Sequence record: MT764206.1
DNA from: Escherichia phage JEP6
Reading direction: 5' to 3' (one strand)
DNA length: 64,000 nt
Shown: positions 1 to 64,000 of the stretch, in pieces
Numbering within the stretch: the stretch's first letter is position 1
Layout: every line of letters starts with the position of its first letter
Position numbers and translations under genes: made by a program
Notes under the pieces: model-generated
What the model was told of the DNA's origin: nothing
The model's input: the letters and a program-made list of their open reading frames with translations, nothing else
Database searches by the model: none

Positions 1-587
1 AACCGCAACACATGGAATATTTTTAATGCTAAAATAAGGAGTAACAATACGGAATAATGACTTCAGTGATTTAGCACGAGTCATATCTGCCACAGATTTT
101 TCATTCAAGGCATCTTCCGTTTCTTTCTTAGAAGCCATATTACCAATTGAGTCGATGAATACAATAACCTTTTCACCACGCTCAATAGCTTCAAGCTGAT
201 TCACCATATCAATTTTCAGTTGTTCAACTGACTGGATTGGCGTATGAATTACTCGTTCTGGGTCAACTCCCATGGATCGCAAATAAGCTGGAGTAATACC
301 AAATTCGCTATCATAGAATAGACAAACCGCGTCAGGATATTTGTTCAAATATGCCGCAACCATAGTCAAAGACATATTTGATTTAAAGTGTTTAGAAGGC
401 CCTGCAAAAATAGTTAAACCAGACTGCATACCGCCATCAATCGCACCAGAAATAGCGATATTAAGCATTGGAATTTTTGTACGAATTACATCCTTTTCAT
501 TAAAGAATTTAGATGTAGTCAGCTCAGCAGTCATTTTAGAAGTGGAAGCTTTAATTAAACGGGATTTTAAATCTGCAATAGACATTC
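1..587 (-). CDS. uvsX: UvsX recombinase (RecA-like), N-terminal part; C-terminus lies beyond window start
   Basis: Reverse complement of 1-587 translates MSIADLKSRLIK...GPSKHFKSNMSL (P-loop); ATG at 585-587. Confidence 0.9.
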
Positions 588-662
588 ATTTTTTCCATAG
601 GCATCATTATATTTTCCTCACTGGTTAAAGATAGAGTAATTATAACACAATAAATTTAGGCA

Positions 663-1505
663 TTAATCAACTGCTATTGGATGAATAGCATTAAACTTAT
701 GAAATGCTTCTGATTTTTCTTTACGCGAAACACACATGCGAAGAACCTTTAGTGGTTCATCTTCTTCACCCAACGATTTTCGTTTTTCAATATTTGAAGT
801 TTTCCAACGAGCTTGCTCTGGAAACTCTCTATTGATTTGCTCAAGCGCTCTATTATGTTTAGAATTACTACGAATTGAACTACACCCACCGGGAGCGTGT
901 GATTTTCCAGATACAACTAGATATTTGAACAAGGCCAAATGCGGATAACCTTGATTAATTAAATTGAGAAATGCATACATATCTTCGCATAAATCAATTT
1001 TTCCATACCCAATTTGTTCTGTCGTAAGTTTTCCGAGGTCATACCATGTATTCGTGAATCCATATGAGTTTTCACGATAATTACCCCAAGATGAAGTAAT
1101 TTTAAAAATTGGTAGACGAGCATGACCGTGATAATACCCGCAATCCATGGCATCTTCAACGTATTGAATTAATTCATAGAACTGTTCACGAGTTAATTGA
1201 TTAATTTTATCTACACGCCGTTTATCGTCTCTCTTTCGTATTGAACTCATACGAATAGTAGTATCATCATCAATCATCCAGATTCGTTGACCTGCATACA
1301 TATCAGTAATTGCTTTACGAGTACCGGCAATTCCATTAACATCATCAGGAATAGTTACAATTTTAGCTCTAGACCCGTAAGCATCATAATAAGCTTTTTC
1401 TTCGTGTTCACGCACTACAATATGGGGTTCATAATCAGTCGGAAACATATTAAGGGCAGAAACTGCCCCTACACGCTGATAACTTGGAATTACGAATTGA
1501 ATCAT
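663..1505 (-). CDS. Putative DNA glycosyltransferase at the beta-gt locus (not the 351-aa T4 beta-gt; possibly T2/T6-type beta-glucosyl-HMC-alpha-glucosyltransferase)
   Basis: About 280 aa between uvsX and gene 42; IWMIDDDTT DXD-like motif; ATG at 1503-1505 overlaps gene 42 stop (ATGA); track start at 1511 is GTG. Confidence 0.6.
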   Translation of the reverse strand: MIQFVIPSYQRVGAVSALNMFPTDYEPHIVVREHEEKAYYDAYGSRAKIVTIPDDVNGIAGTRKAITDMYAGQRIWMIDDDTTIRMSSIRKRDDKRRVDKINQLTREQFYELIQYVEDAMDCGYYHGHARLPIFKITSSWGNYRENSYGFTNTWYDLGKLTTEQIGYGKIDLCEDMYAFLNLINQGYPHLALFKYLVVSGKSHAPGGCSSIRSNSKHNRALEQINREFPEQARWKTSNIEKRKSLGEEDEPLKVLRMCVSRKEKSEAFHKFNAIHPIAVD

Positions 1506-2242
1506 TTCCACTCACCGTTATAATCTTTTTTCACAATATGAGTTTCGCCAGTATTCCACCAATGATCAACCAAGTAAAAATGACGAGAATATACATGAAG
1601 ACTTCCAACATTCCATATAATAGAACCTGCTTTATACTGACGAGTTGAATCGCCTGCATTCAAATCAGATACTAATTTATCTAATACGTATTTTTGCCAT
1701 GCATAATCATTACGGAATCCGAAGACCACGTCATTTGAGCGCATGTTAACAACCGCATTGACTTTCTTATCACGAATCAGGTACTGTACTGTATTAGTAC
1801 ACATGAAATCTGACATACCATCTTTATTGTAGTCAAATTGCATGGATGGACGAGTATAAATCATGATACCACGTCGAGAATCAGGATTTTGACCAAGTTC
1901 AGCTAAACACATATCATACTGGGCATAGTTATCTTCTGACCAGATAGCCCAACCATAATTCGAGTTAATTTCACCTTTAGAAGATGCTACCTGCTGCCAA
2001 ATCTTCGGTGTTTCACCTGGAATATCTTTAACAAACAGACTTTGAGACTTATACCATTCAAGTTCACGCTGAATGTATTCATCATTAAGAGCGCCAAAAA
2101 TAAACGGTTCATCTGCTACAAATGATGCGCCAATAATTTCAATAGTTTTAACGCCAGTTTTATCAACTACGAAATCTTTTTCCTTTAATGCAAGCCCCAA
2201 ATGAAGACGGATTTCTTCAACTGTCATAGAGTCACTAATCAT
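1502..2242 (-). CDS. 42: dCMP hydroxymethylase
   Basis: 246 aa MISDSMTVEEIRLHLG..., near-identical to recalled T4 gp42 except the C-terminal residues; thymidylate-synthase fold family. Confidence 0.95.
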   Translation of the reverse strand: MISDSMTVEEIRLHLGLALKEKDFVVDKTGVKTIEIIGASFVADEPFIFGALNDEYIQRELEWYKSQSLFVKDIPGETPKIWQQVASSKGEINSNYGWAIWSEDNYAQYDMCLAELGQNPDSRRGIMIYTRPSMQFDYNKDGMSDFMCTNTVQYLIRDKKVNAVVNMRSNDVVFGFRNDYAWQKYVLDKLVSDLNAGDSTRQYKAGSIIWNVGSLHVYSRHFYLVDHWWNTGETHIVKKDYNGEWK

Positions 2243-2395
2243 TTAAACCTCAATTGATACATTCATATTTAACTTGTAACAGTAATAAACCCCAACCTAA
2301 AATAATAGTTGGAATCATAAGAGGAACCGTTACACTATAGTATATACTTATTATAACCATCAAGATTAAAAGCAATGCTGTTATAATTTTGCTTT

Positions 2396-2647
2396 TCATT
2401 CCTTCTCTCTGATGATAATTACCTGATTTGGCTGCGCAGACTTTTTAGTTTCACCCGCAATTGACCAAATAAATGTAATAAACCAACCAATAATTGACCA
2501 GTTAAACAGTAAAGATGTGAAAAAGATTCCTACTGTCGATTTTGACCCACGCATCAAGGCGATAAACCATGGAAGCATGTATATAATAATAGCCAACACG
2601 CCTGAAACTAAAACCATAAAAATTGAACCTGCTACTAAAGTTTCCAT
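2396..2647 (-). CDS. imm: Immunity to superinfection membrane protein
   Basis: 83 aa with two hydrophobic helices, at the position between 42 and 43. Confidence 0.7.
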   Translation of the reverse strand: METLVAGSIFMVLVSGVLAIIIYMLPWFIALMRGSKSTVGIFFTSLLFNWSIIGWFITFIWSIAGETKKSAQPNQVIIIREKE

Positions 2648-2654
2648 GTTTTCC

Positions 2655-3035
2655 TCACTTAGTCAAATTTTTTACACATGAATTATAAGAATTCACTACA
2701 TACTCCATCGGAGCATTTTTACCTGTACGCCATTGGTAATTATTAGCCCAATTTGCCCAAAGTTCTGCACAGTAGTTTTCAATTTTTTCTTCGCGTGTAA
2801 TTACATCCGAATTACGATATGCTTGAGCAGATTCATCTGGACGAATAGCTTCGTCAAAATTCGCCTGCATTTGTTCTACTGTCTGTTTTGGAGCTTCTTT
2901 ATAACACTTGACATTAGGATTATAAAATTTGCTTGAACAGTTTACAATTTTTCCTACATCAGACTGATTTACTACCGGTCCTTGAGCTACACAACCAGTA
3001 AGACCTAATGCAATAACCAAAATAGCGATTTTCAT
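2655..3035 (-). CDS. Predicted lipoprotein (imm.1 position)
   Basis: N-terminal MKIAILVIALGLTGC lipobox-like signal; 126 aa. Confidence 0.6.
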   Translation of the reverse strand: MKIAILVIALGLTGCVAQGPVVNQSDVGKIVNCSSKFYNPNVKCYKEAPKQTVEQMQANFDEAIRPDESAQAYRNSDVITREEKIENYCAELWANWANNYQWRTGKNAPMEYVVNSYNSCVKNLTK

Positions 3036-3045
3036 AATAATTTCC

Positions 3046-3303
3046 TCAAATACAAGTAGTAATTACTCCAGTAGTGCTTACACAGATATTACCTAATTGA
3101 ACACCCAGCGTTCCATTAGTATTCATATGAAGATTATCATCAATTTTTGTTGATACTTTACCATTCATGTGAATAACAGTATTAGATTCAATCACATTCT
3201 GAGTGTCATTTTCAATATCAATAAATGGAACAGCTGCTAATGCAACTAGAACAACTGCTAATGCAACTAAACACGCTGCTAAACAACCATAAACAATTTT
3301 CAT
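3046..3303 (-). CDS. Small secreted/membrane protein
   Basis: ATG at 3301-3303 with GGAGAAT SD; hydrophobic N-terminus; track start at 3315 is TTG. Confidence 0.5.
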   Translation of the reverse strand: MKIVYGCLAACLVALAVVLVALAAVPFIDIENDTQNVIESNTVIHMNGKVSTKIDDNLHMNTNGTLGVQLGNICVSTTGVITTCI

Positions 3304-3336
3304 TTTATTCTCCAAATCCGTATCAGTTGATAGTTG

Positions 3337-3367
3337 TATAGTACCATGGAAGAACAGGGATGTAAAC
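3337..3367 (-). promoter_or_regulatory. Early sigma70-type promoter (-35 GTTTAC, -10 box TGgTACTATA)
   Basis: Plus strand tatagtacca ... gtaaac; member of a repeated cassette. Confidence 0.6.
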
Positions 3368-3457
3368 GGTTTTGTGAAAAAATTTTTTTAATGAATTTAC
3401 AGGACCTAGAATCATCTGTTTTTCATAAGTATAGATTTATATTACTTGTATGAAAAA

Positions 3458-3473
3458 GGGACCCGGAGGTCCC
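3458..3473 (-). terminator. GC hairpin 3' of gene 43
   Basis: gggacccggaggtccc palindrome directly after the gene 43 stop codon. Confidence 0.5.
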
Positions 3474-3486
3474 TAGATTTATTCTA

Positions 3487-6183
3487 TCAGCCAAACAGGA
3501 AGTCTAACGAAGCTTTTTCTTCATAGTCCATGCCAGCCGATTCACACATACCTGCAAGCGGTTTAACAAACGATTTTTGGAACAAAGTTGAGTGGTCAAT
3601 CCAAGATAGCACATCAGAACGAATTTCTTTTGGAAGTTCTGTACCCGATGGCCAAGCAATGCACTTGTCACCAAATGGATTTCCTTCACGTAATGGAAGA
3701 ACCATTACTTTATTTCCATCCAAAATTGGAGCTACACCCAGACCACTAACAGCTCGACGATAAGTTAGCACACCGCGAATATGGAACGGGCATTTAAATC
3801 CTGGCCAACCTTTATCATCATATTTCGCTATATCGTTCGCAGTTTTTACTTCAGCAATAACTTTATAGTCAAGTTGACGATATTCTTTCTCGAAGTTCTT
3901 GTAGTATTCTTGGACAGACTCTTCACCTTCCTGAAGAATACGACGAATACTTTCTTCGAGAGCTTCTTGCACTGCTTTTGGTGTTGAACTCTGCTGAGTT
4001 TCCATACCCATGATTTTTAGATGCGGTTCAGCAAATCGTTTATCTTCCATATCATAAACGTTCAGAGCATAACGCTTTTTCGCTTTCCAAAATCCACCAA
4101 CACCCTTTGAACCAAGTGGAGGGCAAGAAATAGCTTCACGGTCCATATGCATCAGATGCTCGCGGTTATTCATATAATCACATAACTCACGATATGCAAC
4201 ATCAATCATAGGTTCCATCTTTTTCTTACCGAACTGATTCATGAATTCAACTAAATCGTTCTGCTCTTTGAATCGGTCAAGACCAACTTTTTCAATAACT
4301 TTATCTACACAAACATATACCGAATCAGTATCACCTGCTGCGATGAAATCTTCACCATTAGTTCCGCATACTTTATTCAGATATTCATTAATTTTACGAG
4401 CAATCCACTGAATACCAACTTGGCCGAAAATTGTGATAGCAGTAGCATTTCGCAAATCATAGTAACGGAAATGAATATTACCAAGAGCACCATAAAGACT
4501 GTTAATAAGAATTTTACGGTTCAGCTGATTTGTATTAGCAAGTGTAGCCGCTTTTTCACATTCTTCAATCAAACTATTGAGAACAGATTCGGTGTAATTC
4601 GACAGTTCATTTAAGAAATCATCACTGAACTTAACATATCGTTCAACTTCTGGTTTAGTTGAACAAGACCCTGCGCCTTTCATAATAATCTTTTTAATAG
4701 CTTCGGCATTCATTTCTTCAGCGAACATTTTCTTTTTCCAGTCTTTACGCTGGAAAAATACTTTAGCGATTTCCTTTGGAATGATACCTTCTTGATGCTT
4801 ATCATACATCCATCCATTCGGAGAACAAGAATATTCTTCACTTGGCTTAGGAGCTGTTCCTGCGATATATTCATGGATTGGATGAACTTTAAACTGCCCA
4901 CGAATAGTCTCAGGACTAATGTTAACCTGACGAATAATGCTAGGATACAGAGACGTCAAGTCAAAACTCATAATATATCGACGAGCAATTGGTTTAGGTT
5001 CAAACACAAATGCACCCGGAAAACTTTGTTTAACGTGCGAACCTTGTTGAGGAATAACCTTATGTTCACCTTTCAATGAGTTAAAAATAATAGCATCCCA
5101 AGTTTTAATAGGACTCATTACACCAGAAAAAGGCATTTTAGCATAATAAGACATACTTAAAACTAGATCGATAAACCCGCGAATTTTATCAATTGCTTGA
5201 ACTGATTCTACGTCAATGATGTTATAACTAATGTATCGTTGATGATTAGTCTCACGAAGTTTATTAATAGGACCATCGTACGGTAATTTACCTTTTTTGG
5301 TTTCATGTTGAGCAACTGATTCCAAAGAGAATGACGGCAAATTAGTAAATGCGAATTTCTTATACAAATCTAAATAATCAAGAATAGATACGCCATCAAT
5401 AGAATAAATTTCTTTGCTACCGTACACATTTTGAATTAGTTTAGATTTTACCCGACCAATTGGAGAGAAACGTTTCATACTGCGTTCACCGAGAACCATT
5501 TTAACGCGATTCATGATATACGGAACGTCAAATCCCTCAATATTCCAACCAGTAAAAATAGCAGGTCGTTTCTGTTCCCAGAGATTGATATATTCCATGA
5601 GCATATCACGCTCATTATCGAATGGCATATAAATTACTCGGTCAAGAATTTCTTGAGGAACTTCATCACCACCTTCACAGTCAAGCTTAGCAGCTAACTT
5701 TGCATCCCATTTTGATACTGAACCGTACATTGAATTCAAAAGGTCGAAAACATAAAAACGATCGTCAATTGAATCATAATGAGTGATAGCATCAATTTCA
5801 TATTCTGCTTTCATTGGGTCAGGAAATTTATCGCCAGTAACCTCAATGTCACAGTTAGCTACACGAACAAATTTTCGGTCATAAACAATTTCTGAACCAT
5901 ATGTATCACTGATATAAGCGAGTTTAAAATCGTTCATACCGAGAGCTTCGAGACCGATGTCTTCCATTCGCTTCATCCAATCTCGAGCATCTTTCATTGA
6001 TGGAAATTTTTGAGGAGCGCAATTTTTACCATAGATGTCTTTATATTTTGACTCTTCCTTACAATGCCTAAACATAGTTGGAAGATATTCTACTTCACGA
6101 GTACGTTCCTTTCCGTTTTCATCAATATAACGTTCAACAATGTTATTTCCGACTGTTTCAATAGAGATATAAAATTCTTTCAT
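3487..6183 (-). CDS. 43: DNA polymerase (family B) with 3'-5' exonuclease
   Basis: 898 aa MKEFYISIETVGNN...; motifs CDIEVTG (exo I), DLTSLYPSII (pol A), AAGDTDSVY (pol C). Confidence 0.97.
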   Translation of the reverse strand: MKEFYISIETVGNNIVERYIDENGKERTREVEYLPTMFRHCKEESKYKDIYGKNCAPQKFPSMKDARDWMKRMEDIGLEALGMNDFKLAYISDTYGSEIVYDRKFVRVANCDIEVTGDKFPDPMKAEYEIDAITHYDSIDDRFYVFDLLNSMYGSVSKWDAKLAAKLDCEGGDEVPQEILDRVIYMPFDNERDMLMEYINLWEQKRPAIFTGWNIEGFDVPYIMNRVKMVLGERSMKRFSPIGRVKSKLIQNVYGSKEIYSIDGVSILDYLDLYKKFAFTNLPSFSLESVAQHETKKGKLPYDGPINKLRETNHQRYISYNIIDVESVQAIDKIRGFIDLVLSMSYYAKMPFSGVMSPIKTWDAIIFNSLKGEHKVIPQQGSHVKQSFPGAFVFEPKPIARRYIMSFDLTSLYPSIIRQVNISPETIRGQFKVHPIHEYIAGTAPKPSEEYSCSPNGWMYDKHQEGIIPKEIAKVFFQRKDWKKKMFAEEMNAEAIKKIIMKGAGSCSTKPEVERYVKFSDDFLNELSNYTESVLNSLIEECEKAATLANTNQLNRKILINSLYGALGNIHFRYYDLRNATAITIFGQVGIQWIARKINEYLNKVCGTNGEDFIAAGDTDSVYVCVDKVIEKVGLDRFKEQNDLVEFMNQFGKKKMEPMIDVAYRELCDYMNNREHLMHMDREAISCPPLGSKGVGGFWKAKKRYALNVYDMEDKRFAEPHLKIMGMETQQSSTPKAVQEALEESIRRILQEGEESVQEYYKNFEKEYRQLDYKVIAEVKTANDIAKYDDKGWPGFKCPFHIRGVLTYRRAVSGLGVAPILDGNKVMVLPLREGNPFGDKCIAWPSGTELPKEIRSDVLSWIDHSTLFQKSFVKPLAGMCESAGMDYEEKASLDFLFG

Positions 6184-6185
6184 AG

Positions 6186-6220
6186 ATATTCCTTAGTTTA
6201 TAGCCCGAGTTATTAGGCTC
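6186..6220 (-). promoter_or_regulatory. Gene 43 translational operator region (hairpin plus SD)
   Basis: mRNA reads GAGCCUAAUAACUCGGGCUAUAAACUAAGGAAUAUCUAUG; stem-loop immediately 5' of the SD. Confidence 0.5.
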
Positions 6221-6241
6221 TTGATATATTATACTCCAAAT

Positions 6242-6259
6242 AAGGGGCCGAAGCCCCTT
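6242..6259 (-). terminator. C(UUCG)G tetraloop hairpin after regA
   Basis: aaggggccgaagcccctt; the transcript strand has a UUCG loop. Confidence 0.6.
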
Positions 6260-6261
6260 GC

Positions 6262-6630
6262 TTAATTTCCAATCGTATATTTAGGAACGAGTTTCCATTC
6301 ATGTTTTTGCTTAAAAGAAATAACTCGGAAGTTATTAGTTAAATCTTTCATAAAAGTTCTTTGACCAGGGACGATTTCAATCAGTCCCCAATCTTCTAAT
6401 AGCCATGCAATCGAATCACGACGAACTTCATCTTCTTCTGTCATTTCAACTTGACGACCATCCATACGAAGCATTTCTTTAAAATGAACGATATAGTATA
6501 GTCCTTTTTTCTGAAGAATATGACAGGACTGATACAGAACTTTATCTTTATTATTAGCAATTCCCATACGAGTCAAAGTTTCTTTAACTTTCAGAAAATC
6601 TTCAGGTTTTTTAAGAGTAATTTCAATCAT
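6262..6630 (-). CDS. regA: Translational repressor RegA
   Basis: 122 aa MIEITLKKPEDFLKVKETLTRMG..., recognised as RegA; position after gene 62. Confidence 0.93.
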   Translation of the reverse strand: MIEITLKKPEDFLKVKETLTRMGIANNKDKVLYQSCHILQKKGLYYIVHFKEMLRMDGRQVEMTEEDEVRRDSIAWLLEDWGLIEIVPGQRTFMKDLTNNFRVISFKQKHEWKLVPKYTIGN

Positions 6631-6631
6631 T

Positions 6632-7195
6632 TTACCATTCCAATGCTAGTTTTTTGAGTTGTTTCTGTTCTTTTACATTCTTAGTCACTTCTTTCAAAAA
6701 ATCATCCGTGACTAAACCTTTTAGTTCTTTTAATACTAAAGGAAGTTTTCCATTTTTAGTAAGAATTGATTTATAGTTAATTGCATCATTTGTATTAACT
6801 TGATACCGCTTAGCAAGTAACTTAATAATCAATACTTCGGTAGAATCTTCAACCAGTTTTGCCCATTTACCATATCTTTTACCCCGAGGAACAGCAGCCA
6901 TCAGATAATTAAAATGAGCTTCATCACTTAAACCTGATCCAATTAAATTCATAGCATATACAGCTGGCATGCATTCAGGAAATTGTGATAATGCATTCTC
7001 AACCATGTATTTTGAATAATCTTTTTGAGCAATAGAGCATTTAGTTTTATTATTGATCGCTCCAATTATTTCAAAAAATTCATTTTCAGCTTTTTCTTTA
7101 AAAGAATCAGCAGCGGATTGGACAGCTGTCCAATCTTTTGAATACCAAGCAACTTGATGCTCGTTTAATTGAATATCATCTTCAAATAAGCTCAT
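6632..7195 (-). CDS. 62: Clamp loader small subunit
   Basis: 187 aa, position between 44 and regA; 1-nt spacing to neighbours. Confidence 0.85.
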
Positions 7196-7196
7196 A

Positions 7197-8171
7197 TCAC
7201 TTCCACTGCATTTCGCATGCTAACTGAATGAAAAGATAAGCTAGATGCAATTCAGTATTAGCTGCAATACCATGATACTGATTATTTTCGCCGACAATTT
7301 CGTACATACGAATAATGCTCTGTGGAGTTACACGTGTATAGATTTCTTCGGCAAGTTTACCTACGAACCACGAATAATCAGCTGCATATTTTGGTGCTAA
7401 AGCTCTGAGCTGTTTAACATCTTTATTTTTGAGAGACTCAAGAACATCATCAATAGCACCACGATCGTTAGTAACCAGTGATAAAATACCAGCATCCAAA
7501 ACACCTTTAGATGAATAACTATCGAGCTCGCCAATAGTTTTACGAAAATCAGGAAAATTCTTTTTAACCAAAGCTGCTACAACTTTCATATCAGCTATAG
7601 CAATTCCTTCACGCTTGCAGATTTCAGTCAATCGACGAATCATCTGCTTCATCATTTCAATTTTATCTTCATCGGTCGGTTGACCGAATGTAATAACTCG
7701 GCAGCGTGACTGAAGTGGTTTAATAATACCATCAATATTGTTAGCAGTAATAATAATACTACAGTTTGAACTATAAGCTTCCATAAAGGAACGAAGATGT
7801 CGCTGAGACTCTGCTAACCCTGAACGGTCAAATTCATCAATAACGATTACTTTTTGACGACCATCAAATGAAGCTGCACTAGCAAAATTAGTCAAAGGAC
7901 CACGAACGAAATCAATTTTACAGTCTGATCCATTCACAAACATCATATCAGCATTTACATCATGGCACAATGCTTTTGCTACAGTTGTTTTACCTGTTCC
8001 TGGAGAAGGAGAATGAAGAATAATATGTGGAATCTTACCTTTACTTGTAATAGATTTAAAGGTTTCTTTATCAAAGGCGGGAAGAATACATTCATCGATA
8101 GTAGATGGACGATATTTCTGTTCAAGAATGTGTTCTTTTTCATTTACTGTAATCATAATTTCCTCATTCAA
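7197..8171 (-). CDS. 44: Clamp loader ATPase subunit (AAA+)
   Basis: Walker [11 protein letters not shown], Walker [12 protein letters not shown]-like motif. Confidence 0.93.
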
Positions 8172-8188
8172 GTTTTAGTGTAAATTTA

Positions 8189-8202
8189 AGGGCCGAAGCC
8201 CT
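8189..8202 (-). terminator. C(UUCG)G hairpin between 45 and 44
   Basis: agggccgaagccct. Confidence 0.5.
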
Positions 8203-8205
8203 CTA

Positions 8206-8892
8206 TTAAAAATCGTGGGTAGAATCAGCTTCAAGAGCTACTACATAATTCGCATGTTCACCTTCAAATTTAGCAGCACCTTGTTTACCTTTTGCCCAGA
8301 GCAGAAGTTTATAATTTCCTGGTTGCATTTTCATATTTGCCATATTGATAATGAAATTAAATGTATTTTCACCATCATAATCACCAAGAGTCAAAGAATA
8401 TTTAACACGGGTCAGAGCAGAATCTTCTACTTTATTAAAACCGTTAATTACGATTTTACCTTCTTTTACCGTGATAGCAATTGTATCAATTTGCAGACCA
8501 CGAGATACACGCAACAGTTGTTGAAGGTCTTCAGCTTTAATTTCAGTAACAACAGATGCTACCGGGAATGGAATTGGTTTATTAGGAGCAACTACTGTAC
8601 TCGGATCGGCTGCTGGCCAAAAAATTGTTGAGCGAGCATCAGCAATTTTAATATTACCATCTTCTGACTGGGAAATTTCTGCATCATCATTAACTAAAGA
8701 CAGAATACCGAGAAAACCGTTCAAATCGTAAATTGCTACATCAAAATCAATAACGTCAGAAATATTTGCTTCCGCATAAGTTGTACCATTAACTGCGCGA
8801 GTCATAATAAATTGACCGGATTTAAGCATAATACCGGAGTTAATAGTAGCGAAATTTTTCAAAATATTCAGTGTATCTTTAGACAGTTTCAT
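8206..8892 (-). CDS. 45: Sliding clamp
   Basis: 228 aa, MKLSKDTLNILKNFATINSGIM...; conserved position. Confidence 0.9.
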   Translation of the reverse strand: MKLSKDTLNILKNFATINSGIMLKSGQFIMTRAVNGTTYAEANISDVIDFDVAIYDLNGFLGILSLVNDDAEISQSEDGNIKIADARSTIFWPAADPSTVVAPNKPIPFPVASVVTEIKAEDLQQLLRVSRGLQIDTIAITVKEGKIVINGFNKVEDSALTRVKYSLTLGDYDGENTFNFIINMANMKMQPGNYKLLLWAKGKQGAAKFEGEHANYVVALEADSTHDF

Positions 8893-8920
8893 GTAATTTC
8901 CTTCAATTCAAATGAGATTT

Positions 8921-8947
8921 AATTTTATAACTAATTTAATAAAGCAA
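8921..8947 (-). promoter_or_regulatory. MotA-dependent middle promoter for gene 45 (MotA box TTGCTTTA plus -10 TAAAAT)
   Basis: Reverse complement reads ttGCTTTAttaaattagttaTAAAAT, about 40 nt upstream of the gene 45 ATG. Confidence 0.5.
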
Positions 8948-9337
8948 TTAACGATTAAAATCAGCCGCAATTGTTTCCGCAATAATTTGAGCAGCAACAA
9001 TTAGACGTTCATCTGCATTACCGCAATAATCATCTTCAAGGCGTTCACCACATGAAGTCATAATAAATTTAGCACCAGCGTTTAGAGATTCTGTAGTATG
9101 TTTGCGCATTAGTTCAATCCATTTATTACTTACTTCACGATCGATAGCTTCATAATACGCATGACGAGCAGGTGCAGATTTAATTTTGTTCTGAATAACT
9201 TCCATTGCGTTATCAGAAAGAGACAAAACCCATGCTCGACGAATTTTATTTTGGTTTTGTGGATTTGATTCAGAACGCACGTGTTTTGGCTGAATATCTT
9301 TTACATCAACAGTATAATTCACAGTAATTTTAGTCAT
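8948..9337 (-). CDS. rpbA: RNA polymerase-binding protein RpbA
   Basis: 129 aa ORF directly upstream of gene 45, matching T4 order. Confidence 0.65.
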
Positions 9338-9346
9338 AATACACCT

Positions 9347-9535
9347 TTAGTCATAATAATCAGTAACAGTCCAAGCTTCATTTCTATTGGACATTATTTT
9401 TGTATATTCTGATTTAAATGCATTCCTAAGCATAGATTCAGTAACTATATGCTCTTCGTTAGAAAAATTATTTCTCAGAATATATCGTTTTATTTCAGGA
9501 ATAGTTAATAGATGCTGTCCAGTTGAATATTCCAT
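9347..9535 (-). CDS. Hypothetical protein (45.2 position)
   Basis: 62 aa ORF, tightly packed in the operon. Confidence 0.45.
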   Translation of the reverse strand: MEYSTGQHLLTIPEIKRYILRNNFSNEEHIVTESMLRNAFKSEYTKIMSNRNEAWTVTDYYD

Positions 9536-9590
9536 GTTTTTCCTCCATAGAGATTATACTCTAATAAATTAAAGCATAATCTCTTATAAA

Positions 9591-11273
9591 TTAAACCATT
9601 ACAGTAAATCGACCGACTTTCTTCATTTGAAGATGCTGACCATATTCTTGCGGGTCATGGTCTTTATGCGAAATTATAAAAACATTAGTGTTTTTCATTG
9701 AATTTATAATATTAGCTACACCTTTAATACCTTCGGCATCAAATGACCCATCAAACACTTCATCAAGAATTAATGTACTAATACTAACACCAGATACGAT
9801 AGAAGCAATATCACGCCAAGTAAATAAAAGAGCAATATCGATTCGTGCCTTTTCGCCTTCACTAAATGAAGCATAACTAAAATCTTCACGACCACGGGAT
9901 TTAATTGTCTCATTAAATTCTTCATCTAATGTAAACACATAATCCGCTTCCATTATTTTAAGATAATGGTTAATCTGCTTATTAAATAATGGAATGTACT
10001 TTTTAATAATAGCACCTTTAATACCAGAATCTTTGAGCATATCAGTCAAAATTCCTCGGTGGTATTTTTCCATTACTAAATTAGTTTTTGTCTTAACAAT
10101 TTTATCAAGTTCTTCTTGAAGCAGTGCTATTTCATCAGCATGGTCAATAAACTCAGAAGATGCTTTTTCTATAGCCGCTTTAACCTTTTTAGCTTTATCT
10201 ACTGCTGCGATCAGAGATTGCTTTTTATTGCGAATATCATTTGCCAACGACTGTTGGGTTTTAATATTATCTCGGTATTCATCAACAAGAACTTTTAAAT
10301 TATCACGGTGTGTTGAAAGCTGTTCAAACGAATGCGTACATTCAGAAACTTTATCTTTAATTTTAGAAACAACTTTATCACCGGAACTTAATTGTGACAA
10401 ACAGGTTGGACATAATCCACCTTCGTGATACATATTAATGACTTTATTATACGAGTCAATTTTTGATTTAATTAAAACTGCTTCTTGACCGATTTTATTA
10501 AATGCATCAGTCGGGTCTTCATCTAAAACAATATTAACTAATCTTTCGTTAGCTTCTTCTATTTCCGATTTTAGCGTTCTAGCTTCTTTTGCCAAATCAT
10601 CATACATATTTTGAAGACGAGTAAGATTGTCACCAGACAATTTTTTCTGGCGTTCAACATTATCGTTATATATTTTAATTTGTTGGATAATACTATCTTT
10701 TTTAACATCAAGCACTTGGTTTTGTGAGTTTAATTCACGTATTAGTGCTTTATTAAGCTTATCCATTTCAGCTAATGTTCCTACCTCAAGCAGGTCTTCC
10801 ACAAGCTTTCTTCGCGCAGGGGTCGACAAACCCATGAAAGGGGTATACCCTGCTGTACCAAGGACAACAATCTGCTTGAAACTGGCATATGACATTCCGA
10901 TAAGCTGTTCAAATTCTGCTTGGAAATCTTTACTGCTGGCAGATTCATTAAGACGTGTACCGTTAACGGTGATTTCGAAAACGTTTGGTTTTTGTCCTCT
11001 TTTGATATAGTACTTTTTCTCATCATATTCCATCCACAGTTCAACTAAAAGTTCTTTCTTATTTGTGCTGTTTATTAATTGACCTTTCTTTACATCACGA
11101 AATGGCTTGCCAAAAAGCCCAAATGTGATGGCTTCTAGCATAGTAGACTTACCACCGCCATTTCGTCCAGTAATAAGAGTTTTTTGAACCTTATCTAATT
11201 GAATGTCAATCCCATTTTGACCAACTGACATTATATTTTTATATTTTACTCTATTAAGTTTAAAATTCTTCAC
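9591..11273 (-). CDS. 46: Recombination endonuclease subunit (Rad50/SbcC-like ATPase)
   Basis: Walker A GRNGGGKST, long coiled coil with CPTC zinc hook, D-loop LILDEVFDG. Confidence 0.92.
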   Translation of the reverse strand: MKNFKLNRVKYKNIMSVGQNGIDIQLDKVQKTLITGRNGGGKSTMLEAITFGLFGKPFRDVKKGQLINSTNKKELLVELWMEYDEKKYYIKRGQKPNVFEITVNGTRLNESASSKDFQAEFEQLIGMSYASFKQIVVLGTAGYTPFMGLSTPARRKLVEDLLEVGTLAEMDKLNKALIRELNSQNQVLDVKKDSIIQQIKIYNDNVERQKKLSGDNLTRLQNMYDDLAKEARTLKSEIEEANERLVNIVLDEDPTDAFNKIGQEAVLIKSKIDSYNKVINMYHEGGLCPTCLSQLSSGDKVVSKIKDKVSECTHSFEQLSTHRDNLKVLVDEYRDNIKTQQSLANDIRNKKQSLIAAVDKAKKVKAAIEKASSEFIDHADEIALLQEELDKIVKTKTNLVMEKYHRGILTDMLKDSGIKGAIIKKYIPLFNKQINHYLKIMEADYVFTLDEEFNETIKSRGREDFSYASFSEGEKARIDIALLFTWRDIASIVSGVSISTLILDEVFDGSFDAEGIKGVANIINSMKNTNVFIISHKDHDPQEYGQHLQMKKVGRFTVMV

Positions 11274-11485
11274 AAAAGATTCCTTTTAATGTATCTTTTA
11301 GACCATTCTATCATATCATCATAATCTAAAAAGTATTCATCAAATTCAGTCATGCAAACAACACCTTGTGCTGTTTTTGATGTAATATAAATTATTCCAA
11401 CATATCTAGAATCTTCTTCGGTATAATCAATGTTTGCTATGAATTCATCGTTAATGTCAAATGTCGAAAACTTCACAGTATGCAT
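11270..11485 (-). CDS. Hypothetical protein (46.1 position)
   Basis: ORF; the ATG at 11485 is the likelier start and reduces overlap with the upstream ORF. Confidence 0.45.
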   Translation of the reverse strand: MHTVKFSTFDINDEFIANIDYTEEDSRYVGIIYITSKTAQGVVCMTEFDEYFLDYDDMIEWSKRYIKRNLL

Positions 11486-11720
11486 CCTTAATACAAGATA
11501 CAGCCATATCTCGCAATGATTTAGGTGTGTCATTATCTAAAATGTTGAAGTTAAAAGATACAGCCCAGTCAGTGCAGACCGTGACCTTTTTAATACAATT
11601 ATCTTCAACTTCTAGTGGTTCAAACCAATATTCAATAATTTCTTTATGCCCAATATCATCTTTTACTTCGCATTCAAAATGCTGACTCATCATAACATTT
11701 TTAAATTCATCAAAAGTCAT
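11457..11720 (-). CDS. Hypothetical protein (46.2 position)
   Basis: 87 aa ORF, start overlaps the gene 47 stop. Confidence 0.45.
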   Translation of the reverse strand: MTFDEFKNVMMSQHFECEVKDDIGHKEIIEYWFEPLEVEDNCIKKVTVCTDWAVSFNFNILDNDTPKSLRDMAVSCIKDAYCEVFDI

Positions 11721-12736
11721 TGTGTTGCCTCTACATATAGCTGATTTGCATATTGAATAAGTGCTTCACGGTCAGAATCAGTGATGTCTGGAATTGCATT
11801 AATATACTCTTCCATTAATGTCTGAAGCGATTGAACTTCAACTTCTTCACTGTCATCTGACTCGACAGAGTTATCAATCTTTGACACAACTCGTAACGAA
11901 TGCACAACTTTTTCTAGTTCAGATTCGAACTTCGTCAGATTTTTGTCTACTTCAGTTACTATAACACGTACTGATAGATTTGTAAAATCTTTATAGTCAA
12001 TTTTTCCTTTAAATGGATAATGAATTCTACGATGCCAGGTAGTATTGTTTGGAATAAATTCCATTCGTTCTGTTTCTGTATCAAACATCCAGAACCCACG
12101 AGGGTCATTCTCGTCACCGGCAGTTAGTGTCCATGGTGTCCCAATATATCTGACGTTAGCAGCCTCAGAGATAGTATGGAAGTGACCAGACCACACCTCT
12201 TTATAAGTCTTAAGGAAATCGGGTTCAAGACCATGAGATTTCATTCCTTTATAAAAATAAAATCCATTCAGTTCCCAGTGACCAACACAAAAAGAAGCAG
12301 ATGAAGTTTTGATGTGCTCAAGAATTTCACCAGTATTTTCTTCGCACATCCAAGGAATTAAATCAATCAAACATCCGTCAAAATCTACTGTAGTAGGCTT
12401 ATCATATACTTTAACATTAGGATATTTAGCCAAAAGCTCAGTAGAGGCATTTGGATGCATTACATTTTTATAGTGGAGATCGTGATTTCCTACAATAGTA
12501 TGTAATGTGATTCCAGCGTCATCAAGCATTTGAACTATTTCACGGGCAAACTCCATAGTTTTGTGTGTGATTGCTTTTCGCACATCAAAAATATCACCAT
12601 ATTGAATCCAGGTAGTAATTCCATTTTTCTTAGAATATTCTATTGCTTGTTTAATTCCATCAATTTGAATACCGCGAATCCACTCATCATCAGCTTTAAC
12701 GCCTAAATGCCAATCACCTAAATTTAAAATTTTCAT
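11717..12736 (-). CDS. 47: Recombination endonuclease subunit (Mre11/SbcD-like phosphoesterase)
   Basis: Motifs GDWHLG, GDIFD, GNHD, GHWE. Confidence 0.92.
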   Translation of the reverse strand: MKILNLGDWHLGVKADDEWIRGIQIDGIKQAIEYSKKNGITTWIQYGDIFDVRKAITHKTMEFAREIVQMLDDAGITLHTIVGNHDLHYKNVMHPNASTELLAKYPNVKVYDKPTTVDFDGCLIDLIPWMCEENTGEILEHIKTSSASFCVGHWELNGFYFYKGMKSHGLEPDFLKTYKEVWSGHFHTISEAANVRYIGTPWTLTAGDENDPRGFWMFDTETERMEFIPNNTTWHRRIHYPFKGKIDYKDFTNLSVRVIVTEVDKNLTKFESELEKVVHSLRVVSKIDNSVESDDSEEVEVQSLQTLMEEYINAIPDITDSDREALIQYANQLYVEATQ

Positions 12737-12873
12737 ATATCAAGAACCGTCATTGAAATGCAAAATAAAATTATTGAAATAAATCCATCTGGAGTGCTAA
12801 AGAACCCAATCCAACACGCTCTAGTGAATAGATAAAATGCAAGAAAAAGTATCACATATCCAAGAAATATCAT
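12733..12873 (-). CDS. Small hydrophobic peptide (47.1 position)
   Basis: 46-codon ORF MIFLGYVILFLAFYLF..., stop overlaps the gene 47 ATG (ATATGA); below the track size cutoff. Confidence 0.35.
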   Translation of the reverse strand: MIFLGYVILFLAFYLFTRACWIGFFSTPDGFISIILFCISMTVLDI

Positions 12874-12896
12874 TATATCAAACTCCGTATAAAGCT

Positions 12897-12914
12897 AAAG
12901 GGCCGAAGCCCTTT
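12897..12914 (-). terminator. C(UUCG)G hairpin at the alpha-gt stop
   Basis: aaagggccgaagcccttt. Confidence 0.55.
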
Positions 12915-14115
12915 ATTTTGTAATAATGTCAAACTGTTCTTTAAAGCAGAAGCTTGAATCTTGGTGCTGATACAAAAATTCATATGCTTTTTCTCGCTCA
13001 CGGTCATAAAGAGCTCGGTCAGATGACAGTTCTTTAATACGCTCGAATGTTGATTCCATGTCATTTTCATCAAACCAAATGATACCACTATCATGCGAGG
13101 TCAAAGGAGTATTATCAACACGGAATTTTAAATTATCACCCGTTGATTTCCAAAATACCGGAATTGTACCGCAAGCACCTAATTCAAGATGAGTATATTC
13201 GAGTGAGCGTTGTAAGTATTTCTGGTTAAGTTTACTCAACTGATATCCAAAGCCAGATTTACTCATTCGTTCAAGCATTTCACTATTAATATAACAATCT
13301 AGGATTTGTGCCGGTTGATTCGGCGTGAGATTCATTTTATCAATCTCACGATTACCATAATATTCATACGGAATACCTTTTTCCTTAATTGCAATAAAAG
13401 CAGGGGAACGTTCAAGACCTTCCATTACAGTGGATTTACCAGCAGGTTTTAAGAATTTTTCGTGAAAATCAAACATCTGATAAAAACCTTTCCATGTAGT
13501 CGTACGACCAATCCAACGGTTGATGTTCATGTTAATTTCAGAAACATCTTTCCAATAAGTTGACCGAACCTTCACAATATCCATAGGAGGCTGAAAATTA
13601 TATACTGTTGGTGCTTCTTCAATATCATCAAACAGAGAAACAGTTTCTGGATACCATTCTTTCATCAGAACTTTATTAAAATCGCCATTATCAGAATGAC
13701 TAAAAATAACATCAGCTCGACGAACAGTTTCTTCTAATCCCAAATTTCGACGCAAAGAAAGCACAGAATGATCATGCTGATAAACTACAACACGAATAGA
13801 AGGTTTAATATTATCTAAAAGTTTTTTATAGTTATTAATCGTAGCTTCTTGAACGGAAGTAGCAGGAACAGAATTAATAATTAGAATATCACAATCATTT
13901 ACCAGCTTAAGTGCTTTATCGTATTCTTTAGCTAAAATAACTGGAATTGAAAATGATTTGTGGTCATGAGAACTTGTACGAGTAAATGATTTATCTTTAG
14001 CATAAACCAAAGTTACTTCATGACCATTTTTAATAAACCAATCACGCTGCTCAAGAGAAAATTTAGTTACACCGCAACCTTCAAGACCCCGAGCCAGAAA
14101 AATGCATACTTTCAT
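12913..14115 (-). CDS. agt: DNA alpha-glucosyltransferase
   Basis: 400 aa M(K/R)VCIF(L/M)ARGLEGCGVTKFSLEQRDWFIKNGHEV..., recognised as T4 AGT. Confidence 0.92.
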   Translation of the reverse strand: MKVCIFLARGLEGCGVTKFSLEQRDWFIKNGHEVTLVYAKDKSFTRTSSHDHKSFSIPVILAKEYDKALKLVNDCDILIINSVPATSVQEATINNYKKLLDNIKPSIRVVVYQHDHSVLSLRRNLGLEETVRRADVIFSHSDNGDFNKVLMKEWYPETVSLFDDIEEAPTVYNFQPPMDIVKVRSTYWKDVSEINMNINRWIGRTTTWKGFYQMFDFHEKFLKPAGKSTVMEGLERSPAFIAIKEKGIPYEYYGNREIDKMNLTPNQPAQILDCYINSEMLERMSKSGFGYQLSKLNQKYLQRSLEYTHLELGACGTIPVFWKSTGDNLKFRVDNTPLTSHDSGIIWFDENDMESTFERIKELSSDRALYDREREKAYEFLYQHQDSSFCFKEQFDIITK

Positions 14116-14169
14116 TTAATATCCTCTTTGTTTTGGTTTATTTTATCAAAAAATTTATAAAGCAATATA

Positions 14170-14183
14170 GGAGCCGAAGCTCC
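14170..14183 (-). terminator. UUCG-type hairpin upstream of alpha-gt
   Basis: ggagccgaagctcc. Confidence 0.45.
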
Positions 14184-14359
14184 TATCCGCATAATACGCC
14201 ATACAAAGGCTCGTTAGAGCTTCTAAATTTTTATGCGCTTATATGTTATAGTTCCTTCTGCTTTAGCTTTATCGTAAGACTCTTTAAAGCGTCTCATCAT
14301 TTCTACTTTAGAGGAACGAATTTTATTATAATCTATTTCAGAAGTCTGGTGTTCATCTT

Positions 14360-14566
14360 TCATAACTGCCACCATTTTTTGACTTGATAAGAATCAACCC
14401 ACACTTTCATATTAGGGTCTGCTCTTACAATAGGAGGATTAACTTCTTTAATTGAACTATCATGGTATTCTTTTTCAGAAATTTTCACGCAAAGATGACC
14501 GTTCAAAGATTCAGTAAATCCTGCATTAATTTTAAGACGCTTGAATTTTACGTGTGTAAGCATCAA
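14360..14566 (-). CDS. Hypothetical protein
   Basis: 68 aa ORF. Confidence 0.4.
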   Translation of the reverse strand: MMLTHVKFKRLKINAGFTESLNGHLCVKISEKEYHDSSIKEVNPPIVRADPNMKVWVDSYQVKKWWQL

Positions 14567-14849
14567 TCATATCCTCAATCTGCGATCTAGTAGTCTTCCA
14601 AAGAATACTGATGAGTTCATCGTTATATGGCTGTTTTAGAATATCCCGACTTTTCTTGATAGCATATTCGTATTGAGCAAAATTATTATTTTCAGCTGCG
14701 ATCTGAGCGTGCTTATAAAGACGATTCAGTTCGCGTTTGTTTTTAGACAATAACTTATTTGCTTTTCTTTCTGCTTCAAGACGGTTCTTTTCTTCAATAG
14801 AAGAAATAAGCTTTTCCACTTCATCATTAATTTCGGGTTTATCAGTCAT
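14532..14849 (-). CDS. Hypothetical helical protein
   Basis: 105 aa ORF, charged and coiled-coil-like. Confidence 0.5.
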   Translation of the reverse strand: MTDKPEINDEVEKLISSIEEKNRLEAERKANKLLSKNKRELNRLYKHAQIAAENNNFAQYEYAIKKSRDILKQPYNDELISILWKTTRSQIEDMIDAYTRKIQAS

Positions 14850-14850
14850 A

Positions 14851-15069
14851 TTATTTCTCTAATATAAAATAAAAATCATCATCTGTTAAATGATACCGAT
14901 AGTTTAATTCTACACCATTAGATTTAAAAGCGGTATCATACGGATTTTCTGGATCAATATCAATGTCAAGAGCTAAAACTTCCCTGAGATACATTTTAAG
15001 TAAATAGGGAATAGCTTCAACTTCAGGTATTTCTTCCAAGAATCCGGAGAGGTTAATCGTTAGCCTCAT
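14851..15069 (-). CDS. Hypothetical protein
   Basis: 72 aa ORF abutting gene 55. Confidence 0.45.
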
Positions 15070-15610
15070 ATAAAAAATCCAAACTAGGAGAATCGTCTAC
15101 AACACTTTTCTTTTCAGCCCCTGGTGTTCTATAGGTTGATTCTTCGTAATGCGTCATTTTATCGTAGATGTCTTGAATAAAAGTTTCATCTACTAACGCA
15201 ACCATATCGTCGTCACGACTGTCATAGACATTGTGAACGAAGTAACTATATTTCTTTGCAACTTCCTTACGTTCTTTTTTAATACGTTGGACGAATGCAT
15301 TAAAACAAGCTTGAGTTATATACGCATGTGGGTTTTTATATTTCGTTTCATCAAAATTATGAAGCCCCTTAATAGAAGCTTCTATACCATCTGCAATCAT
15401 TTCTTGTTTCCAAGACTGGGTGTATCCTGAAAAGTTGAAACGTTTAGATAAGCCTTCTGCAATAAGCATAATGGCTAATCCGATAGTATCATTCTGACGA
15501 ACTACTTTATTTGGGTCTTTATTATTTGCTAATTCTGTTTTCCAATCAATAATAGCTTGTAAAAGCTCTTTATTGTTTACGTAATTATATTTAGGCTTAG
15601 TTTCTGACAT
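15053..15610 (-). CDS. 55: Late-transcription sigma factor
   Basis: [23 protein letters not shown]... matches gp55 (185 aa from the ATG at 15610). Confidence 0.9.
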
Positions 15611-15688
15611 TTTCACCTCTTAGCTCAATTCATAGATCTATTATATCATAATATTTGAAGATCTATCTTAAAGCATAGAGGATATCAG

Positions 15689-15958
15689 TTATCTAAGTAA
15701 ACAGTATGCTTGGAATACTTTCTCCATCATCTTTTTAAATTCATGAATATCTATATAATGACTAGTTAAATCAGCATGATATAAAAAGTCTAAAAACTTT
15801 TCATGTGTGCTAACATATTCGCTTTCATTTAATTCAGAAACATGGCTTTCCCAATATCCAACACCAGTCTTATTTGGGAAAAATGAAATTTTCATGTATT
15901 GGTCAACATAGAAAATGCCATAATTTTCAATAGTAATAGAAATATTAATAAATTTCAT
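15689..15958 (-). CDS. Hypothetical protein
   Basis: 89 aa ORF. Confidence 0.45.
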   Translation of the reverse strand: MKFINISITIENYGIFYVDQYMKISFFPNKTGVGYWESHVSELNESEYVSTHEKFLDFLYHADLTSHYIDIHEFKKMMEKVFQAYCLLR

Positions 15959-16170
15959 ACATTCATCAACTTAGCCGCTTCAAGAGCTGCATCTAGTGAA
16001 TCAAATTGGTCAACGTATTCAATCAATTCGCCGTAATTAGCGTATAACCACCATTGGCTAAATTCATACTCAAGGATGAATCCGTTTCCTTCAATTTGAG
16101 TTAAACCAATGCCATTTGTATTTACTTCATACCCAGCAAGACGTAAATCGTTAATAAGAGCTTCGTTCAT
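15955..16170 (-). CDS. Hypothetical acidic protein
   Basis: 71 aa ORF. Confidence 0.45.
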   Translation of the reverse strand: MNEALINDLRLAGYEVNTNGIGLTQIEGNGFILEYEFSQWWLYANYGELIEYVDQFDSLDAALEAAKLMNV

Positions 16171-16172
16171 AA

Positions 16173-16499
16173 TTATACCTTAGTAATTTTCAGGTCTGCA
16201 AATTTTTTCTTGCGTTGATTTTTCATGCGACGAATAGCTTTATCGGAAATTTCATGCTTTTGATAAGCTTTAGATTCTACACCAAAAGCTTTAACATCAA
16301 ATTCTGACAAGATATATTGAACCAACAATTCACGGACAGTATTGCGTCCAATCTTCTGATCATTCTGTTTCATCATCTGATGAAGCTCTTTTTCCCATTT
16401 ATCCAAAATTTGAGGAGTTACAATATCGCCTTTTTCTAGCAAAGAAACTACTTTATCATATGCGTAAGAATTAATGACGTTTTTAATTTGAATAGTCAT
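16173..16499 (-). CDS. Hypothetical protein
   Basis: 108 aa ORF. Confidence 0.5.
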   Translation of the reverse strand: MTIQIKNVINSYAYDKVVSLLEKGDIVTPQILDKWEKELHQMMKQNDQKIGRNTVRELLVQYILSEFDVKAFGVESKAYQKHEISDKAIRRMKNQRKKKFADLKITKV

Positions 16500-16537
16500 A
16501 CATTATCCTCAATTACGTTAAAATTTTATTATCCAAA

Positions 16538-16553
16538 AAGGGCCGAAGCCCTT
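16538..16553 (-). terminator. C(UUCG)G hairpin
   Basis: aagggccgaagccctt. Confidence 0.5.
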
Positions 16554-16752
16554 AGCTAAACTTTTTGGCACCCTTCCAGCCTTCGTACATCATTGCGACT
16601 GACAATGACAAAGCTCCTTCACATGCTGCATACTTATTATTCCAGAACCAATTTAGAAAAACTTCATCCTCAATACCATTGTGTTTCATGTTCTGGAAAA
16701 ATTTGGCGCGTTCTTCACGAAGCTTTTGCGATAATTTAGATTCAGGATTCAT
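16552..16752 (-). CDS. Hypothetical protein
   Basis: 66 aa ORF. Confidence 0.45.
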   Translation of the reverse strand: MNPESKLSQKLREERAKFFQNMKHNGIEDEVFLNWFWNNKYAACEGALSLSVAMMYEGWKGAKKFS

Positions 16753-16968
16753 TTAAATTTCCCAATTACCATTTTCATCAATAAATTTAATCCAGTCATT
16801 TACTGACCACTTGGTCGTATCGCCTTTTGGAGTAACATTTAAAGTATATAACCCCTGCTTAAAAAGCATTCGTTTGATATTCATATTTTCCTCAGCTGTA
16901 ACGATAGCACTCGTTTGATTTACGTTTAGCAACTCGTTGAGAAATATTATAATCAAAATCATCGTCAA
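16753..16968 (-). CDS. Hypothetical protein
   Basis: 71 aa ORF. Confidence 0.4.
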   Translation of the reverse strand: MTMILIIIFLNELLNVNQTSAIVTAEENMNIKRMLFKQGLYTLNVTPKGDTTKWSVNDWIKFIDENGNWEI

Positions 16969-17230
16969 TGTAAACTGATTTTTTCAACTTTCTTACTTCA
17001 CCACGTAATTGACGATTCAATTCATTCTTAACCTCTGAATCAACACCTCGCATACGTCGCCATTTATCTGAGCGAAAAATGTTTTCAACCATATCTTTAT
17101 GACTTACCCCATCAGGAGCTTTACGCTTTCCGAAATAGTCATAATCACGCACTTTTAAGTCTTTACGACGATACGTTTTACCCATAGAGTTTAATTTCCT
17201 TAGCAACTGAACTAAATACAGCACGGTCAC
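16892..17230 (-). CDS. Hypothetical basic protein
   Basis: 112 aa ORF, K/R-rich; the true start may be internal. Confidence 0.4.
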   Translation of the reverse strand: MTVLYLVQLLRKLNSMGKTYRRKDLKVRDYDYFGKRKAPDGVSHKDMVENIFRSDKWRRMRGVDSEVKNELNRQLRGEVRKLKKSVYIDDDFDYNISQRVAKRKSNECYRYS

Positions 17231-17360
17231 AAATCATGTGTTTATGTAACTTAAGTATAAGATAATAAACATCATAACCATTTACGTAAGTAACGCGAAC
17301 AGCATTACCATTAATAAGATAATACTGTCCCTTTTTAATTTCTTTATCAATCATAACCAT
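17178..17360 (-). CDS. Hypothetical protein
   Basis: 60 aa ORF downstream of the promoter at 17388-17420. Confidence 0.4.
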   Translation of the reverse strand: MVMIDKEIKKGQYYLINGNAVRVTYVNGYDVYYLILKLHKHMICDRAVFSSVAKEIKLYG

Positions 17361-17387
17361 ATCAATTCCTCAAAGGCAATTCATGTG

Positions 17388-17420
17388 TTAATAATACCAC
17401 GGTTTGAACTTGTTGTAAAC
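17388..17420 (-). promoter_or_regulatory. Early promoter cassette copy
   Basis: taataatacca ... gtaaacaactttgtgaaa. Confidence 0.5.
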
Positions 17421-17499
17421 AACTTTGTGAAAATATTTTAGGGAATGATAAGAAAGGAACGATAGCTTAGAATGGTAATATACAGAATGTAAGAAAGAA

Positions 17500-17514
17500 A
17501 GGCCCAGAAGGCCT
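17500..17514 (-). terminator. Hairpin after the glutaredoxin-like gene
   Basis: aggcccagaaggcct. Confidence 0.45.
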
Positions 17515-17517
17515 ATC

Positions 17518-17970
17518 TTAGTCTTCTATGATATCTCTATCATATCCAAGTGAAATGAGGGTTTCTTTGAAGTGTTTAATGTTCTTTTGTCTGGAATCAT
17601 TAATGAAAATGACTGGATAACGAATGTTAAGAGATGTGAATCCGGCGCGTTTAGCAAGAGATACAATCAGTGGACGATCATACTCAATCTTACCATTATT
17701 TGTAAGAACTTTATAGAAAGTAAAAGGAGCACTGAGCTCCTTTAGAAGTTTTGTAACTGATTGACATCCAGGACAACGACCTACTTCATCTGGAATTCCA
17801 TAGACTTCAATCTTATTCTTTAAGTTCGAGTTTTGTTCCACGAGAAATAATTCCTTGGTAAGCCCAATAAGGAGGATTAACAGAATCCTCGCCAGAGTTT
17901 TCTTCAGGAAAATAAACCTGGATAACGAAGCCGGATTCATCAAAGGTAAAATAAACCGTAGGCAGTTCAC
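17518..17970 (-). CDS. Glutaredoxin/NrdH-like redoxin (CPGC active site); start uncertain, conserved domain begins near 17814
   Basis: KIEVYGIPDEVGRCPGCQ... redoxin motif; no in-frame ATG near the domain start; the long ORF overlaps the upstream ORF by about 158 nt. Confidence 0.6.
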   Translation of the reverse strand: MNCLRFILPLMNPASLSRFIFLKKTLARILLILLIGLTKELFLVEQNSNLKNKIEVYGIPDEVGRCPGCQSVTKLLKELSAPFTFYKVLTNNGKIEYDRPLIVSLAKRAGFTSLNIRYPVIFINDSRQKNIKHFKETLISLGYDRDIIED

Positions 17971-18124
17971 CTAACAAATCGGCACGAGCGTTGATTTCTT
18001 CGAGGTCTTGTTCACGTCCAGCCCAGAAGCTTGGGTTCAGACTACATTCATAGAAATAATAGTCATTACCGAACATATCAAAACCATTCCAACTCTCTAC
18101 TACATACCGCTCAAAACTAATCAT
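17813..18124 (-). CDS. Hypothetical acidic protein
   Basis: 103 aa ORF. Confidence 0.5.
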   Translation of the reverse strand: MISFERYVVESWNGFDMFGNDYYFYECSLNPSFWAGREQDLEEINARADLLGELPTVYFTFDESGFVIQVYFPEENSGEDSVNPPYWAYQGIISRGTKLELKE

Positions 18125-18126
18125 AA

Positions 18127-18342
18127 TTAAGCCTTTTTATCAAGAACAGCATTCAGCTTGTTAGTAATTTTATCCAGACGCTCATTGAACTCACTAGAAG
18201 ATAAACCTTTTTCTGGAGAAATTAAGCTAATCACGAAAAATATAGCAATAAAAGGAATAAGGAAAATAGCTCCAACTGCCATAAACAGAAAGAATGTTAC
18301 AGTTGTAAGAAAATCAGCTAAACCTTTACGAAATTTATACAT
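18127..18342 (-). CDS. Small membrane protein
   Basis: 71 aa with a central hydrophobic helix. Confidence 0.5.
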   Translation of the reverse strand: MYKFRKGLADFLTTVTFFLFMAVGAIFLIPFIAIFFVISLISPEKGLSSSEFNERLDKITNKLNAVLDKKA

Positions 18343-18457
18343 ATTTTATCCTTAATTAATTAACCAAGCATTGATAAGTACTAAACTATACTGCGAATAA
18401 AATTCTGGACCAAAATGAAAAATCATATCATTTATAGTATCCATAATGTAATTCAAT

Positions 18458-18928
18458 TTAATCATGTTTCCACACCCCATCGGTATTTGACCAAAGTCGC
18501 TGATTATCTGATCCTCGCCACAACTTTTTAGTCGGAAGATTTTTCTCATACTTCCCATCAATAATAACATCAACATATTTAAGCATTTCTAGTTGTTTAA
18601 TATCTTCAAACTTATATCCTGTCCACAACCAAATGCTTTTATTGGGATAAAGATTTTTAATAGTTTGAACCACAGAGTGAATCACGTCTCTGTTATCAGG
18701 ATAAAGAGGGTCACCTCCAGTTATAGTCAATCCTTCTATATAATCATTATTCAAACATTCAATTAATTGCTCTAGTGTTTCACCAGTGAATGGAATACCA
18801 TTTCTAGCATTCCATGTTGATTTATTATAACACCCTTCGCATTTATGCAAACATCCAGTAACAAAAAGAACGGTCCTGCACCCAGGACCATTAACAAAAT
18901 CGCAAGGATAAAATCTATCATAATTCAT
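18458..18928 (-). CDS. nrdG: Anaerobic ribonucleotide reductase activating protein (radical SAM)
   Basis: CxxxCxxC cluster CLHKCEGC; 156 aa. Confidence 0.9.
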   Translation of the reverse strand: MNYDRFYPCDFVNGPGCRTVLFVTGCLHKCEGCYNKSTWNARNGIPFTGETLEQLIECLNNDYIEGLTITGGDPLYPDNRDVIHSVVQTIKNLYPNKSIWLWTGYKFEDIKQLEMLKYVDVIIDGKYEKNLPTKKLWRGSDNQRLWSNTDGVWKHD

Positions 18929-20205
18929 TGGTGTTTAACCCTATGCATGATTTCTTTATTTTTACCGAGATTAAATCCGCGTTCGTTCGGATTTCCCAAA
19001 TAACCACATGTTCTTCTTATTGTGTTCATCTTTTTAGGATCAGTTTCTCCACAAATAGAACAAACAAATCCGTTTTCAGTAGGAGTCATTTCATGGGTGC
19101 TTCCGCATGTAAAACATTTATCTACTGGCATATTAACACCAAAATAATCTAAATGTTGTGCAGCATAATCCCATACGGCCTCAAGACCTTTTAAGTTATT
19201 TTTCATATCAGGAAGTTCAACATAAGAAATGTGACCACCTGTCGCAATGAAATGATATGGCGCTTCACGAGAAATCTTTTCAAACGGAGTAATATTTTCT
19301 TCTACTGAAACATGGAAACTATTAGTGTACCAACCTTTATCGGTAACATCTTTTACGCTTCCATATTTTTCTGTATCAAGTTTACAGAAGCGATAACAAA
19401 GGTTTTCAGCAGGAGTCGAATATAAACTAAAAGCAAATCCGGTTCTTTCAGTCCACTGTTTAAGATGGGCATTCATTTTAGTTAAAATTTCCTGTCCAAT
19501 ATCACGACCGACAAGAATATTCAATTCATGAATACCAATGTATCCTAAAGACACTGAACTTCTACCGTTTTTAAATAACTCAATTATGTCGTCATCAGGT
19601 TTAAGACGAACCCCAAATGCACCTTCTTGGTAAAGAATAGGAGCAACAGTCGCTTTAACTCCTTTTAAGGAACTAATTCTACACATCAAAGCTTCAAAAC
19701 ACAAATCCATTCGTTCATTGAATAATTCAACAAATTTCTGTTCATTGAACTGTGTTCCAATATAAGAATCTAACGCGATGCGAGGAAGATTCAATGTTAC
19801 AACACCAAGATTATTACGTCCATCAAGAATTTCATTGCCAGTCGAATCTTTCCATACGCTCAAGAAACTACGGCAACCCATTGGAGAAACAGGAACAGAT
19901 GAACCAGTGATAGCTTTATTATTCTTAGCTGAAATAATATCAGGATACATCCTTTTGCTTGCGCACTCTAGAGCAAGCTGCTTAATATCATAGTTCGGAT
20001 CGTCTTTGTAAAGATTAACACCTTCTTCAACAAACATAACAAGCTTAGGGAAAATAGGAGTTATCCCATCACGACCAAGACCTTTAATACGATTTTTCAG
20101 AATTGCTTTCTGAATCATTCGTTCAGTCCAGTCAGTTCCCGTACCAAATGTAATTGTTACAAAAGGCGTTTGTCCGTTTGAACTAAAGAGAGTATTTACT
20201 TCATC
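18925..20205 (-). CDS. nrdD: Anaerobic ribonucleotide reductase, exon 2 (approximate 5' boundary)
   Basis: Glycyl radical motif RRTCGYLG and Zn ribbon CFTCGS...CSICG; the ORF's first ~17 codons are probably intron. Confidence 0.85.
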   Translation of the reverse strand, partial: DEVNTLFSSNGQTPFVTITFGTGTDWTERMIQKAILKNRIKGLGRDGITPIFPKLVMFVEEGVNLYKDDPNYDIKQLALECASKRMYPDIISAKNNKAITGSSVPVSPMGCRSFLSVWKDSTGNEILDGRNNLGVVTLNLPRIALDSYIGTQFNEQKFVELFNERMDLCFEALMCRISSLKGVKATVAPILYQEGAFGVRLKPDDDIIELFKNGRSSVSLGYIGIHELNILVGRDIGQEILTKMNAHLKQWTERTGFAFSLYSTPAENLCYRFCKLDTEKYGSVKDVTDKGWYTNSFHVSVEENITPFEKISREAPYHFIATGGHISYVELPDMKNNLKGLEAVWDYAAQHLDYFGVNMPVDKCFTCGSTHEMTPTENGFVCSICGETDPKKMNTIRRTCGYLGNPNERGFNLGKNKEIMHRVKHQ

Positions 20206-21249
20206 ATTATATTCAGCATGAGTCGCAAATTCATGCCCGTTTATATGAAACAACAAAATTTGGATAGTCCATAGATATGCAACGTTCTTTTATAGTGCTA
20301 GGATGAAAATTTAGCGCTTTAGCTGCTTCTATATAAGACGTATACTTAATACCGTCAACAACCACATATTCAGGAACTTTATGAATAGTAGTCTTAATAC
20401 TCAAAACAAGAGGATGAGTTTCGACTTCACTTTCAGTGCAATTTAAATATTCCGCTGCTTTTTTAAAACTTCTAAAAGTTTTATTTTTAAGCTTTATCGA
20501 TACTTGTTTTTTACTTTTTCGACTATTGATATTATTTTGCACATGTTCCTTAGATCTTCCGTTTTTAGCATAATATTCAGCTACAGAAGATTTTATATTG
20601 TTTTTATGAGATTCGGATAACACTTTACCCTTATGAGCATCTCTTAATTTTTGAATATGTTCTTCAGTATCCGGATGCTTATAAAACTTTTTACCGCCTA
20701 TGGATTTATTTAAACATTTTTTGCTATAAAAATATTTACGTATGACCTCTTCTTCATGTTTTAATGCATCTTTATAACTATCAAATGTTTTTAAAATTAT
20801 CCATTTAGTAGGTGTATCAGTTTTTAAGCGTTCATTTATATACTTAGATGACGTTGTGTAAGTTTTCCAGTTTGTGGGCTTGTTTTTAATTGTTCTAAAT
20901 TTTTTATAACCGATATAAATGTCGCCATTAGAAAACTTAACTAAGTATGTAAATGCGTCTTTATCTTTTATTTTAGTACAACGTCTTTTTATCCATTTCA
21001 TTGTTTCACCTCGTATTCATAAGATAATCTTATTTATACAAGATGACTGCTGCATGTCGCCATGCAGATTAGACTATATCTTCATCTTTCGATGCCGGCC
21101 GTTTCGAATAGCATTAGCTTCTATTCTACACCGCTACATTCATCACGGTTAGTCGTTAGGCATTTAGTTCAAAAGAACATTTAGCACGGGATTGTCTACT
21201 AGAGAGGTTCCCCGTTTAGACCGGTTTTACATGAGCCTGAATTAAATTA
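20206..21249 (-). mobile_element. Group I self-splicing intron in nrdD (boundaries approximate) carrying a homing endonuclease ORF
   Basis: nrdD reading frame interrupted; about 250-nt structured non-coding core at 21002-21249 followed by the endonuclease ORF. Confidence 0.8.
20231..21001 (-). CDS. GIY-YIG homing endonuclease (I-TevII-like) encoded within the nrdD intron
   Basis: AFTYLVKFSNGDIYIGY GIY-YIG motif; basic C-terminal DNA-binding region. Confidence 0.85.
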   Translation of the reverse strand: MKWIKRRCTKIKDKDAFTYLVKFSNGDIYIGYKKFRTIKNKPTNWKTYTTSSKYINERLKTDTPTKWIILKTFDSYKDALKHEEEVIRKYFYSKKCLNKSIGGKKFYKHPDTEEHIQKLRDAHKGKVLSESHKNNIKSSVAEYYAKNGRSKEHVQNNINSRKSKKQVSIKLKNKTFRSFKKAAEYLNCTESEVETHPLVLSIKTTIHKVPEYVVVDGIKYTSYIEAAKALNFHPSTIKERCISMDYPNFVVSYKRA

Positions 21250-21787
21250 ACTCATACGCCTGAAACGCGTCGTATACGTCTTTTTCTGTTTTAGATTGGG
21301 CATAATTCAACGCATCAGCGATTTGCCATTTTTCTGCATCCTCAATATGTTTTGCATAGGTGCGTTTAACATATGGAGAAAGTACTTTATCTACATTCGC
21401 AAAAGTCGTTCCGCCATATTGATGAGAAGCAACCTGTGCAGTAATTTGTGCCATAATTGCAGTAGCAACGCCGATTGATTTAGGAGTTTCAATCTGCGCA
21501 TTACCGAGCTTAAATCCGTTTTCAAGCATTCCTTTTAAATCTACTAAACAGCAATTAGTAAATGGAAGAGCAGGGGAATAATCAATATCATGGAAATGGA
21601 TAATTCCGCTTTCATGCGCTTTCATAATAAAAGACGGGACCATATTTTTGGCAATGTGTTTAGACACAATACCAGCCATAAGGTCCCGTTGAGTTGGAAA
21701 AACACGAGAATCTTTATTAGCATTCTCGTTTAAAAGGTCTTTATTAGTTTTATGAATCAATCCTTCAATTTCTTTTTCAATTGTCAT
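21250..21787 (-). CDS. nrdD: Anaerobic ribonucleotide reductase, exon 1 (approximate 3' boundary)
   Basis: MTIEKEIEGLIHKTNKDLL... N-terminus; ATG overlaps the gene 49 stop. Confidence 0.85.
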
Positions 21788-22257
21788 TTTAAACTCTTTC
21801 TAAGCTGCTTCTTAAATGAAGCTATTAATTGTGTTTTGGTGTCAGATTCATTATATTCAAATCCTCTTTGAAGCATCTCAGCCATCATTTCCTCTTTTCC
21901 TAAACGAGAAAATTCCTTTGATTTATCTCCAACAAAGTTAGGGTGAATATTATTTTGGGTGTAATCGGATTTTAAATAAGTAAGTAAATTTTCTAGCCAT
22001 TCAAGATAATCAACGCCTTGTCCTTTTAAACCAGAACGATTAAATTTATGTTTCATTTGACCTTCTGCAGCATTGCAGAGATTACAAAGCAATCCACGTA
22101 CCTTTCCTGCTTTTGGTCCATTTAATTCATGGTCATGGTCGAGGTGATTAGCTTGAACATCAGGATTTAGTTCTCGTTGGCAAATTAAGCATTTACCGTT
22201 TTGTGCATTATAAAATTTTTGTTTTTCTTCTTTGTATAATTTGCCAGTCAATAACAT
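21784..22257 (-). CDS. 49: Endonuclease VII (Holliday junction resolvase)
   Basis: 157 aa MLLTGKLYKEEKQKFY...; Zn-binding CLICQ...CNLC; HNH-like core. Confidence 0.93.
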   Translation of the reverse strand: MLLTGKLYKEEKQKFYNAQNGKCLICQRELNPDVQANHLDHDHELNGPKAGKVRGLLCNLCNAAEGQMKHKFNRSGLKGQGVDYLEWLENLLTYLKSDYTQNNIHPNFVGDKSKEFSRLGKEEMMAEMLQRGFEYNESDTKTQLIASFKKQLRKSLK

Positions 22258-22264
22258 AATAAAA

Positions 22265-22287
22265 CCCTTACCTTGAATAGATAAGGG
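22265..22287 (-). promoter_or_regulatory. RBS-sequestering hairpin upstream of gene 49, with a late-promoter-like ATAAATA box at 22288-22296
   Basis: mRNA reads AUAAUAAAUA-CCCUUAUC-uauucaa-GGUAAGGG-uuuuauu-AUG; the SD AAGGG sits in the 3' arm. Confidence 0.55.
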
Positions 22288-22299
22288 TATTTATTATTT

Positions 22300-22476
22300 T
22301 CAAGTATTGTAAAACATTCGATGCAATCGCTTATATTGTCGAATCATCTTTTTAGTAGGACGAGAATAAGTTCCTACACAAGTGGTCATATTAGGGTCTG
22401 TAGAATTTCCTTTAATAAAAAGTTTCCAAACCTTACCGCCATTTAACTTTTCAGTATAAATCAATTCAGTTTTCAT
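22300..22476 (-). CDS. Small hypothetical protein (49.1 position)
   Basis: 58-codon ORF MKTELIYTEKLNGG...; ATG overlaps the upstream stop (TAATG); below the track cutoff. Confidence 0.35.
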   Translation of the reverse strand: MKTELIYTEKLNGGKVWKLFIKGNSTDPNMTTCVGTYSRPTKKMIRQYKRLHRMFYNT

Positions 22477-22940
22477 TAAAATGCTCGGTCAGAAAAAGAA
22501 ATTTGAGTTTCAAGCCATTCAATATATTCTGCCGCAGCTTGCATCAAATTTCCTTCATAACCATCGTTGTTTTCTTGCGCAGCTAATTTAGCTAATGCAT
22601 ATGAAATGCGTTCACCTTGAAAAGCGGCTTTAGGTTTATGAATAGCTTGATCAACTCGTTCTACAACTTCTTCAATTTCGCCATTTTCTACTGATTCAGT
22701 ATTCCACAAGCACCAATACGTAATTGGCTTATCGTAGATGTTAATAACCTTTCCATCAGAAAGTTCAATTTCAATAATTCCAGTATCAGGTTCTATATCA
22801 TCTTCACATTCTTTTGCGAGTTCACGAACTTTAAAGACAGTACCTGCACTAAGTTCTGGCCAATAATTACATAGCCCTTTATCAGCACGATTAATTCTAA
22901 ACCACTTATCTACTGTAATCATGTCCCATCTCCATATCAA
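22476..22940 (-). CDS. Hypothetical acidic protein; possibly the Lon-protease inhibitor pin by position
   Basis: 154 aa ORF at the expected pin position; identity not confirmed. Confidence 0.4.
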   Translation of the reverse strand: MIWRWDMITVDKWFRINRADKGLCNYWPELSAGTVFKVRELAKECEDDIEPDTGIIEIELSDGKVINIYDKPITYWCLWNTESVENGEIEEVVERVDQAIHKPKAAFQGERISYALAKLAAQENNDGYEGNLMQAAAEYIEWLETQISFSDRAF

Positions 22941-23045
22941 TTAAGTCATTTATCGTAGGTTCATTATATACTATTTCTTCATCAGTGTAAACCGGTTCTT
23001 CCGGCTCTGGCTCTACAGTTTCCCATCTAGCCGCCCACCAGGGTT

Positions 23046-23366
23046 TTATAGCGTAATCCATTCTCGTATTGTCTGAGTTACTACACGTTCACGGGGCTCG
23101 ACCAGTTCAACAGTCGGAACTGCATAATACCAGTCAGAATGGTAAGAACCTGAACGGCATTCATTTACGGAAACATGTACATTATGTTTTGGACTAAAAT
23201 AAACACACTGACGATATTGACATTTACCGTCTTGCACCCAGTCTTCTATTTCGATAGGTTTAAGATAATCCGAAAAATCGAAATCATAATTTTCTGAAAA
23301 TGCATCATGGTCTTCGATGATTTCACTCAGAACTGCATCAACATCTAATTTATTTTCAATATTCAT
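23046..23366 (-). CDS. Hypothetical acidic protein
   Basis: 106 aa ORF. Confidence 0.5.
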   Translation of the reverse strand: MNIENKLDVDAVLSEIIEDHDAFSENYDFDFSDYLKPIEIEDWVQDGKCQYRQCVYFSPKHNVHVSVNECRSGSYHSDWYYAVPTVELVEPRERVVTQTIREWITL

Positions 23367-23376
23367 TTTTCACCAA

Positions 23377-23586
23377 TTAATTTCGCAATTTATTAAGTTC
23401 TTCATAATCAATCCAGGATTCTAGTCCTGATGGCAAATCAGATTCAATTTCCCAAAGAAGCTCTTCAATTTTCTGAAGACGTTCTAATTCTTCAGCTGGA
23501 ATAGTAACCATTGATGGAGCTCTTGATACGCTAATATCGTAAATCATATTTACCCCAGTTTGACCATACAATCGCCATATTTCCAT
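23377..23586 (-). CDS. Hypothetical protein
   Basis: 69 aa ORF. Confidence 0.45.
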   Translation of the reverse strand: MEIWRLYGQTGVNMIYDISVSRAPSMVTIPAEELERLQKIEELLWEIESDLPSGLESWIDYEELNKLRN

Positions 23587-23765
23587 TTAGAAATAGACTT
23601 TTCACCATTAGAATAATAAACTTCGAGTTTAGCACGGCCATTTTTAATTTGAATAACCTTTGCTGTCATCAAAGTTCCATACCCATAATAAACTGCAACC
23701 TCATCACCTACATATACCGCGCTTCCGCGGTAGTCATGGATATAATCAGTTCCTTCGAGCATCAT
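23550..23765 (-). CDS. Hypothetical protein
   Basis: 71 aa ORF. Confidence 0.45.
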   Translation of the reverse strand: MMLEGTDYIHDYRGSAVYVGDEVAVYYGYGTLMTAKVIQIKNGRAKLEVYYSNGEKSISKWKYGDCMVKLG

Positions 23766-24025
23766 TTAAAGTATTCCCGCAATTGGTCAAATCCACCAAT
23801 ATGACTTCCATCAGGAGCAAATACTTGTGGCATCGTCAGTCCAATTTGAGTATCACGACCCAGTTTAGTTAGAAGCTCAGCGATTTTCTCATCATCAAAA
23901 ACACCTTTTTCCGGCATAATGTTGATAAATTCAAACGGCTGTTTCTTCACAGTCAAGAGACGTTTTGCATTATCGCAATACACACATTTGTGGATGTTGC
24001 TATCATAACCATATACTTTAAACAT
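23762..24025 (-). CDS. nrdC: Thioredoxin/glutaredoxin for ribonucleotide reductase
   Basis: 87 aa MFKVYGYDSNIHKCVYCDNAKRL... with CVYC active site. Confidence 0.92.
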   Translation of the reverse strand: MFKVYGYDSNIHKCVYCDNAKRLLTVKKQPFEFINIMPEKGVFDDEKIAELLTKLGRDTQIGLTMPQVFAPDGSHIGGFDQLREYFK

Positions 24026-24026
24026 A

Positions 24027-24317
24027 TTATTCCTTAATTCCTAGTACTTGTTTAAAAGTCTCGTCGTAATCAAGACTTTGACCTGTTTGTTCTTTATGTT
24101 TGTATATAATATCACTTACTTCTGATAGCATATTTTTATATGAACGAGTTAAAGCAGATTTAAGCACGCTGTATCTATCAGGAAATTTACCATGTTCATT
24201 ATAATAAGCTATTGCTAATTCACGGACTGCCTTTTCAGCAGTCTCCATATATTCTTTACGCTTGGTCATTTTCTTCTCGGTTAAATCGGTGTTTGCAATG
24301 ACGACATTTATATTCAA
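24027..24317 (-). CDS. Hypothetical protein
   Basis: 96 aa ORF. Confidence 0.5.
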
Positions 24318-24573
24318 GCTCTGGTTTACGCCAGTTAATCAATTGGACCTGTTCAGTACCACATTTTGGGCAATTCGGAACATTCTTAGAAGCCCTTTCG
24401 CGGCGTTCAACCATAACCATAATGGCATCCCAAGCAGGAGGTTTAAAGTCTAGATCGTCACAGCCATGAATCTTTCCACGCATTTCCAAATCGTCTTCTT
24501 CACCAGCCATAATAATTTTAATTAGACTAGAATTACTTGAAGCTGCAATGTCTTCTAATAGACGCTTTTTCAT
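24256..24573 (-). CDS. Zinc-ribbon protein
   Basis: CPKCG ... CRHC pairs; 105 aa. Confidence 0.5.
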
Positions 24574-25499
24574 TTCAATACCTCAATAGCATTGCGTAAA
24601 CCATTTGCTTTGGCGGTTAAAGCCTTAAGAACTTTAGTATGCTCTTCAATTTGTTTTTCAACTTCAATCAAACGAGCATTGAGATATTCGCGTTCTTCAC
24701 TCAGATTATCAGCCTTTTCTGCTTTAGGTTCTTTTACAACTTGCTTATATGTATTAGGGTTCTTCAGTTTAATTAGAATGCGTGAACTGTACAGCATTGA
24801 ACCATTATCTTCGGTTTCGTCATACATTTCCACTACGTCCATCATCTCCACCATCGTGCAGAGTTTATAAGACAACGAACGAATAATTTTGTTGTGCTTA
24901 TTAATTTCTCTAGCTGTCATGGTGCCGAGATTACGTGAGTAATAATAAGGAACCTGGATATTAATTAATACTGATGAACCACCTGGCTTGTGTGTTACTT
25001 CATCAGCAATAACCCAATCCTTAACATGAACTGTATTTGTACGGTCATCGCCCGCGGTAAATAGTTTACGAGCATGCTTAAAAAGCATATTCACTTGGTC
25101 ATTGAATTGACAAGCGAATTTATCAGCAAATTTAGTTTCGGGAATGGTAGATAACCAATCAGCCAAATGGGTCTTTTTAACATCGTTAACAATAGTAAAT
25201 TCAACCAAATCGGTTATAGATGTCTCAGATTTAATGAAGCTCGGCTTCATAAAGTTTTTAATGTTATCACTAGCTACAGTAGAAGATAACAGACGAGAAC
25301 GTTTAAACCATTGAAGCAAATTGCCTAACGAATGTGAATACGCATTTTGTGTATCTTTACAAATATGGTTTTCCCATCCAATATAGTCTAAAAAATCACG
25401 AAGAATATTATTGATTACTGCTCTGTGTCCTATCTGATAATTACGATGTTTAGTAATAAGACTGTCAAAATAATCAATATAATGTTTACGAGTTTTCAT
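24570..25499 (-). CDS. Hypothetical protein, member 1 of a tandem paralogue array (C-terminal coiled coil)
   Basis: 309 aa; shares the FK(R/E)SRLLS motif with the next ORF. Confidence 0.55.
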   Translation of the reverse strand: MKTRKHYIDYFDSLITKHRNYQIGHRAVINNILRDFLDYIGWENHICKDTQNAYSHSLGNLLQWFKRSRLLSSTVASDNIKNFMKPSFIKSETSITDLVEFTIVNDVKKTHLADWLSTIPETKFADKFACQFNDQVNMLFKHARKLFTAGDDRTNTVHVKDWVIADEVTHKPGGSSVLINIQVPYYYSRNLGTMTAREINKHNKIIRSLSYKLCTMVEMMDVVEMYDETEDNGSMLYSSRILIKLKNPNTYKQVVKEPKAEKADNLSEEREYLNARLIEVEKQIEEHTKVLKALTAKANGLRNAIEVLK

Positions 25500-25551
25500 G
25501 TTCTTCTCACTTGGTTAATGATTTATACTCCGAGCCATCCTTGGCTTTAAA

Positions 25552-26553
25552 TTACTTAATTAACTGTAAAGCTTGTTCCAGACGATCAAGACGATTAACA
25601 GATTCTTCCCAAATCCTTTTAGCCTGCTCATATTCTTTCTGCGCTTTATTAGAAATTTCTAGAACTTCTTTATAAGCTTTTTCTAGTGCAATAACTTCTG
25701 GACGAATTTCTATCGGTTCAGGTGAATCATCAAGACATTCCATTAGTTCCTCAAGGGTAGTTTCTTCTTTAGGAGTATTCACAATTTCATCACATTTTTG
25801 TTGGTAAATTTCTTTATCAGTTAGTGAATAAGCACATTTCACTTCACGAAGGCTAATTACGAGTTTATATCCTTCCCAGCCGCATATATTCTTAAAAGGA
25901 TATGTATGAATACTTTTTACAGTTTCCATACAGCCCAAAGCCGCCTCTAATTGATGAGTTATAGTGCTAGCAATTGAGAAAAATTTATTAATGTTCTTTT
26001 GGTTAGCTTCTGGTGTAAAAAATCTGTAATTAATAAAAATAGCTACTTTGTTTTTATCAAGCTCATATTCTTCTGCTATAATCATATCATCAGCTAAGGG
26101 ATGAATTTGACGATAATCGCCATAACATAATTTAGAAGCTGATTTTAGAATTTGCTTCGTAAAACTCCTAAATTCACTAACCCAACGACGAGTAAAAATA
26201 TTCTCAGGGTCTTCTTTAGTATTAAGATGATAAGTATTAACATCACCGAACCAATTATATCCTACTACATCTTTGGTTCGTTTAATTTCTTTCCCAAAAT
26301 TACCAAGAATATCCCGATTAACCAAATATGAAAGAAGACGAGACTCTTTAAAGGTTTTCTTGATAAGATCTTTATCTACACGGCTAGAAATTTTACGAAT
26401 TTCATGAATAAATTTAGTAGAAGAAACAATACTTGCATCAACACTATTGAGCCATTGATTGATAATAGAAAGAACGCTATTTTGGCCAAACATCGGTATA
26501 GCTTTATCATCAATAACGCTATTGAATGATTTGATATATTCGTTACGAGTCAT
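25552..26553 (-). CDS. Hypothetical protein, paralogue array member 2
   Basis: ATG at 26553 with GAGGAG SD; shares motifs FKESRLLSYLV and F(R)xxTKQILKSASKL with neighbours. Confidence 0.55.
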   Translation of the reverse strand: MTRNEYIKSFNSVIDDKAIPMFGQNSVLSIINQWLNSVDASIVSSTKFIHEIRKISSRVDKDLIKKTFKESRLLSYLVNRDILGNFGKEIKRTKDVVGYNWFGDVNTYHLNTKEDPENIFTRRWVSEFRSFTKQILKSASKLCYGDYRQIHPLADDMIIAEEYELDKNKVAIFINYRFFTPEANQKNINKFFSIASTITHQLEAALGCMETVKSIHTYPFKNICGWEGYKLVISLREVKCAYSLTDKEIYQQKCDEIVNTPKEETTLEELMECLDDSPEPIEIRPEVIALEKAYKEVLEISNKAQKEYEQAKRIWEESVNRLDRLEQALQLIK

Positions 26554-26610
26554 AATAATCTCCTCAGTAGAAAGTAAAAACATTATACCACATCCTTGTG
26601 GCAAAGTAAA

Positions 26611-27633
26611 CTAGTTCAGTGCATTTAGTGCATTGTTCAGTTTAGAACGTTGCTTTGTCAGATTTTGAACCCTTGACTGAGCTTGTTTTAACACCTTTTC
26701 AGCTTCTAACACTTCATTGGTCGCTTTAACGAGTTCATCATCTACTGCCTTAAGAGACTTCTCAATCGCGTCAGCGTGCCATTTTTCTACAGGTTTAAAA
26801 TTTGAATTTTCAGTAGGAAGAAAACTCACTTTATTAAGTTTACATGCATCTATATTGCTTGAGCTATACATCCAAAATTTAGGATCGTTTGATGAGTAAT
26901 TAGATGAATTTAAGGTATTTTGCACTTCCTGCTTTTTCTCTTGAACAATTTCATCCTTTCTCAAAAATTCATATTTAAATGAAACGATCATATCAAGTTC
27001 ATATGTTGTTGTATGTTCCCAATTTCGCTCAAAATGAGGTAAAATCTTAGATTGAACAGCAGCAACAACATCCATATACTTAAATGCTTCTGTCAGCTGT
27101 GATTTAAGACATTCACAAATTGAAAGAGAATTTTTTGTATTAGGTTTAAAGCTAATTCGTGCAGTTCTATTATTTTCTTTTAATGGTCTTACTTCCATCT
27201 GAAGAGTATAACCATCAAATTTCAGGTTCTTTAAGTTAATGTCAGAACCTTTTAATCGACTCGCAATTGATAAAATTTGTTTTAATTGTTTACGGAATAG
27301 AGCAATAAATCTCCATTCAAGACGATAATGATTTGGATTAAAAAATCCAGTTGATAGATCAGTCTTACTTTGACCAACGCCTCGAACAAATAGAGGATTT
27401 TTATAATCAATAGTTTTACAGAAATCGGTGAGCTGCTCGCGAGCAGTCATTTGTGTAATATACCCTGCTTTACTAAAATTACGCACCCATTCACTGCTAT
27501 TCGTATACTTAAAGTGATGAATAACACGATTAACTTTATCAGGGTCTAAATTATTTTCACACAAAAATGTCATAACATCACGAGTATAACTGGCATTACG
27601 AACCATATCTTCAATTTGAGAACGAGTTTTCAT
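26611..27633 (-). CDS. Hypothetical protein, paralogue array member 3
   Basis: 340 aa; FRKQLKQILSIASRL motif; C-terminal coiled coil. Confidence 0.55.
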   Translation of the reverse strand: MKTRSQIEDMVRNASYTRDVMTFLCENNLDPDKVNRVIHHFKYTNSSEWVRNFSKAGYITQMTAREQLTDFCKTIDYKNPLFVRGVGQSKTDLSTGFFNPNHYRLEWRFIALFRKQLKQILSIASRLKGSDINLKNLKFDGYTLQMEVRPLKENNRTARISFKPNTKNSLSICECLKSQLTEAFKYMDVVAAVQSKILPHFERNWEHTTTYELDMIVSFKYEFLRKDEIVQEKKQEVQNTLNSSNYSSNDPKFWMYSSSNIDACKLNKVSFLPTENSNFKPVEKWHADAIEKSLKAVDDELVKATNEVLEAEKVLKQAQSRVQNLTKQRSKLNNALNALN

Positions 27634-27641
27634 GGTGTTCC

Positions 27642-28529
27642 TTAAGATTTAAGTAAATCAACAATTTTAATTAATTTTTCACGTTCAGATTTAGCTTTAC
27701 TACTCAATCCAGATAGTCTGAAAATTTCATCGTCATATTGTTGAATAGAAATATTCAGCTCTTCAATTTGCTTATTAAAATAATCAATTTGTTCAGAATG
27801 CTTTTCATTACTGCGAACTGGTACAGGTTTTGTAGGCAATTTAGATGAACTGGATTCATCTGGGCGATAAATTAAAATGCAATTTGAACCAATCGGACAT
27901 TTAGCACCAGACACATATTCTAATGTTCCGGCTTCTTTTAAAACTTCAAAGGCTAAACAGAGATGATGCCCCATATTAACATAATCTGTAGAGCGAGCTC
28001 TGACGTAATAATCATCTCCACGAGTGCTAAATTTAAAGCATTTAAGGTCTTCTGTATTATTGGTCTTAAAAATCATTTGTTTATCTAGACCTTTAGCTAA
28101 TCGAGCACCTAATGCTAATAATCGTCGTTGATTTTCCCACAAATCCGCAATCATTTGGTCGAATGATAATTTTGGCATTAGTCGACCATAAAGGTCATAT
28201 CCTTTATTATAATTGCGAAGAATTTCACTCGCATTAATACGAGACAATGCTCCAATTTTATTAAGGGCTTTCATGATGCGATTAGATAAAAGCATTCCAG
28301 ACCCGTTTGTTCGTTGTAAATGTTTTTCTAATCCAAATCCAATATCAACTTTAAACTTATCTAAAATTTCGGCGTGAACATCTTTATCGATAACATTTAA
28401 ATTTAGTACTGGGTTAAATTTATGAAAAAATTTATCTGACTCGTCGCGTTGAAGTACAGTCCATTCATTTGATTTTTTATTAACTAAAGATTTAATTACT
28501 GCATTGACATTATTAATTGCTACTGACAT
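27642..28529 (-). CDS. Hypothetical protein, paralogue array member 4
   Basis: ATG at 28529 with GAGG SD; C-terminal coiled coil. Confidence 0.5.
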   Translation of the reverse strand: MSVAINNVNAVIKSLVNKKSNEWTVLQRDESDKFFHKFNPVLNLNVIDKDVHAEILDKFKVDIGFGLEKHLQRTNGSGMLLSNRIMKALNKIGALSRINASEILRNYNKGYDLYGRLMPKLSFDQMIADLWENQRRLLALGARLAKGLDKQMIFKTNNTEDLKCFKFSTRGDDYYVRARSTDYVNMGHHLCLAFEVLKEAGTLEYVSGAKCPIGSNCILIYRPDESSSSKLPTKPVPVRSNEKHSEQIDYFNKQIEELNISIQQYDDEIFRLSGLSSKAKSEREKLIKIVDLLKS

Positions 28530-28536
28530 ATTTTCC

Positions 28537-28944
28537 TCACTCAATTTCAATTTTACTAAATACACAGAATATGATGGAAAAGACTATATAAGCACCGCAT
28601 ACAGATTGAACTAATACCATTCCAAAGAACCAAACAATATTATCAAACAATGTCTGTTTTACGTCGAAAGGACGTAAACTTACAGTAATATTATCACCTT
28701 TTTCTATTGAAGAATACATCTCTGGGGAAATATATTCACTAAATCTATAACCGTCTTTGAGTTCATATATAGCAATAAACGATAAACTAGACCCCTTTCC
28801 TTGTGTTCCTGTAATAGTATTAACTACAGTAACATCATAATCTTTATAATGCATATAATCATTAATTGCGTAATAACCATATGCAATTACTATACATAAA
28901 CAACATATCAATAAATTCAATCTTTTAATTATCAACTGTTTCAT
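28537..28944 (-). CDS. Membrane protein
   Basis: 135 aa with N- and C-terminal TM helices. Confidence 0.5.
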   Translation of the reverse strand: MKQLIIKRLNLLICCLCIVIAYGYYAINDYMHYKDYDVTVVNTITGTQGKGSSLSFIAIYELKDGYRFSEYISPEMYSSIEKGDNITVSLRPFDVKQTLFDNIVWFFGMVLVQSVCGAYIVFSIIFCVFSKIEIE

Positions 28945-28999
28945 AATAATCTCAATTAAAAGGGCTTAGAACCATTATACCATCCTTGGTATAAAGCGG

Positions 29000-29527
29000 T
29001 TATGCGAGTACCGTCTTTAACCGTTCTTCAAACTTCCGAAGAGTATTCTGGCGTTCAGCTCTTTGCTTTTTGTAAGTTTCAATACGCTCTGAAATGAGAG
29101 TGTATCGTTCATTTACTGATTCTTTCATAAAATCAGGAATTTCACGAGAAGCTTTAATCTCGTCAAATTTATCAATAACAGCTTGCTCTTCAGCAATTAA
29201 GTTATCATACATCAAAATATCTTTCTTGATGAACTCAATATCTTCTTGAGTTACACGAGATAATTTAGATGCTTTATCCTTTTTGTACTGTTCGTTAGTA
29301 TCACGAGACCAGTGTAATGTACGATTTTTATTCGTATTCTTGTAAATTTCTACAATACCGATCTCATCGATAATAACGATCCAATTCCAACGGGATTTGT
29401 AAATTTGTCCTCCATCAACAGTGATTTCACCTCCGATTGAGATGTCATTAAAGAACTTGCTTTGTGCTTCTGATTTAAATTTACCATCGTTGTAATTTAC
29501 CAGGTTGAAAATATCTTTAGCGTTCAT
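29000..29527 (-). CDS. Hypothetical protein
   Basis: 175 aa ORF downstream of the promoter at 29555-29585. Confidence 0.5.
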   Translation of the reverse strand: MNAKDIFNLVNYNDGKFKSEAQSKFFNDISIGGEITVDGGQIYKSRWNWIVIIDEIGIVEIYKNTNKNRTLHWSRDTNEQYKKDKASKLSRVTQEDIEFIKKDILMYDNLIAEEQAVIDKFDEIKASREIPDFMKESVNERYTLISERIETYKKQRAERQNTLRKFEERLKTVLA

Positions 29528-29554
29528 TTTGTGTTCCTCCGTAGTTGATAGTTG

Positions 29555-29585
29555 TATAGTACCACAGAGGAACGGTCTTGTAAAC
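29555..29585 (-). promoter_or_regulatory. Early promoter cassette copy
   Basis: tatagtacca ... gtaaaccactaaaag. Confidence 0.55.
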
Positions 29586-29587
29586 CA

Positions 29588-29902
29588 CTAAAAGAAACTT
29601 CTTTCACAATTTTTTCCACTGAACCATGCGCTCACTGCTTTCTTAGTCTCAGGAGCAGTGTTATCCATAAACCATTCAAAGGCAGCCTTTTTATGATTCT
29701 GGAGGGCTTCTCGGGCTTTAATCTGCTCACGGTCTATTAACACTAACATATGAGCCTTTCTTGTCACCATGGGCTTCTTATGATTTTTTGAATACTCCCA
29801 ATCATTTGTCCATCGCATCGTTGTTGCGAATTGAAGTACAGCTTCTTTAATCTTAGTTTCGTAAATTTCACGAGCCTTTGAGTATAACATCATTACCTCC
29901 AT
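29588..29902 (-). CDS. Hypothetical protein
   Basis: 104 aa ORF. Confidence 0.5.
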   Translation of the reverse strand: MEVMMLYSKAREIYETKIKEAVLQFATTMRWTNDWEYSKNHKKPMVTRKAHMLVLIDREQIKAREALQNHKKAAFEWFMDNTAPETKKAVSAWFSGKNCERSFF

Positions 29903-29992
29903 TTACCAGTTTAATTCTAGTCATCTTTTTAATGGCAGTCCATATAATCTATTTCTGAACTGCCTTTTTGTCTTAGAAGTCCTCTTATGAAT

Positions 29993-30961
29993 TTATTTCA
30001 GAAGAGTAACCTCAGCGATTTCTTCCCAACCGTTTTTGTCGGTCATAATGAAGTCAGCAAGATAAAGAGCAGTACGCAGTGAAACATTACGTAAACGGTT
30101 AACATTGACTTTCATCCATGATAATGCTTTATAAGTTTCTTCATCAGAAAGACCGCGCTTTTGCATCATGTCAGTTGAAAGAATAACATCTTCAACCCTG
30201 ACCATAATTTCTTCATTAGTGTGAACACCCAAATCCAAATAAACCGAGCGGGACACTAATGCTTGTAAATGTGGAGCAAGTTTAGTACCACGGTCTAATT
30301 CGCGGTCAATGTCAACGTTTGTGATAAAAACAATCGTTCCTTTAAATTCAAACTCACGCTCAATGCCTTTTTCTTCTAAGTAAGAAGACGCAGTGCTCCA
30401 GCAGACTTTACGGGTCTCTCCAGTGTCCAGAGCGGCTTTTAGAAGATTAAGAATGTCCATATCAGAGAAAACATCCACATCATCAATCAAAAGGACAGAA
30501 TTCTCTTCACGATTATTCCAAAGCTGCTCATAAAGACCAATACCAGAGATTTTACCATTAATGCTTTTATATTCAATGTATCCAATATCATTTGCTTTAT
30601 TTAAAGCTTTATCTAAAGAATACGTTTTACCAATACCTGCTGCGCCAGAGATAATTAATGAACGAATATTTCCGTTAATAATACCATTCGTCATCATTCC
30701 CATAACATTAAATCTTTTATTAATGCGGGTTTTCATATCTTCATATGATTCTTTAACTTCTTCAACTTTTACACCATCATATGAAATATCTGATTTGTAA
30801 ACCCAAACACCGCGACGTTTACCGTCAATTTCAACAAAAACTTTACCATCTCCTTGTGCATCTACCGGAGCATTATCTGGGAACCATTCTCCTAAGAGCT
30901 CAAAAGTTCCAGAGATTTCTTTACCGAAGTAGATACCCTTATTGATAGTTACAGTTTTCAT
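29993..30961 (-). CDS. P-loop NTPase (AAA-like)
   Basis: Walker A GAAGIGKT, Walker B LLIDDVD; ATG at 30961 with GGAG SD. Confidence 0.6.
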   Translation of the reverse strand: MKTVTINKGIYFGKEISGTFELLGEWFPDNAPVDAQGDGKVFVEIDGKRRGVWVYKSDISYDGVKVEEVKESYEDMKTRINKRFNVMGMMTNGIINGNIRSLIISGAAGIGKTYSLDKALNKANDIGYIEYKSINGKISGIGLYEQLWNNREENSVLLIDDVDVFSDMDILNLLKAALDTGETRKVCWSTASSYLEEKGIEREFEFKGTIVFITNVDIDRELDRGTKLAPHLQALVSRSVYLDLGVHTNEEIMVRVEDVILSTDMMQKRGLSDEETYKALSWMKVNVNRLRNVSLRTALYLADFIMTDKNGWEEIAEVTLLK

Positions 30962-30993
30962 TTTATTCTCCAATTTCACATTTGTTTTGATAG

Positions 30994-31025
30994 GGTAATA
31001 GTATCACACTACTACCCTACTGTAA
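30994..31025 (-). promoter_or_regulatory. Early promoter cassette copy
   Basis: taatagtatca ... gtaaac. Confidence 0.55.
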
Positions 31026-31030
31026 ACAAT

Positions 31031-31294
31031 TTATTTTAATGTTTGCCAAATTTTTACTGCTTCGCGACGAGATACTTCTACAGCTCCAAGTTCTACGGCT
31101 TTTTGGCGTCGGCGAGCATGTAAGTCATAATGTTTAATGCGTTTATCTTGAAACCAAGAACGTTTCATTCCTATTGCTTCTGCCATTTTATGAAGCTCTT
31201 CAATATCTCCATCAGTGAACATATGACAATTTTTAGTTGGATGACCGCGAAGTTTCCATCCATGATTCATTAAAACATCTACGTAAACTGTCAT
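31031..31294 (-). CDS. Hypothetical basic protein
   Basis: 87 aa ORF. Confidence 0.5.
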   Translation of the reverse strand: MTVYVDVLMNHGWKLRGHPTKNCHMFTDGDIEELHKMAEAIGMKRSWFQDKRIKHYDLHARRRQKAVELGAVEVSRREAVKIWQTLK

Positions 31295-31475
31295 TGATTC
31301 TTCTCCAAATAAGTTTCGATAATTTTCTGAGCGAGATAAACTGCATTATCTTCAGTTGCATCTTCTAAGAAACTTTCAAAACACTCTGAAATTTCTTCTG
31401 TGTCAATCAACTTTTTTACTTCAATTGGTGTAATTTTCATTTTGTTTTCCGTTTAAGTGTTTGTTTTGATAGTTG

Positions 31476-31506
31476 TATAGTACCATAAAGCTTTATGCTT
31501 GTAAAC
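31476..31506 (-). promoter_or_regulatory. Early promoter cassette copy
   Basis: tatagtacca ... gtaaaccactttgtgaaaaaa. Confidence 0.55.
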
Positions 31507-31538
31507 CACTTTGTGAAAAAATTTTTGAAATAAAAAAA

Positions 31539-31556
31539 GGGAGCCCGAAGGCTCCC
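31539..31556 (-). terminator. C(UUCG)G hairpin
   Basis: gggagcccgaaggctccc directly after the upstream gene's stop. Confidence 0.55.
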
Positions 31557-31558
31557 TA

Positions 31559-32572
31559 TCATTTATAATAACTTCGGTGGTTTTCAAGATAGACCTTCTC
31601 AAGGAAGTCATCCCAGAAACTCATGTCTACTGTTTTAGGCATACCGTTCTTAGAAGCTTCAGTAGATGCTGCTTCTACTTGATCGACCACATCTTCCAAA
31701 AACTCTTGAACCGTTTTAAATGGATGTTTACCCAACTTCACGTCGAGAATAAATGGAGCATCTTGGAGTGGATAAACCAAGTCACCAGTTTTGTAAATTT
31801 CCAATAGTTGGAGTCCACCACGACAAGCATGACTCAGAGCTTTCCAGTCAATGCCTTCATTGGCTTCGGCCTTACGAGCGCGTTCACCGTATTCAGCATC
31901 TAATTTGTTCAGTGACTGCTTAAGCTCAATAAGAGAAAGCGTTGTCTGATATTTACGACCCAACACTGTGTAAAACGTTTGTGGGCCTGTTTTCTCATGA
32001 TTATGGAACACCCATTCACAGAATTCGTTTTCTGGAAGACGATGCTTAATATCTTCAACTTTAGTGCGGCGCTGCTTAATAGAACCATCTTCTTGGTAAT
32101 CAACCCATTGCTCGGGGATTTGATTAACTACTTTCAATACATCACGTAATGCAGCCAAACGAGAACCCTTAACACCGTATTTAGAAGCTTGTTTGCGGAC
32201 ATATCCTAAATAGGATTTCATGTTAGTCGTATAAAAACGAGAACGGTTGTCTTGAATAAACTTCCACACATCAGGCAAATCAGATTTAACCACTAGTTCA
32301 GGTGGAGTGTGAAGCATATCCAATGCTACAGTTTCACCATCTGCTGCTAATTTAAAGAAATACTTAAGACTATACAATTCGTGGTCAATATCATCTTTAG
32401 TGTTTTTAGATGATGTGTTGTTGGTGTTTTTACTCATGTGCTCTTTGACATTTCCGATAAGAATATCACGAGCAGGAGGAACAAAGATTTCTTTAAAATC
32501 TACATCAGATTCTGGGGTAGAAGTTCCATAAAGATGACTACCAAAATAACTTTTCATTACTGTTTTCATCAT
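31559..32572 (-). CDS. Nucleotidyltransferase-fold protein (Pol-beta-like NTase motif)
   Basis: YFGSHLYGTSTPESDVDF = hG[GS]x(9-13)DxD signature; 337 aa. Confidence 0.5.
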   Translation of the reverse strand: MMKTVMKSYFGSHLYGTSTPESDVDFKEIFVPPARDILIGNVKEHMSKNTNNTSSKNTKDDIDHELYSLKYFFKLAADGETVALDMLHTPPELVVKSDLPDVWKFIQDNRSRFYTTNMKSYLGYVRKQASKYGVKGSRLAALRDVLKVVNQIPEQWVDYQEDGSIKQRRTKVEDIKHRLPENEFCEWVFHNHEKTGPQTFYTVLGRKYQTTLSLIELKQSLNKLDAEYGERARKAEANEGIDWKALSHACRGGLQLLEIYKTGDLVYPLQDAPFILDVKLGKHPFKTVQEFLEDVVDQVEAASTEASKNGMPKTVDMSFWDDFLEKVYLENHRSYYK

Positions 32573-33030
32573 TCAGCCTTATATTCAATAACAGGACACA
32601 CTTTAGCTTTACGAGCTTTTAAAAATTCAACGATAACCGATTTCTTGGGTTGAATAGGAGGTAAACCTTTATACGCCCTATCAATATTTTCTACGTGTAA
32701 AGCATAATCCTTTTTCCATTTATAATCTTTATATTTTTCACGCAAATGTGCAGGAATAACAAATGAACCAATAATAAGTAAAACAACCAAAAGCGCAAGT
32801 ATAAATGCTGATGGAATAAGAGTCCATAAACTACCAAAAATAAGCCAACGCTGTAGGCTTTCTGCACAGATGATAGTTAGACCTACGAGTATAGTACATC
32901 CGAAAAAAGAAACGAAAAATGTAGGAATGGCAATAGACCAAAAATATGCGCATAGTGTCTTAGGTCGTTGCCATTCATCGTTAAACAATTTGAATAATTT
33001 ATAGTGCCAAGAGTTTTCATTAATAATCAT
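32569..33030 (-). CDS. Membrane protein
   Basis: 153 aa with three predicted TM segments. Confidence 0.5.
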   Translation of the reverse strand: MIINENSWHYKLFKLFNDEWQRPKTLCAYFWSIAIPTFFVSFFGCTILVGLTIICAESLQRWLIFGSLWTLIPSAFILALLVVLLIIGSFVIPAHLREKYKDYKWKKDYALHVENIDRAYKGLPPIQPKKSVIVEFLKARKAKVCPVIEYKAE

Positions 33031-33032
33031 AA

Positions 33033-33251
33033 TTATCCTTTCATTGAAGGTGTAACAGTTGTTAAATACTTAATCATAGCTTCAGCTTCTGATTTTGATA
33101 ATGAAATTTCTCCATTGTTTTGACGAATAGAAATAAAATCCGGATGACGGTCACCACCGGCTTTTAAAACACACATATAAGTATCAGTTTCATCTTCAAT
33201 ATTTGAAATGATTGAAGCAGTTCCACACGAATGTGGTTTTTGATAAATCAA
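33033..33251 (-). CDS. Hypothetical protein (C-terminal SIRQ...YL..V.P.M motif family)
   Basis: 72 aa; C-terminus similar to the 33560-34114 product. Confidence 0.45.
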   Translation of the reverse strand: MIYQKPHSCGTASIISNIEDETDTYMCVLKAGGDRHPDFISIRQNNGEISLSKSEAEAMIKYLTTVTPSMKG

Positions 33252-33289
33252 TACAGCTTTTCTTCCACCATTTGACTGTTCATAAACTT

Positions 33290-33553
33290 TTAATACATCA
33301 ACAAATCACTTCTTTTATCAATAGCTAAAATGTTATTTTCATCTTCAATGTTAAATCCTTCGGATACTTCATAAAGTGTCACCCATAAATCACCTATATC
33401 GATAGTAGCATTTTCCTTTCCATGACTTTCAAGAGCATGACAAATTTTCTTAATTTCGTCATAACTCATTTTAATAATATCATCTCCTTGACTAAGAAAG
33501 ATGTCATTTTTAAATTCAACACGAATTAAACCGCTTCCACTTGAAATAAACAT
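33290..33553 (-). CDS. Hypothetical protein
   Basis: 87 aa ORF. Confidence 0.45.
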   Translation of the reverse strand: MFISSGSGLIRVEFKNDIFLSQGDDIIKMSYDEIKKICHALESHGKENATIDIGDLWVTLYEVSEGFNIEDENNILAIDKRSDLLMY

Positions 33554-33559
33554 ATTTCC

Positions 33560-34114
33560 TCACTTTGAAATCATAGTTGGAATAACAGAATCAAGATAAG
33601 TCTTTAACGCAATAGCTTCGTCTTTGTTTAATGTAATGATATGTGATCGAAAATCGTCAATTTGACGAATAGATACTACATCTCCTTCTTCATAGCATTT
33701 TGATACATTTAAAACAGTTTCATCATTCTGATTGCAAGCGTTAGTAATAATAGCATTGCAATTTTTGAGCCATTTTAAACTATGTTTTCTTTCATTAGAA
33801 TAATAAAAATATTTAATCTTAGCTATAAAACTATCCCAATGGATAACTGATAAACACATTGACTCACTTTCAATGTTAAATCCTGGGCATGAAGAATAAA
33901 AATGAATTTTGTGCTCATCATTGATGCTTACTATTTTATCAGCATAAGGATATTCAATTTGGGTTAAATGAATAATTTCACTAGGTGTAAAATACAGCAT
34001 ATCGTCTTCTTGCGTCAAACGATACATGTTATTTACTTTTTCTATAGCCAATTCACCAAAAAGCGGACTAACTTCTAATACTAATCGTTTCATATTAATC
34101 CTTTTTATTGGCAC
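33560..34114 (-). CDS. Hypothetical protein (SIRQ motif family)
   Basis: 184 aa; C-terminus VSIRQIDD...LKTYLDSVIPTM. Confidence 0.5.
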   Translation of the reverse strand: MPIKRINMKRLVLEVSPLFGELAIEKVNNMYRLTQEDDMLYFTPSEIIHLTQIEYPYADKIVSINDEHKIHFYSSCPGFNIESESMCLSVIHWDSFIAKIKYFYYSNERKHSLKWLKNCNAIITNACNQNDETVLNVSKCYEEGDVVSIRQIDDFRSHIITLNKDEAIALKTYLDSVIPTMISK

Positions 34115-34373
34115 GAATTTGTTCTAAAATTTTAGAATATTCCTTTGTATCAGATTTACGTACAATTGATACACTATAAGGCATACTATCGGTGTCTTTT
34201 ATAAAGCGTTCCAAATGACACTCTAACAAAATTTCTGGATTATAAATCGTGTACATCAAATTACCTGTTGCTCCACGATATTGGCAGATTTCTACTGATT
34301 GAACACCATTCCATAATTTTGTTAAAACTAAATCACCTACTTCTAATTTAGGAAAGCCCATGTTATTCACCAA
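34095..34373 (-). CDS. Hypothetical protein
   Basis: 92 aa ORF. Confidence 0.45.
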   Translation of the reverse strand: MVNNMGFPKLEVGDLVLTKLWNGVQSVEICQYRGATGNLMYTIYNPEILLECHLERFIKDTDSMPYSVSIVRKSDTKEYSKILEQIRANKKD

Positions 34374-34548
34374 TTAAAGTTTCAATATAAGAATCAAGAT
34401 TTACTTTAGCTTCTTCCATAAGAGTTTTGTATTTAATCTTGTTAGCATGTCCGGAGAAAGCTGATTCATCAATAATTGTTGATGTATGAACAGCTTTACT
34501 ATACGTCTCAATTAATTCTCTTAATTTAAAAGCCTGCTCACTTGTCAT
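34363..34548 (-). CDS. Small helical protein (EQ..K paralogue family)
   Basis: MTSEQAFKLRELIE... Confidence 0.45.
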   Translation of the reverse strand: MTSEQAFKLRELIETYSKAVHTSTIIDESAFSGHANKIKYKTLMEEAKVNLDSYIETLIGE

Positions 34549-34677
34549 TACATACTCCTTTGAATAATATCAATAATGTTGTTCACCAGATTATAAGTAA
34601 ACATTGGGTAATTATATTGAATCATCACATACACAACAAACAAAACTTTCATTCTCTTCTCCTTGGCAGTTGACAAG

Positions 34678-34710
34678 ATTACTATACCATAACCTTGCCA
34701 ACTTGTAAAC
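34678..34710 (-). promoter_or_regulatory. Early promoter cassette copy
   Basis: actatacca ... gtaaac. Confidence 0.45.
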
Positions 34711-34875
34711 CATTAAATGACGTTTTCAATAAAATTCTGAAGCTTTGTGTGAGCATCAACCATGATTTTCATTTCTTCTTTGGCGAAAGCTGTACCTCTT
34801 TCCCGAGAAGAACATTCATAGTCAGAAACTGCATTAGCATATTCTTCAATTAGCTTCATTAAAAACATCTGCTTT

Positions 34876-35070
34876 TCAGTTTTCATTATTCCACCTAATC
34901 ATTTCAAGATATTGGACTAACTTAGCTTTAGATTTATCCAAATCCTTTTTAGCTGCTTCTATACCGTCGTATGAATATCCTTCACAATGCTCAACTGCTA
35001 ATTGATATGAATCTATTTCAATATCATGCGCTAATTTAATGATTTTTTCAAACTGTTCGCGTGTTAGCAT
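34876..35070 (-). CDS. Small helical protein (EQ..K paralogue family)
   Basis: MLTREQFEKIIKLAHD... Confidence 0.45.
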   Translation of the reverse strand: MLTREQFEKIIKLAHDIEIDSYQLAVEHCEGYSYDGIEAAKKDLDKSKAKLVQYLEMIRWNNEN

Positions 35071-35072
35071 AC

Positions 35073-35291
35073 TTAAACTCTCGTATTATGATCGATAATT
35101 TCATCAAGAAACATATCTAACGCTTCTAAAGCATTATCAACTTTAGCTTCAAATTCTTCAATACCTGATAAGGCAAAGTTAATGCGTTCCTCATCTGCTT
35201 TGCGAATTAAATCTACCAATTCTTTAATTTTATCCGCTTGTTCGATACTAATCATTATTCCACCACATATGAAAGAGAGAATATTGCACAC
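35073..35291 (-). CDS. Small helical protein (EQ..K paralogue family)
   Basis: ...[16 protein letters not shown]... Confidence 0.45.
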
Positions 35292-35443
35292 GCCATGTGA
35301 GTTGCAGCTTCATCACACATATCATAACGTTTCTTAAGAAGTTCTACAAGTTCTTCACTAGTGACTTCATCCATGTCGACGAAAAAATCACCATTAATGA
35401 TGACGTAGATATTTCCTTCTTGATTAAGTGCTTCAATTTTCAT
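35255..35443 (-). CDS. Small hypothetical protein
   Basis: ATG at 35443 downstream of the promoter; the track start at 35488 is TTG and lies inside the promoter. Confidence 0.4.
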
Positions 35444-35470
35444 GATGTTCTCCTCTTTATCCGATGGTTG

Positions 35471-35501
35471 TATAGTACCACGGCTCAAACGGAAAGTAAA
35501 C
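35471..35501 (-). promoter_or_regulatory. Early promoter cassette copy
   Basis: tatagtacca ... gtaaac. Confidence 0.55.
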
Positions 35502-35517
35502 CGGTAAAATGAAAAAA

Positions 35518-35533
35518 GTCTCCCGAAGGAGAC
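35518..35533 (-). terminator. C(UUCG)G hairpin
   Basis: gtctcccgaaggagac. Confidence 0.55.
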
Positions 35534-35538
35534 TAATG

Positions 35539-35925
35539 TTATTCGAGGGAAAGAAGATACTTACTCTGGTAAAACATTCCAGTAATATCATCTATCGTGC
35601 TTTGGATGGCTGGAGGCATTTCTTTATAAATGCTGTTAGATTGGTCTAGTATGCGATCAATCATTTTAATTGTGTCGGTAGGAAGTTTACTAGCATCTGG
35701 AATTGAAGGTGTGTATTTTCTACCAGAATACCCCAAATATTGCTCACCAAATTTATCAATCAAATCTGGCAACTCGGAGAAAATAAAATCGTATGCTTTG
35801 TGTCTAGCATAACTTTTAGTTTCAAAATGTGCAGAATGAAAATAAGCTTGTGCAGCCATTAATAAACCTAAGTATTCATCTGCCTTTGAAGGTTTTCCAC
35901 TTTGTGAAAAGTCGCTGAATTTCAT
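35539..35925 (-). CDS. Hypothetical protein (rI.-1 position)
   Basis: 128 aa ORF immediately downstream of rI. Confidence 0.5.
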
Positions 35926-36215
35926 TCAGTCTCCAATTTAATGTTCATAATTCTAGCGTATGATTGTGCCATCTCCGCGCCTCGTTCTATACATTCAAAA
36001 TCAGAAGAGCACGGGTCATTTTTATAGGTCGTTCTCATAAAACTATAGAATTGTTCAGACGATTCTACGCTTTTATTTTCAAAAAGCATATAAACGTGCC
36101 TAATACCAGATTCCATAAATTTATCAAAATGAGGATCGACATTCGCTTCAATCGATGGAGATAAAACAAATGACAATCCTAGCATGGCAAATAGTGTCGT
36201 TGCTTTTAAGGCCAT
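35922..36215 (-). CDS. rI: Lysis inhibition antiholin RI
   Basis: 97 aa MALKATTLFAMLGLSFVLSPSIEANVDPHFDKF... with signal-anchor and periplasmic domain. Confidence 0.9.
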   Translation of the reverse strand: MALKATTLFAMLGLSFVLSPSIEANVDPHFDKFMESGIRHVYMLFENKSVESSEQFYSFMRTTYKNDPCSSDFECIERGAEMAQSYARIMNIKLETE

Positions 36216-36227
36216 AAAGGCCTCCTA

Positions 36228-36440
36228 TCATTTTTGCCCTGTATTTACTTTATGCCGATGCACGGCCTTAACTTTATCAAGGTATTTTTCAAAATTTCGC
36301 AATCTAGTATAGTCTGCCGGAGATTGGTTGAGTGATACTTCTCGACGCAAAGCTGAAATGATATTTCCAACTTCCCTACGAATTTCATCTAATTGAAGAA
36401 CGGTAAGATTGCGAAGTTGCTTTTCAGTTAATTGTAGCAT
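36228..36440 (-). CDS. Hypothetical protein (rI.1 position)
   Basis: 70 aa ORF. Confidence 0.5.
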
Positions 36441-36465
36441 ATATACCCCTTTAGTTAGATAAACC

Positions 36466-36473
36466 TATTTATA
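36466..36473 (-). promoter_or_regulatory. Late promoter TATAAATA
   Basis: Plus strand tatttata, 26 nt upstream of the ATG at 36440. Confidence 0.45.
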
Positions 36474-36482
36474 ACTTTTGCA

Positions 36483-37064
36483 CTAACCGAGCTTTTTAGT
36501 TAATTCATTCCAATGTTTTCTACACAAAGAAACATAAATTTCATCACCAATACAGATTTGATTACCTTCTTTAACTGGTGTTCCATCTTCCATTAATCGA
36601 GCTGTCATAATAGCTTTTTTACCACAATGACAAACTGCCTTTAGTTCAATAAGTTTATCTGCAATCGCCAAAAGTTCTTTAGAACCTTCAAATAATTTTC
36701 CAGCGAAATCAGTCCTTAGCCCATAAGCCATAACAGGAACATTATATGTATCAACAATTCGACTTAATTGATGCACCTGTTCAGTTTTTAAAAACTGAGC
36801 TTCATCTACAAATACACAATGAATATCTTTTTGTGCTTCAGCCCATTTATAGAACTCAAAAATATCCATATCATCCGTAATAATATTCGCTTCCTGCTTA
36901 ATTCCAATGCGAGAAACGACTTCACAGACAGAATCGCGAGTATCAATAGCAGGCTTAAGAACTAATACACCCATTCCGCGTTCTTTATAATTATGTGCAG
37001 CAGTCAAAAGAGAAGCAGATTTTCCAGCATTCATTGCTGCGTAAGTAAAAATTAAACTCGCCAT
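36483..37064 (-). CDS. tk: Thymidine kinase
   Basis: P-loop AMNAGKS; Zn site CHCGKK...CRKH; 193 aa. Confidence 0.93.
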   Translation of the reverse strand: MASLIFTYAAMNAGKSASLLTAAHNYKERGMGVLVLKPAIDTRDSVCEVVSRIGIKQEANIITDDMDIFEFYKWAEAQKDIHCVFVDEAQFLKTEQVHQLSRIVDTYNVPVMAYGLRTDFAGKLFEGSKELLAIADKLIELKAVCHCGKKAIMTARLMEDGTPVKEGNQICIGDEIYVSLCRKHWNELTKKLG

Positions 37065-37065
37065 C

Positions 37066-37254
37066 TTAGTCCTTAGTTAAATTTTCTAAATATGTTTTTA
37101 AATCATTTTCAGCTTTATCGATAGATTTTACTAATTCGTAATATGTTTCGGCATCTCCATATTCAGAAGATATTTCAAAAGACAAATCCTTTTCTAAACT
37201 AATAATTTCACCAACTAAAAATAATATTTCGTTCTTTTGTTCGCGAGTAATCAT
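37066..37254 (-). CDS. Small helical protein (EQ..K paralogue family)
   Basis: MITREQKNEILFLVGEI... Confidence 0.5.
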   Translation of the reverse strand: MITREQKNEILFLVGEIISLEKDLSFEISSEYGDAETYYELVKSIDKAENDLKTYLENLTKD

Positions 37255-37436
37255 AAGGAATTTATATAATCAATAAGTTCTTGTTCTTTATTATCGAATT
37301 CTTTAGAAAGTTCTTCGTACTCGTTTGCACTAAAAGGACCGCATTCATTACAAACTTTTTCCAATTCACTATTTTTATCCATAACTTCGTGGATAAGAGA
37401 AAAGAGTTTGTCTTTTTGTTCTTTGCTTAGGCTCAT
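37251..37436 (-). CDS. Small helical protein (EQ..K paralogue family)
   Basis: MSLSKEQKDKLFSLIHEV... Confidence 0.5.
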   Translation of the reverse strand: MSLSKEQKDKLFSLIHEVMDKNSELEKVCNECGPFSANEYEELSKEFDNKEQELIDYINSL

Positions 37437-37602
37437 ATATTAATTTCCAGAAGTTTTAAAATAATTCGCTTTTGCTTAAATATTTCCATAGTTAAATGAT
37501 CAGTATCTTTTTGGCCAATTCCAATGGCAAAACCTTTATTAGCAGCGAGTTCAATTAAATTATCAAGTTCACGTGACACTTCATATTGTAACTCAGAACT
37601 AT

Positions 37603-37815
37603 TCATTTCGGTTTACCTTCTTTAACGAAATCTGGATAAGGATAAAATCCCGAATAAAATCCTTCACCTTTATGATTGATGCATCCTTTATTAGAACAAT
37701 AGCACCAATAATCGAAATCACAAGCCATTTCATCGTTGCATAAAGCAAAAACAACTGGCCATTTACACTTTTCACAATGGGCATTTTTAAGAATACTAGT
37801 TTGGCTCATAACCAT
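37603..37815 (-). CDS. Cys-rich small protein
   Basis: CEKCKW...C..DEMAC...CYCSNKGC; 70 aa. Confidence 0.45.
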   Translation of the reverse strand: MVMSQTSILKNAHCEKCKWPVVFALCNDEMACDFDYWCYCSNKGCINHKGEGFYSGFYPYPDFVKEGKPK

Positions 37816-38033
37816 GTAACCTTTAAGCAGTATTCTTCTACATGCTGTTTACGACCTTTCTTATCAATAAAGGTATATTCAACGAATGTTCCAATGTAGT
37901 CTTTATCTACATCATGCGGACTATTAATTGGACATTTAGTACGGCAAATGCGTTCCCATTGACGAATAATTACTGCCTTATTCTTTGGGTCATATGGATG
38001 TGGATAATGTATATTCATAATAATGGTTCCCAA
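37806..38033 (-). CDS. Hypothetical protein
   Basis: 75 aa ORF. Confidence 0.45.
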   Translation of the reverse strand: MGTIIMNIHYPHPYDPKNKAVIIRQWERICRTKCPINSPHDVDKDYIGTFVEYTFIDKKGRKQHVEEYCLKVTWL

Positions 38034-38482
38034 TCAACAATCACAATTTCTAATTTAGAGGAATATGTATCTAAAATCCCCTCAATAATATCCCAGTTCC
38101 CTTTACCTATGCCTGCACCAATCCTAGGCATATAGATTGTAGGTTTAATCAGTTTATTTTCACCAAACTCATTTAATTCTAACATACAATTCATTAAAGC
38201 GAAATACTCAAAATTTGGCCCTGGTTGAAATTGAGTATAAAGATTAAAGCAGTAAGCTTTATGAGTCCTAAAGTATTTTTCATAGACTGAATAAGAACCA
38301 AGTTTAGTTACATCACCCCATTCAGTCTGTAGTTTATCAGCTTCCAGAATTTTAGGGAAAGCTTTGGTTAATTGACCTGCGACTCCAGCTTTCATCGTAT
38401 GAAAACAATTGCATCCATGCGCAATATTTTTACCTTCAGCGAAAAGGGCGACAATATCGCCCTTGATATATTTTACAATCAT
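38015..38482 (-). CDS. Macrodomain protein (TARG1/DarG-like ADP-ribose hydrolase fold)
   Basis: GDIVALFAEGKNIAHGCNC...AGVAGQL and YMPRIGAGIGKGNW resemble the TARG1/C6orf130 motifs (SLAHC...GAGIA; MPRIGCGLD). Confidence 0.6.
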   Translation of the reverse strand: MIVKYIKGDIVALFAEGKNIAHGCNCFHTMKAGVAGQLTKAFPKILEADKLQTEWGDVTKLGSYSVYEKYFRTHKAYCFNLYTQFQPGPNFEYFALMNCMLELNEFGENKLIKPTIYMPRIGAGIGKGNWDIIEGILDTYSSKLEIVIVDWEPLL

Positions 38483-38826
38483 TTAGTACTCAATCCTCGA
38501 TTATAAGAATCTACCAAACGGTCAACCATTGAATGACAAGCGGCTTTATCTTTCTCCTCCGCAACTGAACATTCTAAGGTATTCCACTTTTTAGCATATC
38601 GTTTTAATAATGTATCGTTTTTGTATCTGCTTGATTTATCTCTTTCTCCATCTTTATATGCATATATTAATTTCTGCGCAAATTCAGCTTGGCACGCTTT
38701 ATTTTTCCCACAATAATCTGCCGCAGTGCGGTTTACATATTCTCTAATTTCAGTATATGATGTATCTGCTGACGCAGAAGCAGAAAATGAAATTAATCCT
38801 ATACATAAAACCAAAATTTTAGTCAT
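38479..38826 (-). CDS. Secreted Cys-containing protein (vs position by order)
   Basis: Signal peptide MTKILVLCIGLISFSASASA; 115 aa. Confidence 0.5.
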   Translation of the reverse strand: MTKILVLCIGLISFSASASADTSYTEIREYVNRTAADYCGKNKACQAEFAQKLIYAYKDGERDKSSRYKNDTLLKRYAKKWNTLECSVAEEKDKAACHSMVDRLVDSYNRGLSTK

Positions 38827-38992
38827 TTACTATTTCCAAAAGTTTATTATTTTTAAGGTAATTAGCCTTTTCTAGGACTTCAGAAGCATATTTAGAACCA
38901 GCTTTAACATTCCATCCTGAATTATAAGAGGATATTGCTTTTCTTATATCGCCCTTATGTATATTTAACCAATAAGAAAGTTCAATGTACGC

Positions 38993-39364
38993 TCAGGAAG
39001 CTGAATTGGATCGTTTATTCAACATTCTTTTTATTTCAGCATCGGTCATATTATAACCAAGTTCCTTAACTCTTGCTCGCATAGTAGGCAAATAATTTTG
39101 GAACATTCCGTAGGCGTGATGCTTTGGTTTAGATTTTAAATTAACTCCGCCAGAGCTTTCTTGCCATAAAATAGCAGCCATTATATGACCTAATCCGCTC
39201 TTGTGGATATTTTTGTGTGTTTTATATTTTCCATCCTTAGAAAATTGTTCCCCGAATTGATACGCGTAACGCATGTTATCGAGTTGGACATTACTGAAAG
39301 TATGCTCGGAGCTATGTGCCATCATTGAAATGGCCAATAGACCAGCGAGTAGTGCTTTTCTCAT
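38993..39364 (-). CDS. Secreted protein with lytic-transglycosylase-like motifs
   Basis: Signal peptide; LWQESSGG ... AYGMFQ (SLT-like E-S / G-x-M-Q motifs). Confidence 0.45.
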   Translation of the reverse strand: MRKALLAGLLAISMMAHSSEHTFSNVQLDNMRYAYQFGEQFSKDGKYKTHKNIHKSGLGHIMAAILWQESSGGVNLKSKPKHHAYGMFQNYLPTMRARVKELGYNMTDAEIKRMLNKRSNSAS

Positions 39365-39371
39365 GCTTACC

Positions 39372-39833
39372 TCATTGAGTTTTAATTACTGCTTTAGAAG
39401 CCTTTCCTGGTAAACGACGACTGTTGATAATTGCCATCCTACATTGAAGTGACGGGTCTTTGAACTTCGCGTTAGGTTTACAAACTGTAAATCCAAGCCA
39501 AAGATTTCCATCTGTGATTTCTAGACGTCCAGGACGATATTCAACCCCATCAATAAAATCCTCGTCAATGTCAGGACGCGGAGGCATACTCAGGAATTCA
39601 TTAACTTCTAAAACATGGTCTTTTATTTTATGGAATAATTCAAAAACATATGTCTCATCAATCTCCCGTTGAATTGCGCGATCAAGAAGATGTTGAGAAT
39701 ATTTTAGATGAAACGATGAGACCCCTGCTGCTTTTGATGCCTCACGAATCTCATTGTTAATTTGACGAAACTCCGACTCAAAGTGACGACGAAGCTTATT
39801 TCGACGGATAAAAACTTCTGTGTTGATAGTCAT
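39372..39833 (-). CDS. regB: Endoribonuclease RegB
   Basis: 153 aa at the expected position; recognised N-terminus MTINTEVFIRRNKLRRHFESEF. Confidence 0.8.
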   Translation of the reverse strand: MTINTEVFIRRNKLRRHFESEFRQINNEIREASKAAGVSSFHLKYSQHLLDRAIQREIDETYVFELFHKIKDHVLEVNEFLSMPPRPDIDEDFIDGVEYRPGRLEITDGNLWLGFTVCKPNAKFKDPSLQCRMAIINSRRLPGKASKAVIKTQ

Positions 39834-39857
39834 GTTATTCTCCTCTTAACTGATAGA

Positions 39858-39890
39858 AAAATTATACCACAGTCAAGAGGAAAAGTAAAC
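39858..39890 (-). promoter_or_regulatory. Early promoter upstream of regB
   Basis: aaattatacca ... gtaaac. Confidence 0.5.
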
Positions 39891-39892
39891 AA

Positions 39893-40171
39893 TTATTCTT
39901 TAAATCTAATCAATTTATTCATAGACTTTGAAACTTCTGCACGAACCTCATGTAGATTTTTGAGCTGTTCAAGACGCTGCTCATAGTAAGCAATTTCATC
40001 TTCTTCGAGACAGTCCTGTGAATCTTCTTTAAGATAACGTGCATAGTCCTGGAAAGCGTTACGAACTACTTCCTGGAAGTCATCAAGACTTTGAATTTTC
40101 TTAGGAGCAACAGATACACGACGAGGGGCAGTATAATACTCATAACCAAACCCTGCGCTTAATTGAGCCAT
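39893..40171 (-). CDS. Hypothetical protein (vs.3 position)
   Basis: ATG at 40171 overlapping the upstream stop; the track start at 40213 is less likely. Confidence 0.45.
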
Positions 40172-40473
40172 TAGTATTTTTCCTCTGGTTGGAACACAGC
40201 ACGGCAAGCCCACATACTGGCTTCTTTGAGTTTCGTTTTAGCAATAGTTAACTGATCGAGGCTTTCGGCGTAATTCTTCGCGAGTTCACAGTCTTCACAA
40301 TTATCTAGTGCTTCCCAGAATTCATCGTATAAAGCATCAAAGATAAGTCCTAAACGAACTTCAGCGTCTTTGATAGCATTCACTTTACCGATTTTCTTTT
40401 CAGTATGCGGCTTATAACCCTTAATATCTTCAATCATATTTGACTTCCTCACCAGTACATAAATCATATTCAA
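40171..40473 (-). CDS. Hypothetical protein at the vs.4 position; candidate anti-CBASS Acb2 by synteny
   Basis: About 90-100 aa, third ORF upstream of regB; identity by map position only. Confidence 0.4.
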
Positions 40474-40651
40474 CTAAACGAATAGGTTCATGAATGCCAT
40501 ATCCTTGAACAGAAATTTCTGTAGTAGGATAAATTCCATCAATATCGCCCATATTCCACGCTTCATTAAATTGCTGTTCGCCTGAATTACTAAACCATTC
40601 GGCGAAAGCATTTAGCACATCTTCAGAACCTTCAATAATTATCTTTGCCAT
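40430..40651 (-). CDS. Hypothetical acidic protein
   Basis: 73 aa ORF. Confidence 0.45.
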   Translation of the reverse strand: MAKIIIEGSEDVLNAFAEWFSNSGEQQFNEAWNMGDIDGIYPTTEISVQGYGIHEPIRLVEYDLCTGEEVKYD

Positions 40652-41013
40652 TACAAACTCTCGGTAAAGGTACGAGCGATAACGTCGCGCTGCTGTTCCG
40701 GAGTCAGAGAGTTAAAGCGAACTGCATAACCGGATACACGGATGGTCAGCTGCGGATATTTTTCCGGATGCTTAACTGCATCTTCCAGAGTTTCACGACG
40801 CAGAACGTTAACGTTCAGGTGTTGACCACCTTCAATTTTAACTGTAGGCTGTTGCTCAATTTCAATTTCACGGGCATGCAAACCGTAGAAAATTTCTGGG
40901 TCTACAAAAGAGTCCTCTTTAAAGGTTTTAGAAACGATAATTCGTGCTTGAATACCATCTTCAAAATAAATAGTACCTTTATGTGTGCCTTCAAGAATTT
41001 GATATGCTTTCAT
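40651..41013 (-). CDS. Autonomous glycyl-radical cofactor (GrcA/YfiD-like)
   Basis: C-terminal [25 protein letters not shown] glycyl-radical motif; 120 aa. Confidence 0.75.
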
Positions 41014-41020
41014 ATAAACC

Positions 41021-41350
41021 TCAATTAGAAAATAAATTTATCCAAGATTGTTCTTTAATTAAAAATGGCTCAGAATCATATGCCATTAAACTCTGTGTGA
41101 TTAGTCCTTTAAAAGGCCCATCAATAAATTCCATGGTAAAATATGGAATTTTATTCATTAGCCGTGCATTAGGAGCAGTACACAAAACTCTGCATCCTTT
41201 GAATACACCTTTTTGTAATTTGTATTGCTTAGGATAAAATTCACTTAAAATGTTATTTTTTGCCAAAATTTCAAAATGATTCACCAATTTATTTTTAATA
41301 GTTTTTGGCGAAAAATAAAGATATTCGAAAAGCTGAGTGTCTGTCATCAT
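41021..41350 (-). CDS. Hypothetical protein
   Basis: ATG at 41350 overlaps the upstream stop (ATGATGA). Confidence 0.45.
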
Positions 41351-41886
41351 TGCATTCCGATTACGAAAAACTGCGGACGAGTAATACCACCAATACAACA
41401 TTTAATATTACAGCAGCAGTGTACAGTGTCAATGTGGACACTATAAATCTTATCCATATCAGGAGATTTGACAGGCTCATCAATTATATATAAAATTCGC
41501 GAAAGCGATAAACCTCTGAACTTGCTTCCTTTATTACCAATAAAACTGCGCACAGAATCAGTAAATAAACGAAAACGTATATCATCATTAGAATAACGCG
41601 AAAATTCCTTTTTAATGTTATTTGCAGAAATTTTAGCGTAAGCTGAAGTATTAGAAAGAACAATAACCGTTCCGCCATCATATAACCAATTAGCAGCAAA
41701 GTTAGTCACAGCAATTGATTTACCTGATTGACGTCCACCATCTAGTCGAAGTGTGCAATACTGTTTAAGTAAGTCTTCAAATGGTGGGACATAACCGTTC
41801 TTACAAATTTCTTCTACTCTAGCATCAGAATGGTGTGTAAAAGCATTCATCAGGGATAGATAAGGTCCAGTTAAAAATGTTCTCAT
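41347..41886 (-). CDS. Hypothetical protein occupying the denV-side position
   Basis: 179 aa; DGGRQSGKS P-loop-like segment; Cys-rich tail; no similarity to endonuclease V. Confidence 0.45.
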   Translation of the reverse strand: MRTFLTGPYLSLMNAFTHHSDARVEEICKNGYVPPFEDLLKQYCTLRLDGGRQSGKSIAVTNFAANWLYDGGTVIVLSNTSAYAKISANNIKKEFSRYSNDDIRFRLFTDSVRSFIGNKGSKFRGLSLSRILYIIDEPVKSPDMDKIYSVHIDTVHCCCNIKCCIGGITRPQFFVIGMQ

Positions 41887-41966
41887 TTAGTTTCTCTTTT
41901 AGGTTGGGCCATTCCGTGGCGCATGAATTGTCCATTTCTGTATTTACCCCTCCAAGTAATTATGAA

Positions 41967-41997
41967 TATACTATCACAATTCTAGGAGAAAGTAAAC
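41967..41997 (-). promoter_or_regulatory. Early promoter cassette copy
   Basis: tatactatca ... gtaaac. Confidence 0.5.
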
Positions 41998-41999
41998 TG

Positions 42000-42302
42000 T
42001 TATTTACCTTTAATTACTTTAGCTGCTTCGATAGCCGCTTGCTGAAGGTCATCCATAGACATACCGAATTTAGAAGCAAAGTTATCAATTTTCTTTTCGA
42101 CAGCATTCAAAGGCTTGGCCTGTTTACCTTCATTAGCGCCAGGAAGAGCGAGAATACGCTCTTTGTCAATATAAAGGCTTACAAGTTTCTTACGGTCTTT
42201 ATCGGACAAATCATGAAATGAATGGGCCTTTTTATTTATAGCGGCTTCTAATTTACCTGCACTCACTCGCGCTTCAGTAATAAATTCTTGATATGTTTTC
42301 AT
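42000..42302 (-). CDS. Internal head protein (IPII/IPIII-like) with capsid targeting sequence
   Basis: MKTYQEFITEARVSAGKLEA... CTS with L-x-E cleavage context; 100 aa. Confidence 0.7.
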   Translation of the reverse strand: MKTYQEFITEARVSAGKLEAAINKKAHSFHDLSDKDRKKLVSLYIDKERILALPGANEGKQAKPLNAVEKKIDNFASKFGMSMDDLQQAAIEAAKVIKGK

Positions 42303-42357
42303 ATGTTTCCTTTAAATGTAAATATTTTAATTGGTAATTGACTGTTTAAGTAACTGT

Positions 42358-42391
42358 GAATATATTATCACAATTCTAAGAGAAAGTAAAC
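42358..42391 (-). promoter_or_regulatory. Early promoter cassette copy
   Basis: tatattatca ... gtaaac. Confidence 0.5.
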
Positions 42392-42396
42392 TGCTT

Positions 42397-42921
<525 letters not shown>

Positions 42922-43362
42922 TTAAAAGAGGTTGTTCATTATTCGGTAAAGTGAAGGACCCATCACATATTGCCACTGAGTACGAGGAATAAGAGCAAAA
43001 GCGTCCATCTCTGGAATCATAACACCATCTTTATTTTCAAAATAAGACTCGCAATGGCAATTTCTAAACATCTCATGCTCTACTGGAATCGTATAATAAA
43101 ATAGCTGTAAGTCTTTATTACTAGAATATTTAAATACACCTAGGTCTTCTAGAAGGTCTGGATTATAATTGCTAAAACCGGTCTCTTCTAAGCATTCTCT
43201 TTTTGCAGCTTCCAGTGCATTCAAATCAGAACTTTCTACACGGCCCTTTGGAATATCCCAGCGGTGTGCCATCATTCCAGGCTTACGAGAACCAGTAACC
43301 CGACCCATAAATAAATCTTTATCTTCTGTCATAAAGATAATACCAGCTGATAAGGTTTTCAT
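42922..43362 (-). CDS. nudE: Nudix hydrolase
   Basis: Nudix box GRVESSDLNALEAAKRECLEETG. Confidence 0.8.
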   Translation of the reverse strand: MKTLSAGIIFMTEDKDLFMGRVTGSRKPGMMAHRWDIPKGRVESSDLNALEAAKRECLEETGFSNYNPDLLEDLGVFKYSSNKDLQLFYYTIPVEHEMFRNCHCESYFENKDGVMIPEMDAFALIPRTQWQYVMGPSLYRIMNNLF

Positions 43363-43847
43363 TTTAATTTCCTGCATTCAGTGATAAAGTTATTTAAATT
43401 TTGAGCATATTTCTTTTCATCAAAAATCTTTTGCTGTCTGCGTAAACGCCATGGCATTTCAATGAACATACGCCATATTCCTGATAATACTGCTGCTGTA
43501 AAAATATTAACAAGTATAGTTAAAAGAACCCAATCTCCTATTCTGTCCATTGGATTTTTTATAAAAAAGTAAAATACGAACGATGATATAGGAAGACTAA
43601 TGATATACCACAGAATAACCTTCTTATCTGTGAACCAATCGGCATTCGTTAACTTAGCGCGACCATTTTGAATACACACGAATTTATCATCTGTTACAGT
43701 AAATGGTTTAGCTGCTTGATATCCCATTCTAAACTCCCTAATTAATCGTTTCTTTGTATCTTCGGAACAACCATTCCAATCAACTCTATCAACTGAAATG
43801 CCATCATCCCCATCATCTAAATCATACCAGCGAGTTTTTAAAATCAT
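43359..43847 (-). CDS. Membrane protein
   Basis: 162 aa with two TM segments. Confidence 0.5.
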   Translation of the reverse strand: MILKTRWYDLDDGDDGISVDRVDWNGCSEDTKKRLIREFRMGYQAAKPFTVTDDKFVCIQNGRAKLTNADWFTDKKVILWYIISLPISSFVFYFFIKNPMDRIGDWVLLTILVNIFTAAVLSGIWRMFIEMPWRLRRQQKIFDEKKYAQNLNNFITECRKLK

Positions 43848-44218
43848 TTAATTTTCCTGCAATCGCTCACAAACTCTTTCATTGATTCATTTTCAATATA
43901 AGACATGTAGCTATTATATTCTTTTAATTGTATTTTGTAATCCTTTTTTCTTTGCCAATTTATTTTAAAATTATCATAATGAAAATATAACATAGTACCA
44001 AAGAATGAAAACAATGAAATAATTTTAGTATAACAAAGCTCACTCCAAACTTCTATTATATCTATTATACCGCTGACGTTACTACGGATGTTTAAAATAA
44101 GACAGTCAATTAACAATCCAAAAAGACTACCTGCAAGAGCTGCAAATGCTGATACGGCAAGAATTAATAGTGCCTCTGGAAACGAATATTTAACTTTATT
44201 TAGTTTTGGCTTTTGCAT
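43844..44218 (-). CDS. Membrane protein
   Basis: 124 aa with hydrophobic helices. Confidence 0.5.
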   Translation of the reverse strand: MQKPKLNKVKYSFPEALLILAVSAFAALAGSLFGLLIDCLILNIRSNVSGIIDIIEVWSELCYTKIISLFSFFGTMLYFHYDNFKINWQRKKDYKIQLKEYNSYMSYIENESMKEFVSDCRKIK

Positions 44219-44613
44219 CGTGATTCCTTAACAAATTTCATAATTTCATCAAATTCATACGCAGCAAGTTTAAGCTGATATTCCTTTTTAATCTTTTTAC
44301 ACTGTGCTTTCCAATCACGTACACGTTTACGATAATGTCTTCCTTGATACCAATATCCTATCCAATTTACAGGTACTAATAAAAGTGGAACTATTAATGG
44401 AAGAATTAGCATTAACACAAGTATTTCGCCAGAATCAATATCAGTCATAACATCTAAAACGCCTCCAATAATCAATAGAATTACAAATGATATGAGTATA
44501 ACAGGACCTATTAATACATCAGTAGAAATTAGCTGGCGCTTTAATTCATACTTTAAGGGTTTACTTGGAAGATACATTGATGGTTTTGACATATTCTCTA
44601 CATTCCTTAACAA
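44200..44613 (-). CDS. Membrane protein
   Basis: 137 aa with two TM helices. Confidence 0.5.
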   Translation of the reverse strand: MLRNVENMSKPSMYLPSKPLKYELKRQLISTDVLIGPVILISFVILLIIGGVLDVMTDIDSGEILVLMLILPLIVPLLLVPVNWIGYWYQGRHYRKRVRDWKAQCKKIKKEYQLKLAAYEFDEIMKFVKESRCKSQN

Positions 44614-45175
44614 ATTTTTCTAGTAATAAATCACTTTCAAAATTAGGATTTTCCACGAATTTATCAAAAAGATCATCAACAATATTCAAGATATTTCTTT
44701 TACTAAGAATACGTTTATTTTCATGCTTCGTTTCAGAATCAACTATAAGAGTAAAGAAATATTTCTTTCCCTGAAATTTTACTGTAGTATCAATATAGAA
44801 TAAATTTGACTTTTGTAAGTTACGTTTAAACCATGCGTCACTTAAACTATAAATGCCGAGATAATCATAATCGTCGTTTAAATAACATACTGTCCATTCA
44901 GGAGAAATGAAATCAGTAAATTCAACATCAAAATCACACGTCAATAAATGAATTGATTCAATACTGTTAATAAGTATTCCAGGACGTATTAAAGACTTTT
45001 TACCTCTGGAAAATCTTCCAGAAAGACTTTCATTAGTTTCATATGAAGAACCCCAATAGTAATTACGTCCTTCTGCCATGCGTTTAAGAGCATTTAGTAA
45101 TTGGTCTGGAACATCAACCTGTCTTTGGAACTCTTCAAACATTGAATTGAAATCACTTTGCATTTTCATTTTCAT
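44561..45175 (-). CDS. Hypothetical protein
   Basis: 204 aa ORF. Confidence 0.5.
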   Translation of the reverse strand: MKMKMQSDFNSMFEEFQRQVDVPDQLLNALKRMAEGRNYYWGSSYETNESLSGRFSRGKKSLIRPGILINSIESIHLLTCDFDVEFTDFISPEWTVCYLNDDYDYLGIYSLSDAWFKRNLQKSNLFYIDTTVKFQGKKYFFTLIVDSETKHENKRILSKRNILNIVDDLFDKFVENPNFESDLLLEKFVKECREYVKTINVSSK

Positions 45176-45195
45176 TCCTATTTACTCCAAGTAAT

Positions 45196-45211
45196 AGGGG
45201 CCGAAGCCCCT
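45196..45211 (-). terminator. C(UUCG)G hairpin
   Basis: aggggccgaagcccct. Confidence 0.55.
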
Positions 45212-45216
45212 TATCA

Positions 45217-45810
45217 TTATTTCAGAGAATTAATGTATTCCTGAACATCGGCAGAGGTAGTTTCAACCCCGGAAATATTACCGTTAAAGGTTTCAACTCG
45301 AGCAAGAGTATCTTCAATATCAACCTTAGTCAGTGCTGCAATTTCAACTACATCATCGGCAGTACTAATTCCAAGGGCATTTGCTGCACGAGTTTCACGG
45401 ATATATTCCAATTTAACTGCAAGTTCTTGACGAGCATCATCTAACTCAACTACTTTCTTAGCGATTTCAATTCGCATTTCAGCATAACCGTCAGCCTTAG
45501 TAGTCAACTGCTCAGCTGTTCGACGATATAGTAAACCGAGTTTAGCATGCATTGTTACATCTTGACCTTCGGAAAGAAGTTTACGAATTTCACGCTCTTT
45601 TGATTCGGCTTGTCGATTCTTTTCGACAATAAGTTCACGAATACGTTTTTCTTCATTAATAGATTTAACAGAAGCAGTTTTTAGATCTTTAATTTTATCA
45701 AGTAGTTTTGCTGCTGCAGCAGTATACTGTTCTTCAACAGATAAATTTTTAGCCATAGCAGAACCAAGTTTAGTGCGAATAAATTCAACAATTTTCTTCA
45801 GTGTGTTCAT
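45217..45810 (-). CDS. Hypothetical coiled-coil protein
   Basis: 197 aa ORF. Confidence 0.5.
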
Positions 45811-45850
45811 AGTATTTCCTTAGGTTGATTAAAAATAAAATCTGTGGAAG

Positions 45851-45881
45851 AATTATATCATGCTACTTAAGAGATGTAAAC
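45851..45881 (-). promoter_or_regulatory. Early promoter
   Basis: aattatatca ... gtaaac. Confidence 0.45.
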
Positions 45882-46386
45882 TATTTTTAATTTTACAAAT
45901 TCGTTCAGCTTCTTCAACAGCGGCAGTGATAATGCTTTTAGCTATAGGAGTACTAATACTAGTAGCTTTTACACTTAACACGATTTCTTTATCTTCACCA
46001 GGCCAACCCCACGATTTTTCACCATGAGTGCCTTTAATTACAGCAGACACCTCAAGTGAGCATCCATTATCGCATGTTTTTACATTAACAACCCAAGTGT
46101 CACTTTTCTCAACCGGTTTATCCCAGTAAATATTAAGAATACGTGGGACATCAAATTTAGCAGGGCAAATCTTAACCGTAAGACCTTCGCTTTCTAGCCA
46201 ATTAATAAGAGGGCGTTCATACATGCGGCGATGTGGGCTTTGAACTCGACAAGCTTTGTACCCATTGCTCGCGGCTTCACTAAGCTCTTCTAATACCTGC
46301 TTTTGCATTATTGATAAGATACCATCAAAAGATTTTTCGGAAGTTTCATTCAGTTCGGTATAAAGAGACATAACAGTTTTCCTCAA
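45853..46386 (-). CDS. Hypothetical protein
   Basis: 177 aa ORF. Confidence 0.5.
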   Translation of the reverse strand: MRKTVMSLYTELNETSEKSFDGILSIMQKQVLEELSEAASNGYKACRVQSPHRRMYERPLINWLESEGLTVKICPAKFDVPRILNIYWDKPVEKSDTWVVNVKTCDNGCSLEVSAVIKGTHGEKSWGWPGEDKEIVLSVKATSISTPIAKSIITAAVEEAERICKIKNSLHLLSSMI

Positions 46387-46396
46387 ATTATAGGCT

Positions 46397-46427
46397 CATA
46401 ATATCTCAATCATGAGCCTATGTAAAC
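46397..46427 (-). promoter_or_regulatory. Early promoter
   Basis: cataatatctca ... gtaaac. Confidence 0.45.
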
Positions 46428-46691
46428 TTATTTCATATTATTGAAATATTCTTCTGCGATTTCGTCGTTATCATGGTAAACTTTAGAAGACAGTTTAACA
46501 TAACTTTCAGCAGTGAACATGTTAATCACAACCTTTACAGTATACCACTGACCATCTTCATTACCCATTACTGCGTAAGTTTCAAACATCGGATGGTCAG
46601 GACCGATAACTTTAATATCATTCACTGTACGACCAAAATCTTCTGAAACACATTTCATAAAGAAGTTGAACAGTTCGCCGTAATTATCCAT
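46428..46691 (-). CDS. Hypothetical protein
   Basis: ATG at 46691 with GGAG SD; the track start at 46745 lies inside the promoter. Confidence 0.5.
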   Translation of the reverse strand: MDNYGELFNFFMKCVSEDFGRTVNDIKVIGPDHPMFETYAVMGNEDGQWYTVKVVINMFTAESYVKLSSKVYHDNDEIAEEYFNNMK

Positions 46692-46733
46692 TTCATTCTC
46701 CAAGTTGTTTTTCTGTATCAGTAGTTGATAGTT

Positions 46734-46766
46734 GTATAGTACCATGGAAGGACAAGGATGTAAACC
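46734..46766 (-). promoter_or_regulatory. Early promoter cassette copy
   Basis: tatagtacca ... gtaaaccgttttgtgaaaaa. Confidence 0.55.
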
Positions 46767-46902
46767 GTTTTGTGAAAAATTTTTTAAAAAGTTTTAGGGA
46801 ATTCTAGGGCAGGGAGGGGCAATTAAAAGATAGGATAATATATTATAAAGGGTAGAAACTAAATGATGTCTAGAGAGGCCTGGAAAGGCCTAGATACCAA
46901 AA

Positions 46903-46926
46903 AGCCCCAACCTTTTGGCTAGGGCT
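46903..46926 (-). terminator. Rho-independent terminator (10-bp stem, AAAA loop, U tract)
   Basis: agccccaaccttttggctagggct followed on the transcript by UUUUU. Confidence 0.6.
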
Positions 46927-46933
46927 AAGAATG

Positions 46934-47407
46934 TTATTTGATTTGTTTAGCAGACCAAATGCGGTCTTTAATAATTTTTTGGATGTCTTCAACATACTCA
47001 AGAGAGTGAGCATGTGGGTTATCTTTGAAACTATAAGCACGAGCTAGCTTTTGGCCTTCAGTTTTGATTACTAAAAGCTCTTTAAGGATAGCTTCATATT
47101 TAGCGATAATTCCTTTAACAATATTTTTTTCTTGTGCAGCTTTAGGATCTGCTTTAGGCGCAGGTTTACCCGAAGCCTTTGCAAAAGCAGCGCCAGTAGC
47201 AACTAGACTTTTCCAGGCCATACTAACTGCATTTCCCGTAAATCCTTCTGCTTTCATGTCGCGAGCAAATTGGAATCGTGATTCGTCAGAAGCATCTTTA
47301 TAGGAATATTTACCCGCTGCAATGGCTGCTTTTGCGACAGCTTGAATTTCGGTGCTAGATGCTTCATTTAACACCGCTTCATTTAAAAATTGAGCATATG
47401 ATTTCAT
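46934..47407 (-). CDS. Internal-protein-like protein with N-terminal capsid targeting sequence
   Basis: MKSYAQFLNEA... resembles the IP CTS (MKTYQEFI.E); Ala/Lys-rich; 157 aa. Confidence 0.55.
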   Translation of the reverse strand: MKSYAQFLNEAVLNEASSTEIQAVAKAAIAAGKYSYKDASDESRFQFARDMKAEGFTGNAVSMAWKSLVATGAAFAKASGKPAPKADPKAAQEKNIVKGIIAKYEAILKELLVIKTEGQKLARAYSFKDNPHAHSLEYVEDIQKIIKDRIWSAKQIK

Positions 47408-47461
47408 CTTATTTCCTGTTTTAATTCGTGGATTTAATATACTACTATATTTATACTAAAA

Positions 47462-47485
47462 AGCCCCAACCTTTCGGTCGGGGCT
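47462..47485 (-). terminator. Rho-independent terminator (GAAA loop), near-identical repeat of 46903-46926
   Basis: agccccaacctttcggtcggggct followed by U tract. Confidence 0.6.
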
Positions 47486-47489
47486 AAGC

Positions 47490-47790
47490 CTTGCGGCAAC
47501 CTTGTCGGGGTTCCACCTGCTAAGGCAAGTGTTTGTACGAAACGCCGGGATTCGAACCCGGTTATTAAGTAGTTGACGCTACTCAATATTTTTAAAAGGC
47601 CATATCTCGACCATATCCGAACGTTCCGTCAAAAACGCTACTCGGCTTATGGCAAAGATATTTCCTCGAATCGATAATTCGGTGCGCCGTTTCTGCTGTG
47701 ATGTAAGAGGGCATCAATAAACGTAAAGATTATTAACGCAATTCCTTACTCAGGGAACATCAGTCCGACGACTTACCGGTAGCGACCCGG
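47490..47790 (-). ncRNA. Small stable RNA region (rnaC/rnaD-like) with tRNA-like 3' domain
   Basis: No ORF; T-arm-like CCGGGTTCGAATCCCGG on the transcript at about 47546-47565; ends at a terminator. Confidence 0.4.
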
Positions 47791-47794
47791 TTTC

Positions 47795-48145
47795 TTAATA
47801 TTCTTTTAAAGAATCAATATATTCACGGCGTTTACGCCACAAATCAATTGCTTCATACGCGGATTCAGCATTTCGAATTAGCCGGCATTTATGTAAAGAC
47901 TTATGATTTTGATATTGTGTAGATAACGGAATTGTATCTAAAAGGTCTTTACGATCAAAATATTCGTAACCATCTAAACCAAATGAACGATTTTTGAGAA
48001 ATTGCCAATGACCATATTCGTTTTCGACATAAACATAATCTGCATGCTGATAAAGCAAATTAATTACACGTTCAGAAATAACAGTATCATTATGATTAAA
48101 ATAGAATGTTAAATCATGAACTACTAAATAAACATTACCTTTCAT
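47795..48145 (-). CDS. Hypothetical protein
   Basis: ATG at 48145 with GAGGAAAAT SD; the longer track ORF would overlap tRNA-Arg. Confidence 0.5.
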   Translation of the reverse strand: MKGNVYLVVHDLTFYFNHNDTVISERVINLLYQHADYVYVENEYGHWQFLKNRSFGLDGYEYFDRKDLLDTIPLSTQYQNHKSLHKCRLIRNAESAYEAIDLWRKRREYIDSLKEY

Positions 48146-48163
48146 ATTTTCCTCACTTATAAT

Positions 48164-48240
<77 letters not shown>

Positions 48241-48243
48241 TAA

Positions 48244-48909
48244 TTAAAATTTCATTTTTCGACCTTTAAACCATCCTTCTGGAATTGGGTCAGTTTTCTT
48301 AATACGTTTAGAAACTTTTTCATCTAATGAATGAATCCACATCATACCAAATTGGGAATTCTTTTCGCCCTGTTGGTGTTTATTTCTGGCGTGAGATTCT
48401 TTCATTTTATTAATAGTTTCAGGAGTATGATGCTTATTTAAAAATCTGCTATTATTTAAAAATTTTTCCCTGTATTCAGGAGTTGACCACAAGCGTTTAA
48501 ATACATTTGAACCATGTTTACGATATTTTTCTTGAAGTAAAATATCATTTTTAAAACGTGACTTAAACGATTTAGCTCCTTTTAAACTAGCGTCTTTCTT
48601 CTGGTTTAGCATCCCAGGAATATTTATATGATCCCATCCACCTTCACCACCTAATTTCAAATTATAAACATCAGGGCGCTTTAAAAACTCTTCAGTCACA
48701 ATATTCTTTTCTGACTCAAACATAGAGGTTTTATCGTCAAAGAACTCTAATATTTCTTTAGAAAAATTTTCTATACCATACTTATCTTGGGCTCTTTTTA
48801 ATAATTTACCAGAACCCATATATCCATCATCTAAATTTTCGGTAGAATGCACACCAATATAAATTTTATTATTAATTTTATTTGTTATTTTATAAGTGTA
48901 ATGGAACAT
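48244..48909 (-). CDS. segB: GIY-YIG homing endonuclease (SegB-like) in the tRNA cluster
   Basis: HYTYKITNKINNKIYIGV GIY-YIG motif; 221 aa. Confidence 0.8.
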   Translation of the reverse strand: MFHYTYKITNKINNKIYIGVHSTENLDDGYMGSGKLLKRAQDKYGIENFSKEILEFFDDKTSMFESEKNIVTEEFLKRPDVYNLKLGGEGGWDHINIPGMLNQKKDASLKGAKSFKSRFKNDILLQEKYRKHGSNVFKRLWSTPEYREKFLNNSRFLNKHHTPETINKMKESHARNKHQQGEKNSQFGMMWIHSLDEKVSKRIKKTDPIPEGWFKGRKMKF

Positions 48910-48950
48910 AAATATCTCCTATTTCTAAGAGTATTTATGTTCCCAAAATA

Positions 48951-49022
48951 TGGCCCTGGGTGGAATTGAACCACCATCTGGCGATTATGAGTCGCTTGCT
49001 TGAACCTTCCAGCTACAGGGCC
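48951..49022 (-). tRNA. tRNA-Ile (anticodon CAT, presumably lysidine-modified)
   Basis: Perfect 7-bp acceptor GGCCCTG/CAGGGCC; T-arm GGTGG-TTCAATT-CCACC; anticodon loop CTCATAA. Confidence 0.7.
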
Positions 49023-49028
49023 TTGATA

Positions 49029-49101
49029 TGCTGATTGACGGAATCGAACCGCCGACGTCCTCATTACAAGTGAGGTGCTCTACCTACTGAGCTAAATCAG
49101 C
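49029..49101 (-). tRNA. tRNA-Thr (anticodon TGT)
   Basis: Acceptor GCTGATT/AATCAGC; anticodon loop CTTGTAA; T-loop GGTTCGATTCC. Confidence 0.8.
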
Positions 49102-49108
49102 GAAATTA

Positions 49109-49195
49109 CGGAGGCGATAGGATTTGAACCTATGAGTCGCCGGAGCGACTGCCGGTTTTCAAGACCGGTGCATTAAACCACTCTGCCACGCCTCC
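49109..49195 (-). tRNA. tRNA-Ser (anticodon TGA), long variable arm
   Basis: Acceptor GGAGGCG/CGCCTCC; anticodon loop CTTGAAA; 87 nt. Confidence 0.8.
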
Positions 49196-49197
49196 AG

Positions 49198-49271
49198 TCT
49201 CCGTGGCAGGATTTGAACCTACGACATTCTGCTCCCAAAGCAGACGCTCTACCAAACTGAGCTACACGGAG
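49198..49271 (-). tRNA. tRNA-Pro (anticodon TGG)
   Basis: Acceptor CTCCGTG/CACGGAG; anticodon loop TTTGGGA; T-loop GGTTCAAATCC. Confidence 0.8.
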
Positions 49272-49281
49272 TAAATTAAAT

Positions 49282-49355
<74 letters not shown>

Positions 49356-49360
49356 AAATT

Positions 49361-49447
49361 TGGTGCGAGAAGTGGGACTCGAACCCACAAGGAAATCATT
49401 CCGCAGCATTTTAAGTGCTGTGCCTTTACCAATTTGACCATTCTCGC
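49361..49447 (-). tRNA. tRNA-Leu (anticodon TAA), long variable arm, CCA encoded
   Basis: Acceptor GCGAGAA/TTCTCGC; anticodon loop CTTAAAA; T-loop GGTTCGAGTCC. Confidence 0.8.
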
Positions 49448-49453
49448 GTTATA

Positions 49454-50062
49454 TTATTTATTACGTGAAAAAGACTGTTCTATCAATTCTGGACACTTTC
49501 GTTCTATCCATTTTCTAGCTTTTTGTGGGCTTATACCTATTATTTTAGCAGCTTTACTAACCCATCCAAATTTAGAATAATCGATTTTAACTAATTCTTC
49601 GTAAATTTCATCAGTTAAAATCTTTTCATTAATATTTACCAGTAAATGATATAATTTGTTATCATTAGCAATTTTAATGAATCTTTTATAGTTTCCGCCT
49701 TTACTTAAACCTAATGAAGTAATTGCAGATGATATAGTAGCCGAATTTAATAATGCGTTTAAAATTTCTTCATCACTAACATTATAACGCTTTTTATTAT
49801 TTTTAATATTTTTACCAGCAAAAGTATCAGTTTGCGAGTGACAGTTTGGACATAATAATCTTAAATTTGATTTAAGATGATTTTTGTTATTTCCATCAAT
49901 ATGGTCTAATTGCAGAACAATATGCTTATTTTGCCATTTTGAAATTTTACAAATTGCACACTCATATGGAAAAATATTTTCTTTTATTATTTTGTCTTTC
50001 AGCTTTCCTGTGCTAAAATTTGGGTGTTTTCCTTCAAAAATTTCAGCTAATTTAGTATCCAT
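49454..50062 (-). CDS. HNH homing endonuclease
   Basis: LQLDHIDGNNKNHLKSNLRLLCPNCH HNH motif; ATG at 50062. Confidence 0.75.
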   Translation of the reverse strand: MDTKLAEIFEGKHPNFSTGKLKDKIIKENIFPYECAICKISKWQNKHIVLQLDHIDGNNKNHLKSNLRLLCPNCHSQTDTFAGKNIKNNKKRYNVSDEEILNALLNSATISSAITSLGLSKGGNYKRFIKIANDNKLYHLLVNINEKILTDEIYEELVKIDYSKFGWVSKAAKIIGISPQKARKWIERKCPELIEQSFSRNK

Positions 50063-50172
50063 AATATGATTCCCAATTATTAACAAAGGCTCTCAAACAA
50101 GAACCCTTGATGATAGAGGGTATTAATCAGTGCGGTACGAGTTAATAATAACAAATAATTCTTAAAGCATAT

Positions 50173-50466
50173 TTACCATTTATGATGATACATATTTACG
50201 ATGCATTCAAGACCCAAAGGATTCTTGAAAATATCATATTCAAGAGGACCTTTTTCTGTTTCAATAAAGAAATCAAAATTTACTGTATTAAATTTACGGT
50301 CTTCCTTCACTAATTTAACTTGAGAAGATGAACGGTCAATGTAAACCTTTTCAACTTCAAAACATGTTAAAATGCCATAATCATCAATCAAGGCTTTAGC
50401 AGCATCTTGATCATATTTATATCCATTTTCAACGGACGATACTTTCGCATAAAGAATCATTATCAA
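50173..50466 (-). CDS. Hypothetical protein
   Basis: 97 aa ORF. Confidence 0.5.
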   Translation of the reverse strand: MIMILYAKVSSVENGYKYDQDAAKALIDDYGILTCFEVEKVYIDRSSSQVKLVKEDRKFNTVNFDFFIETEKGPLEYDIFKNPLGLECIVNMYHHKW

Positions 50467-50843
50467 CCTTCATCAACAATAGTATGCGTATTGGCATTTA
50501 CAATTTGCCACCAATCAAATCGATTAGAACCATACATCGGTTTGTTTTCATTTTCTTTAATAATGTCACGGAGTTCATCTTCAGTGGCGGCTTTCGCGAT
50601 TAAATCAGCATATCCACCACGAGGATAATAATTATCACCTGCAAAAAGTAAAAAGTTTGGTTTAATGTTATTGAACTCTTCAAGAGTAATAACTTTTCCT
50701 GTTGGTTGAACAATCTCTACATATTTATATCCCAATTTTTGAGCAGCATCTACTGCTTCAAGCAAAGTATCATGAGCCCATCCTATTTGACAATTCGGCT
50801 TTTTAGATGGATTAGCCTGATAATCCGCGTACACTTTATACAT
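50463..50843 (-). CDS. Hypothetical protein
   Basis: ATG at 50843 (MYKVYADYQ...); about 126 aa. Confidence 0.5.
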   Translation of the reverse strand: MYKVYADYQANPSKKPNCQIGWAHDTLLEAVDAAQKLGYKYVEIVQPTGKVITLEEFNNIKPNFLLFAGDNYYPRGGYADLIAKAATEDELRDIIKENENKPMYGSNRFDWWQIVNANTHTIVDEG

Positions 50844-50844
50844 T

Positions 50845-51030
50845 CTATTCACCTTTAGAAATTTTATCCATAACAATAGCGATTAAACCAATTAAAAATG
50901 CTACTACAAGTGAAAACACGTTTTCTGCTGTAGTCAATAATCCGCATATAAATCCAACAAACATTGAAAAACTAAAAGCAGAAGCAGAAATTGCAATAGC
51001 AACATTTCGAATTAATTCACAACGTTTCAT
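50845..51030 (-). CDS. Small membrane protein
   Basis: 61 aa with two hydrophobic helices; GAGGAG SD. Confidence 0.5.
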   Translation of the reverse strand: MKRCELIRNVAIAISASAFSFSMFVGFICGLLTTAENVFSLVVAFLIGLIAIVMDKISKGE

Positions 51031-51056
51031 TTTATTCTCCTCAGTAGTTGATAGGG

Positions 51057-51088
51057 TAATAGTATCACAACTAAAACCCTATGTAAAC
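51057..51088 (-). promoter_or_regulatory. Early promoter cassette copy
   Basis: taatagtatca ... gtaaacaactttgtgaaa. Confidence 0.55.
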
Positions 51089-51106
51089 AACTTTGTGAAA
51101 TATTTA

Positions 51107-51394
51107 TTACAAAAGATTTTTAGCAATAATTTTGAGCTGAGCTACTGAAATATGCTTGGCTTTAAACAACGCAGTTTCTTCAGCAGGAGAGATAACGATT
51201 GTAGCACCATCCTTTTTAGCAGACCACCCATCGCCTAGGTAAACAGTACCTTTGATTTCTTCGCCATCAACCAGACTAATCATTGGTTTACCTTCTCGTC
51301 CTTTATTTGCTTTAATAACTTCAGAAGTAAGAGTAGCTTCGGTAATGGTAGAAACCGGGGTAGTTGTAGAAGTAAACTCTTTGAAAGTTTTCAT
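51107..51394 (-). CDS. ipI: Internal protein I (injected anti-restriction protein) precursor
   Basis: 95 aa MKTFKEFTSTTTPVSTITEATLTSE... with CTS and L-x-E cleavage site. Confidence 0.85.
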   Translation of the reverse strand: MKTFKEFTSTTTPVSTITEATLTSEVIKANKGREGKPMISLVDGEEIKGTVYLGDGWSAKKDGATIVISPAEETALFKAKHISVAQLKIIAKNLL

Positions 51395-51422
51395 TTTATT
51401 TTCCTAATTAATTTTGATGAGA

Positions 51423-51453
51423 TAATAGTATCACTACCTCATCAGCATGTAAA
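51423..51453 (-). promoter_or_regulatory. Early promoter upstream of ipI
   Basis: taatagtatca ... gtaaacaactttgtgaaa. Confidence 0.55.
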
Positions 51454-51466
51454 CAACTTTGTGAAA

Positions 51467-52163
<697 letters not shown>

Positions 52164-52164
<1 letters not shown>

Positions 52165-52877
52165 TATAGTACCTTTAGTGTATTTTTAATTTTAGAAAAA
52201 AGTTCTTCAAGAGAACCATCGTTTGTAATTACTAAATCGCCATCACGAATTGGCAATCCAGCTTCTGTAATATGTGTATCATTGGATTTTTGACCAGGAC
52301 GAACTACATGAATTACTGTAGCACCCATCGCCCTAGCCGCATCCATTTCATGATCTTGACGAGTATCAGGAACGATATAATAATCATAACCTGAGTTAAA
52401 TTTATCAAGATAATCTAAAGCAAATAATTTTACCCAATACATGCGGTCGAAGTTATTAACAATCAAATCCGTACCTAGGGCTTGCATCAGACGACGGACT
52501 GACCATTGATCTTCAATATTATTTATAACGTCAGCAATCTTATTAAATGCTACGAAATTAACTGCGTCATCAAAAACAAATACGCCTTTAATTGGGCTTT
52601 TACTATTAAGATAGCAAAATGCTTGTTCCATAATCGTAATTACTTCTAATTTAGTCAGATTTAAATTAGTCTCACGATCATAGTCAATTCCTTCAAACTC
52701 TTTACGAGTTAAGCAAGGATAGTCAGTGCTTGCTGCAAATACACCCCATGCATAAGCCAATGCATCTTTAATAGGACCAGCAAGTTGATATTTAACTGCA
52801 GAATAATTTTCCATGATAAAATCTGCAGTAGTATCTTTTCCACTACGCTTTACACCACTTAAAAAGATTAGTTTCAT
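52164..52877 (-). CDS. 1: dNMP kinase
   Basis: P-loop LSGVKRSGKDT; 237 aa. Confidence 0.9.
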
Positions 52878-52926
52878 ATGTTTCTCCTCAAATTTAGTTA
52901 AGATTATAACACATGAAACTGAAGCA

Positions 52927-53457
52927 TTAAACTTCTGCTATAATTTTGCCATCTTTTTCTACTTGAAAATACGTATAAGGAATCGTTGCTGTACATACTA
53001 AAGCCGGGTCTGAATCTTCCGTGTAGCTAAATTCTACTTCAGACAGGTCAGAAACCCAAGGCTTATAAAAATTTATTGACATCACGATTTCAGTTTTACT
53101 GTTATCTAAAATGTAAAGCGTAATGTATTCAGGACCTGTTTTTTGGGCAGTATTTTCGCCTGTAAGATAGTTACTAGTTCCTAGCATCCATTCATACATT
53201 CCTATCCACGACTTAAGTTCTTCATCAACTATAAATCTCACGATGAGTGGATCGTACTCAAATGTAACTCCTGGACGCTGTGCTCTACCTAGTCCAAACG
53301 GCCCAGTCACGGTATCAGTAACAGGTATCCTAATTCCCGGAATAGGAACTGACTGAGCATTTAAAGTAAAAGCAGATGTAGTATTACTATGCGGTATTGA
53401 TACTACAAAGTTAGTTGTATTTGCTTGGTTAAAAATTTGTTGCAGTGCTTGCGACAT
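52927..53457 (-). CDS. 3: Tail completion / sheath stabiliser
   Basis: 176 aa from the ATG at 53457 (MSQALQQIFNQ...); the track ORF has an N-terminal extension. Confidence 0.8.
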   Translation of the reverse strand: MSQALQQIFNQANTTNFVVSIPHSNTTSAFTLNAQSVPIPGIRIPVTDTVTGPFGLGRAQRPGVTFEYDPLIVRFIVDEELKSWIGMYEWMLGTSNYLTGENTAQKTGPEYITLYILDNSKTEIVMSINFYKPWVSDLSEVEFSYTEDSDPALVCTATIPYTYFQVEKDGKIIAEV

Positions 53458-53563
53458 ATATTCCTCATAATGCTTTATAAATGTTGGTGGTATAATGGGT
53501 CTAAGTCCCTTCCATTCAATTCCAATTAGAACAAACAACAGAAAAGAATGGAAGATAATAGAA

Positions 53564-54388
53564 TTAGATATTTGACCAGACTTTGTTTGCAGAGAAACGT
53601 TTTCCTTTTGAAACGAACTGCTGAAGTGGCATTAACACAACGTTCGCCCAGTCTTTCGGGGCGATTTCAACAAGGCTACCCATAATATTACCAGGTATAT
53701 ATGCCTTAATCATTTGGTCTGCACCCCTAAATCCTTTCACTTGACTCCAATCAATTTTTAATTTCGTTTTATTAGTAATAGTAGGTGTATTTGAATATTG
53801 CTTTAAAAGCTCTTCTAGAAACTGTTGACGAGCTTTAGGTGGAATATAGTGCAAGTTTAATCCATACATTAAATTATGCTTACCTAAACCAAGGTAAATT
53901 ATCAAAGGAAATTTATCCCAGTAAGGAAGAGTTTCCTTGTGTTTAGCATCATAAGCAAAAGCATATATTCGTCCCGGCTGCGGGCGAACAACTTTATGTC
54001 CTTTTACCTGCTTAATAGTTTCAGCAAACCACTTTCTGGTTTTATTATTAATTGCTGCACCTTCATTACGAATTTTATCACGCAATGTTTGCCTGAATGA
54101 ATTTATCATAAGCAGTTGTCTTTCTTGCTTATTGAGTTTATTCATTGGTTTTGATTCAAGCTTTTGAATCTTTTCAGCTGTTTTAATTCCTGAAGCATAT
54201 TTTGACATTGCCGAAGTAAACGTAGAGTATTTGATTCCTCTTTCTTCAGCAAATTGCTTTCCTGTCATTCCTTTTGCTTTGGCCTTTTTGTATTCAAGAC
54301 CTATTTGAATCCATTTCTTTTCGTTTAATGATTGCTTAACCTTTGGAACTTGGGGAGTGCTTTCATTAATTATTTGAAAAATAGCCAT
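53564..54388 (-). CDS. 2: DNA end-protector protein
   Basis: 274 aa at the conserved position. Confidence 0.8.
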
Positions 54389-54840
54389 TATGCCCCCTTA
54401 AAGCCAAGAGCTCGTAATCCATCTTCTGTTAGAATTCTAAATTTTATTCCACGCTTTTCAGCTAAAGATTGTGCTGCTTTCCATTTGTCAGTATTAACGG
54501 AATATGTATAAATTTCATTCATAAATCTTTTCTTCGCTGCGGTTGTTAGATGTGCTGGTTTAATTGGTGGTTGTGTTTCTTTTTTAGGCTTTATTTCAAT
54601 AAAAAATTCTTGTCCAGAAGAATCTTTCATCCAAATATCCATGAAGTATCTACGTTTTTTCCCTTCTGCATTACAAAAATAAGGAATTACTGCTGTTTCA
54701 CTACCCCATGCAATAATTTCTGGATTTTTATCTAACCATTCAAAAAAGAATTTTTCCCAATTTGATCTATACGTAATTTTTTTAGGGTCACCTCTATATT
54801 TTGATATATTTTTAGGAACCCATTTTCCAGAATATGCCAT
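54388..54840 (-). CDS. 4: Head completion protein
   Basis: 150 aa [21 protein letters not shown]... Confidence 0.8.
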
Positions 54841-54851
54841 TGGATTCTCCT

Positions 54852-54874
54852 TATAAATAGATAATATATTTATA
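54852..54874. promoter_or_regulatory. Divergent late promoters (TATAAATA on plus for gene 53; TATAAATA on minus for gene 4)
   Basis: tataaata at 54852-54859 (plus) and tatttata at 54867-54874 (reverse complement TATAAATA). Confidence 0.6.
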
Positions 54875-54887
54875 AACAGGAGGGCCC

Positions 54888-55478
54888 ATGCTCTTTACAT
54901 TTTTTGATCCGATTGAATATGCGGCCAAAACGGTGAATAAAAACGCGCCGACTATTCCTATGACAGATATTTTTAGAAACTATAAAGACTATTTCAAACG
55001 CGCTCTTGCGGGATACCGCTTACGTACTTATTATATCAAAGGTTCACCACGCCCGGAAGAATTAGCAAATGCTATATATGGAAATCCACAGTTGTATTGG
55101 GTTTTATTGATGTGTAATGATAATTATGATCCATATTATGGATGGATTACTTCGCAGGAAGCTGCTTATCAAGCATCTATACAAAAATACAAAAATGTAG
55201 GTGGAGACCAAATAGTATATCATGTGAATGAGAATGGTGAAAAATTTTATAATTTAATATCATACGATGATAATCCATATGTTTGGTATGACAAAGGCGA
55301 TAAAGCTAGAAAATATCCTCAATATGAAGGAGCACTTGCTGCGGTAGATACGTATGAAGCTGCTGTTCTTGAAAATGAAAAACTTCGTCAAATAAAAATA
55401 ATAGCAAAATCAGACATCAATTCATTTATGAACGACCTTATACGTATAATGGAGAAATCTTATGGAAATGATAAGTAA
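54888..55478 (+). CDS. 53: Baseplate wedge protein
   Basis: 196 aa; first rightward late gene. Confidence 0.85.
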   Translation: MLFTFFDPIEYAAKTVNKNAPTIPMTDIFRNYKDYFKRALAGYRLRTYYIKGSPRPEELANAIYGNPQLYWVLLMCNDNYDPYYGWITSQEAAYQASIQKYKNVGGDQIVYHVNENGEKFYNLISYDDNPYVWYDKGDKARKYPQYEGALAAVDTYEAAVLENEKLRQIKIIAKSDINSFMNDLIRIMEKSYGNDK

Positions 55479-57234
55479 TAACCTTAATTGGTTTGTTGGT
55501 GTTGTTGAAGATAGAATGGACCCATTAAAATTAGGTCGTGTTCGTGTTCGTGTGGTTGGTCTGCATCCACCTCAAAGAGCACAAGGCGACGTAATGGGTA
55601 TTCCAACTGATAAATTACCATGGATGTCAGTTATTCAACCTATAACTTCTGCAGCAATGTCTGGAATTGGAGGCTCCGTTACTGGTCCGGTAGAAGGAAC
55701 TAGAGTTTATGGTCATTTTTTAGACAAATGGAAAACTAACGGAATTGTCCTTGGCACATATGGTGGAATAGTTCGCGAAAAACCTAATAGACTTGAAGGA
55801 TTTTCTGACCCAACTGGGCAGTATCCTAGACGTCTAGGAAATGATACTAACGTATTAAACCAAGGCGGAGAAGTAGGATATGATTCGTCTTCTAACGTTA
55901 TCCAAGACAGTAATTTAGATACTGCAATAAATCCCGATGATAGACCGCTATCAGAGATTCCAACTGATGATAATCCAAATATGTCAATGGCTGAAATGCT
56001 TCGCCGTGATGAAGGATTAAGACTAAAAGTTTATTGGGATACAGAAGGATATCCGACAATTGGTATTGGTCATCTTATCATGAAGCAGCCAGTTCGTGAT
56101 ATGGCCCAAATTAATAAAGTTTTATCAAAACAAGTTGGTCGTGAAATTACTGGAAATCCAGGTTCTATTACAATGGAAGAAGCGGTAACTTTATTTGAGC
56201 GTGATTTGGCTGATATGCAACGTGACATTAAATCACATTCTAAAGTAGGACCAGTCTGGCAAGCTGTCAACCGTTCTCGTCAAATGGCGTTAGAAAATAT
56301 GGCATTTCAGATGGGTGTTGGTGGTGTAGCTAAATTTAACACAATGTTAACTGCTATGTTAGCCGGAGATTGGGAAAAAGCATATAAAGCCGGACGTGAT
56401 TCATTGTGGTATCAACAAACAAAAGGCCGTGCATCCCGTGTTACCATGATTATTCTTACAGGGAATTTGGAATCATACGGTATTGAAGTGAAAACCCCAG
56501 CTAGGTCTCTATCAGCAATGGCTGCTACTGCAGCTAAATCTTCTGACCCTGCTGACCCTCCTATTCCAAATGACTCGAGAATTTTATTCAAAGAACCAGT
56601 TTCTTCATATAAAGGTGAATATCCTTATGTGCATACAATGGAAACTGAAAGCGGACATATTCAGGAATTTGATGATACCCCTGGGCAAGAACGATATAGA
56701 TTAGTTCATCCAACTGGAACTTATGAAGAAGTATCACCGTCAGGAAGAAGAACAAGAAAAACTGTTGATAATTTGTATGATATAACAAATGCTGATGGTA
56801 ATTTTTTGGTAGCCGGTGATAAAAAGACTAACGTCGGTGGATCAGAAATTTATTACAACATGGATAATCGTTTACATCAAATCGATGGAAGCAATACGAT
56901 ATTTGTTCGAGGAGATGAAACGAAAACTGTTGAAGGTAATGGAACTATCCTAGTTAAAGGTAATGTTAAAGTAGTTATTCAAGGAACAGCAGATATAACC
57001 GTTGAACAGGAAGCATACATAACTGTTGAAAAAGACACGACTGTTAATGTTAACCAAAACGCAGACATAAGTGTTAAAAATAAAGCAACTGTTAATGCTG
57101 AAAATATGGATGTCAACGTTGAGCAAGATTTAAATTTTTCAGCGACAAATATTAATTTAAGTGCATCTAATACTGTTCATATGGATGGCGGGGTTCTTTC
57201 TAAAGTATCAGGTGGAAACGTACAGGTTGGTTAA
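55462..57234 (+). CDS. 5: Baseplate hub / tail-associated lysozyme (cell-puncturing spike)
   Basis: MEMISNNLNWFVGVVED...; lysozyme domain MAEMLRRDEGLRLKVYWDTEGYPTIGIGH; C-terminal beta-helix shorter and divergent from recalled T4. Confidence 0.9.
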   Translation: MEMISNNLNWFVGVVEDRMDPLKLGRVRVRVVGLHPPQRAQGDVMGIPTDKLPWMSVIQPITSAAMSGIGGSVTGPVEGTRVYGHFLDKWKTNGIVLGTYGGIVREKPNRLEGFSDPTGQYPRRLGNDTNVLNQGGEVGYDSSSNVIQDSNLDTAINPDDRPLSEIPTDDNPNMSMAEMLRRDEGLRLKVYWDTEGYPTIGIGHLIMKQPVRDMAQINKVLSKQVGREITGNPGSITMEEAVTLFERDLADMQRDIKSHSKVGPVWQAVNRSRQMALENMAFQMGVGGVAKFNTMLTAMLAGDWEKAYKAGRDSLWYQQTKGRASRVTMIILTGNLESYGIEVKTPARSLSAMAATAAKSSDPADPPIPNDSRILFKEPVSSYKGEYPYVHTMETESGHIQEFDDTPGQERYRLVHPTGTYEEVSPSGRRTRKTVDNLYDITNADGNFLVAGDKKTNVGGSEIYYNMDNRLHQIDGSNTIFVRGDETKTVEGNGTILVKGNVKVVIQGTADITVEQEAYITVEKDTTVNVNQNADISVKNKATVNAENMDVNVEQDLNFSATNINLSASNTVHMDGGVLSKVSGGNVQVG

Positions 57235-57235
57235 T

Positions 57236-59272
57236 ATGAATTATAACGAAATTGTTGATGAATTAGTTGATACCATACAATCAGCTTGTTCAATTATTCC
57301 CGAAGGTTATTATAGACGAGTTAAATGGGAATTATACAATCCCAATAAAGAAATGATTCAACCCGATAATGGGGTTGAATGGGACACTGAAATTATTAAA
57401 TTAGATACCCATCTTTACACCGAAAATCCATTTGGTCATTCTTCTGATACATTTACTGAATCATCTAATGGAGAAACCCAAACTGGTGTTTTTTGTCATA
57501 AAATCGGCGTGTATTTTCCAACTCAAACTGCGTTAGAAGATTACGTTGAACAAATTGGTGCAACTTTACTTCCAGGTAATACTTGGTATGGTGCTGATTT
57601 ATCGAAACGTGAATTTTTTAAAACTGAAATTGAATATGATATGTATCGCATTGAAAATCGCGGAGGTACATGGCATCATACGGGTCCTAGAATAGATGCT
57701 AGGACAATGATCGGTGTTAACAATGACTATACAATGTATGTTAACTTTAACGGTTTAGGAGATTATCGAAGAGCATATTTAAAATATTATGAAGATAAAC
57801 CATGCACATATGTCGGTTTAACACTAAATTTAAATATAGATACATCAATTCCCGGTATTCCTTATTCACCTCCATCAATTATTGGAGAGCTTCCACTTAA
57901 TGCAATTTCATGCGTTAATTTTACTGCCCAATTTCCATACAATGGCTTAACATCTGCAATTATTGAGGCTTGGAACACCTCAAGAGATTCATTTAAACTA
58001 TATTGGGATATGTTGCCTGGTATGCCGGCAATTAGCGGAAGTGATTTTGAAAAATATTTTAATTCGGCATATACACATTTATCTGTAGCAATGGAAGAGC
58101 TTGGAAATTCGGCAATTGCCATGTGTCAATATGTTCAGCAACAAGCCTTTATGGTTTTTAAAAATTCTGTTTCACAAGTTCTAAATATTGTCGGTGGCGG
58201 ATGGGATTTATTAAAAAGTTTTTTACCTAAAATAACAATAATGGGCATATCTATTGATATTGAAGATTTATGTACATCAACAGATGGTGTTCAAAAATTG
58301 AAGGAAACCTTTGAAAATTTTAATCTGGAAGATACTATTAGTTCAATTTATTCTGCAATGGGTTCTGCATATGACTATTCTATAGAACGCGTTAAAATGT
58401 ATTCGCGGGATTTAGTTGATGCAATAACAGATTTATATGATTGGGCCTGGTCAAAATTAATGATGGCCGGTGTCGCTTTATCAAAATTATGTGTTGATTT
58501 AGCACAAATCTGGAGCATGCCGCCAATTATTCCAAATCCAGTGTGGTCTGTTATCACTTTAGTGAAGGAAATGATGAAACAAATTCCTCCATTAGATATG
58601 ATTATGTCAGGTAATTTTCCTGGATTTACTGCTTCTGATGTATATCAGATGGTTATGTCTATCGTATCTGAAAAAATTAAACAAGTTTATACTGAAATAG
58701 AATCATTAAAAACCCAAGCATTGGATGTATGGAATGAAATTAAACTAAAAACACAGGAATATAAAAAGCAAACGATTGAATTTAAACAATATTTATCAGG
58801 AATGGCTGAAAAGGTTGAAGATGAAATAACTATAGCAAAAAAGAAAGCGTTACAAGAAGCTGAATCCGCTTTAAATGTTTTAAAGGATAAATATAACAGT
58901 ATTAAAGACTTAATAAAAAATAAACAGATTTCTGTGTCTGATGTATTAGATTTAGCTTTGACTGAATTTCGAAAAATTCCATTAATTTCACAAATGGAAT
59001 CATTATTATCTTTAGCTGGAGCATCTATCGATGATATAATGAAAGTATATGAAAATAGCGTTACTAAAGCAAAATCATTATATCACGAATTCACCGATGG
59101 CGCTCGGTCAATGAAAGATCTATGCAAATCATTATACAATCAAATTTCGACTTTATGTTTGAGTAAGGTTGTGCAATGGATTAATAAAATGCTTGGAATA
59201 TTTGGATTAAGTATTACATTTCCAACAGTATCAATATGCATTCCATGCTTAAAAACTCCTATGAGGAATTAA
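57236..59272 (+). CDS. Large hypothetical protein between genes 5 and 6 (possible baseplate/spike-associated protein)
   Basis: 678 codons from the ATG 1 nt after the gene 5 stop; central hydrophobic Pro-rich segment; K/E-rich coiled-coil C-terminus. Confidence 0.6.
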   Translation: MNYNEIVDELVDTIQSACSIIPEGYYRRVKWELYNPNKEMIQPDNGVEWDTEIIKLDTHLYTENPFGHSSDTFTESSNGETQTGVFCHKIGVYFPTQTALEDYVEQIGATLLPGNTWYGADLSKREFFKTEIEYDMYRIENRGGTWHHTGPRIDARTMIGVNNDYTMYVNFNGLGDYRRAYLKYYEDKPCTYVGLTLNLNIDTSIPGIPYSPPSIIGELPLNAISCVNFTAQFPYNGLTSAIIEAWNTSRDSFKLYWDMLPGMPAISGSDFEKYFNSAYTHLSVAMEELGNSAIAMCQYVQQQAFMVFKNSVSQVLNIVGGGWDLLKSFLPKITIMGISIDIEDLCTSTDGVQKLKETFENFNLEDTISSIYSAMGSAYDYSIERVKMYSRDLVDAITDLYDWAWSKLMMAGVALSKLCVDLAQIWSMPPIIPNPVWSVITLVKEMMKQIPPLDMIMSGNFPGFTASDVYQMVMSIVSEKIKQVYTEIESLKTQALDVWNEIKLKTQEYKKQTIEFKQYLSGMAEKVEDEITIAKKKALQEAESALNVLKDKYNSIKDLIKNKQISVSDVLDLALTEFRKIPLISQMESLLSLAGASIDDIMKVYENSVTKAKSLYHEFTDGARSMKDLCKSLYNQISTLCLSKVVQWINKMLGIFGLSITFPTVSICIPCLKTPMRN

Positions 59273-59273
59273 A

Positions 59274-61253
59274 ATGACAACTCCTGTAAATTATCAATTA
59301 ACAAGAACAGCAAATGCTATTCCCGAGATATTCGTCGGGGGTACGTTTGCTGAAATAAAACAAAACCTCATTGAATGGCTTAATGGCCAAAATGAATTTT
59401 TGGATTATGATTTTGAAGGCTCAAGATTAAACGTTCTGTGCGACCTTTTGGCTTATAATACATTGTACATTCAGCAGTTTGGTAATGCTGCTGTGTATGA
59501 AAGCTTTATGCGTACTGCTAACTTACGAAGTTCAGTTGTTCAAGCTGCACAAGATAACGGATATTTACCTACTTCAAAATCCGCTGCGCAGACCGAAATT
59601 ATGTTAACATGCACCGACGCATTGAATAGGAATTACATTACTATTCCTCGTGGTACTCGCTTTTTAGCATATGCAAAAGATACTTCTGTTAATCCATATA
59701 ACTTCGTTTCTACCGAAGACGTTATTGCTATTCGTGATAAAAATAACCAATATTTTCCGCGTTTAAAATTGGCCCAGGGACGTATAGTAAGAACTGAAAT
59801 CATTTATGATAAATTAACACCTATTATCATTTATGATAAAAATATTGATAGAAACCAGGTTAAATTATATGTTGATGGAGCGGAATGGATTAACTGGACG
59901 AGAAAGTCAATGGTTCATGCTGGTTCTACATCAACAATTTACTACATGCGTGAAACTATTGATGGAAATACTGAATTTTATTTTGGTGAAGGTGAGATTT
60001 CCGTTAATGCGGCAGAAGGAGCATTGACTGCTAATTATATTGGAGGTCTTAAACCTACTCAGAACTCTACGATTGTTATTGAGTATATCAGTACTAACGG
60101 TGCAGATGCGAATGGTGCAGTCGGATTTTCATACGCAGATACATTAACAAATATAACTGTCATCAATATTAATGAAAACCCAAACGATGACCCAGATTTT
60201 GTTGGGGCAGATGGCGGCGGTGACCCAGAAGATATTGAACGTATTCGCGAATTGGGTACTATTAAACGTGAAACCCAACAACGCTGCGTAACTGCAACCG
60301 ACTATGATACATTCGTTTCAGAAAGATTCGGTTCTATTATTCAAGCGGTTCAGACTTTCACTGATTCTACTAAACCTGGTTATGCATTTATTGCTGCTAA
60401 ACCTAAATCAGGACTATATTTAACTACTGTACAACGTGAAGATATTAAAAATTATCTAAAAGATTATAATTTAGCTCCTATTACACCATCAATTATTTCT
60501 CCTAATTATCTTTTTGTTAAGACTAATTTAAAAGTCACATATGCTTTAAATAAACTACAAGAATCCGAGCAGTGGCTTGAAGGTCAAATAATTGATAAAA
60601 TTGATCGCTATTATACCGAAGATGTAGAAATTTTTAACTCATCTTTCGCTAAATCTAAGATGTTGACATATGTAGATGATGCAGATCATTCTATCATTGG
60701 CTCATCCGCGACAATTCAAATGGTACGTGAAGTACAAAACTTCTATAAAACGCCTGAAGCGGGTATTAAATACAATAATCAAATAAAAGATCGTTCTATG
60801 GAATCTAATACGTTTTCATTTAATTCTGGACGAAAAGATGTAAATCCTGATACTGGTTTAGAAGAAGATGTATTATATGACGTTCATATAGTATCAACAG
60901 ACCGAGATTCTAAAGGAATTGGCAAAGTTATTATTGGTCCATTTGCTTCTGGCGATGTTACAGAAAATGAAAACATTCAGCCATATACAGGCAATGATTT
61001 TAATAAATTAGCAAGTTCCAATGGACGTGACAAATACTATGTTATCGGTGAAATAAATTATCCAGCTGACATGATTTATTGGAATATCGCTAAAATTAAT
61101 TTAACATCCGATAAATTTGAGGTTCAGACTATTGAGCTATATTCTGATCCAATAGACGATGTTATTTTCACACGCGATGGTTCACTGATCGTATTTGAAA
61201 ATGATTTACGTCCACAATACTTAACTATCGATTTGGAGCCTATATCACAATGA
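59274..61253 (+). CDS. 6: Baseplate wedge protein
   Basis: 659 aa MTTPVNYQLTRTANAIPEIFVGG... Confidence 0.88.
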   Translation: MTTPVNYQLTRTANAIPEIFVGGTFAEIKQNLIEWLNGQNEFLDYDFEGSRLNVLCDLLAYNTLYIQQFGNAAVYESFMRTANLRSSVVQAAQDNGYLPTSKSAAQTEIMLTCTDALNRNYITIPRGTRFLAYAKDTSVNPYNFVSTEDVIAIRDKNNQYFPRLKLAQGRIVRTEIIYDKLTPIIIYDKNIDRNQVKLYVDGAEWINWTRKSMVHAGSTSTIYYMRETIDGNTEFYFGEGEISVNAAEGALTANYIGGLKPTQNSTIVIEYISTNGADANGAVGFSYADTLTNITVININENPNDDPDFVGADGGGDPEDIERIRELGTIKRETQQRCVTATDYDTFVSERFGSIIQAVQTFTDSTKPGYAFIAAKPKSGLYLTTVQREDIKNYLKDYNLAPITPSIISPNYLFVKTNLKVTYALNKLQESEQWLEGQIIDKIDRYYTEDVEIFNSSFAKSKMLTYVDDADHSIIGSSATIQMVREVQNFYKTPEAGIKYNNQIKDRSMESNTFSFNSGRKDVNPDTGLEEDVLYDVHIVSTDRDSKGIGKVIIGPFASGDVTENENIQPYTGNDFNKLASSNGRDKYYVIGEINYPADMIYWNIAKINLTSDKFEVQTIELYSDPIDDVIFTRDGSLIVFENDLRPQYLTIDLEPISQ

Positions 61254-64000
61254 CAGTAAAAGCACCTTCAGTCACTAGTCTCAGAATTTCCAAGTTATCC
61301 GCAAATCAGGTGCAAGTACGCTGGGATGACGTTGGTGCTAATTTCTACTATTTTGTAGAAATCGCTGAGACAAAAACAGACTCGGGGGAAAATCTCCCGA
61401 GTAATCAATACAGATGGGTTAACTTAGGATATACTGCAAATAACAGCTTCTTTTTTGATAATGCTAATCCATTGACATCGTACATTATTAGAGTAGCTAC
61501 CGCTGCGCAGGATTTTGAGCAGTCTGATTGGATTTATACTGAAGAGTTTGAAACTTTTGCTACAAATGCTTATACATTTCAAAACATGATTGAAATGCAA
61601 TTAGCTAATAAATTCATTCAGGAAAAATTTACTCTTAATAATTCTGACTATGTCAATTTTAATAATGACACTATAATGGCTGCATTGATGAATGAATCAT
61701 TTCAATTCAGCCCATCATATGTTGATGTTTCATCAATAAGTAATTTTATTATTGGTGAAAATGAGTATCATGAAATACAAGGTTCTATTCAGCAAGTATG
61801 TAAGGATATTAACCGAGTTTATTTGATGGAATCAGAAGGGATTTTATACCTTTTTGAGCGTTATCAACCTGTAGTTAAAGTATCCAATGATAAAGGACAA
61901 ACTTGGAAAGCTGTAAAGCTCTTCAATGACCGCGTAGGATATCCTTTATCTAAGACAGTATATTACCAATCTGCGAACACAACATACGTTCTAGGATACG
62001 ACAAGATTTTCTATGGCCGCAAATCGACTGATGTTAGATGGTCAGCTGATGATGTCAGATTTAGTTCTCAGGATATAACATTCGCTAAACTTGGCGACCA
62101 ATTACAAGAAATTTTTGCCACTTACGCGACTTTACCAGCGAATGTATATCGCATTGCAGAAGCTATTACTTGCACCGATGATTACATTTACGTTGTCGCC
62201 AGAGACAAAGTTAGATACATAAAAACGAGTAATGCACCTATAGATTCTGATCCATTATCTCCAACATATTCGGAAAGGCTTTTTGAACCTGATACAATGA
62301 CTATAACCGGAAATCCTAAAGCAGTATGTTATAAAATGGATTCTATTGGTGATAAAGTCTTTGCTCTTATTATTGGTGAAGTTGAAACATTAAATGCTAA
62401 TCCTAGAACATCAAAAATAATTGATTCTGCCGATAAAGGAATATATGTTTTAAATCATGCCACGAAAACATGGAAAAGAGTTTTTGGCAACACTGAAGAA
62501 GAAAGAAGACGTATTCAACCTGGATATGCGAATATGTCAACTGATGGTAAATTAGTTTCTCTGTCTTCGAGTAATTTTAAATTTTTAAGTGATAACATTG
62601 TTAATGACCCTGAAACTGCAGCGAAATATCAGTTAATCGGTGCTGTTAAATATGAATTTCCTCGTGAATGGCTAGCTGATAAGCATTATCATATGATGGC
62701 ATTTATAGCAGATGAAAAATCTGATTGGGAAACTTTTACACCTCAGCCGATGAAATACTATGCAGAACCATTCTTTAACTGGTCTAAAAAATCTAACACA
62801 CGCTGTTGGATAAACAACTCTGATAGAGCTGTAGTAGTTTATGCTGATTTAAAATACACCAAAGTTATAGAAAATATTCCGGAAACATCACCAGATAGAT
62901 TAGTTCATGAATACTGGGATGATGGTGATTGTACGATAGTAATGCCAAATGTTAAATTCACGGGATTTAAAAAATACGCGTCTGGGATGCTTTTTTATAA
63001 GTCTTCTGGTGAAATAATTTCTTACTATGATTTTAACTATCGAGTGAGAGACACGGTTGAAATAATTTGGAAGCCAACTGGAATATTTTTAAAAGCATTT
63101 TTACAAAACCAAGAGCATGAGACTCCTTGGTCACCAGAAGAAGAGCGTGGACTAGCTGACCCCGATTTAAGACCATTAATTGGCACAATGATGCCTGATT
63201 CTTATTTGCTACAGGATTCGAATTTTGAAGCATTTTGCGAAGCATATATTCAGTATCTTTCTGATGGATACGGAACTCAATACAATAATTTACGAAATTT
63301 AATTCGTAACAAATATCCACGAGAAGAGCATGCATGGGAATATTTGTGGTCAGAGATATATAAAAGAAACATTTATTTAAATGCTGATAAACGCGATGCT
63401 GTTGCGAGATTCTTTGAATCACGTAGCTACGATTTTTATTCTACTAAAGGAATTGAAGCATCATACAAGTTTCTTTTTAAAGTTCTTTATAATGAAGAAG
63501 TTGAAATTGAAATTGAATCTGGGGCTGGTACTGAATATGATATAATCGTTCAATCTGATTCTTTGACTGAAGATTTAGTAGGACAAACGATTTATACGGC
63601 AACAGGAAGATGTAATGTTACTTATATAGAAAGAAGCTATTCTAATGGTAAATTGCAATGGACCGTAACTATTCATAATCTTTTGGGAAGATTGATTGCC
63701 GGTCAAGAAGTTAAAGCAGAAAGACTTCCTAGTTTTGAAGGCGAAATTATTCGTGGAGTTAAAGGGAAGGATTTGCTTCAAAATAATATAGACTATATTA
63801 ATAGAAGTCGGTCATATTATGTAATGAAAATTAAATCCAATTTGCCTTCTTCCCGCTGGAAATCTGACGTTATTCGTTTTGTTCATCCAGTAGGATTTGG
63901 ATTTATAGCAATTACCCTTTTAACAATGTTTATTAATGTTGGTTTAACTCTTAAACACACAGAGACTATAATTAATAAATACAAAAACTATAAATGGGAT
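61250..64000 (+). CDS. 7: Baseplate wedge protein, N-terminal about 917 aa (continues beyond window end)
   Basis: Open frame from the ATG at 61250 (MTVKAPSVTSLRISKLSANQVQVRWDD...) to the window end; not in the ORF track because no stop is reached. Confidence 0.85.
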   Translation, partial: MTVKAPSVTSLRISKLSANQVQVRWDDVGANFYYFVEIAETKTDSGENLPSNQYRWVNLGYTANNSFFFDNANPLTSYIIRVATAAQDFEQSDWIYTEEFETFATNAYTFQNMIEMQLANKFIQEKFTLNNSDYVNFNNDTIMAALMNESFQFSPSYVDVSSISNFIIGENEYHEIQGSIQQVCKDINRVYLMESEGILYLFERYQPVVKVSNDKGQTWKAVKLFNDRVGYPLSKTVYYQSANTTYVLGYDKIFYGRKSTDVRWSADDVRFSSQDITFAKLGDQLQEIFATYATLPANVYRIAEAITCTDDYIYVVARDKVRYIKTSNAPIDSDPLSPTYSERLFEPDTMTITGNPKAVCYKMDSIGDKVFALIIGEVETLNANPRTSKIIDSADKGIYVLNHATKTWKRVFGNTEEERRRIQPGYANMSTDGKLVSLSSSNFKFLSDNIVNDPETAAKYQLIGAVKYEFPREWLADKHYHMMAFIADEKSDWETFTPQPMKYYAEPFFNWSKKSNTRCWINNSDRAVVVYADLKYTKVIENIPETSPDRLVHEYWDDGDCTIVMPNVKFTGFKKYASGMLFYKSSGEIISYYDFNYRVRDTVEIIWKPTGIFLKAFLQNQEHETPWSPEEERGLADPDLRPLIGTMMPDSYLLQDSNFEAFCEAYIQYLSDGYGTQYNNLRNLIRNKYPREEHAWEYLWSEIYKRNIYLNADKRDAVARFFESRSYDFYSTKGIEASYKFLFKVLYNEEVEIEIESGAGTEYDIIVQSDSLTEDLVGQTIYTATGRCNVTYIERSYSNGKLQWTVTIHNLLGRLIAGQEVKAERLPSFEGEIIRGVKGKDLLQNNIDYINRSRSYYVMKIKSNLPSSRWKSDVIRFVHPVGFGFIAITLLTMFINVGLTLKHTETIINKYKNYKWD

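Follow-up and report, generated by a model that had tools for sequence, protein, structure and literature searches.

Absence of denV and ipIII at the vs.8-e internal-protein locus of Escherichia phage JEP6

Introduction

The interval between vs.8 and the lysozyme gene e is the textbook hypervariable internal-protein (IP) region of the T-even phages. In the annotated T4 record the genes follow in the order vs.7, vs.8, denV, ipII, ipIII, e and nudE, such that the order denV, ipII, ipIII before e, which a preliminary description of the DNA considered here had given for T4, is the right one. The arrangement varies widely among relatives. Phage BF15 carries vs.8-ipII-ipIII followed by two further IP genes (86 and 93 aa) and e, without denV; Mosigvirus AV116 has vs.8-ipII, an IP gene of 84 aa, denV, an IP gene of 93 aa and e; Mosigvirus HX01 has vs.8-ipII-denV, then IP fragments and e; T2, RB32 and SG1 share the simple order vs.8-Ip4-e, again without denV; and in T6 regB is followed by e directly. 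Two positions of denV are thus known, one in the vs.8-ipII interval of T4, the other in the ipII-e interval of AV116 and HX01.

One question then is what allows such variation. Elements resembling the promoter/stem-loop elements termed PeSLs, and derived from T4 early promoters, have been described at two T-even IP loci and proposed to drive the shuffling of IP genes (Arbiol 2010, PMC2839356), and shuffling by promoter/stem-loop elements at two IP loci is likewise proposed in Comeau 2014 (PMC4122927); where they deal with the IP-locus elements, both papers cite Repoila 1994. Recombination or excision at such elements has been demonstrated only for the PeSLs of RB49 and phi1 (PMC2839356). As to the function of the variable genes, Ip1, Ip2 and Ip3 act against different GmrSD type IV restriction enzymes, blocking those of CT596, ECOR21/BrxU and ECOR17, respectively, and both T2 and T6 are without Ip2 and Ip3 (Silas 2025, PMC12373910). 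Here we examine the corresponding locus of phage JEP6.

Organisation of the vs.8-e interval in JEP6

The DNA analysed, hereafter the window, is a 64-kb stretch of Escherichia phage JEP6 (MT764206.1), which amounts to about 38% of a genome of roughly 168 kb and leaves some 100 kb outside. It belongs to a Tequatrovirus, that is, a T4-like coliphage, and its closest relative in the phage collection is about 96% identical over 25 kb. The window begins within uvsX, reaches the gene 7 region and includes the whole tk-vs-e-tRNA-ipI segment. Around the locus, 4 kb of the window correspond to 5.2 kb of T4 at 95-96% identity, some 1.2 kb of the T4 locus being missing; the flanking genes are 92-97% identical to those of T4 at the nucleotide level, and T4 NudE finds its counterpart at 96% identity (tblastn).

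The order of genes in the locus is vs.7, vs.8 (179 aa), ipII (100 aa) and e, all on the minus strand. The first of these, vs.7 (41021..41350; 109 aa plus stop), is matched by T4 Vs.7 at 100% over 109 aa (tblastn, 41350..41024); in the mechanical listing of open reading frames (ORFs) it appears as 126 aa, starting from an upstream ATG at 41401. With vs.8 it shares a 4-nt overlap, as it does in T4, and the synteny on the downstream side of vs.7 is kept.

The 179-aa ORF (41347..41886) is vs.8 itself. It is 96% identical to residues 38-219 of T4 Vs.8 (tblastn) and matches phrog_1488 over its full length (E=2.7e-79, positions 2-177 of 177), together with a weak match to the terminase ATPase family phrog_2 (E=1.5e-5) and the P-loop-like motifs GRQSGKS and ILYIIDEP. 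No Pfam family was matched, and a PDB sequence search with the ORF gave nothing significant (best E=0.07). The preliminary description had taken this ORF to lie between the distal vs genes and the internal protein and to lack similarity to endonuclease V; the latter part stands, whereas the ORF does not occupy the slot of denV, and the matches to T4 Vs.8 and phrog_1488 lead us to reject it as a replacement of denV. The same 179-aa form is annotated in BF15, AV116, HX01, SG1 and F26. In T4 the annotated product is 219 aa long with a 40-residue N-terminal extension, which is out of frame in the window: residues 18-35 of T4 Vs.8 match in another reading frame than residues 38-219, because the two sequences differ in length by 7 nt. 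A 13-codon upstream ORF, read directly from the sequence (41883..41924, minus strand), ends in a TGA that overlaps the vs.8 start codon (ATGA) and is, to judge by the sequence, a remnant of the T4 Vs.8 extension.

Next in order is ipII (42000..42302), encoding the internal (injected) head protein II. Its product aligns with T4 IPII at 93% identity over 100 of 100 aa (tblastn) and matches phrog_7857 'internal virion protein' from end to end (E=4.5e-55, positions 1-100 of 100), and its N-terminus, MKTYQEFITEA, reads as an intact capsid-targeting sequence with a predicted gp21 protease site (MKTYQEFIxE, then A). The spacer that separates ipII from e (42303..42396) is exactly 94 nt long, as had been stated at the outset for the gap between the 100-aa internal protein and lysozyme. 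The e gene (42397..42885) encodes a T4-type lysozyme of 162 aa, 96% identical to T4 gp e over 162 aa (tblastn), which ends in WDAYK in the window and in WDAYKNL in T4.

The second classical IP locus is likewise present, with ipI on the minus strand at 51107..51394; its product matches Pfam PF11634 (IPI_T4, E=5.4e-52) and phrog_4363, and early-promoter motifs flank the gene at 51454-51425 and 51088-51059. Judged from the 64-kb window, the phage thus appears to keep Ip1 and Ip2 and to be without Ip3. A 157-aa ORF at 46934-47407 was considered as a relocated Ip4 and rejected, since it has no similarity to Ip4 of RB32.

Absence of denV and ipIII

Neither denV nor ipIII is found at its T4 position. 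A tblastn search with T4 DenV, a protein of about 138 aa, against all six frames of the 64-kb window returned no homologue (best E=3.8), nor did the Mosigvirus DenV allele against the same window (best E=9.1), and the Mosigvirus position of the gene, between ipII and e, is also empty, being taken up by the 94 nt of the spacer. With T4 IPIII only residues 1-27 found a match in the 64-kb window, on ipII (E=0.01), these residues being the shared capsid-targeting N-terminus. Both statements of the preliminary description, that the two genes are missing where T4 has them (blastn and tblastn against T4) and that no denV-like product is encoded anywhere in the window, are therefore borne out by the searches, and so is its analogy with T2 and T6, the complete genomes of which contain no DenV homologue.

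Three complete genomes, each assembled from annotated chunks, were searched with T4 DenV and IPIII, namely those of Manna, T2 and T6; the Mosigvirus DenV allele was also run against T2 and T6 and, separately, against Manna. The complete genome of Manna (171,141 bp) yielded neither a DenV (best E=4.8) nor an IPIII homologue, and the same holds for those of T2 (163,904 bp) and T6 (168,706 bp). Taking Manna, T2 and T6 as proxies for the genome as a whole, JEP6 most likely has no pyrimidine-dimer glycosylase of any kind. Such a condition would be far from exceptional: rough, evenly sampled hit lists contain about 350 Tequatrovirus records with DenV and about 430 with Vs.8, which suggests, as a crude estimate with wide uncertainty, that denV is missing from about one in five Tequatrovirus records.

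Promoter/stem-loop cassettes and junctions

A 51-nt direct repeat, the two copies of which are 88% identical, brackets ipII. The first copy (41954..42004), between ipII and vs.8, and the second (42348..42398), between e and ipII, constitute two promoter/stem-loop cassettes, both on the minus strand. The promoter of cassette 1 extends over 41997-41968, with GTTTAC at 41997-41992 and TAGTAT at 41973-41968, and that of cassette 2, at 42391-42362, likewise conforms to the early-promoter pattern. This pattern, GTTTAC-N18-TANNAT, is found 17 times in the window, where 0.23 would be expected by chance, and always on the minus strand; four of the 17 sites are the two cassettes of the locus and the two sites flanking ipI. 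A generic scan for sigma-70 promoters and terminators was uninformative (8 sites, 9.6 expected). The -10 region of cassette 1 is covered by a stem-loop of -17.7 kcal/mol (z=-4.3); the stem-loop of cassette 2 is weak (-9.4 kcal/mol, z=-1.7), with 13 of 200 shuffled sequences folding as well, and the T4 copy between ipIII and ipII forms a perfect 14-bp stem (z=-6.4).

Side-by-side reading of the intergenic regions reveals, in front of each gene of the locus, a T4 early-promoter element (GTTTAC, 18 nt, TAnnAT) and a conserved leader, and the IP genes additionally share the conserved start MKTYQEF. The promoter and leader elements, accompanied by a stem-loop that is weak in cassette 2, and the capsid-targeting N-terminus are the same in T4 and in the window, although two of the three T4 cassettes, those of denV and ipIII, are missing from the latter. 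A promoter and leader of its own accompany denV in the T4 and in the Mosigvirus position alike, the mark of a self-contained cassette.

The alignment with T4 (blastn) consists of three collinear blocks, in which window positions 38000-41949, 41984-42417 and 42271-45827 correspond to positions 1001-4956, 5495-5917 and 6478-10016, respectively, of the T4 locus (L001). What is missing relative to T4 is, on the vs.8 side, about 540 bp comprising denV and the first 50 nt of the T4 vs.8 ORF and, on the e side, some 0.6-0.7 kb comprising ipIII with one spacer. The second and third blocks overlap because the single e-ipII spacer of the window is homologous both to the e-ipIII and to the ipIII-ipII spacer of T4. 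The break on the vs.8 side falls at about 41949/41950, where an IP-type promoter, fused at ...ACTTGGAG/GGGTAAATACAG to about codon 17 of the T4 vs.8 ORF, replaces the first 17 or so codons of that ORF.

The direction of change on the e side is less obvious. Directly downstream of ipIII, T4 keeps a 21-27 nt copy of the window-type 3' end of e (ACTTGGGACGCTTA-AATAAAAGCAGTTTAC), and this relic makes an insertion in T4 look as plausible as a deletion in the window; to judge from it, ipIII may have been inserted into an e-ipII arrangement in T4, rather than deleted from the window. An exact 50-mer across the e-ipII junction of the window found no match in IMG/VR.

Comparison with related phages

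The order found in the window is shared by two other phages, Manna (Salmonella phage, PP987310) and vB_Eco_F26 (Escherichia phage, OP870145), which have an identical succession of vs.7, vs.8, ipII (100 aa), e and nudE and are about 95% identical to the window over the 1.1-kb region. They differ from it in detail: the spacer is not quite the same, their e gene encodes 164 aa ending in KNL instead of 162 aa, and in Manna vs.8 reads through as 195 aa instead of 179.

Other relatives share one side of the arrangement. The vs.8-ipII junction of AV116 is that of the window, at 100% over 131 nt, and so is that of BF15, with identity throughout the displayed 190 nt. A query spanning this junction is covered to at least 80% in about 80 records, some of them with an insertion. 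On the other side of ipII, however, where the window has a 94-nt spacer, AV116 and HX01 have denV together with additional IP cassettes, and BF15 has ipIII and two more IP cassettes. Relative to T4, BF15 and AV116 the junctions map inside the 51-nt repeat or directly beside it.

The classical phages that are without denV arrived at other junctions. In T2, RB32 and SG1 the place of denV-ipII-ipIII is taken by Ip4, and the region upstream of vs.8 is intact, unlike that of the window; in T2 and RB32 Ip4 is joined just past the position of the T4 denV stop. In T6 everything from vs.3 to ipIII is missing. Both T2 and T6 resemble the window in having neither a DenV nor an IPIII homologue, but they are without ipII, which the window keeps. 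Loci without denV therefore display at least three different junction types, those of the window, of T2/RB32 and of T6, and this diversity suggests that they arose independently.

In this context the JEP6 locus is very probably just what it appears to be, a correctly observed and natural minimal version of the hyperplastic IP locus of the T-even phages, comprising vs.8, one ipII cassette and e, from which the denV and ipIII units are absent. The same architecture, like the hypervariability of the locus, is already documented, and the arrangement is ordinary, known variation.

Mechanistically, each accessory gene, be it denV, ipII, ipIII, Ip4 or another IP gene, would be a self-contained unit in which the gene is combined with a T4 early promoter of its own, an AT-rich stem-loop spanning the -10 region and a leader of conserved sequence, to which the IP units would add the capsid-targeting sequence, shared over about the first ten codons. 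Units would be added, removed and reordered as these repeated elements recombine, either within one genome or between co-infecting relatives. On the e side, the spacer of the window is what would be expected to remain after an equal-length homologous exchange between two T4-type spacers; on the vs.8 side, fusion to an IP-type promoter would preserve the conserved 179-aa core of Vs.8, now preceded by a short upstream ORF. Whereas the repeat and the positions of the junctions are observed directly, it is from these positions that we infer recombination at the cassettes.

A more far-reaching reading, to which we give somewhat less than even chances, is that denV represents a further mobile cassette, promoter and gene together, of an integron-like array otherwise made up of genes for injected anti-restriction proteins, the window being a minimal one-cassette 'empty site' between two recombination-competent promoter/stem-loop elements. 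The case for the mobility of denV is that two different places in the array are known for it, to both of which it brings its promoter and leader.

Alternative explanations

Since the window displays little more than a third of the genome, and since denV is mobile within the locus, its positions in T4 and in the Mosigvirus genomes being different, one might suppose that denV, ipIII or both have been relocated to a part of the genome beyond the window. This is very unlikely. Across the collection DenV is essentially a single-copy protein, occurring at 1125 places in 1119 records, and in the records inspected, as in the sampled Tequatrovirus hits numbered from rIIA, the gene lies at about 62-65 kb, in the vs.8-e interval; the window, running from uvsX to gene 7, covers the entire usual denV region; and the three complete genomes without denV at the locus, those of Manna, T2 and T6, have none anywhere. 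A supposition of slightly better, though still poor, standing is that a non-homologous gene nearby maintains UV repair, such that the loss of denV would be without phenotype. Several neighbouring ORFs are indeed without an assigned function, and RefSeq names the vs.3 homologue of HX01 a 'pyrimidine dimer DNA glycosylase'. Yet Pfam detects no repair domain either in the neighbouring ORFs, which yield known T4 families only (RegB, the Acb2/Tad1 domain in Vs.4 and a glycyl-radical domain in Vs.6), or in the HX01 protein so labelled, which we accordingly reject as a cryptic repair gene. Moreover, each ORF between regB and e is also present in T4 alongside denV, and therefore nothing extra has been added in the window; and T2, which is also without denV, is by classical account about twice as UV-sensitive as T4.

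The remaining explanation, to our minds the least likely of all, is that the arrangement is an artefact, produced either by collapse of the assembly across the promoter cassettes or by the sequencing of a laboratory deletion strain of T4 (ip2/ip3 or denV). Direct repeats are present at the cassettes, and engineered T4 strains from which ip2 and ip3 have been deleted do exist (PMC12373910). The repeats, however, at 51 nt and 88% identity, are too short and too diverged to swallow some 0.6 kb of unique sequence; the region is a mosaic that diverges from T4 by 3-8%, which argues against a laboratory T4 derivative; and both the junctions and the architecture are common to independent isolates. A natural, minimal vs.8-ipII-e locus thus accounts best for the window.

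Predicted consequences

Two phenotypes can be predicted for a phage with such a locus, a T2-like sensitivity to UV and a susceptibility to the ECOR17-type GmrSD enzyme with the protection due to Ip1 and Ip2 retained. The UV genetics of the T4 v gene reportedly goes back to Streisinger in 1956 and Harm in 1963. On the strength of this classical work, and because a pyrimidine-dimer glycosylase would be missing, UV is expected to inactivate JEP6 with about the same ease as T2 or a T4 v mutant; a full-text literature search for the UV sensitivity of T2 and T6 found nothing usable. Similarly, since ipI and ipII are present and ipIII is absent, JEP6 particles should inject Ip1 and Ip2, but not Ip3, and should be restricted specifically by the ECOR17-type GmrS1/GmrSD2 enzyme. 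Both predictions may be relevant wherever phages are used under exposure to UV or against wild E. coli with type IV restriction.

Past the annotation of JEP6 the finding has little significance, adding one more case of the well-documented shuffling of cassettes at a T-even IP locus. If, however, the different junction types of the loci without denV represent independent losses, this would suggest that selection on denV in the enteric T-even phages is weak or depends on the niche.

Variation in the interval between vs.8 and e

In T4 (locus record L001, 5890-5927) the sequence immediately downstream of ipIII retains a relic, 21-27 nt in length, of an e 3' end of the type found in the JEP6 window (compared with window 42397-42425). 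Its location beside ipIII suggests an origin for the T4 order in which recombination at the end of e brought the ipIII cassette into a locus that had only e and ipII side by side. In BF15 (L003 4185-4896) and the Mosigvirus AV116 (L012 3052-3306 and 3791-4072) the region between ipII and e contains more small ORFs, of 84-93 aa, whose N-termini, MKMYQEFIVE and MKTYSEFLSE, are of the capsid-targeting kind. The 93-aa gene of this type overlaps the e stop codon (ATGA), an overlap suggestive of translational coupling to lysozyme.

The flank of this interval formed by vs.8 is itself variable, the 5' end of the gene being hypervariable among relatives (window 41883-41950; T4 L001 4880-5045; T2 L014 20143-20789). 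The annotated length of Vs.8 is 219 aa in T4, 195 aa in Manna and 189 aa in RB32; in the window and in BF15 the product is 179 aa long and a short ORF precedes the gene. The T2 copy (L014 20143-20789) is broken across three reading frames and has the appearance of a pseudogene. Motifs resembling Walker A (GRQSGKS) and Walker B (ILYIIDEP) lie in the conserved core of Vs.8, which also matches the terminase ATPase weakly.

Other vs genes

The window also contains an intact minus-strand gene for a Vs.4 homologue (40171-40473), the product of which is assigned by Pfam to the Acb2/Tad1 hairpin domain of the anti-CBASS nucleotide sponges (E=3.9e-19). In the Mosigvirus HX01 the vs.3 homologue (L013 600-899) is named 'pyrimidine dimer DNA glycosylase' in RefSeq; since a Pfam search of this homologue gave no support for the label and HX01 has its genuine denV at a distance of 2.3 kb, the name is probably an annotation error.

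A candidate internal protein outside the classical loci

Two minus-strand ORFs in the tRNA region look like homing endonucleases: one of 221 aa (48244-48909), where close relatives annotate such an enzyme, and one of 210 aa (49454-50086) with an HNH-like motif, HIDGNNKNH...CPNCH.

A 157-aa ORF, also on the minus strand (46934-47407; flanks inspected over 46900-47500), is a homologue of RB32ORF132c and belongs to phrog_2280. It is distinct from Ip4, the internal protein gene of T2, RB32 and SG1, as it has no similarity to RB32 Ip4. A late-promoter-like TATAAATA lies nearby at 47455-47448, and near-identical terminator-like hairpins (GGTTGGGGCTTTTT) stand one on each side of the ORF, the homologue of which is described in the RB51 record as 'flanked by 34 bp imperfect direct repeat'. 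The N-terminus, MKSYAQFLNE followed by A, closely resembles the capsid-targeting sequence and gp21 cleavage site of the internal proteins, and is kept by the homologues. The ORF may encode an unrecognised injected internal protein, situated outside both classical internal protein loci.

Follow-up and report, generated by a model that had tools for sequence, protein, structure and literature searches.

In a phage of the genus Tequatrovirus a 157-aa open reading frame (ORF) located between the early gene e.8 and the stable-RNA gene rnaC most likely encodes a T-even internal protein (Ip) that has not been named before, a protein that would be packaged in the head and delivered together with the phage DNA. 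Judged from comparison between phages, the e.8-rnaC interval appears to be a third Ip locus, organised as a cassette locus; in the recent literature two Ip loci are named (PMC12373910). Cleavage by the gp21 protease, injection and the presumed anti-restriction target are inferred.

The 157-aa ORF and its flanking terminators

The window, i.e. the whole 64-kb stretch of DNA that was analysed, comes from a Tequatrovirus with 99.5% identity to Salmonella phage SG1. The ORF, a candidate internal protein gene of the PHROG family phrog_2280, extends over positions 46934-47407 on the minus strand, has an ATG start and begins MKSYAQFLNEAVLNEASS. The initial annotation had proposed this ORF and had located it between the e-distal ORFs and the small-RNA/tRNA island, away from the known ip loci. 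The ORF proved to be real and its location was borne out on both sides: e.8 (46428-46691, minus strand), an early gene with its own sigma-70-type early promoter (46764-46736), lies downstream, and the stable RNAs rnaC (~47535-47673) and rnaD (~47679-47798), both on the minus strand, lie upstream. The two RNAs, for which Rfam holds no family, were mapped from the RB68 annotation using an ungapped match of 1501 bp with 96.3% identity. IPI is encoded at 51107-51394 and ipII, at the ipII/ipIII locus, at 42000-42302. ipIII is missing from the window, and T4 has ipIII and lacks the 157-aa ORF; nevertheless, the idea that the protein is a replacement for IPIII was rejected, as ipIII and phrog_2280 co-occur in F25, phiE142, vB_EcoM_005 and JS98. 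Two homing endonuclease genes are found nearby, a SegB-like GIY-YIG gene (48244-48909, 0.8 kb off) and an HNH gene (49454-50086, 2 kb off).

In every record inspected the ORF is called "hypothetical", and phrog_2280 is listed as a family of unknown function. The annotations of RB68, T6, PST and RB69 name Ips and leave the phrog_2280 ORF "hypothetical", indirect evidence suggesting that phrog_2280 is not one of Ip4-Ip13.

Two near-identical hairpins had been noted at 46903-46926 and 47462-47485, and we found them at exactly these positions. A terminator scan identified both as intrinsic terminators on the minus strand, oriented like the ORF, each consisting of a 10-bp stem, a 4-nt loop and a T-run. 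The upstream terminator, AGCCCCGACC-GAAA-GGTTGGGGCT (47462-47485, T-run 47457-47461), has a folding energy of -20.3 kcal/mol as RNA (z = -3.84). The corresponding values for the downstream terminator, AGCCCTAGCC-AAAA-GGTTGGGGCT (46903-46926, T-run 46898-46902), which begins 7 nt past the stop codon, are -17.7 kcal/mol and z = -3.24. Both are part of a 36-nt direct repeat (repeat family D3; left copy 46894-46929, right copy 47453-47488), the copies of which are spaced by 559 bp and identical at 31 of 36 positions. All three stem differences between the hairpin copies (U-G to C-G, A-U to G-U, G-U to A-U) preserve pairing of the minus-strand RNA. The degenerate hairpin pattern occurs twice in the 64 kb as compared to 0.00 occurrences expected from shuffled sequences, and it is not a genome-wide repeat, these two copies being the only ones in the window, with none at the ipI or ipII loci. 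Some Mosigvirus records contain three to four hairpin copies. Just past the downstream terminator the sequence reads as a perfect palindrome, AGGCCTGGAAAGGCCT (46876-46891), which belongs to the conserved flank on the e.8 side, is degenerate in T4, and is included in the interval of the initial annotation, which started at 46874.

Distribution and polymorphism of the e.8-rnaC locus

The gene is present in 511 phage records, in all 511 at one place per record and in none at a second genomic site, and its homologues in Mosigvirus and Jiaodavirus are found at the corresponding position. T4, T2, T6 and PST possess one hairpin and no ORF, exactly the 559-bp unit being missing. An alignment with T4 defines the missing unit as 46903-47461 and places the deletion end-points inside the 36-nt repeat. 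RB14 equals CrRp10 minus the same 559-bp unit, in a context different from that of T4. The unit is present or absent in two contexts, with and without a 187-aa ORF, and the joints have no homology in common other than the hairpin. All parts of the initial interpretation that were amenable to testing in silico held up, and the proposed cassette is supported, with the interval lacking the ORF in T4, T2, T6, PST and RB14, but the gene is not a rare insertion: it is the majority state, and the single-hairpin junction of T4 is matched end to end by only 78 of 577 records. From this majority state and the shared position in Mosigvirus and Jiaodavirus it follows that the T4 lineage is no less likely to have lost the gene than other phages are to have gained it. 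In some phages the gene is truncated or frameshifted; it is non-essential and polymorphic among close relatives.

Depending on the phage the site holds zero, one or two leader-bearing ORFs, and four occupancy states of the locus exist. An IMG/VR scan with e.8 gave only 10 loci, enough to reveal variety, not frequencies. Two loci, L015 of a related phage with a 205-aa ORF and L016 with a 157-aa ORF, do not differ between the hairpin and the end of codon 16, after which the DNA diverges completely. The identical stretch comprises the hairpin, a late promoter, a ribosome-binding site and a 16-codon leader. Similarly, only the leader is shared with the 187-aa neighbour according to BLASTP. Moreover, L015 and L016 have the leader ORF and a membrane ORF in permuted order, and in L015 the hairpin and late promoter also precede a membrane ORF that has no leader. 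The two hairpin copies are identical in some genomes and different in others, and the flanks of the locus are 95-97% identical among relatives.

In the model that we favour from these comparisons, units composed of terminator, late promoter, ribosome-binding site, leader and cargo are gained, lost and reshuffled by recombination within the shared terminator, and recombination where the common leader ends exchanges the cargo. A less likely, yet serious, alternative is that a T4-like ancestor underwent a single old deletion, which then spread through ordinary homologous recombination of the flanks or through co-conversion driven by the nearby homing endonucleases, without terminator-terminator recombination or mini-circles. 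The constant relative position in Tequatrovirus, Mosigvirus and Jiaodavirus, never accompanied by a second site, is compatible with such a deletion, as are the two endonuclease genes nearby and the similarity of the flanks. It fits less well that the end-points fall exactly within the 36-nt repeat and that the unit comes and goes in two contexts with the hairpin as the sole homology at the joints. The permuted ORF order in L015 and L016 is simply explained by a circular intermediate, and formation of mini-circles by terminator-promoter repeats has been documented for RB49 and phi1 (PMC2839356). Finally, that hairpin copies are identical or different depending on the genome suggests continuing exchange.

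Predicted late promoter and leader peptide

A T4-type late promoter box, TATAAATA (47448-47455, minus strand), is located 2 nt past the T-run of the upstream terminator and 40 nt before the ATG. It is followed by a Shine-Dalgarno sequence, AGGAAA (47412-47417, minus strand, read from the sequence), 4 nt before the ATG, which is conserved at homologous loci. The late promoter was absent from the initial annotation. The exact box occurs 1-3 nt past the T-run in 12 of 14 regions upstream of 153-, 154-, 157- and 205-aa ORFs, a tally that becomes 12 of 18 once four 187-aa ORFs are included. As the number of TATAAATA copies in the window is not above chance (13 versus 11.3 expected) and hence uninformative, the promoter call rests on placement and conservation. 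No -35/-10 pair was detected between the hairpin and the ATG; the genes adjoining the ORF use sigma-70-type early promoters. Judging from these elements, transcripts of the tRNA/rnaD/rnaC unit would stop at the upstream hairpin, and the late promoter would start a monocistronic late mRNA of ~0.55 kb that is ended by the second hairpin. The 157-aa ORF is thus predicted to be expressed late, in time for prohead assembly.

Codons 1-15 (47363-47407, minus strand) encode a leader (propeptide) resembling the capsid targeting sequence (CTS) of T-even internal proteins, MKSYAQFLNE/AVLNE/A, where slashes mark two gp21-type L-x-E sites, L8-N9-E10/A11 and L13-N14-E15/A16. The doubled site was created by a 15-nt tandem duplication (TTAAATGAAGC...). 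From Ala11 the protein sequence reads AVLNEASSTEIQAVAK, from Ala16 ASSTEIQAVAK. According to the mutagenesis by Mullaney & Black positions 4 and 7 of the T4 CTS are important for targeting and positions 8 and 10 for processing (PMC9026906). The resemblance to a CTS, which the initial annotation had pointed out, holds at all of these experimentally critical residues, Y4, F7, L8 and E10. The leaders of close homologues, MKTYNEFLNE and MKTYNEFLTE, are even nearer to the canonical MKTYQEFI.E. An aromatic residue at position 4 ([FY]) and F7 are kept in all full-length homologues; representatives down to ~30% identity retain x-x-[FY]-x-[ED]-F-[LV]-x-E, and distant ones the aromatic residue at position 4, F7, L8 and E10. 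The motif K2-[TS]3-[YF]4-F7-[IL]8-E10-[AST]11 is expected by chance in about 1e-7 per ORF, and within the window it is matched only by the 157-aa ORF and ipII. In the AlphaFold model residues 1-15 are disordered (pLDDT <50).

A CTS alone packages foreign proteins such as GFP, ten residues being enough (PMC9026906; PMC5694885). By analogy with established T4 biology, the CTS of 10-15 residues would take the 157-aa precursor into the scaffolding core of the prohead. There, gp21 would cut after Glu10 and/or Glu15 to leave a basic, helical protein of 142-147 aa in the head, which would stay with the head DNA and be injected at infection.

The predicted mature protein

The precursor has a mass of 17.2 kDa and a pI of 9.5, the predicted mature part a mass of 15.4-16.0 kDa and a pI of 9.6. 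The basic protein has a high content of Ala and Lys, contains a Pro/Ala/Lys linker, and is modelled by AlphaFold as helical beyond the disordered leader. dN/dS values of 0.05-0.09 for the gene demonstrate purifying selection. Neither Pfam nor NCBIfam has a family for the protein, a Foldseek search of the PDB revealed no known fold (best E 1.3), and BFVD returned only the phrog_2280 family itself. A sequence search of the PDB gave a match to a designer pentatricopeptide repeat (PPR) protein with E = 1.8e-11, a score that is summed over the identical repeats of the target; no single stretch passes the threshold. We did not accept this as homology, and the match represents at most one PPR-like helix pair (residues 37-67). 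Alignment with IPII and IPIII by hhalign is confined to the leader. With a mature part of no known family or fold, nothing ties the 157-aa protein to restriction enzymes.

Ip1, Ip2 and Ip3, formerly deemed fillers, were recently shown to inhibit one GmrSD-type type IV restriction enzyme each, a different one in every case, while for several active GmrSD variants no inhibitor is known (PMC12373910). Silas et al. tested ip4-10 and found no new Ip/GmrSD pairs (PMC12373910), implying that an Ip need not target GmrSD. By analogy to Ip1-Ip3 the 157-aa protein probably has an anti-defence function, the weakest step of our explanation: it would disarm a host defence acting on the incoming glucosyl-hydroxymethylcytosine DNA. 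Alternatively, the protein might be packaged by its leader and serve as a basic filler, a DNA counter-ion or a core accessory head protein. Its basic, Ala/Lys-rich composition with the linker, the lack of similarity to any inhibitor or enzyme, its presence in 511 phage records and the strong purifying selection, which suits a housekeeping role, would all agree with this. We nonetheless consider such a role unlikely, as the gene is dispensable, being absent from T2, T4, T6 and PST and truncated or frameshifted elsewhere, and is no substitute for IPIII, with which it co-occurs. Furthermore, diverged cargo swapped behind one leader is the pattern of arms-race genes, and all three T4 Ips once regarded as fillers proved to be specific GmrSD inhibitors (PMC12373910).

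Evidence on virion association

The homologue g140 of Yersinia phage fD1 (98.1% identity) is listed as particle-associated in an LC-MS/MS analysis of purified virions, a list that is unspecific (PMC8309999 Table S3). Besides 672 host proteins it counts 113-137 of 277 phage proteins as belonging to the particle, dNMP kinase and the gp57A chaperone among them. Virion proteomics had been proposed as a check on packaging; g140 was detected, in a list that also contains many non-structural proteins. The two fD1 proteins annotated "Head protein", which are taken to be Ip4-like and IPI-like proteins from their size and position, are also particle-associated.

It is highly improbable that the ORF product stays in the cytoplasm as an unpackaged late protein and owes its leader-like N-terminus to recombination at a conserved 5' module. 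In favour of this reading, 5 of the 10 leader positions deviate from the canonical CTS, and the leaderless membrane ORF of L015 implies that the DNA module can move on its own. However, all critical residues are present in a tag of which ten residues suffice for unrelated proteins such as GFP, these residues persist at ~30% protein identity, where the nucleotides are too diverged to provide homology for recombination, and g140 was detected in virions, albeit in a dataset of low specificity.

Discussion

The phrog_2280 ORFs and their neighbours represent a further candidate family of injected proteins with at least three divergent forms (153-157, 187 and 205 aa) outside the two recognised loci. 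Carriers, which include SG1, RB51, RB68, AR1 and fD1, amount to ~500 sequenced phages, among them many therapy candidates and most Tequatrovirus isolates; that T2, T4 and T6 do not have the gene probably explains why the family was never named. It provides concrete genes to match against orphan defence systems, and the natural swapping of leaders may serve as a guide when T4 heads are to be engineered to carry cargo. More speculatively, and with considerable doubt, we suggest that the e.8-rnaC interval is an integron-like capture site for injected proteins and that phrog_2280 neutralises a defence other than the GmrSD variants paired with Ip1-3. If so, a head module of terminator, late promoter, ribosome-binding site and 16-codon leader could be recombined before any cargo, and a single step would be enough for T4-like phages to make an injected effector out of a new protein.

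T4 IPI-IPIII and the Ip4-Ip13 series have reportedly been described by Repoila et al. 1994, Mullaney & Black 1996, Bair et al. 2007 and Silas et al. 2025. With these T-even Ips the 157-aa protein shares the leader MK(T/S)Y.(E/Q)F(I/L).E followed by Ala and the gp21-type L/I-x-E sites. Likewise, it is small and basic (pI 9.5), has a predicted late promoter, is dispensable and variably present, and combines a common leader with a strongly diverged body in the hypervariable e-tRNA-57B region. It differs from the known Ips in its locus, e.8-rnaC, and in its family, phrog_2280 as opposed to phrog_4363, 7857 and 3155 ("internal virion protein"). As compared to the canonical MKTYQEFIAE its leader has S3, A5, Q6, L8 and N9, and the cleavage site is duplicated. 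In addition, the ORF is apparently expressed only late, from behind a terminator, whereas ipI and ipII of the window have sigma-70-type early promoters upstream.

The terminator of the T4 tRNA operon downstream of rnaC (species 1 RNA) corresponds to the upstream hairpin of this phage; the hairpin is identical in T4, for which record X03016 gives it as "pot. stem-loop structure; pot. terminator". T4 has a single copy, whereas the window has two, the second of which would end the predicted internal-protein mRNA. This arrangement resembles the PeSL/PmSL cassettes (Arbiol et al. 2010, Comeau et al. 2014), in which a stem-loop terminator is likewise combined with a promoter and a ribosome-binding site. 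PeSL/PmSL motifs, too, flank small non-essential ORFs in hyperplastic regions, and indels between close relatives end in the motif. As in PeSL, the 157-aa ORF has the motif on both sides and relatives without the ORF keep one, the empty site retaining a single chimeric motif as described for RB49 ORF192 versus phi1. However, PeSL contains a sigma-70-like early promoter right after the stem-loop, an element that is not found here, and PmSL a MotA-dependent middle promoter, in contrast to the late box TATAAATA at this locus. The model in which stem-loop cassettes account for genome plasticity in T4-type phages is thereby extended to late promoters. Unlike in PeSL/PmSL, the shared module reaches into the coding region, so that, by including the leader, it would also supply a packaging tag.

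The ORF encodes a protein with a capsid targeting sequence-like leader

The 157-aa ORF starts with MKSYAQFLNEAVLNEASS and runs on the minus strand from 47407 to 46934, confirming the reading frame of the initial annotation, which had taken it for a T-even internal protein (Ip) on the basis of its N-terminus. Records of known Ips give the leaders MKTYQEFIAE/A (IPII and IPIII), MKTYQEFITE/A (Ip4), MKTYKEFATE/T (Ip5) and MKTFKEF...ITE/A (IPI). In IPIII, mutagenesis of the leader assigned targeting mainly to residues 4 and 7 and processing to residues 8 and 10, and ten leader residues are enough to package foreign proteins (review PMC9026906). The ORF leader contains Y4, F7, L8 and E10 followed by Ala, so the likeness is present at every one of these positions; a second L-N-E/A, with the putative gp21 site after E15, arises from a 15-nt tandem duplication. 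Limited to the key positions, the motif has a chance of ~1e-7 per ORF and was found in the window only in this ORF and in ipII. Close homologues start with MKTYNEFLNE, MKTYNEFLTE or MKSYAEFLTE. Searched as a profile against 1.8 billion representatives, the family proved small (13 hits); its remotest members start with MLKFNEFLAE, MINFSDFLNE, MKSFSSFLNE or ...SFNEFLLSE, and thus the leader pattern outlasts most of the remaining sequence.

The precursor (17.2 kDa, pI 9.5) and the predicted product of cleavage after E15 (15.4 kDa, pI 9.6) are in the range of known Ips in mass and pI, and dN/dS is 0.05 in comparison with RB68 and 0.09 with a Mosigvirus-like homologue. In the AlphaFold2 model (mean pLDDT 73.5) residues 1-15 are disordered (pLDDT < 50), followed by a three-helix domain, a Pro/Ala/Lys linker and a helical hairpin. 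The protein matched no family in Pfam or NCBIfam, the model had no structural neighbour in the PDB and, among viral models, only members of its own family, and the alignment with IPII and IPIII was limited to the leader.

A hint of virion presence comes from Yersinia phage fD1 (phiD1), whose g140 (67942-68415, 157 aa, 17.3 kDa) is 98.1% identical to the ORF product and is listed as particle-associated on the basis of LC-MS/MS of purified virions. The same list contains the 'Head protein' entries g129 (157 aa) and g146 (94 aa), which we take, from size and position, to be Ip4-like and IPI-like proteins, and e.8 (g139), adjoining g140, is absent from it. The list is unspecific, as it comprises 113-137 of the 277 phage proteins and takes in enzymes and chaperones, and lends weak to moderate support.

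Two predicted terminators flank the ORF

Both hairpins proposed to bracket the ORF are located as annotated, at 46903-46926 (downstream) and 47462-47485 (upstream), and score as minus-strand intrinsic terminators, each with a 10-bp stem, a tetraloop and a T-run. As RNA they fold with energies of -17.7 and -20.3 kcal/mol, well below those of shuffled sequences, and their degenerate pattern occurs twice in the window vs none expected. The repeat extends to 36 nt (46894-46929 and 47453-47488; 31/36 identical) with a spacing of 559 bp. All three positions at which the stems differ keep their pairing in minus-strand RNA via G-U wobbles and would result in A-C mismatches if read from the other strand, which suggests that both copies are RNA structures under selection on the ORF sense strand. 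A perfect 16-nt palindrome, AGGCCTGGAAAGGCCT (46876-46891), adjoins the downstream terminator on its far side; it lies in the flank common with T4, where it is degenerate, and might serve as a back-up terminator or as a site for RNA processing.

Past the upstream T-run, the minus strand reads 2 nt, TATAAATA (47455-47448), 30 nt, AGGAAA, 4 nt and ATG. As TATAAATA is not commoner in the window than by chance (13 vs 11.3 expected), its count means nothing; its position does. The exact motif is found 1-3 nt after a T-run in 12 of 14 upstream regions of 153-, 154-, 157- and 205-aa ORFs of this type, or 12 of 18 when four 187-aa ORFs are included, and the other six have AATAAATA-like boxes, which adjoin the T-run in two 154-aa exceptions and are located ~40 nt downstream in the 187-aa ORFs. 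Genes e.8, IPI and 57B carry a repeated sigma-70-type early promoter instead, and ipII has both late-type and sigma-70-type early promoters. Given the placement of TATAAATA and the terminators, the ORF looks like a late, monocistronic gene insulated at both ends, and such expression is a requirement of a prohead-core passenger.

The cassette is present or absent between e.8 and rnaC

A 1.5-kb probe around the ORF matched 753 phage records, with Salmonella phage SG1 as best match (99.5%) followed by RB51, RB68, AR1 and similar phages (96-97%), which places the window in a Tequatrovirus genome. Judged by the annotated records of RB68, AR1 and T4, the minus-strand order is 57B, IPI (51107-51394), trna.4/.3/.2, a gene for an HNH endonuclease, seven tRNA genes interrupted by a SegB-like gene, rnaD, rnaC, the ORF, e.8 to e.2, nudE, e (42397-42885) and ipII (42000-42302). 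Between vs.8 (41347-41886) and e (interval 41347-42885) ipII is the sole gene, this interval holding denV-ipII-ipIII in T4, Ip4-denV in RB68 and IpIV-IpIII in PST; tblastn detected neither denV nor ipIII anywhere in the 64-kb window. The tRNA island harbours two homing-endonuclease-type genes, the SegB-like GIY-YIG gene (48244-48909) and the HNH gene (49454-50086, minus strand, 210 aa; phrog_14736, E 6e-124; no match in a Pfam search). The latter is placed between tRNA-Leu (49361-49447) and a trna.2-like ORF, where T4 has tRNA-Gln; no tRNA-Gln was detected within positions 46000-50500 of the window. Four copies of a ~54-nt repeat (46387-46440, 46725-46778, 51048-51101 and 51414-51467), sigma-70-type early promoters on the minus strand (GTTTACA-N17-TAnnAT), are located upstream of the 45853-46386 ORF (e.7 position), e.8, trna.4 and IPI and resemble the promoter part of the PeSL (stem-loop/promoter cassette) motifs described for PST and T4.

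The T4 e.8-rnaC interval comprises 284 bp, contains no ORF and aligns as the window minus 46903-47461, retaining both flanks and, between them, a single hairpin of the right-copy type; the interval is empty in the same way in T6, T2 and PST. CrRp10 contains an extra 187-aa ORF between e.8 and the 157-aa ORF, the hairpins around the latter being identical to each other, and RB14, which has the 187-aa ORF only, equals CrRp10 minus the 559-bp unit, joined at the hairpin. Two contexts thus exist both with and without the unit, as expected of a cassette, and the hairpin is the sole homology common to the joints in both.

A 100-bp probe across the T4 junction matched 577 records, only 78 of them end to end, with the match stopping at the hairpin in the rest, and the ORF protein is found in 511 records (467 near full length); the occupied state is therefore common and T4 the exception. 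Homologues have the same relative position in Mosigvirus and also, as a split gene, in Klebsiella Jiaodavirus KpV477, which makes it at least as likely that the unit was lost in the lineages of T4, T2 and T6 as that it was gained in JEP6. Some Mosigvirus-type genomes (OR525701.1 KMB38, MT446423.1 TH58, OL780484.1 E33) have 3-4 hairpin copies vs 1-2 in Tequatrovirus. A 12-kb stretch of KMB38 contains one copy, so the others are elsewhere in that genome and might flank other cassettes.

A portable leader module

Ten IMG/VR loci fetched with e.8 as query all have a leader-bearing ORF upstream of e.8, of 153-157 aa, 187 aa (MKTYAEFLTEAAKLPSE...) or 205 aa (MKTYNEFLNESVLNEAGVRM...). The loci L015 (205-aa form) and L016 (157-aa form) share an identical sequence that runs from the hairpin via TATAAATA and the ribosome-binding site to codon 16, past which their DNA diverges completely: the leader is a portable module. 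In BLASTP the 157- and 187-aa proteins have only the leader in common, and the 205-aa form is weakly similar to the window ORF (28.7% over 164 aa, E 7e-5). As all forms are assigned to phrog_2280 ('unknown function'), they are best seen as strongly diverged relatives.

In Mosigvirus-like genomes the locus also has a leaderless 184-191-aa membrane ORF (phrog_2143, unknown function; L015:1571-2235, L016:2281-2912), which in L015 has its own hairpin-plus-TATAAATA head. The leader ORF is frameshift-split in the RB69 reference record (L023:11429-11991), where ORF149c and ORF148c together make up the 187-aa form, and in KpV477 (L009:4841-5231), and three predicted homologues (P0006, P0008, P0009) are shortened to 93-111 aa; these split and shortened versions are either pseudogenes or sequencing errors. 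In the 94-aa P0014 (Logan contig, 2898 bp) a trna.3-like N-terminal part, homologous to window 50463-50876, is fused to the last ~28 residues of the 157-aa ORF, which suggests that the entire tRNA/segB/rnaC-rnaD block has been deleted or that the assembly is chimeric.

Discussion

T-even Ips and polymorphic Ip loci are known, as papers citing Repoila 1994 relate, and a passage of a 2025 paper on Ip function refers to 'the two Ip loci' (PMC12373910). In the literature and records examined we found neither the ORF family nor the e.8-rnaC locus called Ip: all records inspected label the ORF 'hypothetical protein', annotations naming Ips (RB68, T6, PST, RB69) leave its homologue unnamed, and PHROGs, which classes Ip1, Ip2 and Ip4 as 'internal virion protein', has phrog_2280 as unknown. 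With a small probability, one of Ip7-Ip13 is a member of the family. The observation behind the initial annotation is confirmed and its interpretation as an internal protein supported. The ORF is a clearly defined and testable candidate for an anti-defence protein delivered by injection, and it happens to be absent from the classical model phages.

In the simplest reading of the polymorphism, recombination between the directly repeated terminators would excise the unit, the reverse reaction would insert it, and cargo would then be swapped by recombination where the shared leader ends. For this reading we count the exact end-points in the T4 alignment, the presence or absence of the unit in two contexts, hairpin copies that match fully in some genomes but differ in others, and the order of leader ORF and membrane ORF, which is reversed between L015 and L016. 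In none of the 511 records did the gene occur at a second place in the genome, which speaks against stronger mobility. Another route by which either allele could spread is ordinary recombination in the flanks, and the endonuclease genes 0.8-2 kb from the ORF (SegB-like and HNH) may enhance it.

Stem-loop/promoter cassettes that shuffle ORFs are known in T4-type phages. The exchange proposed here, by recombination at terminators and leader, would follow the PeSL model, with a late promoter where PeSL has an early one.
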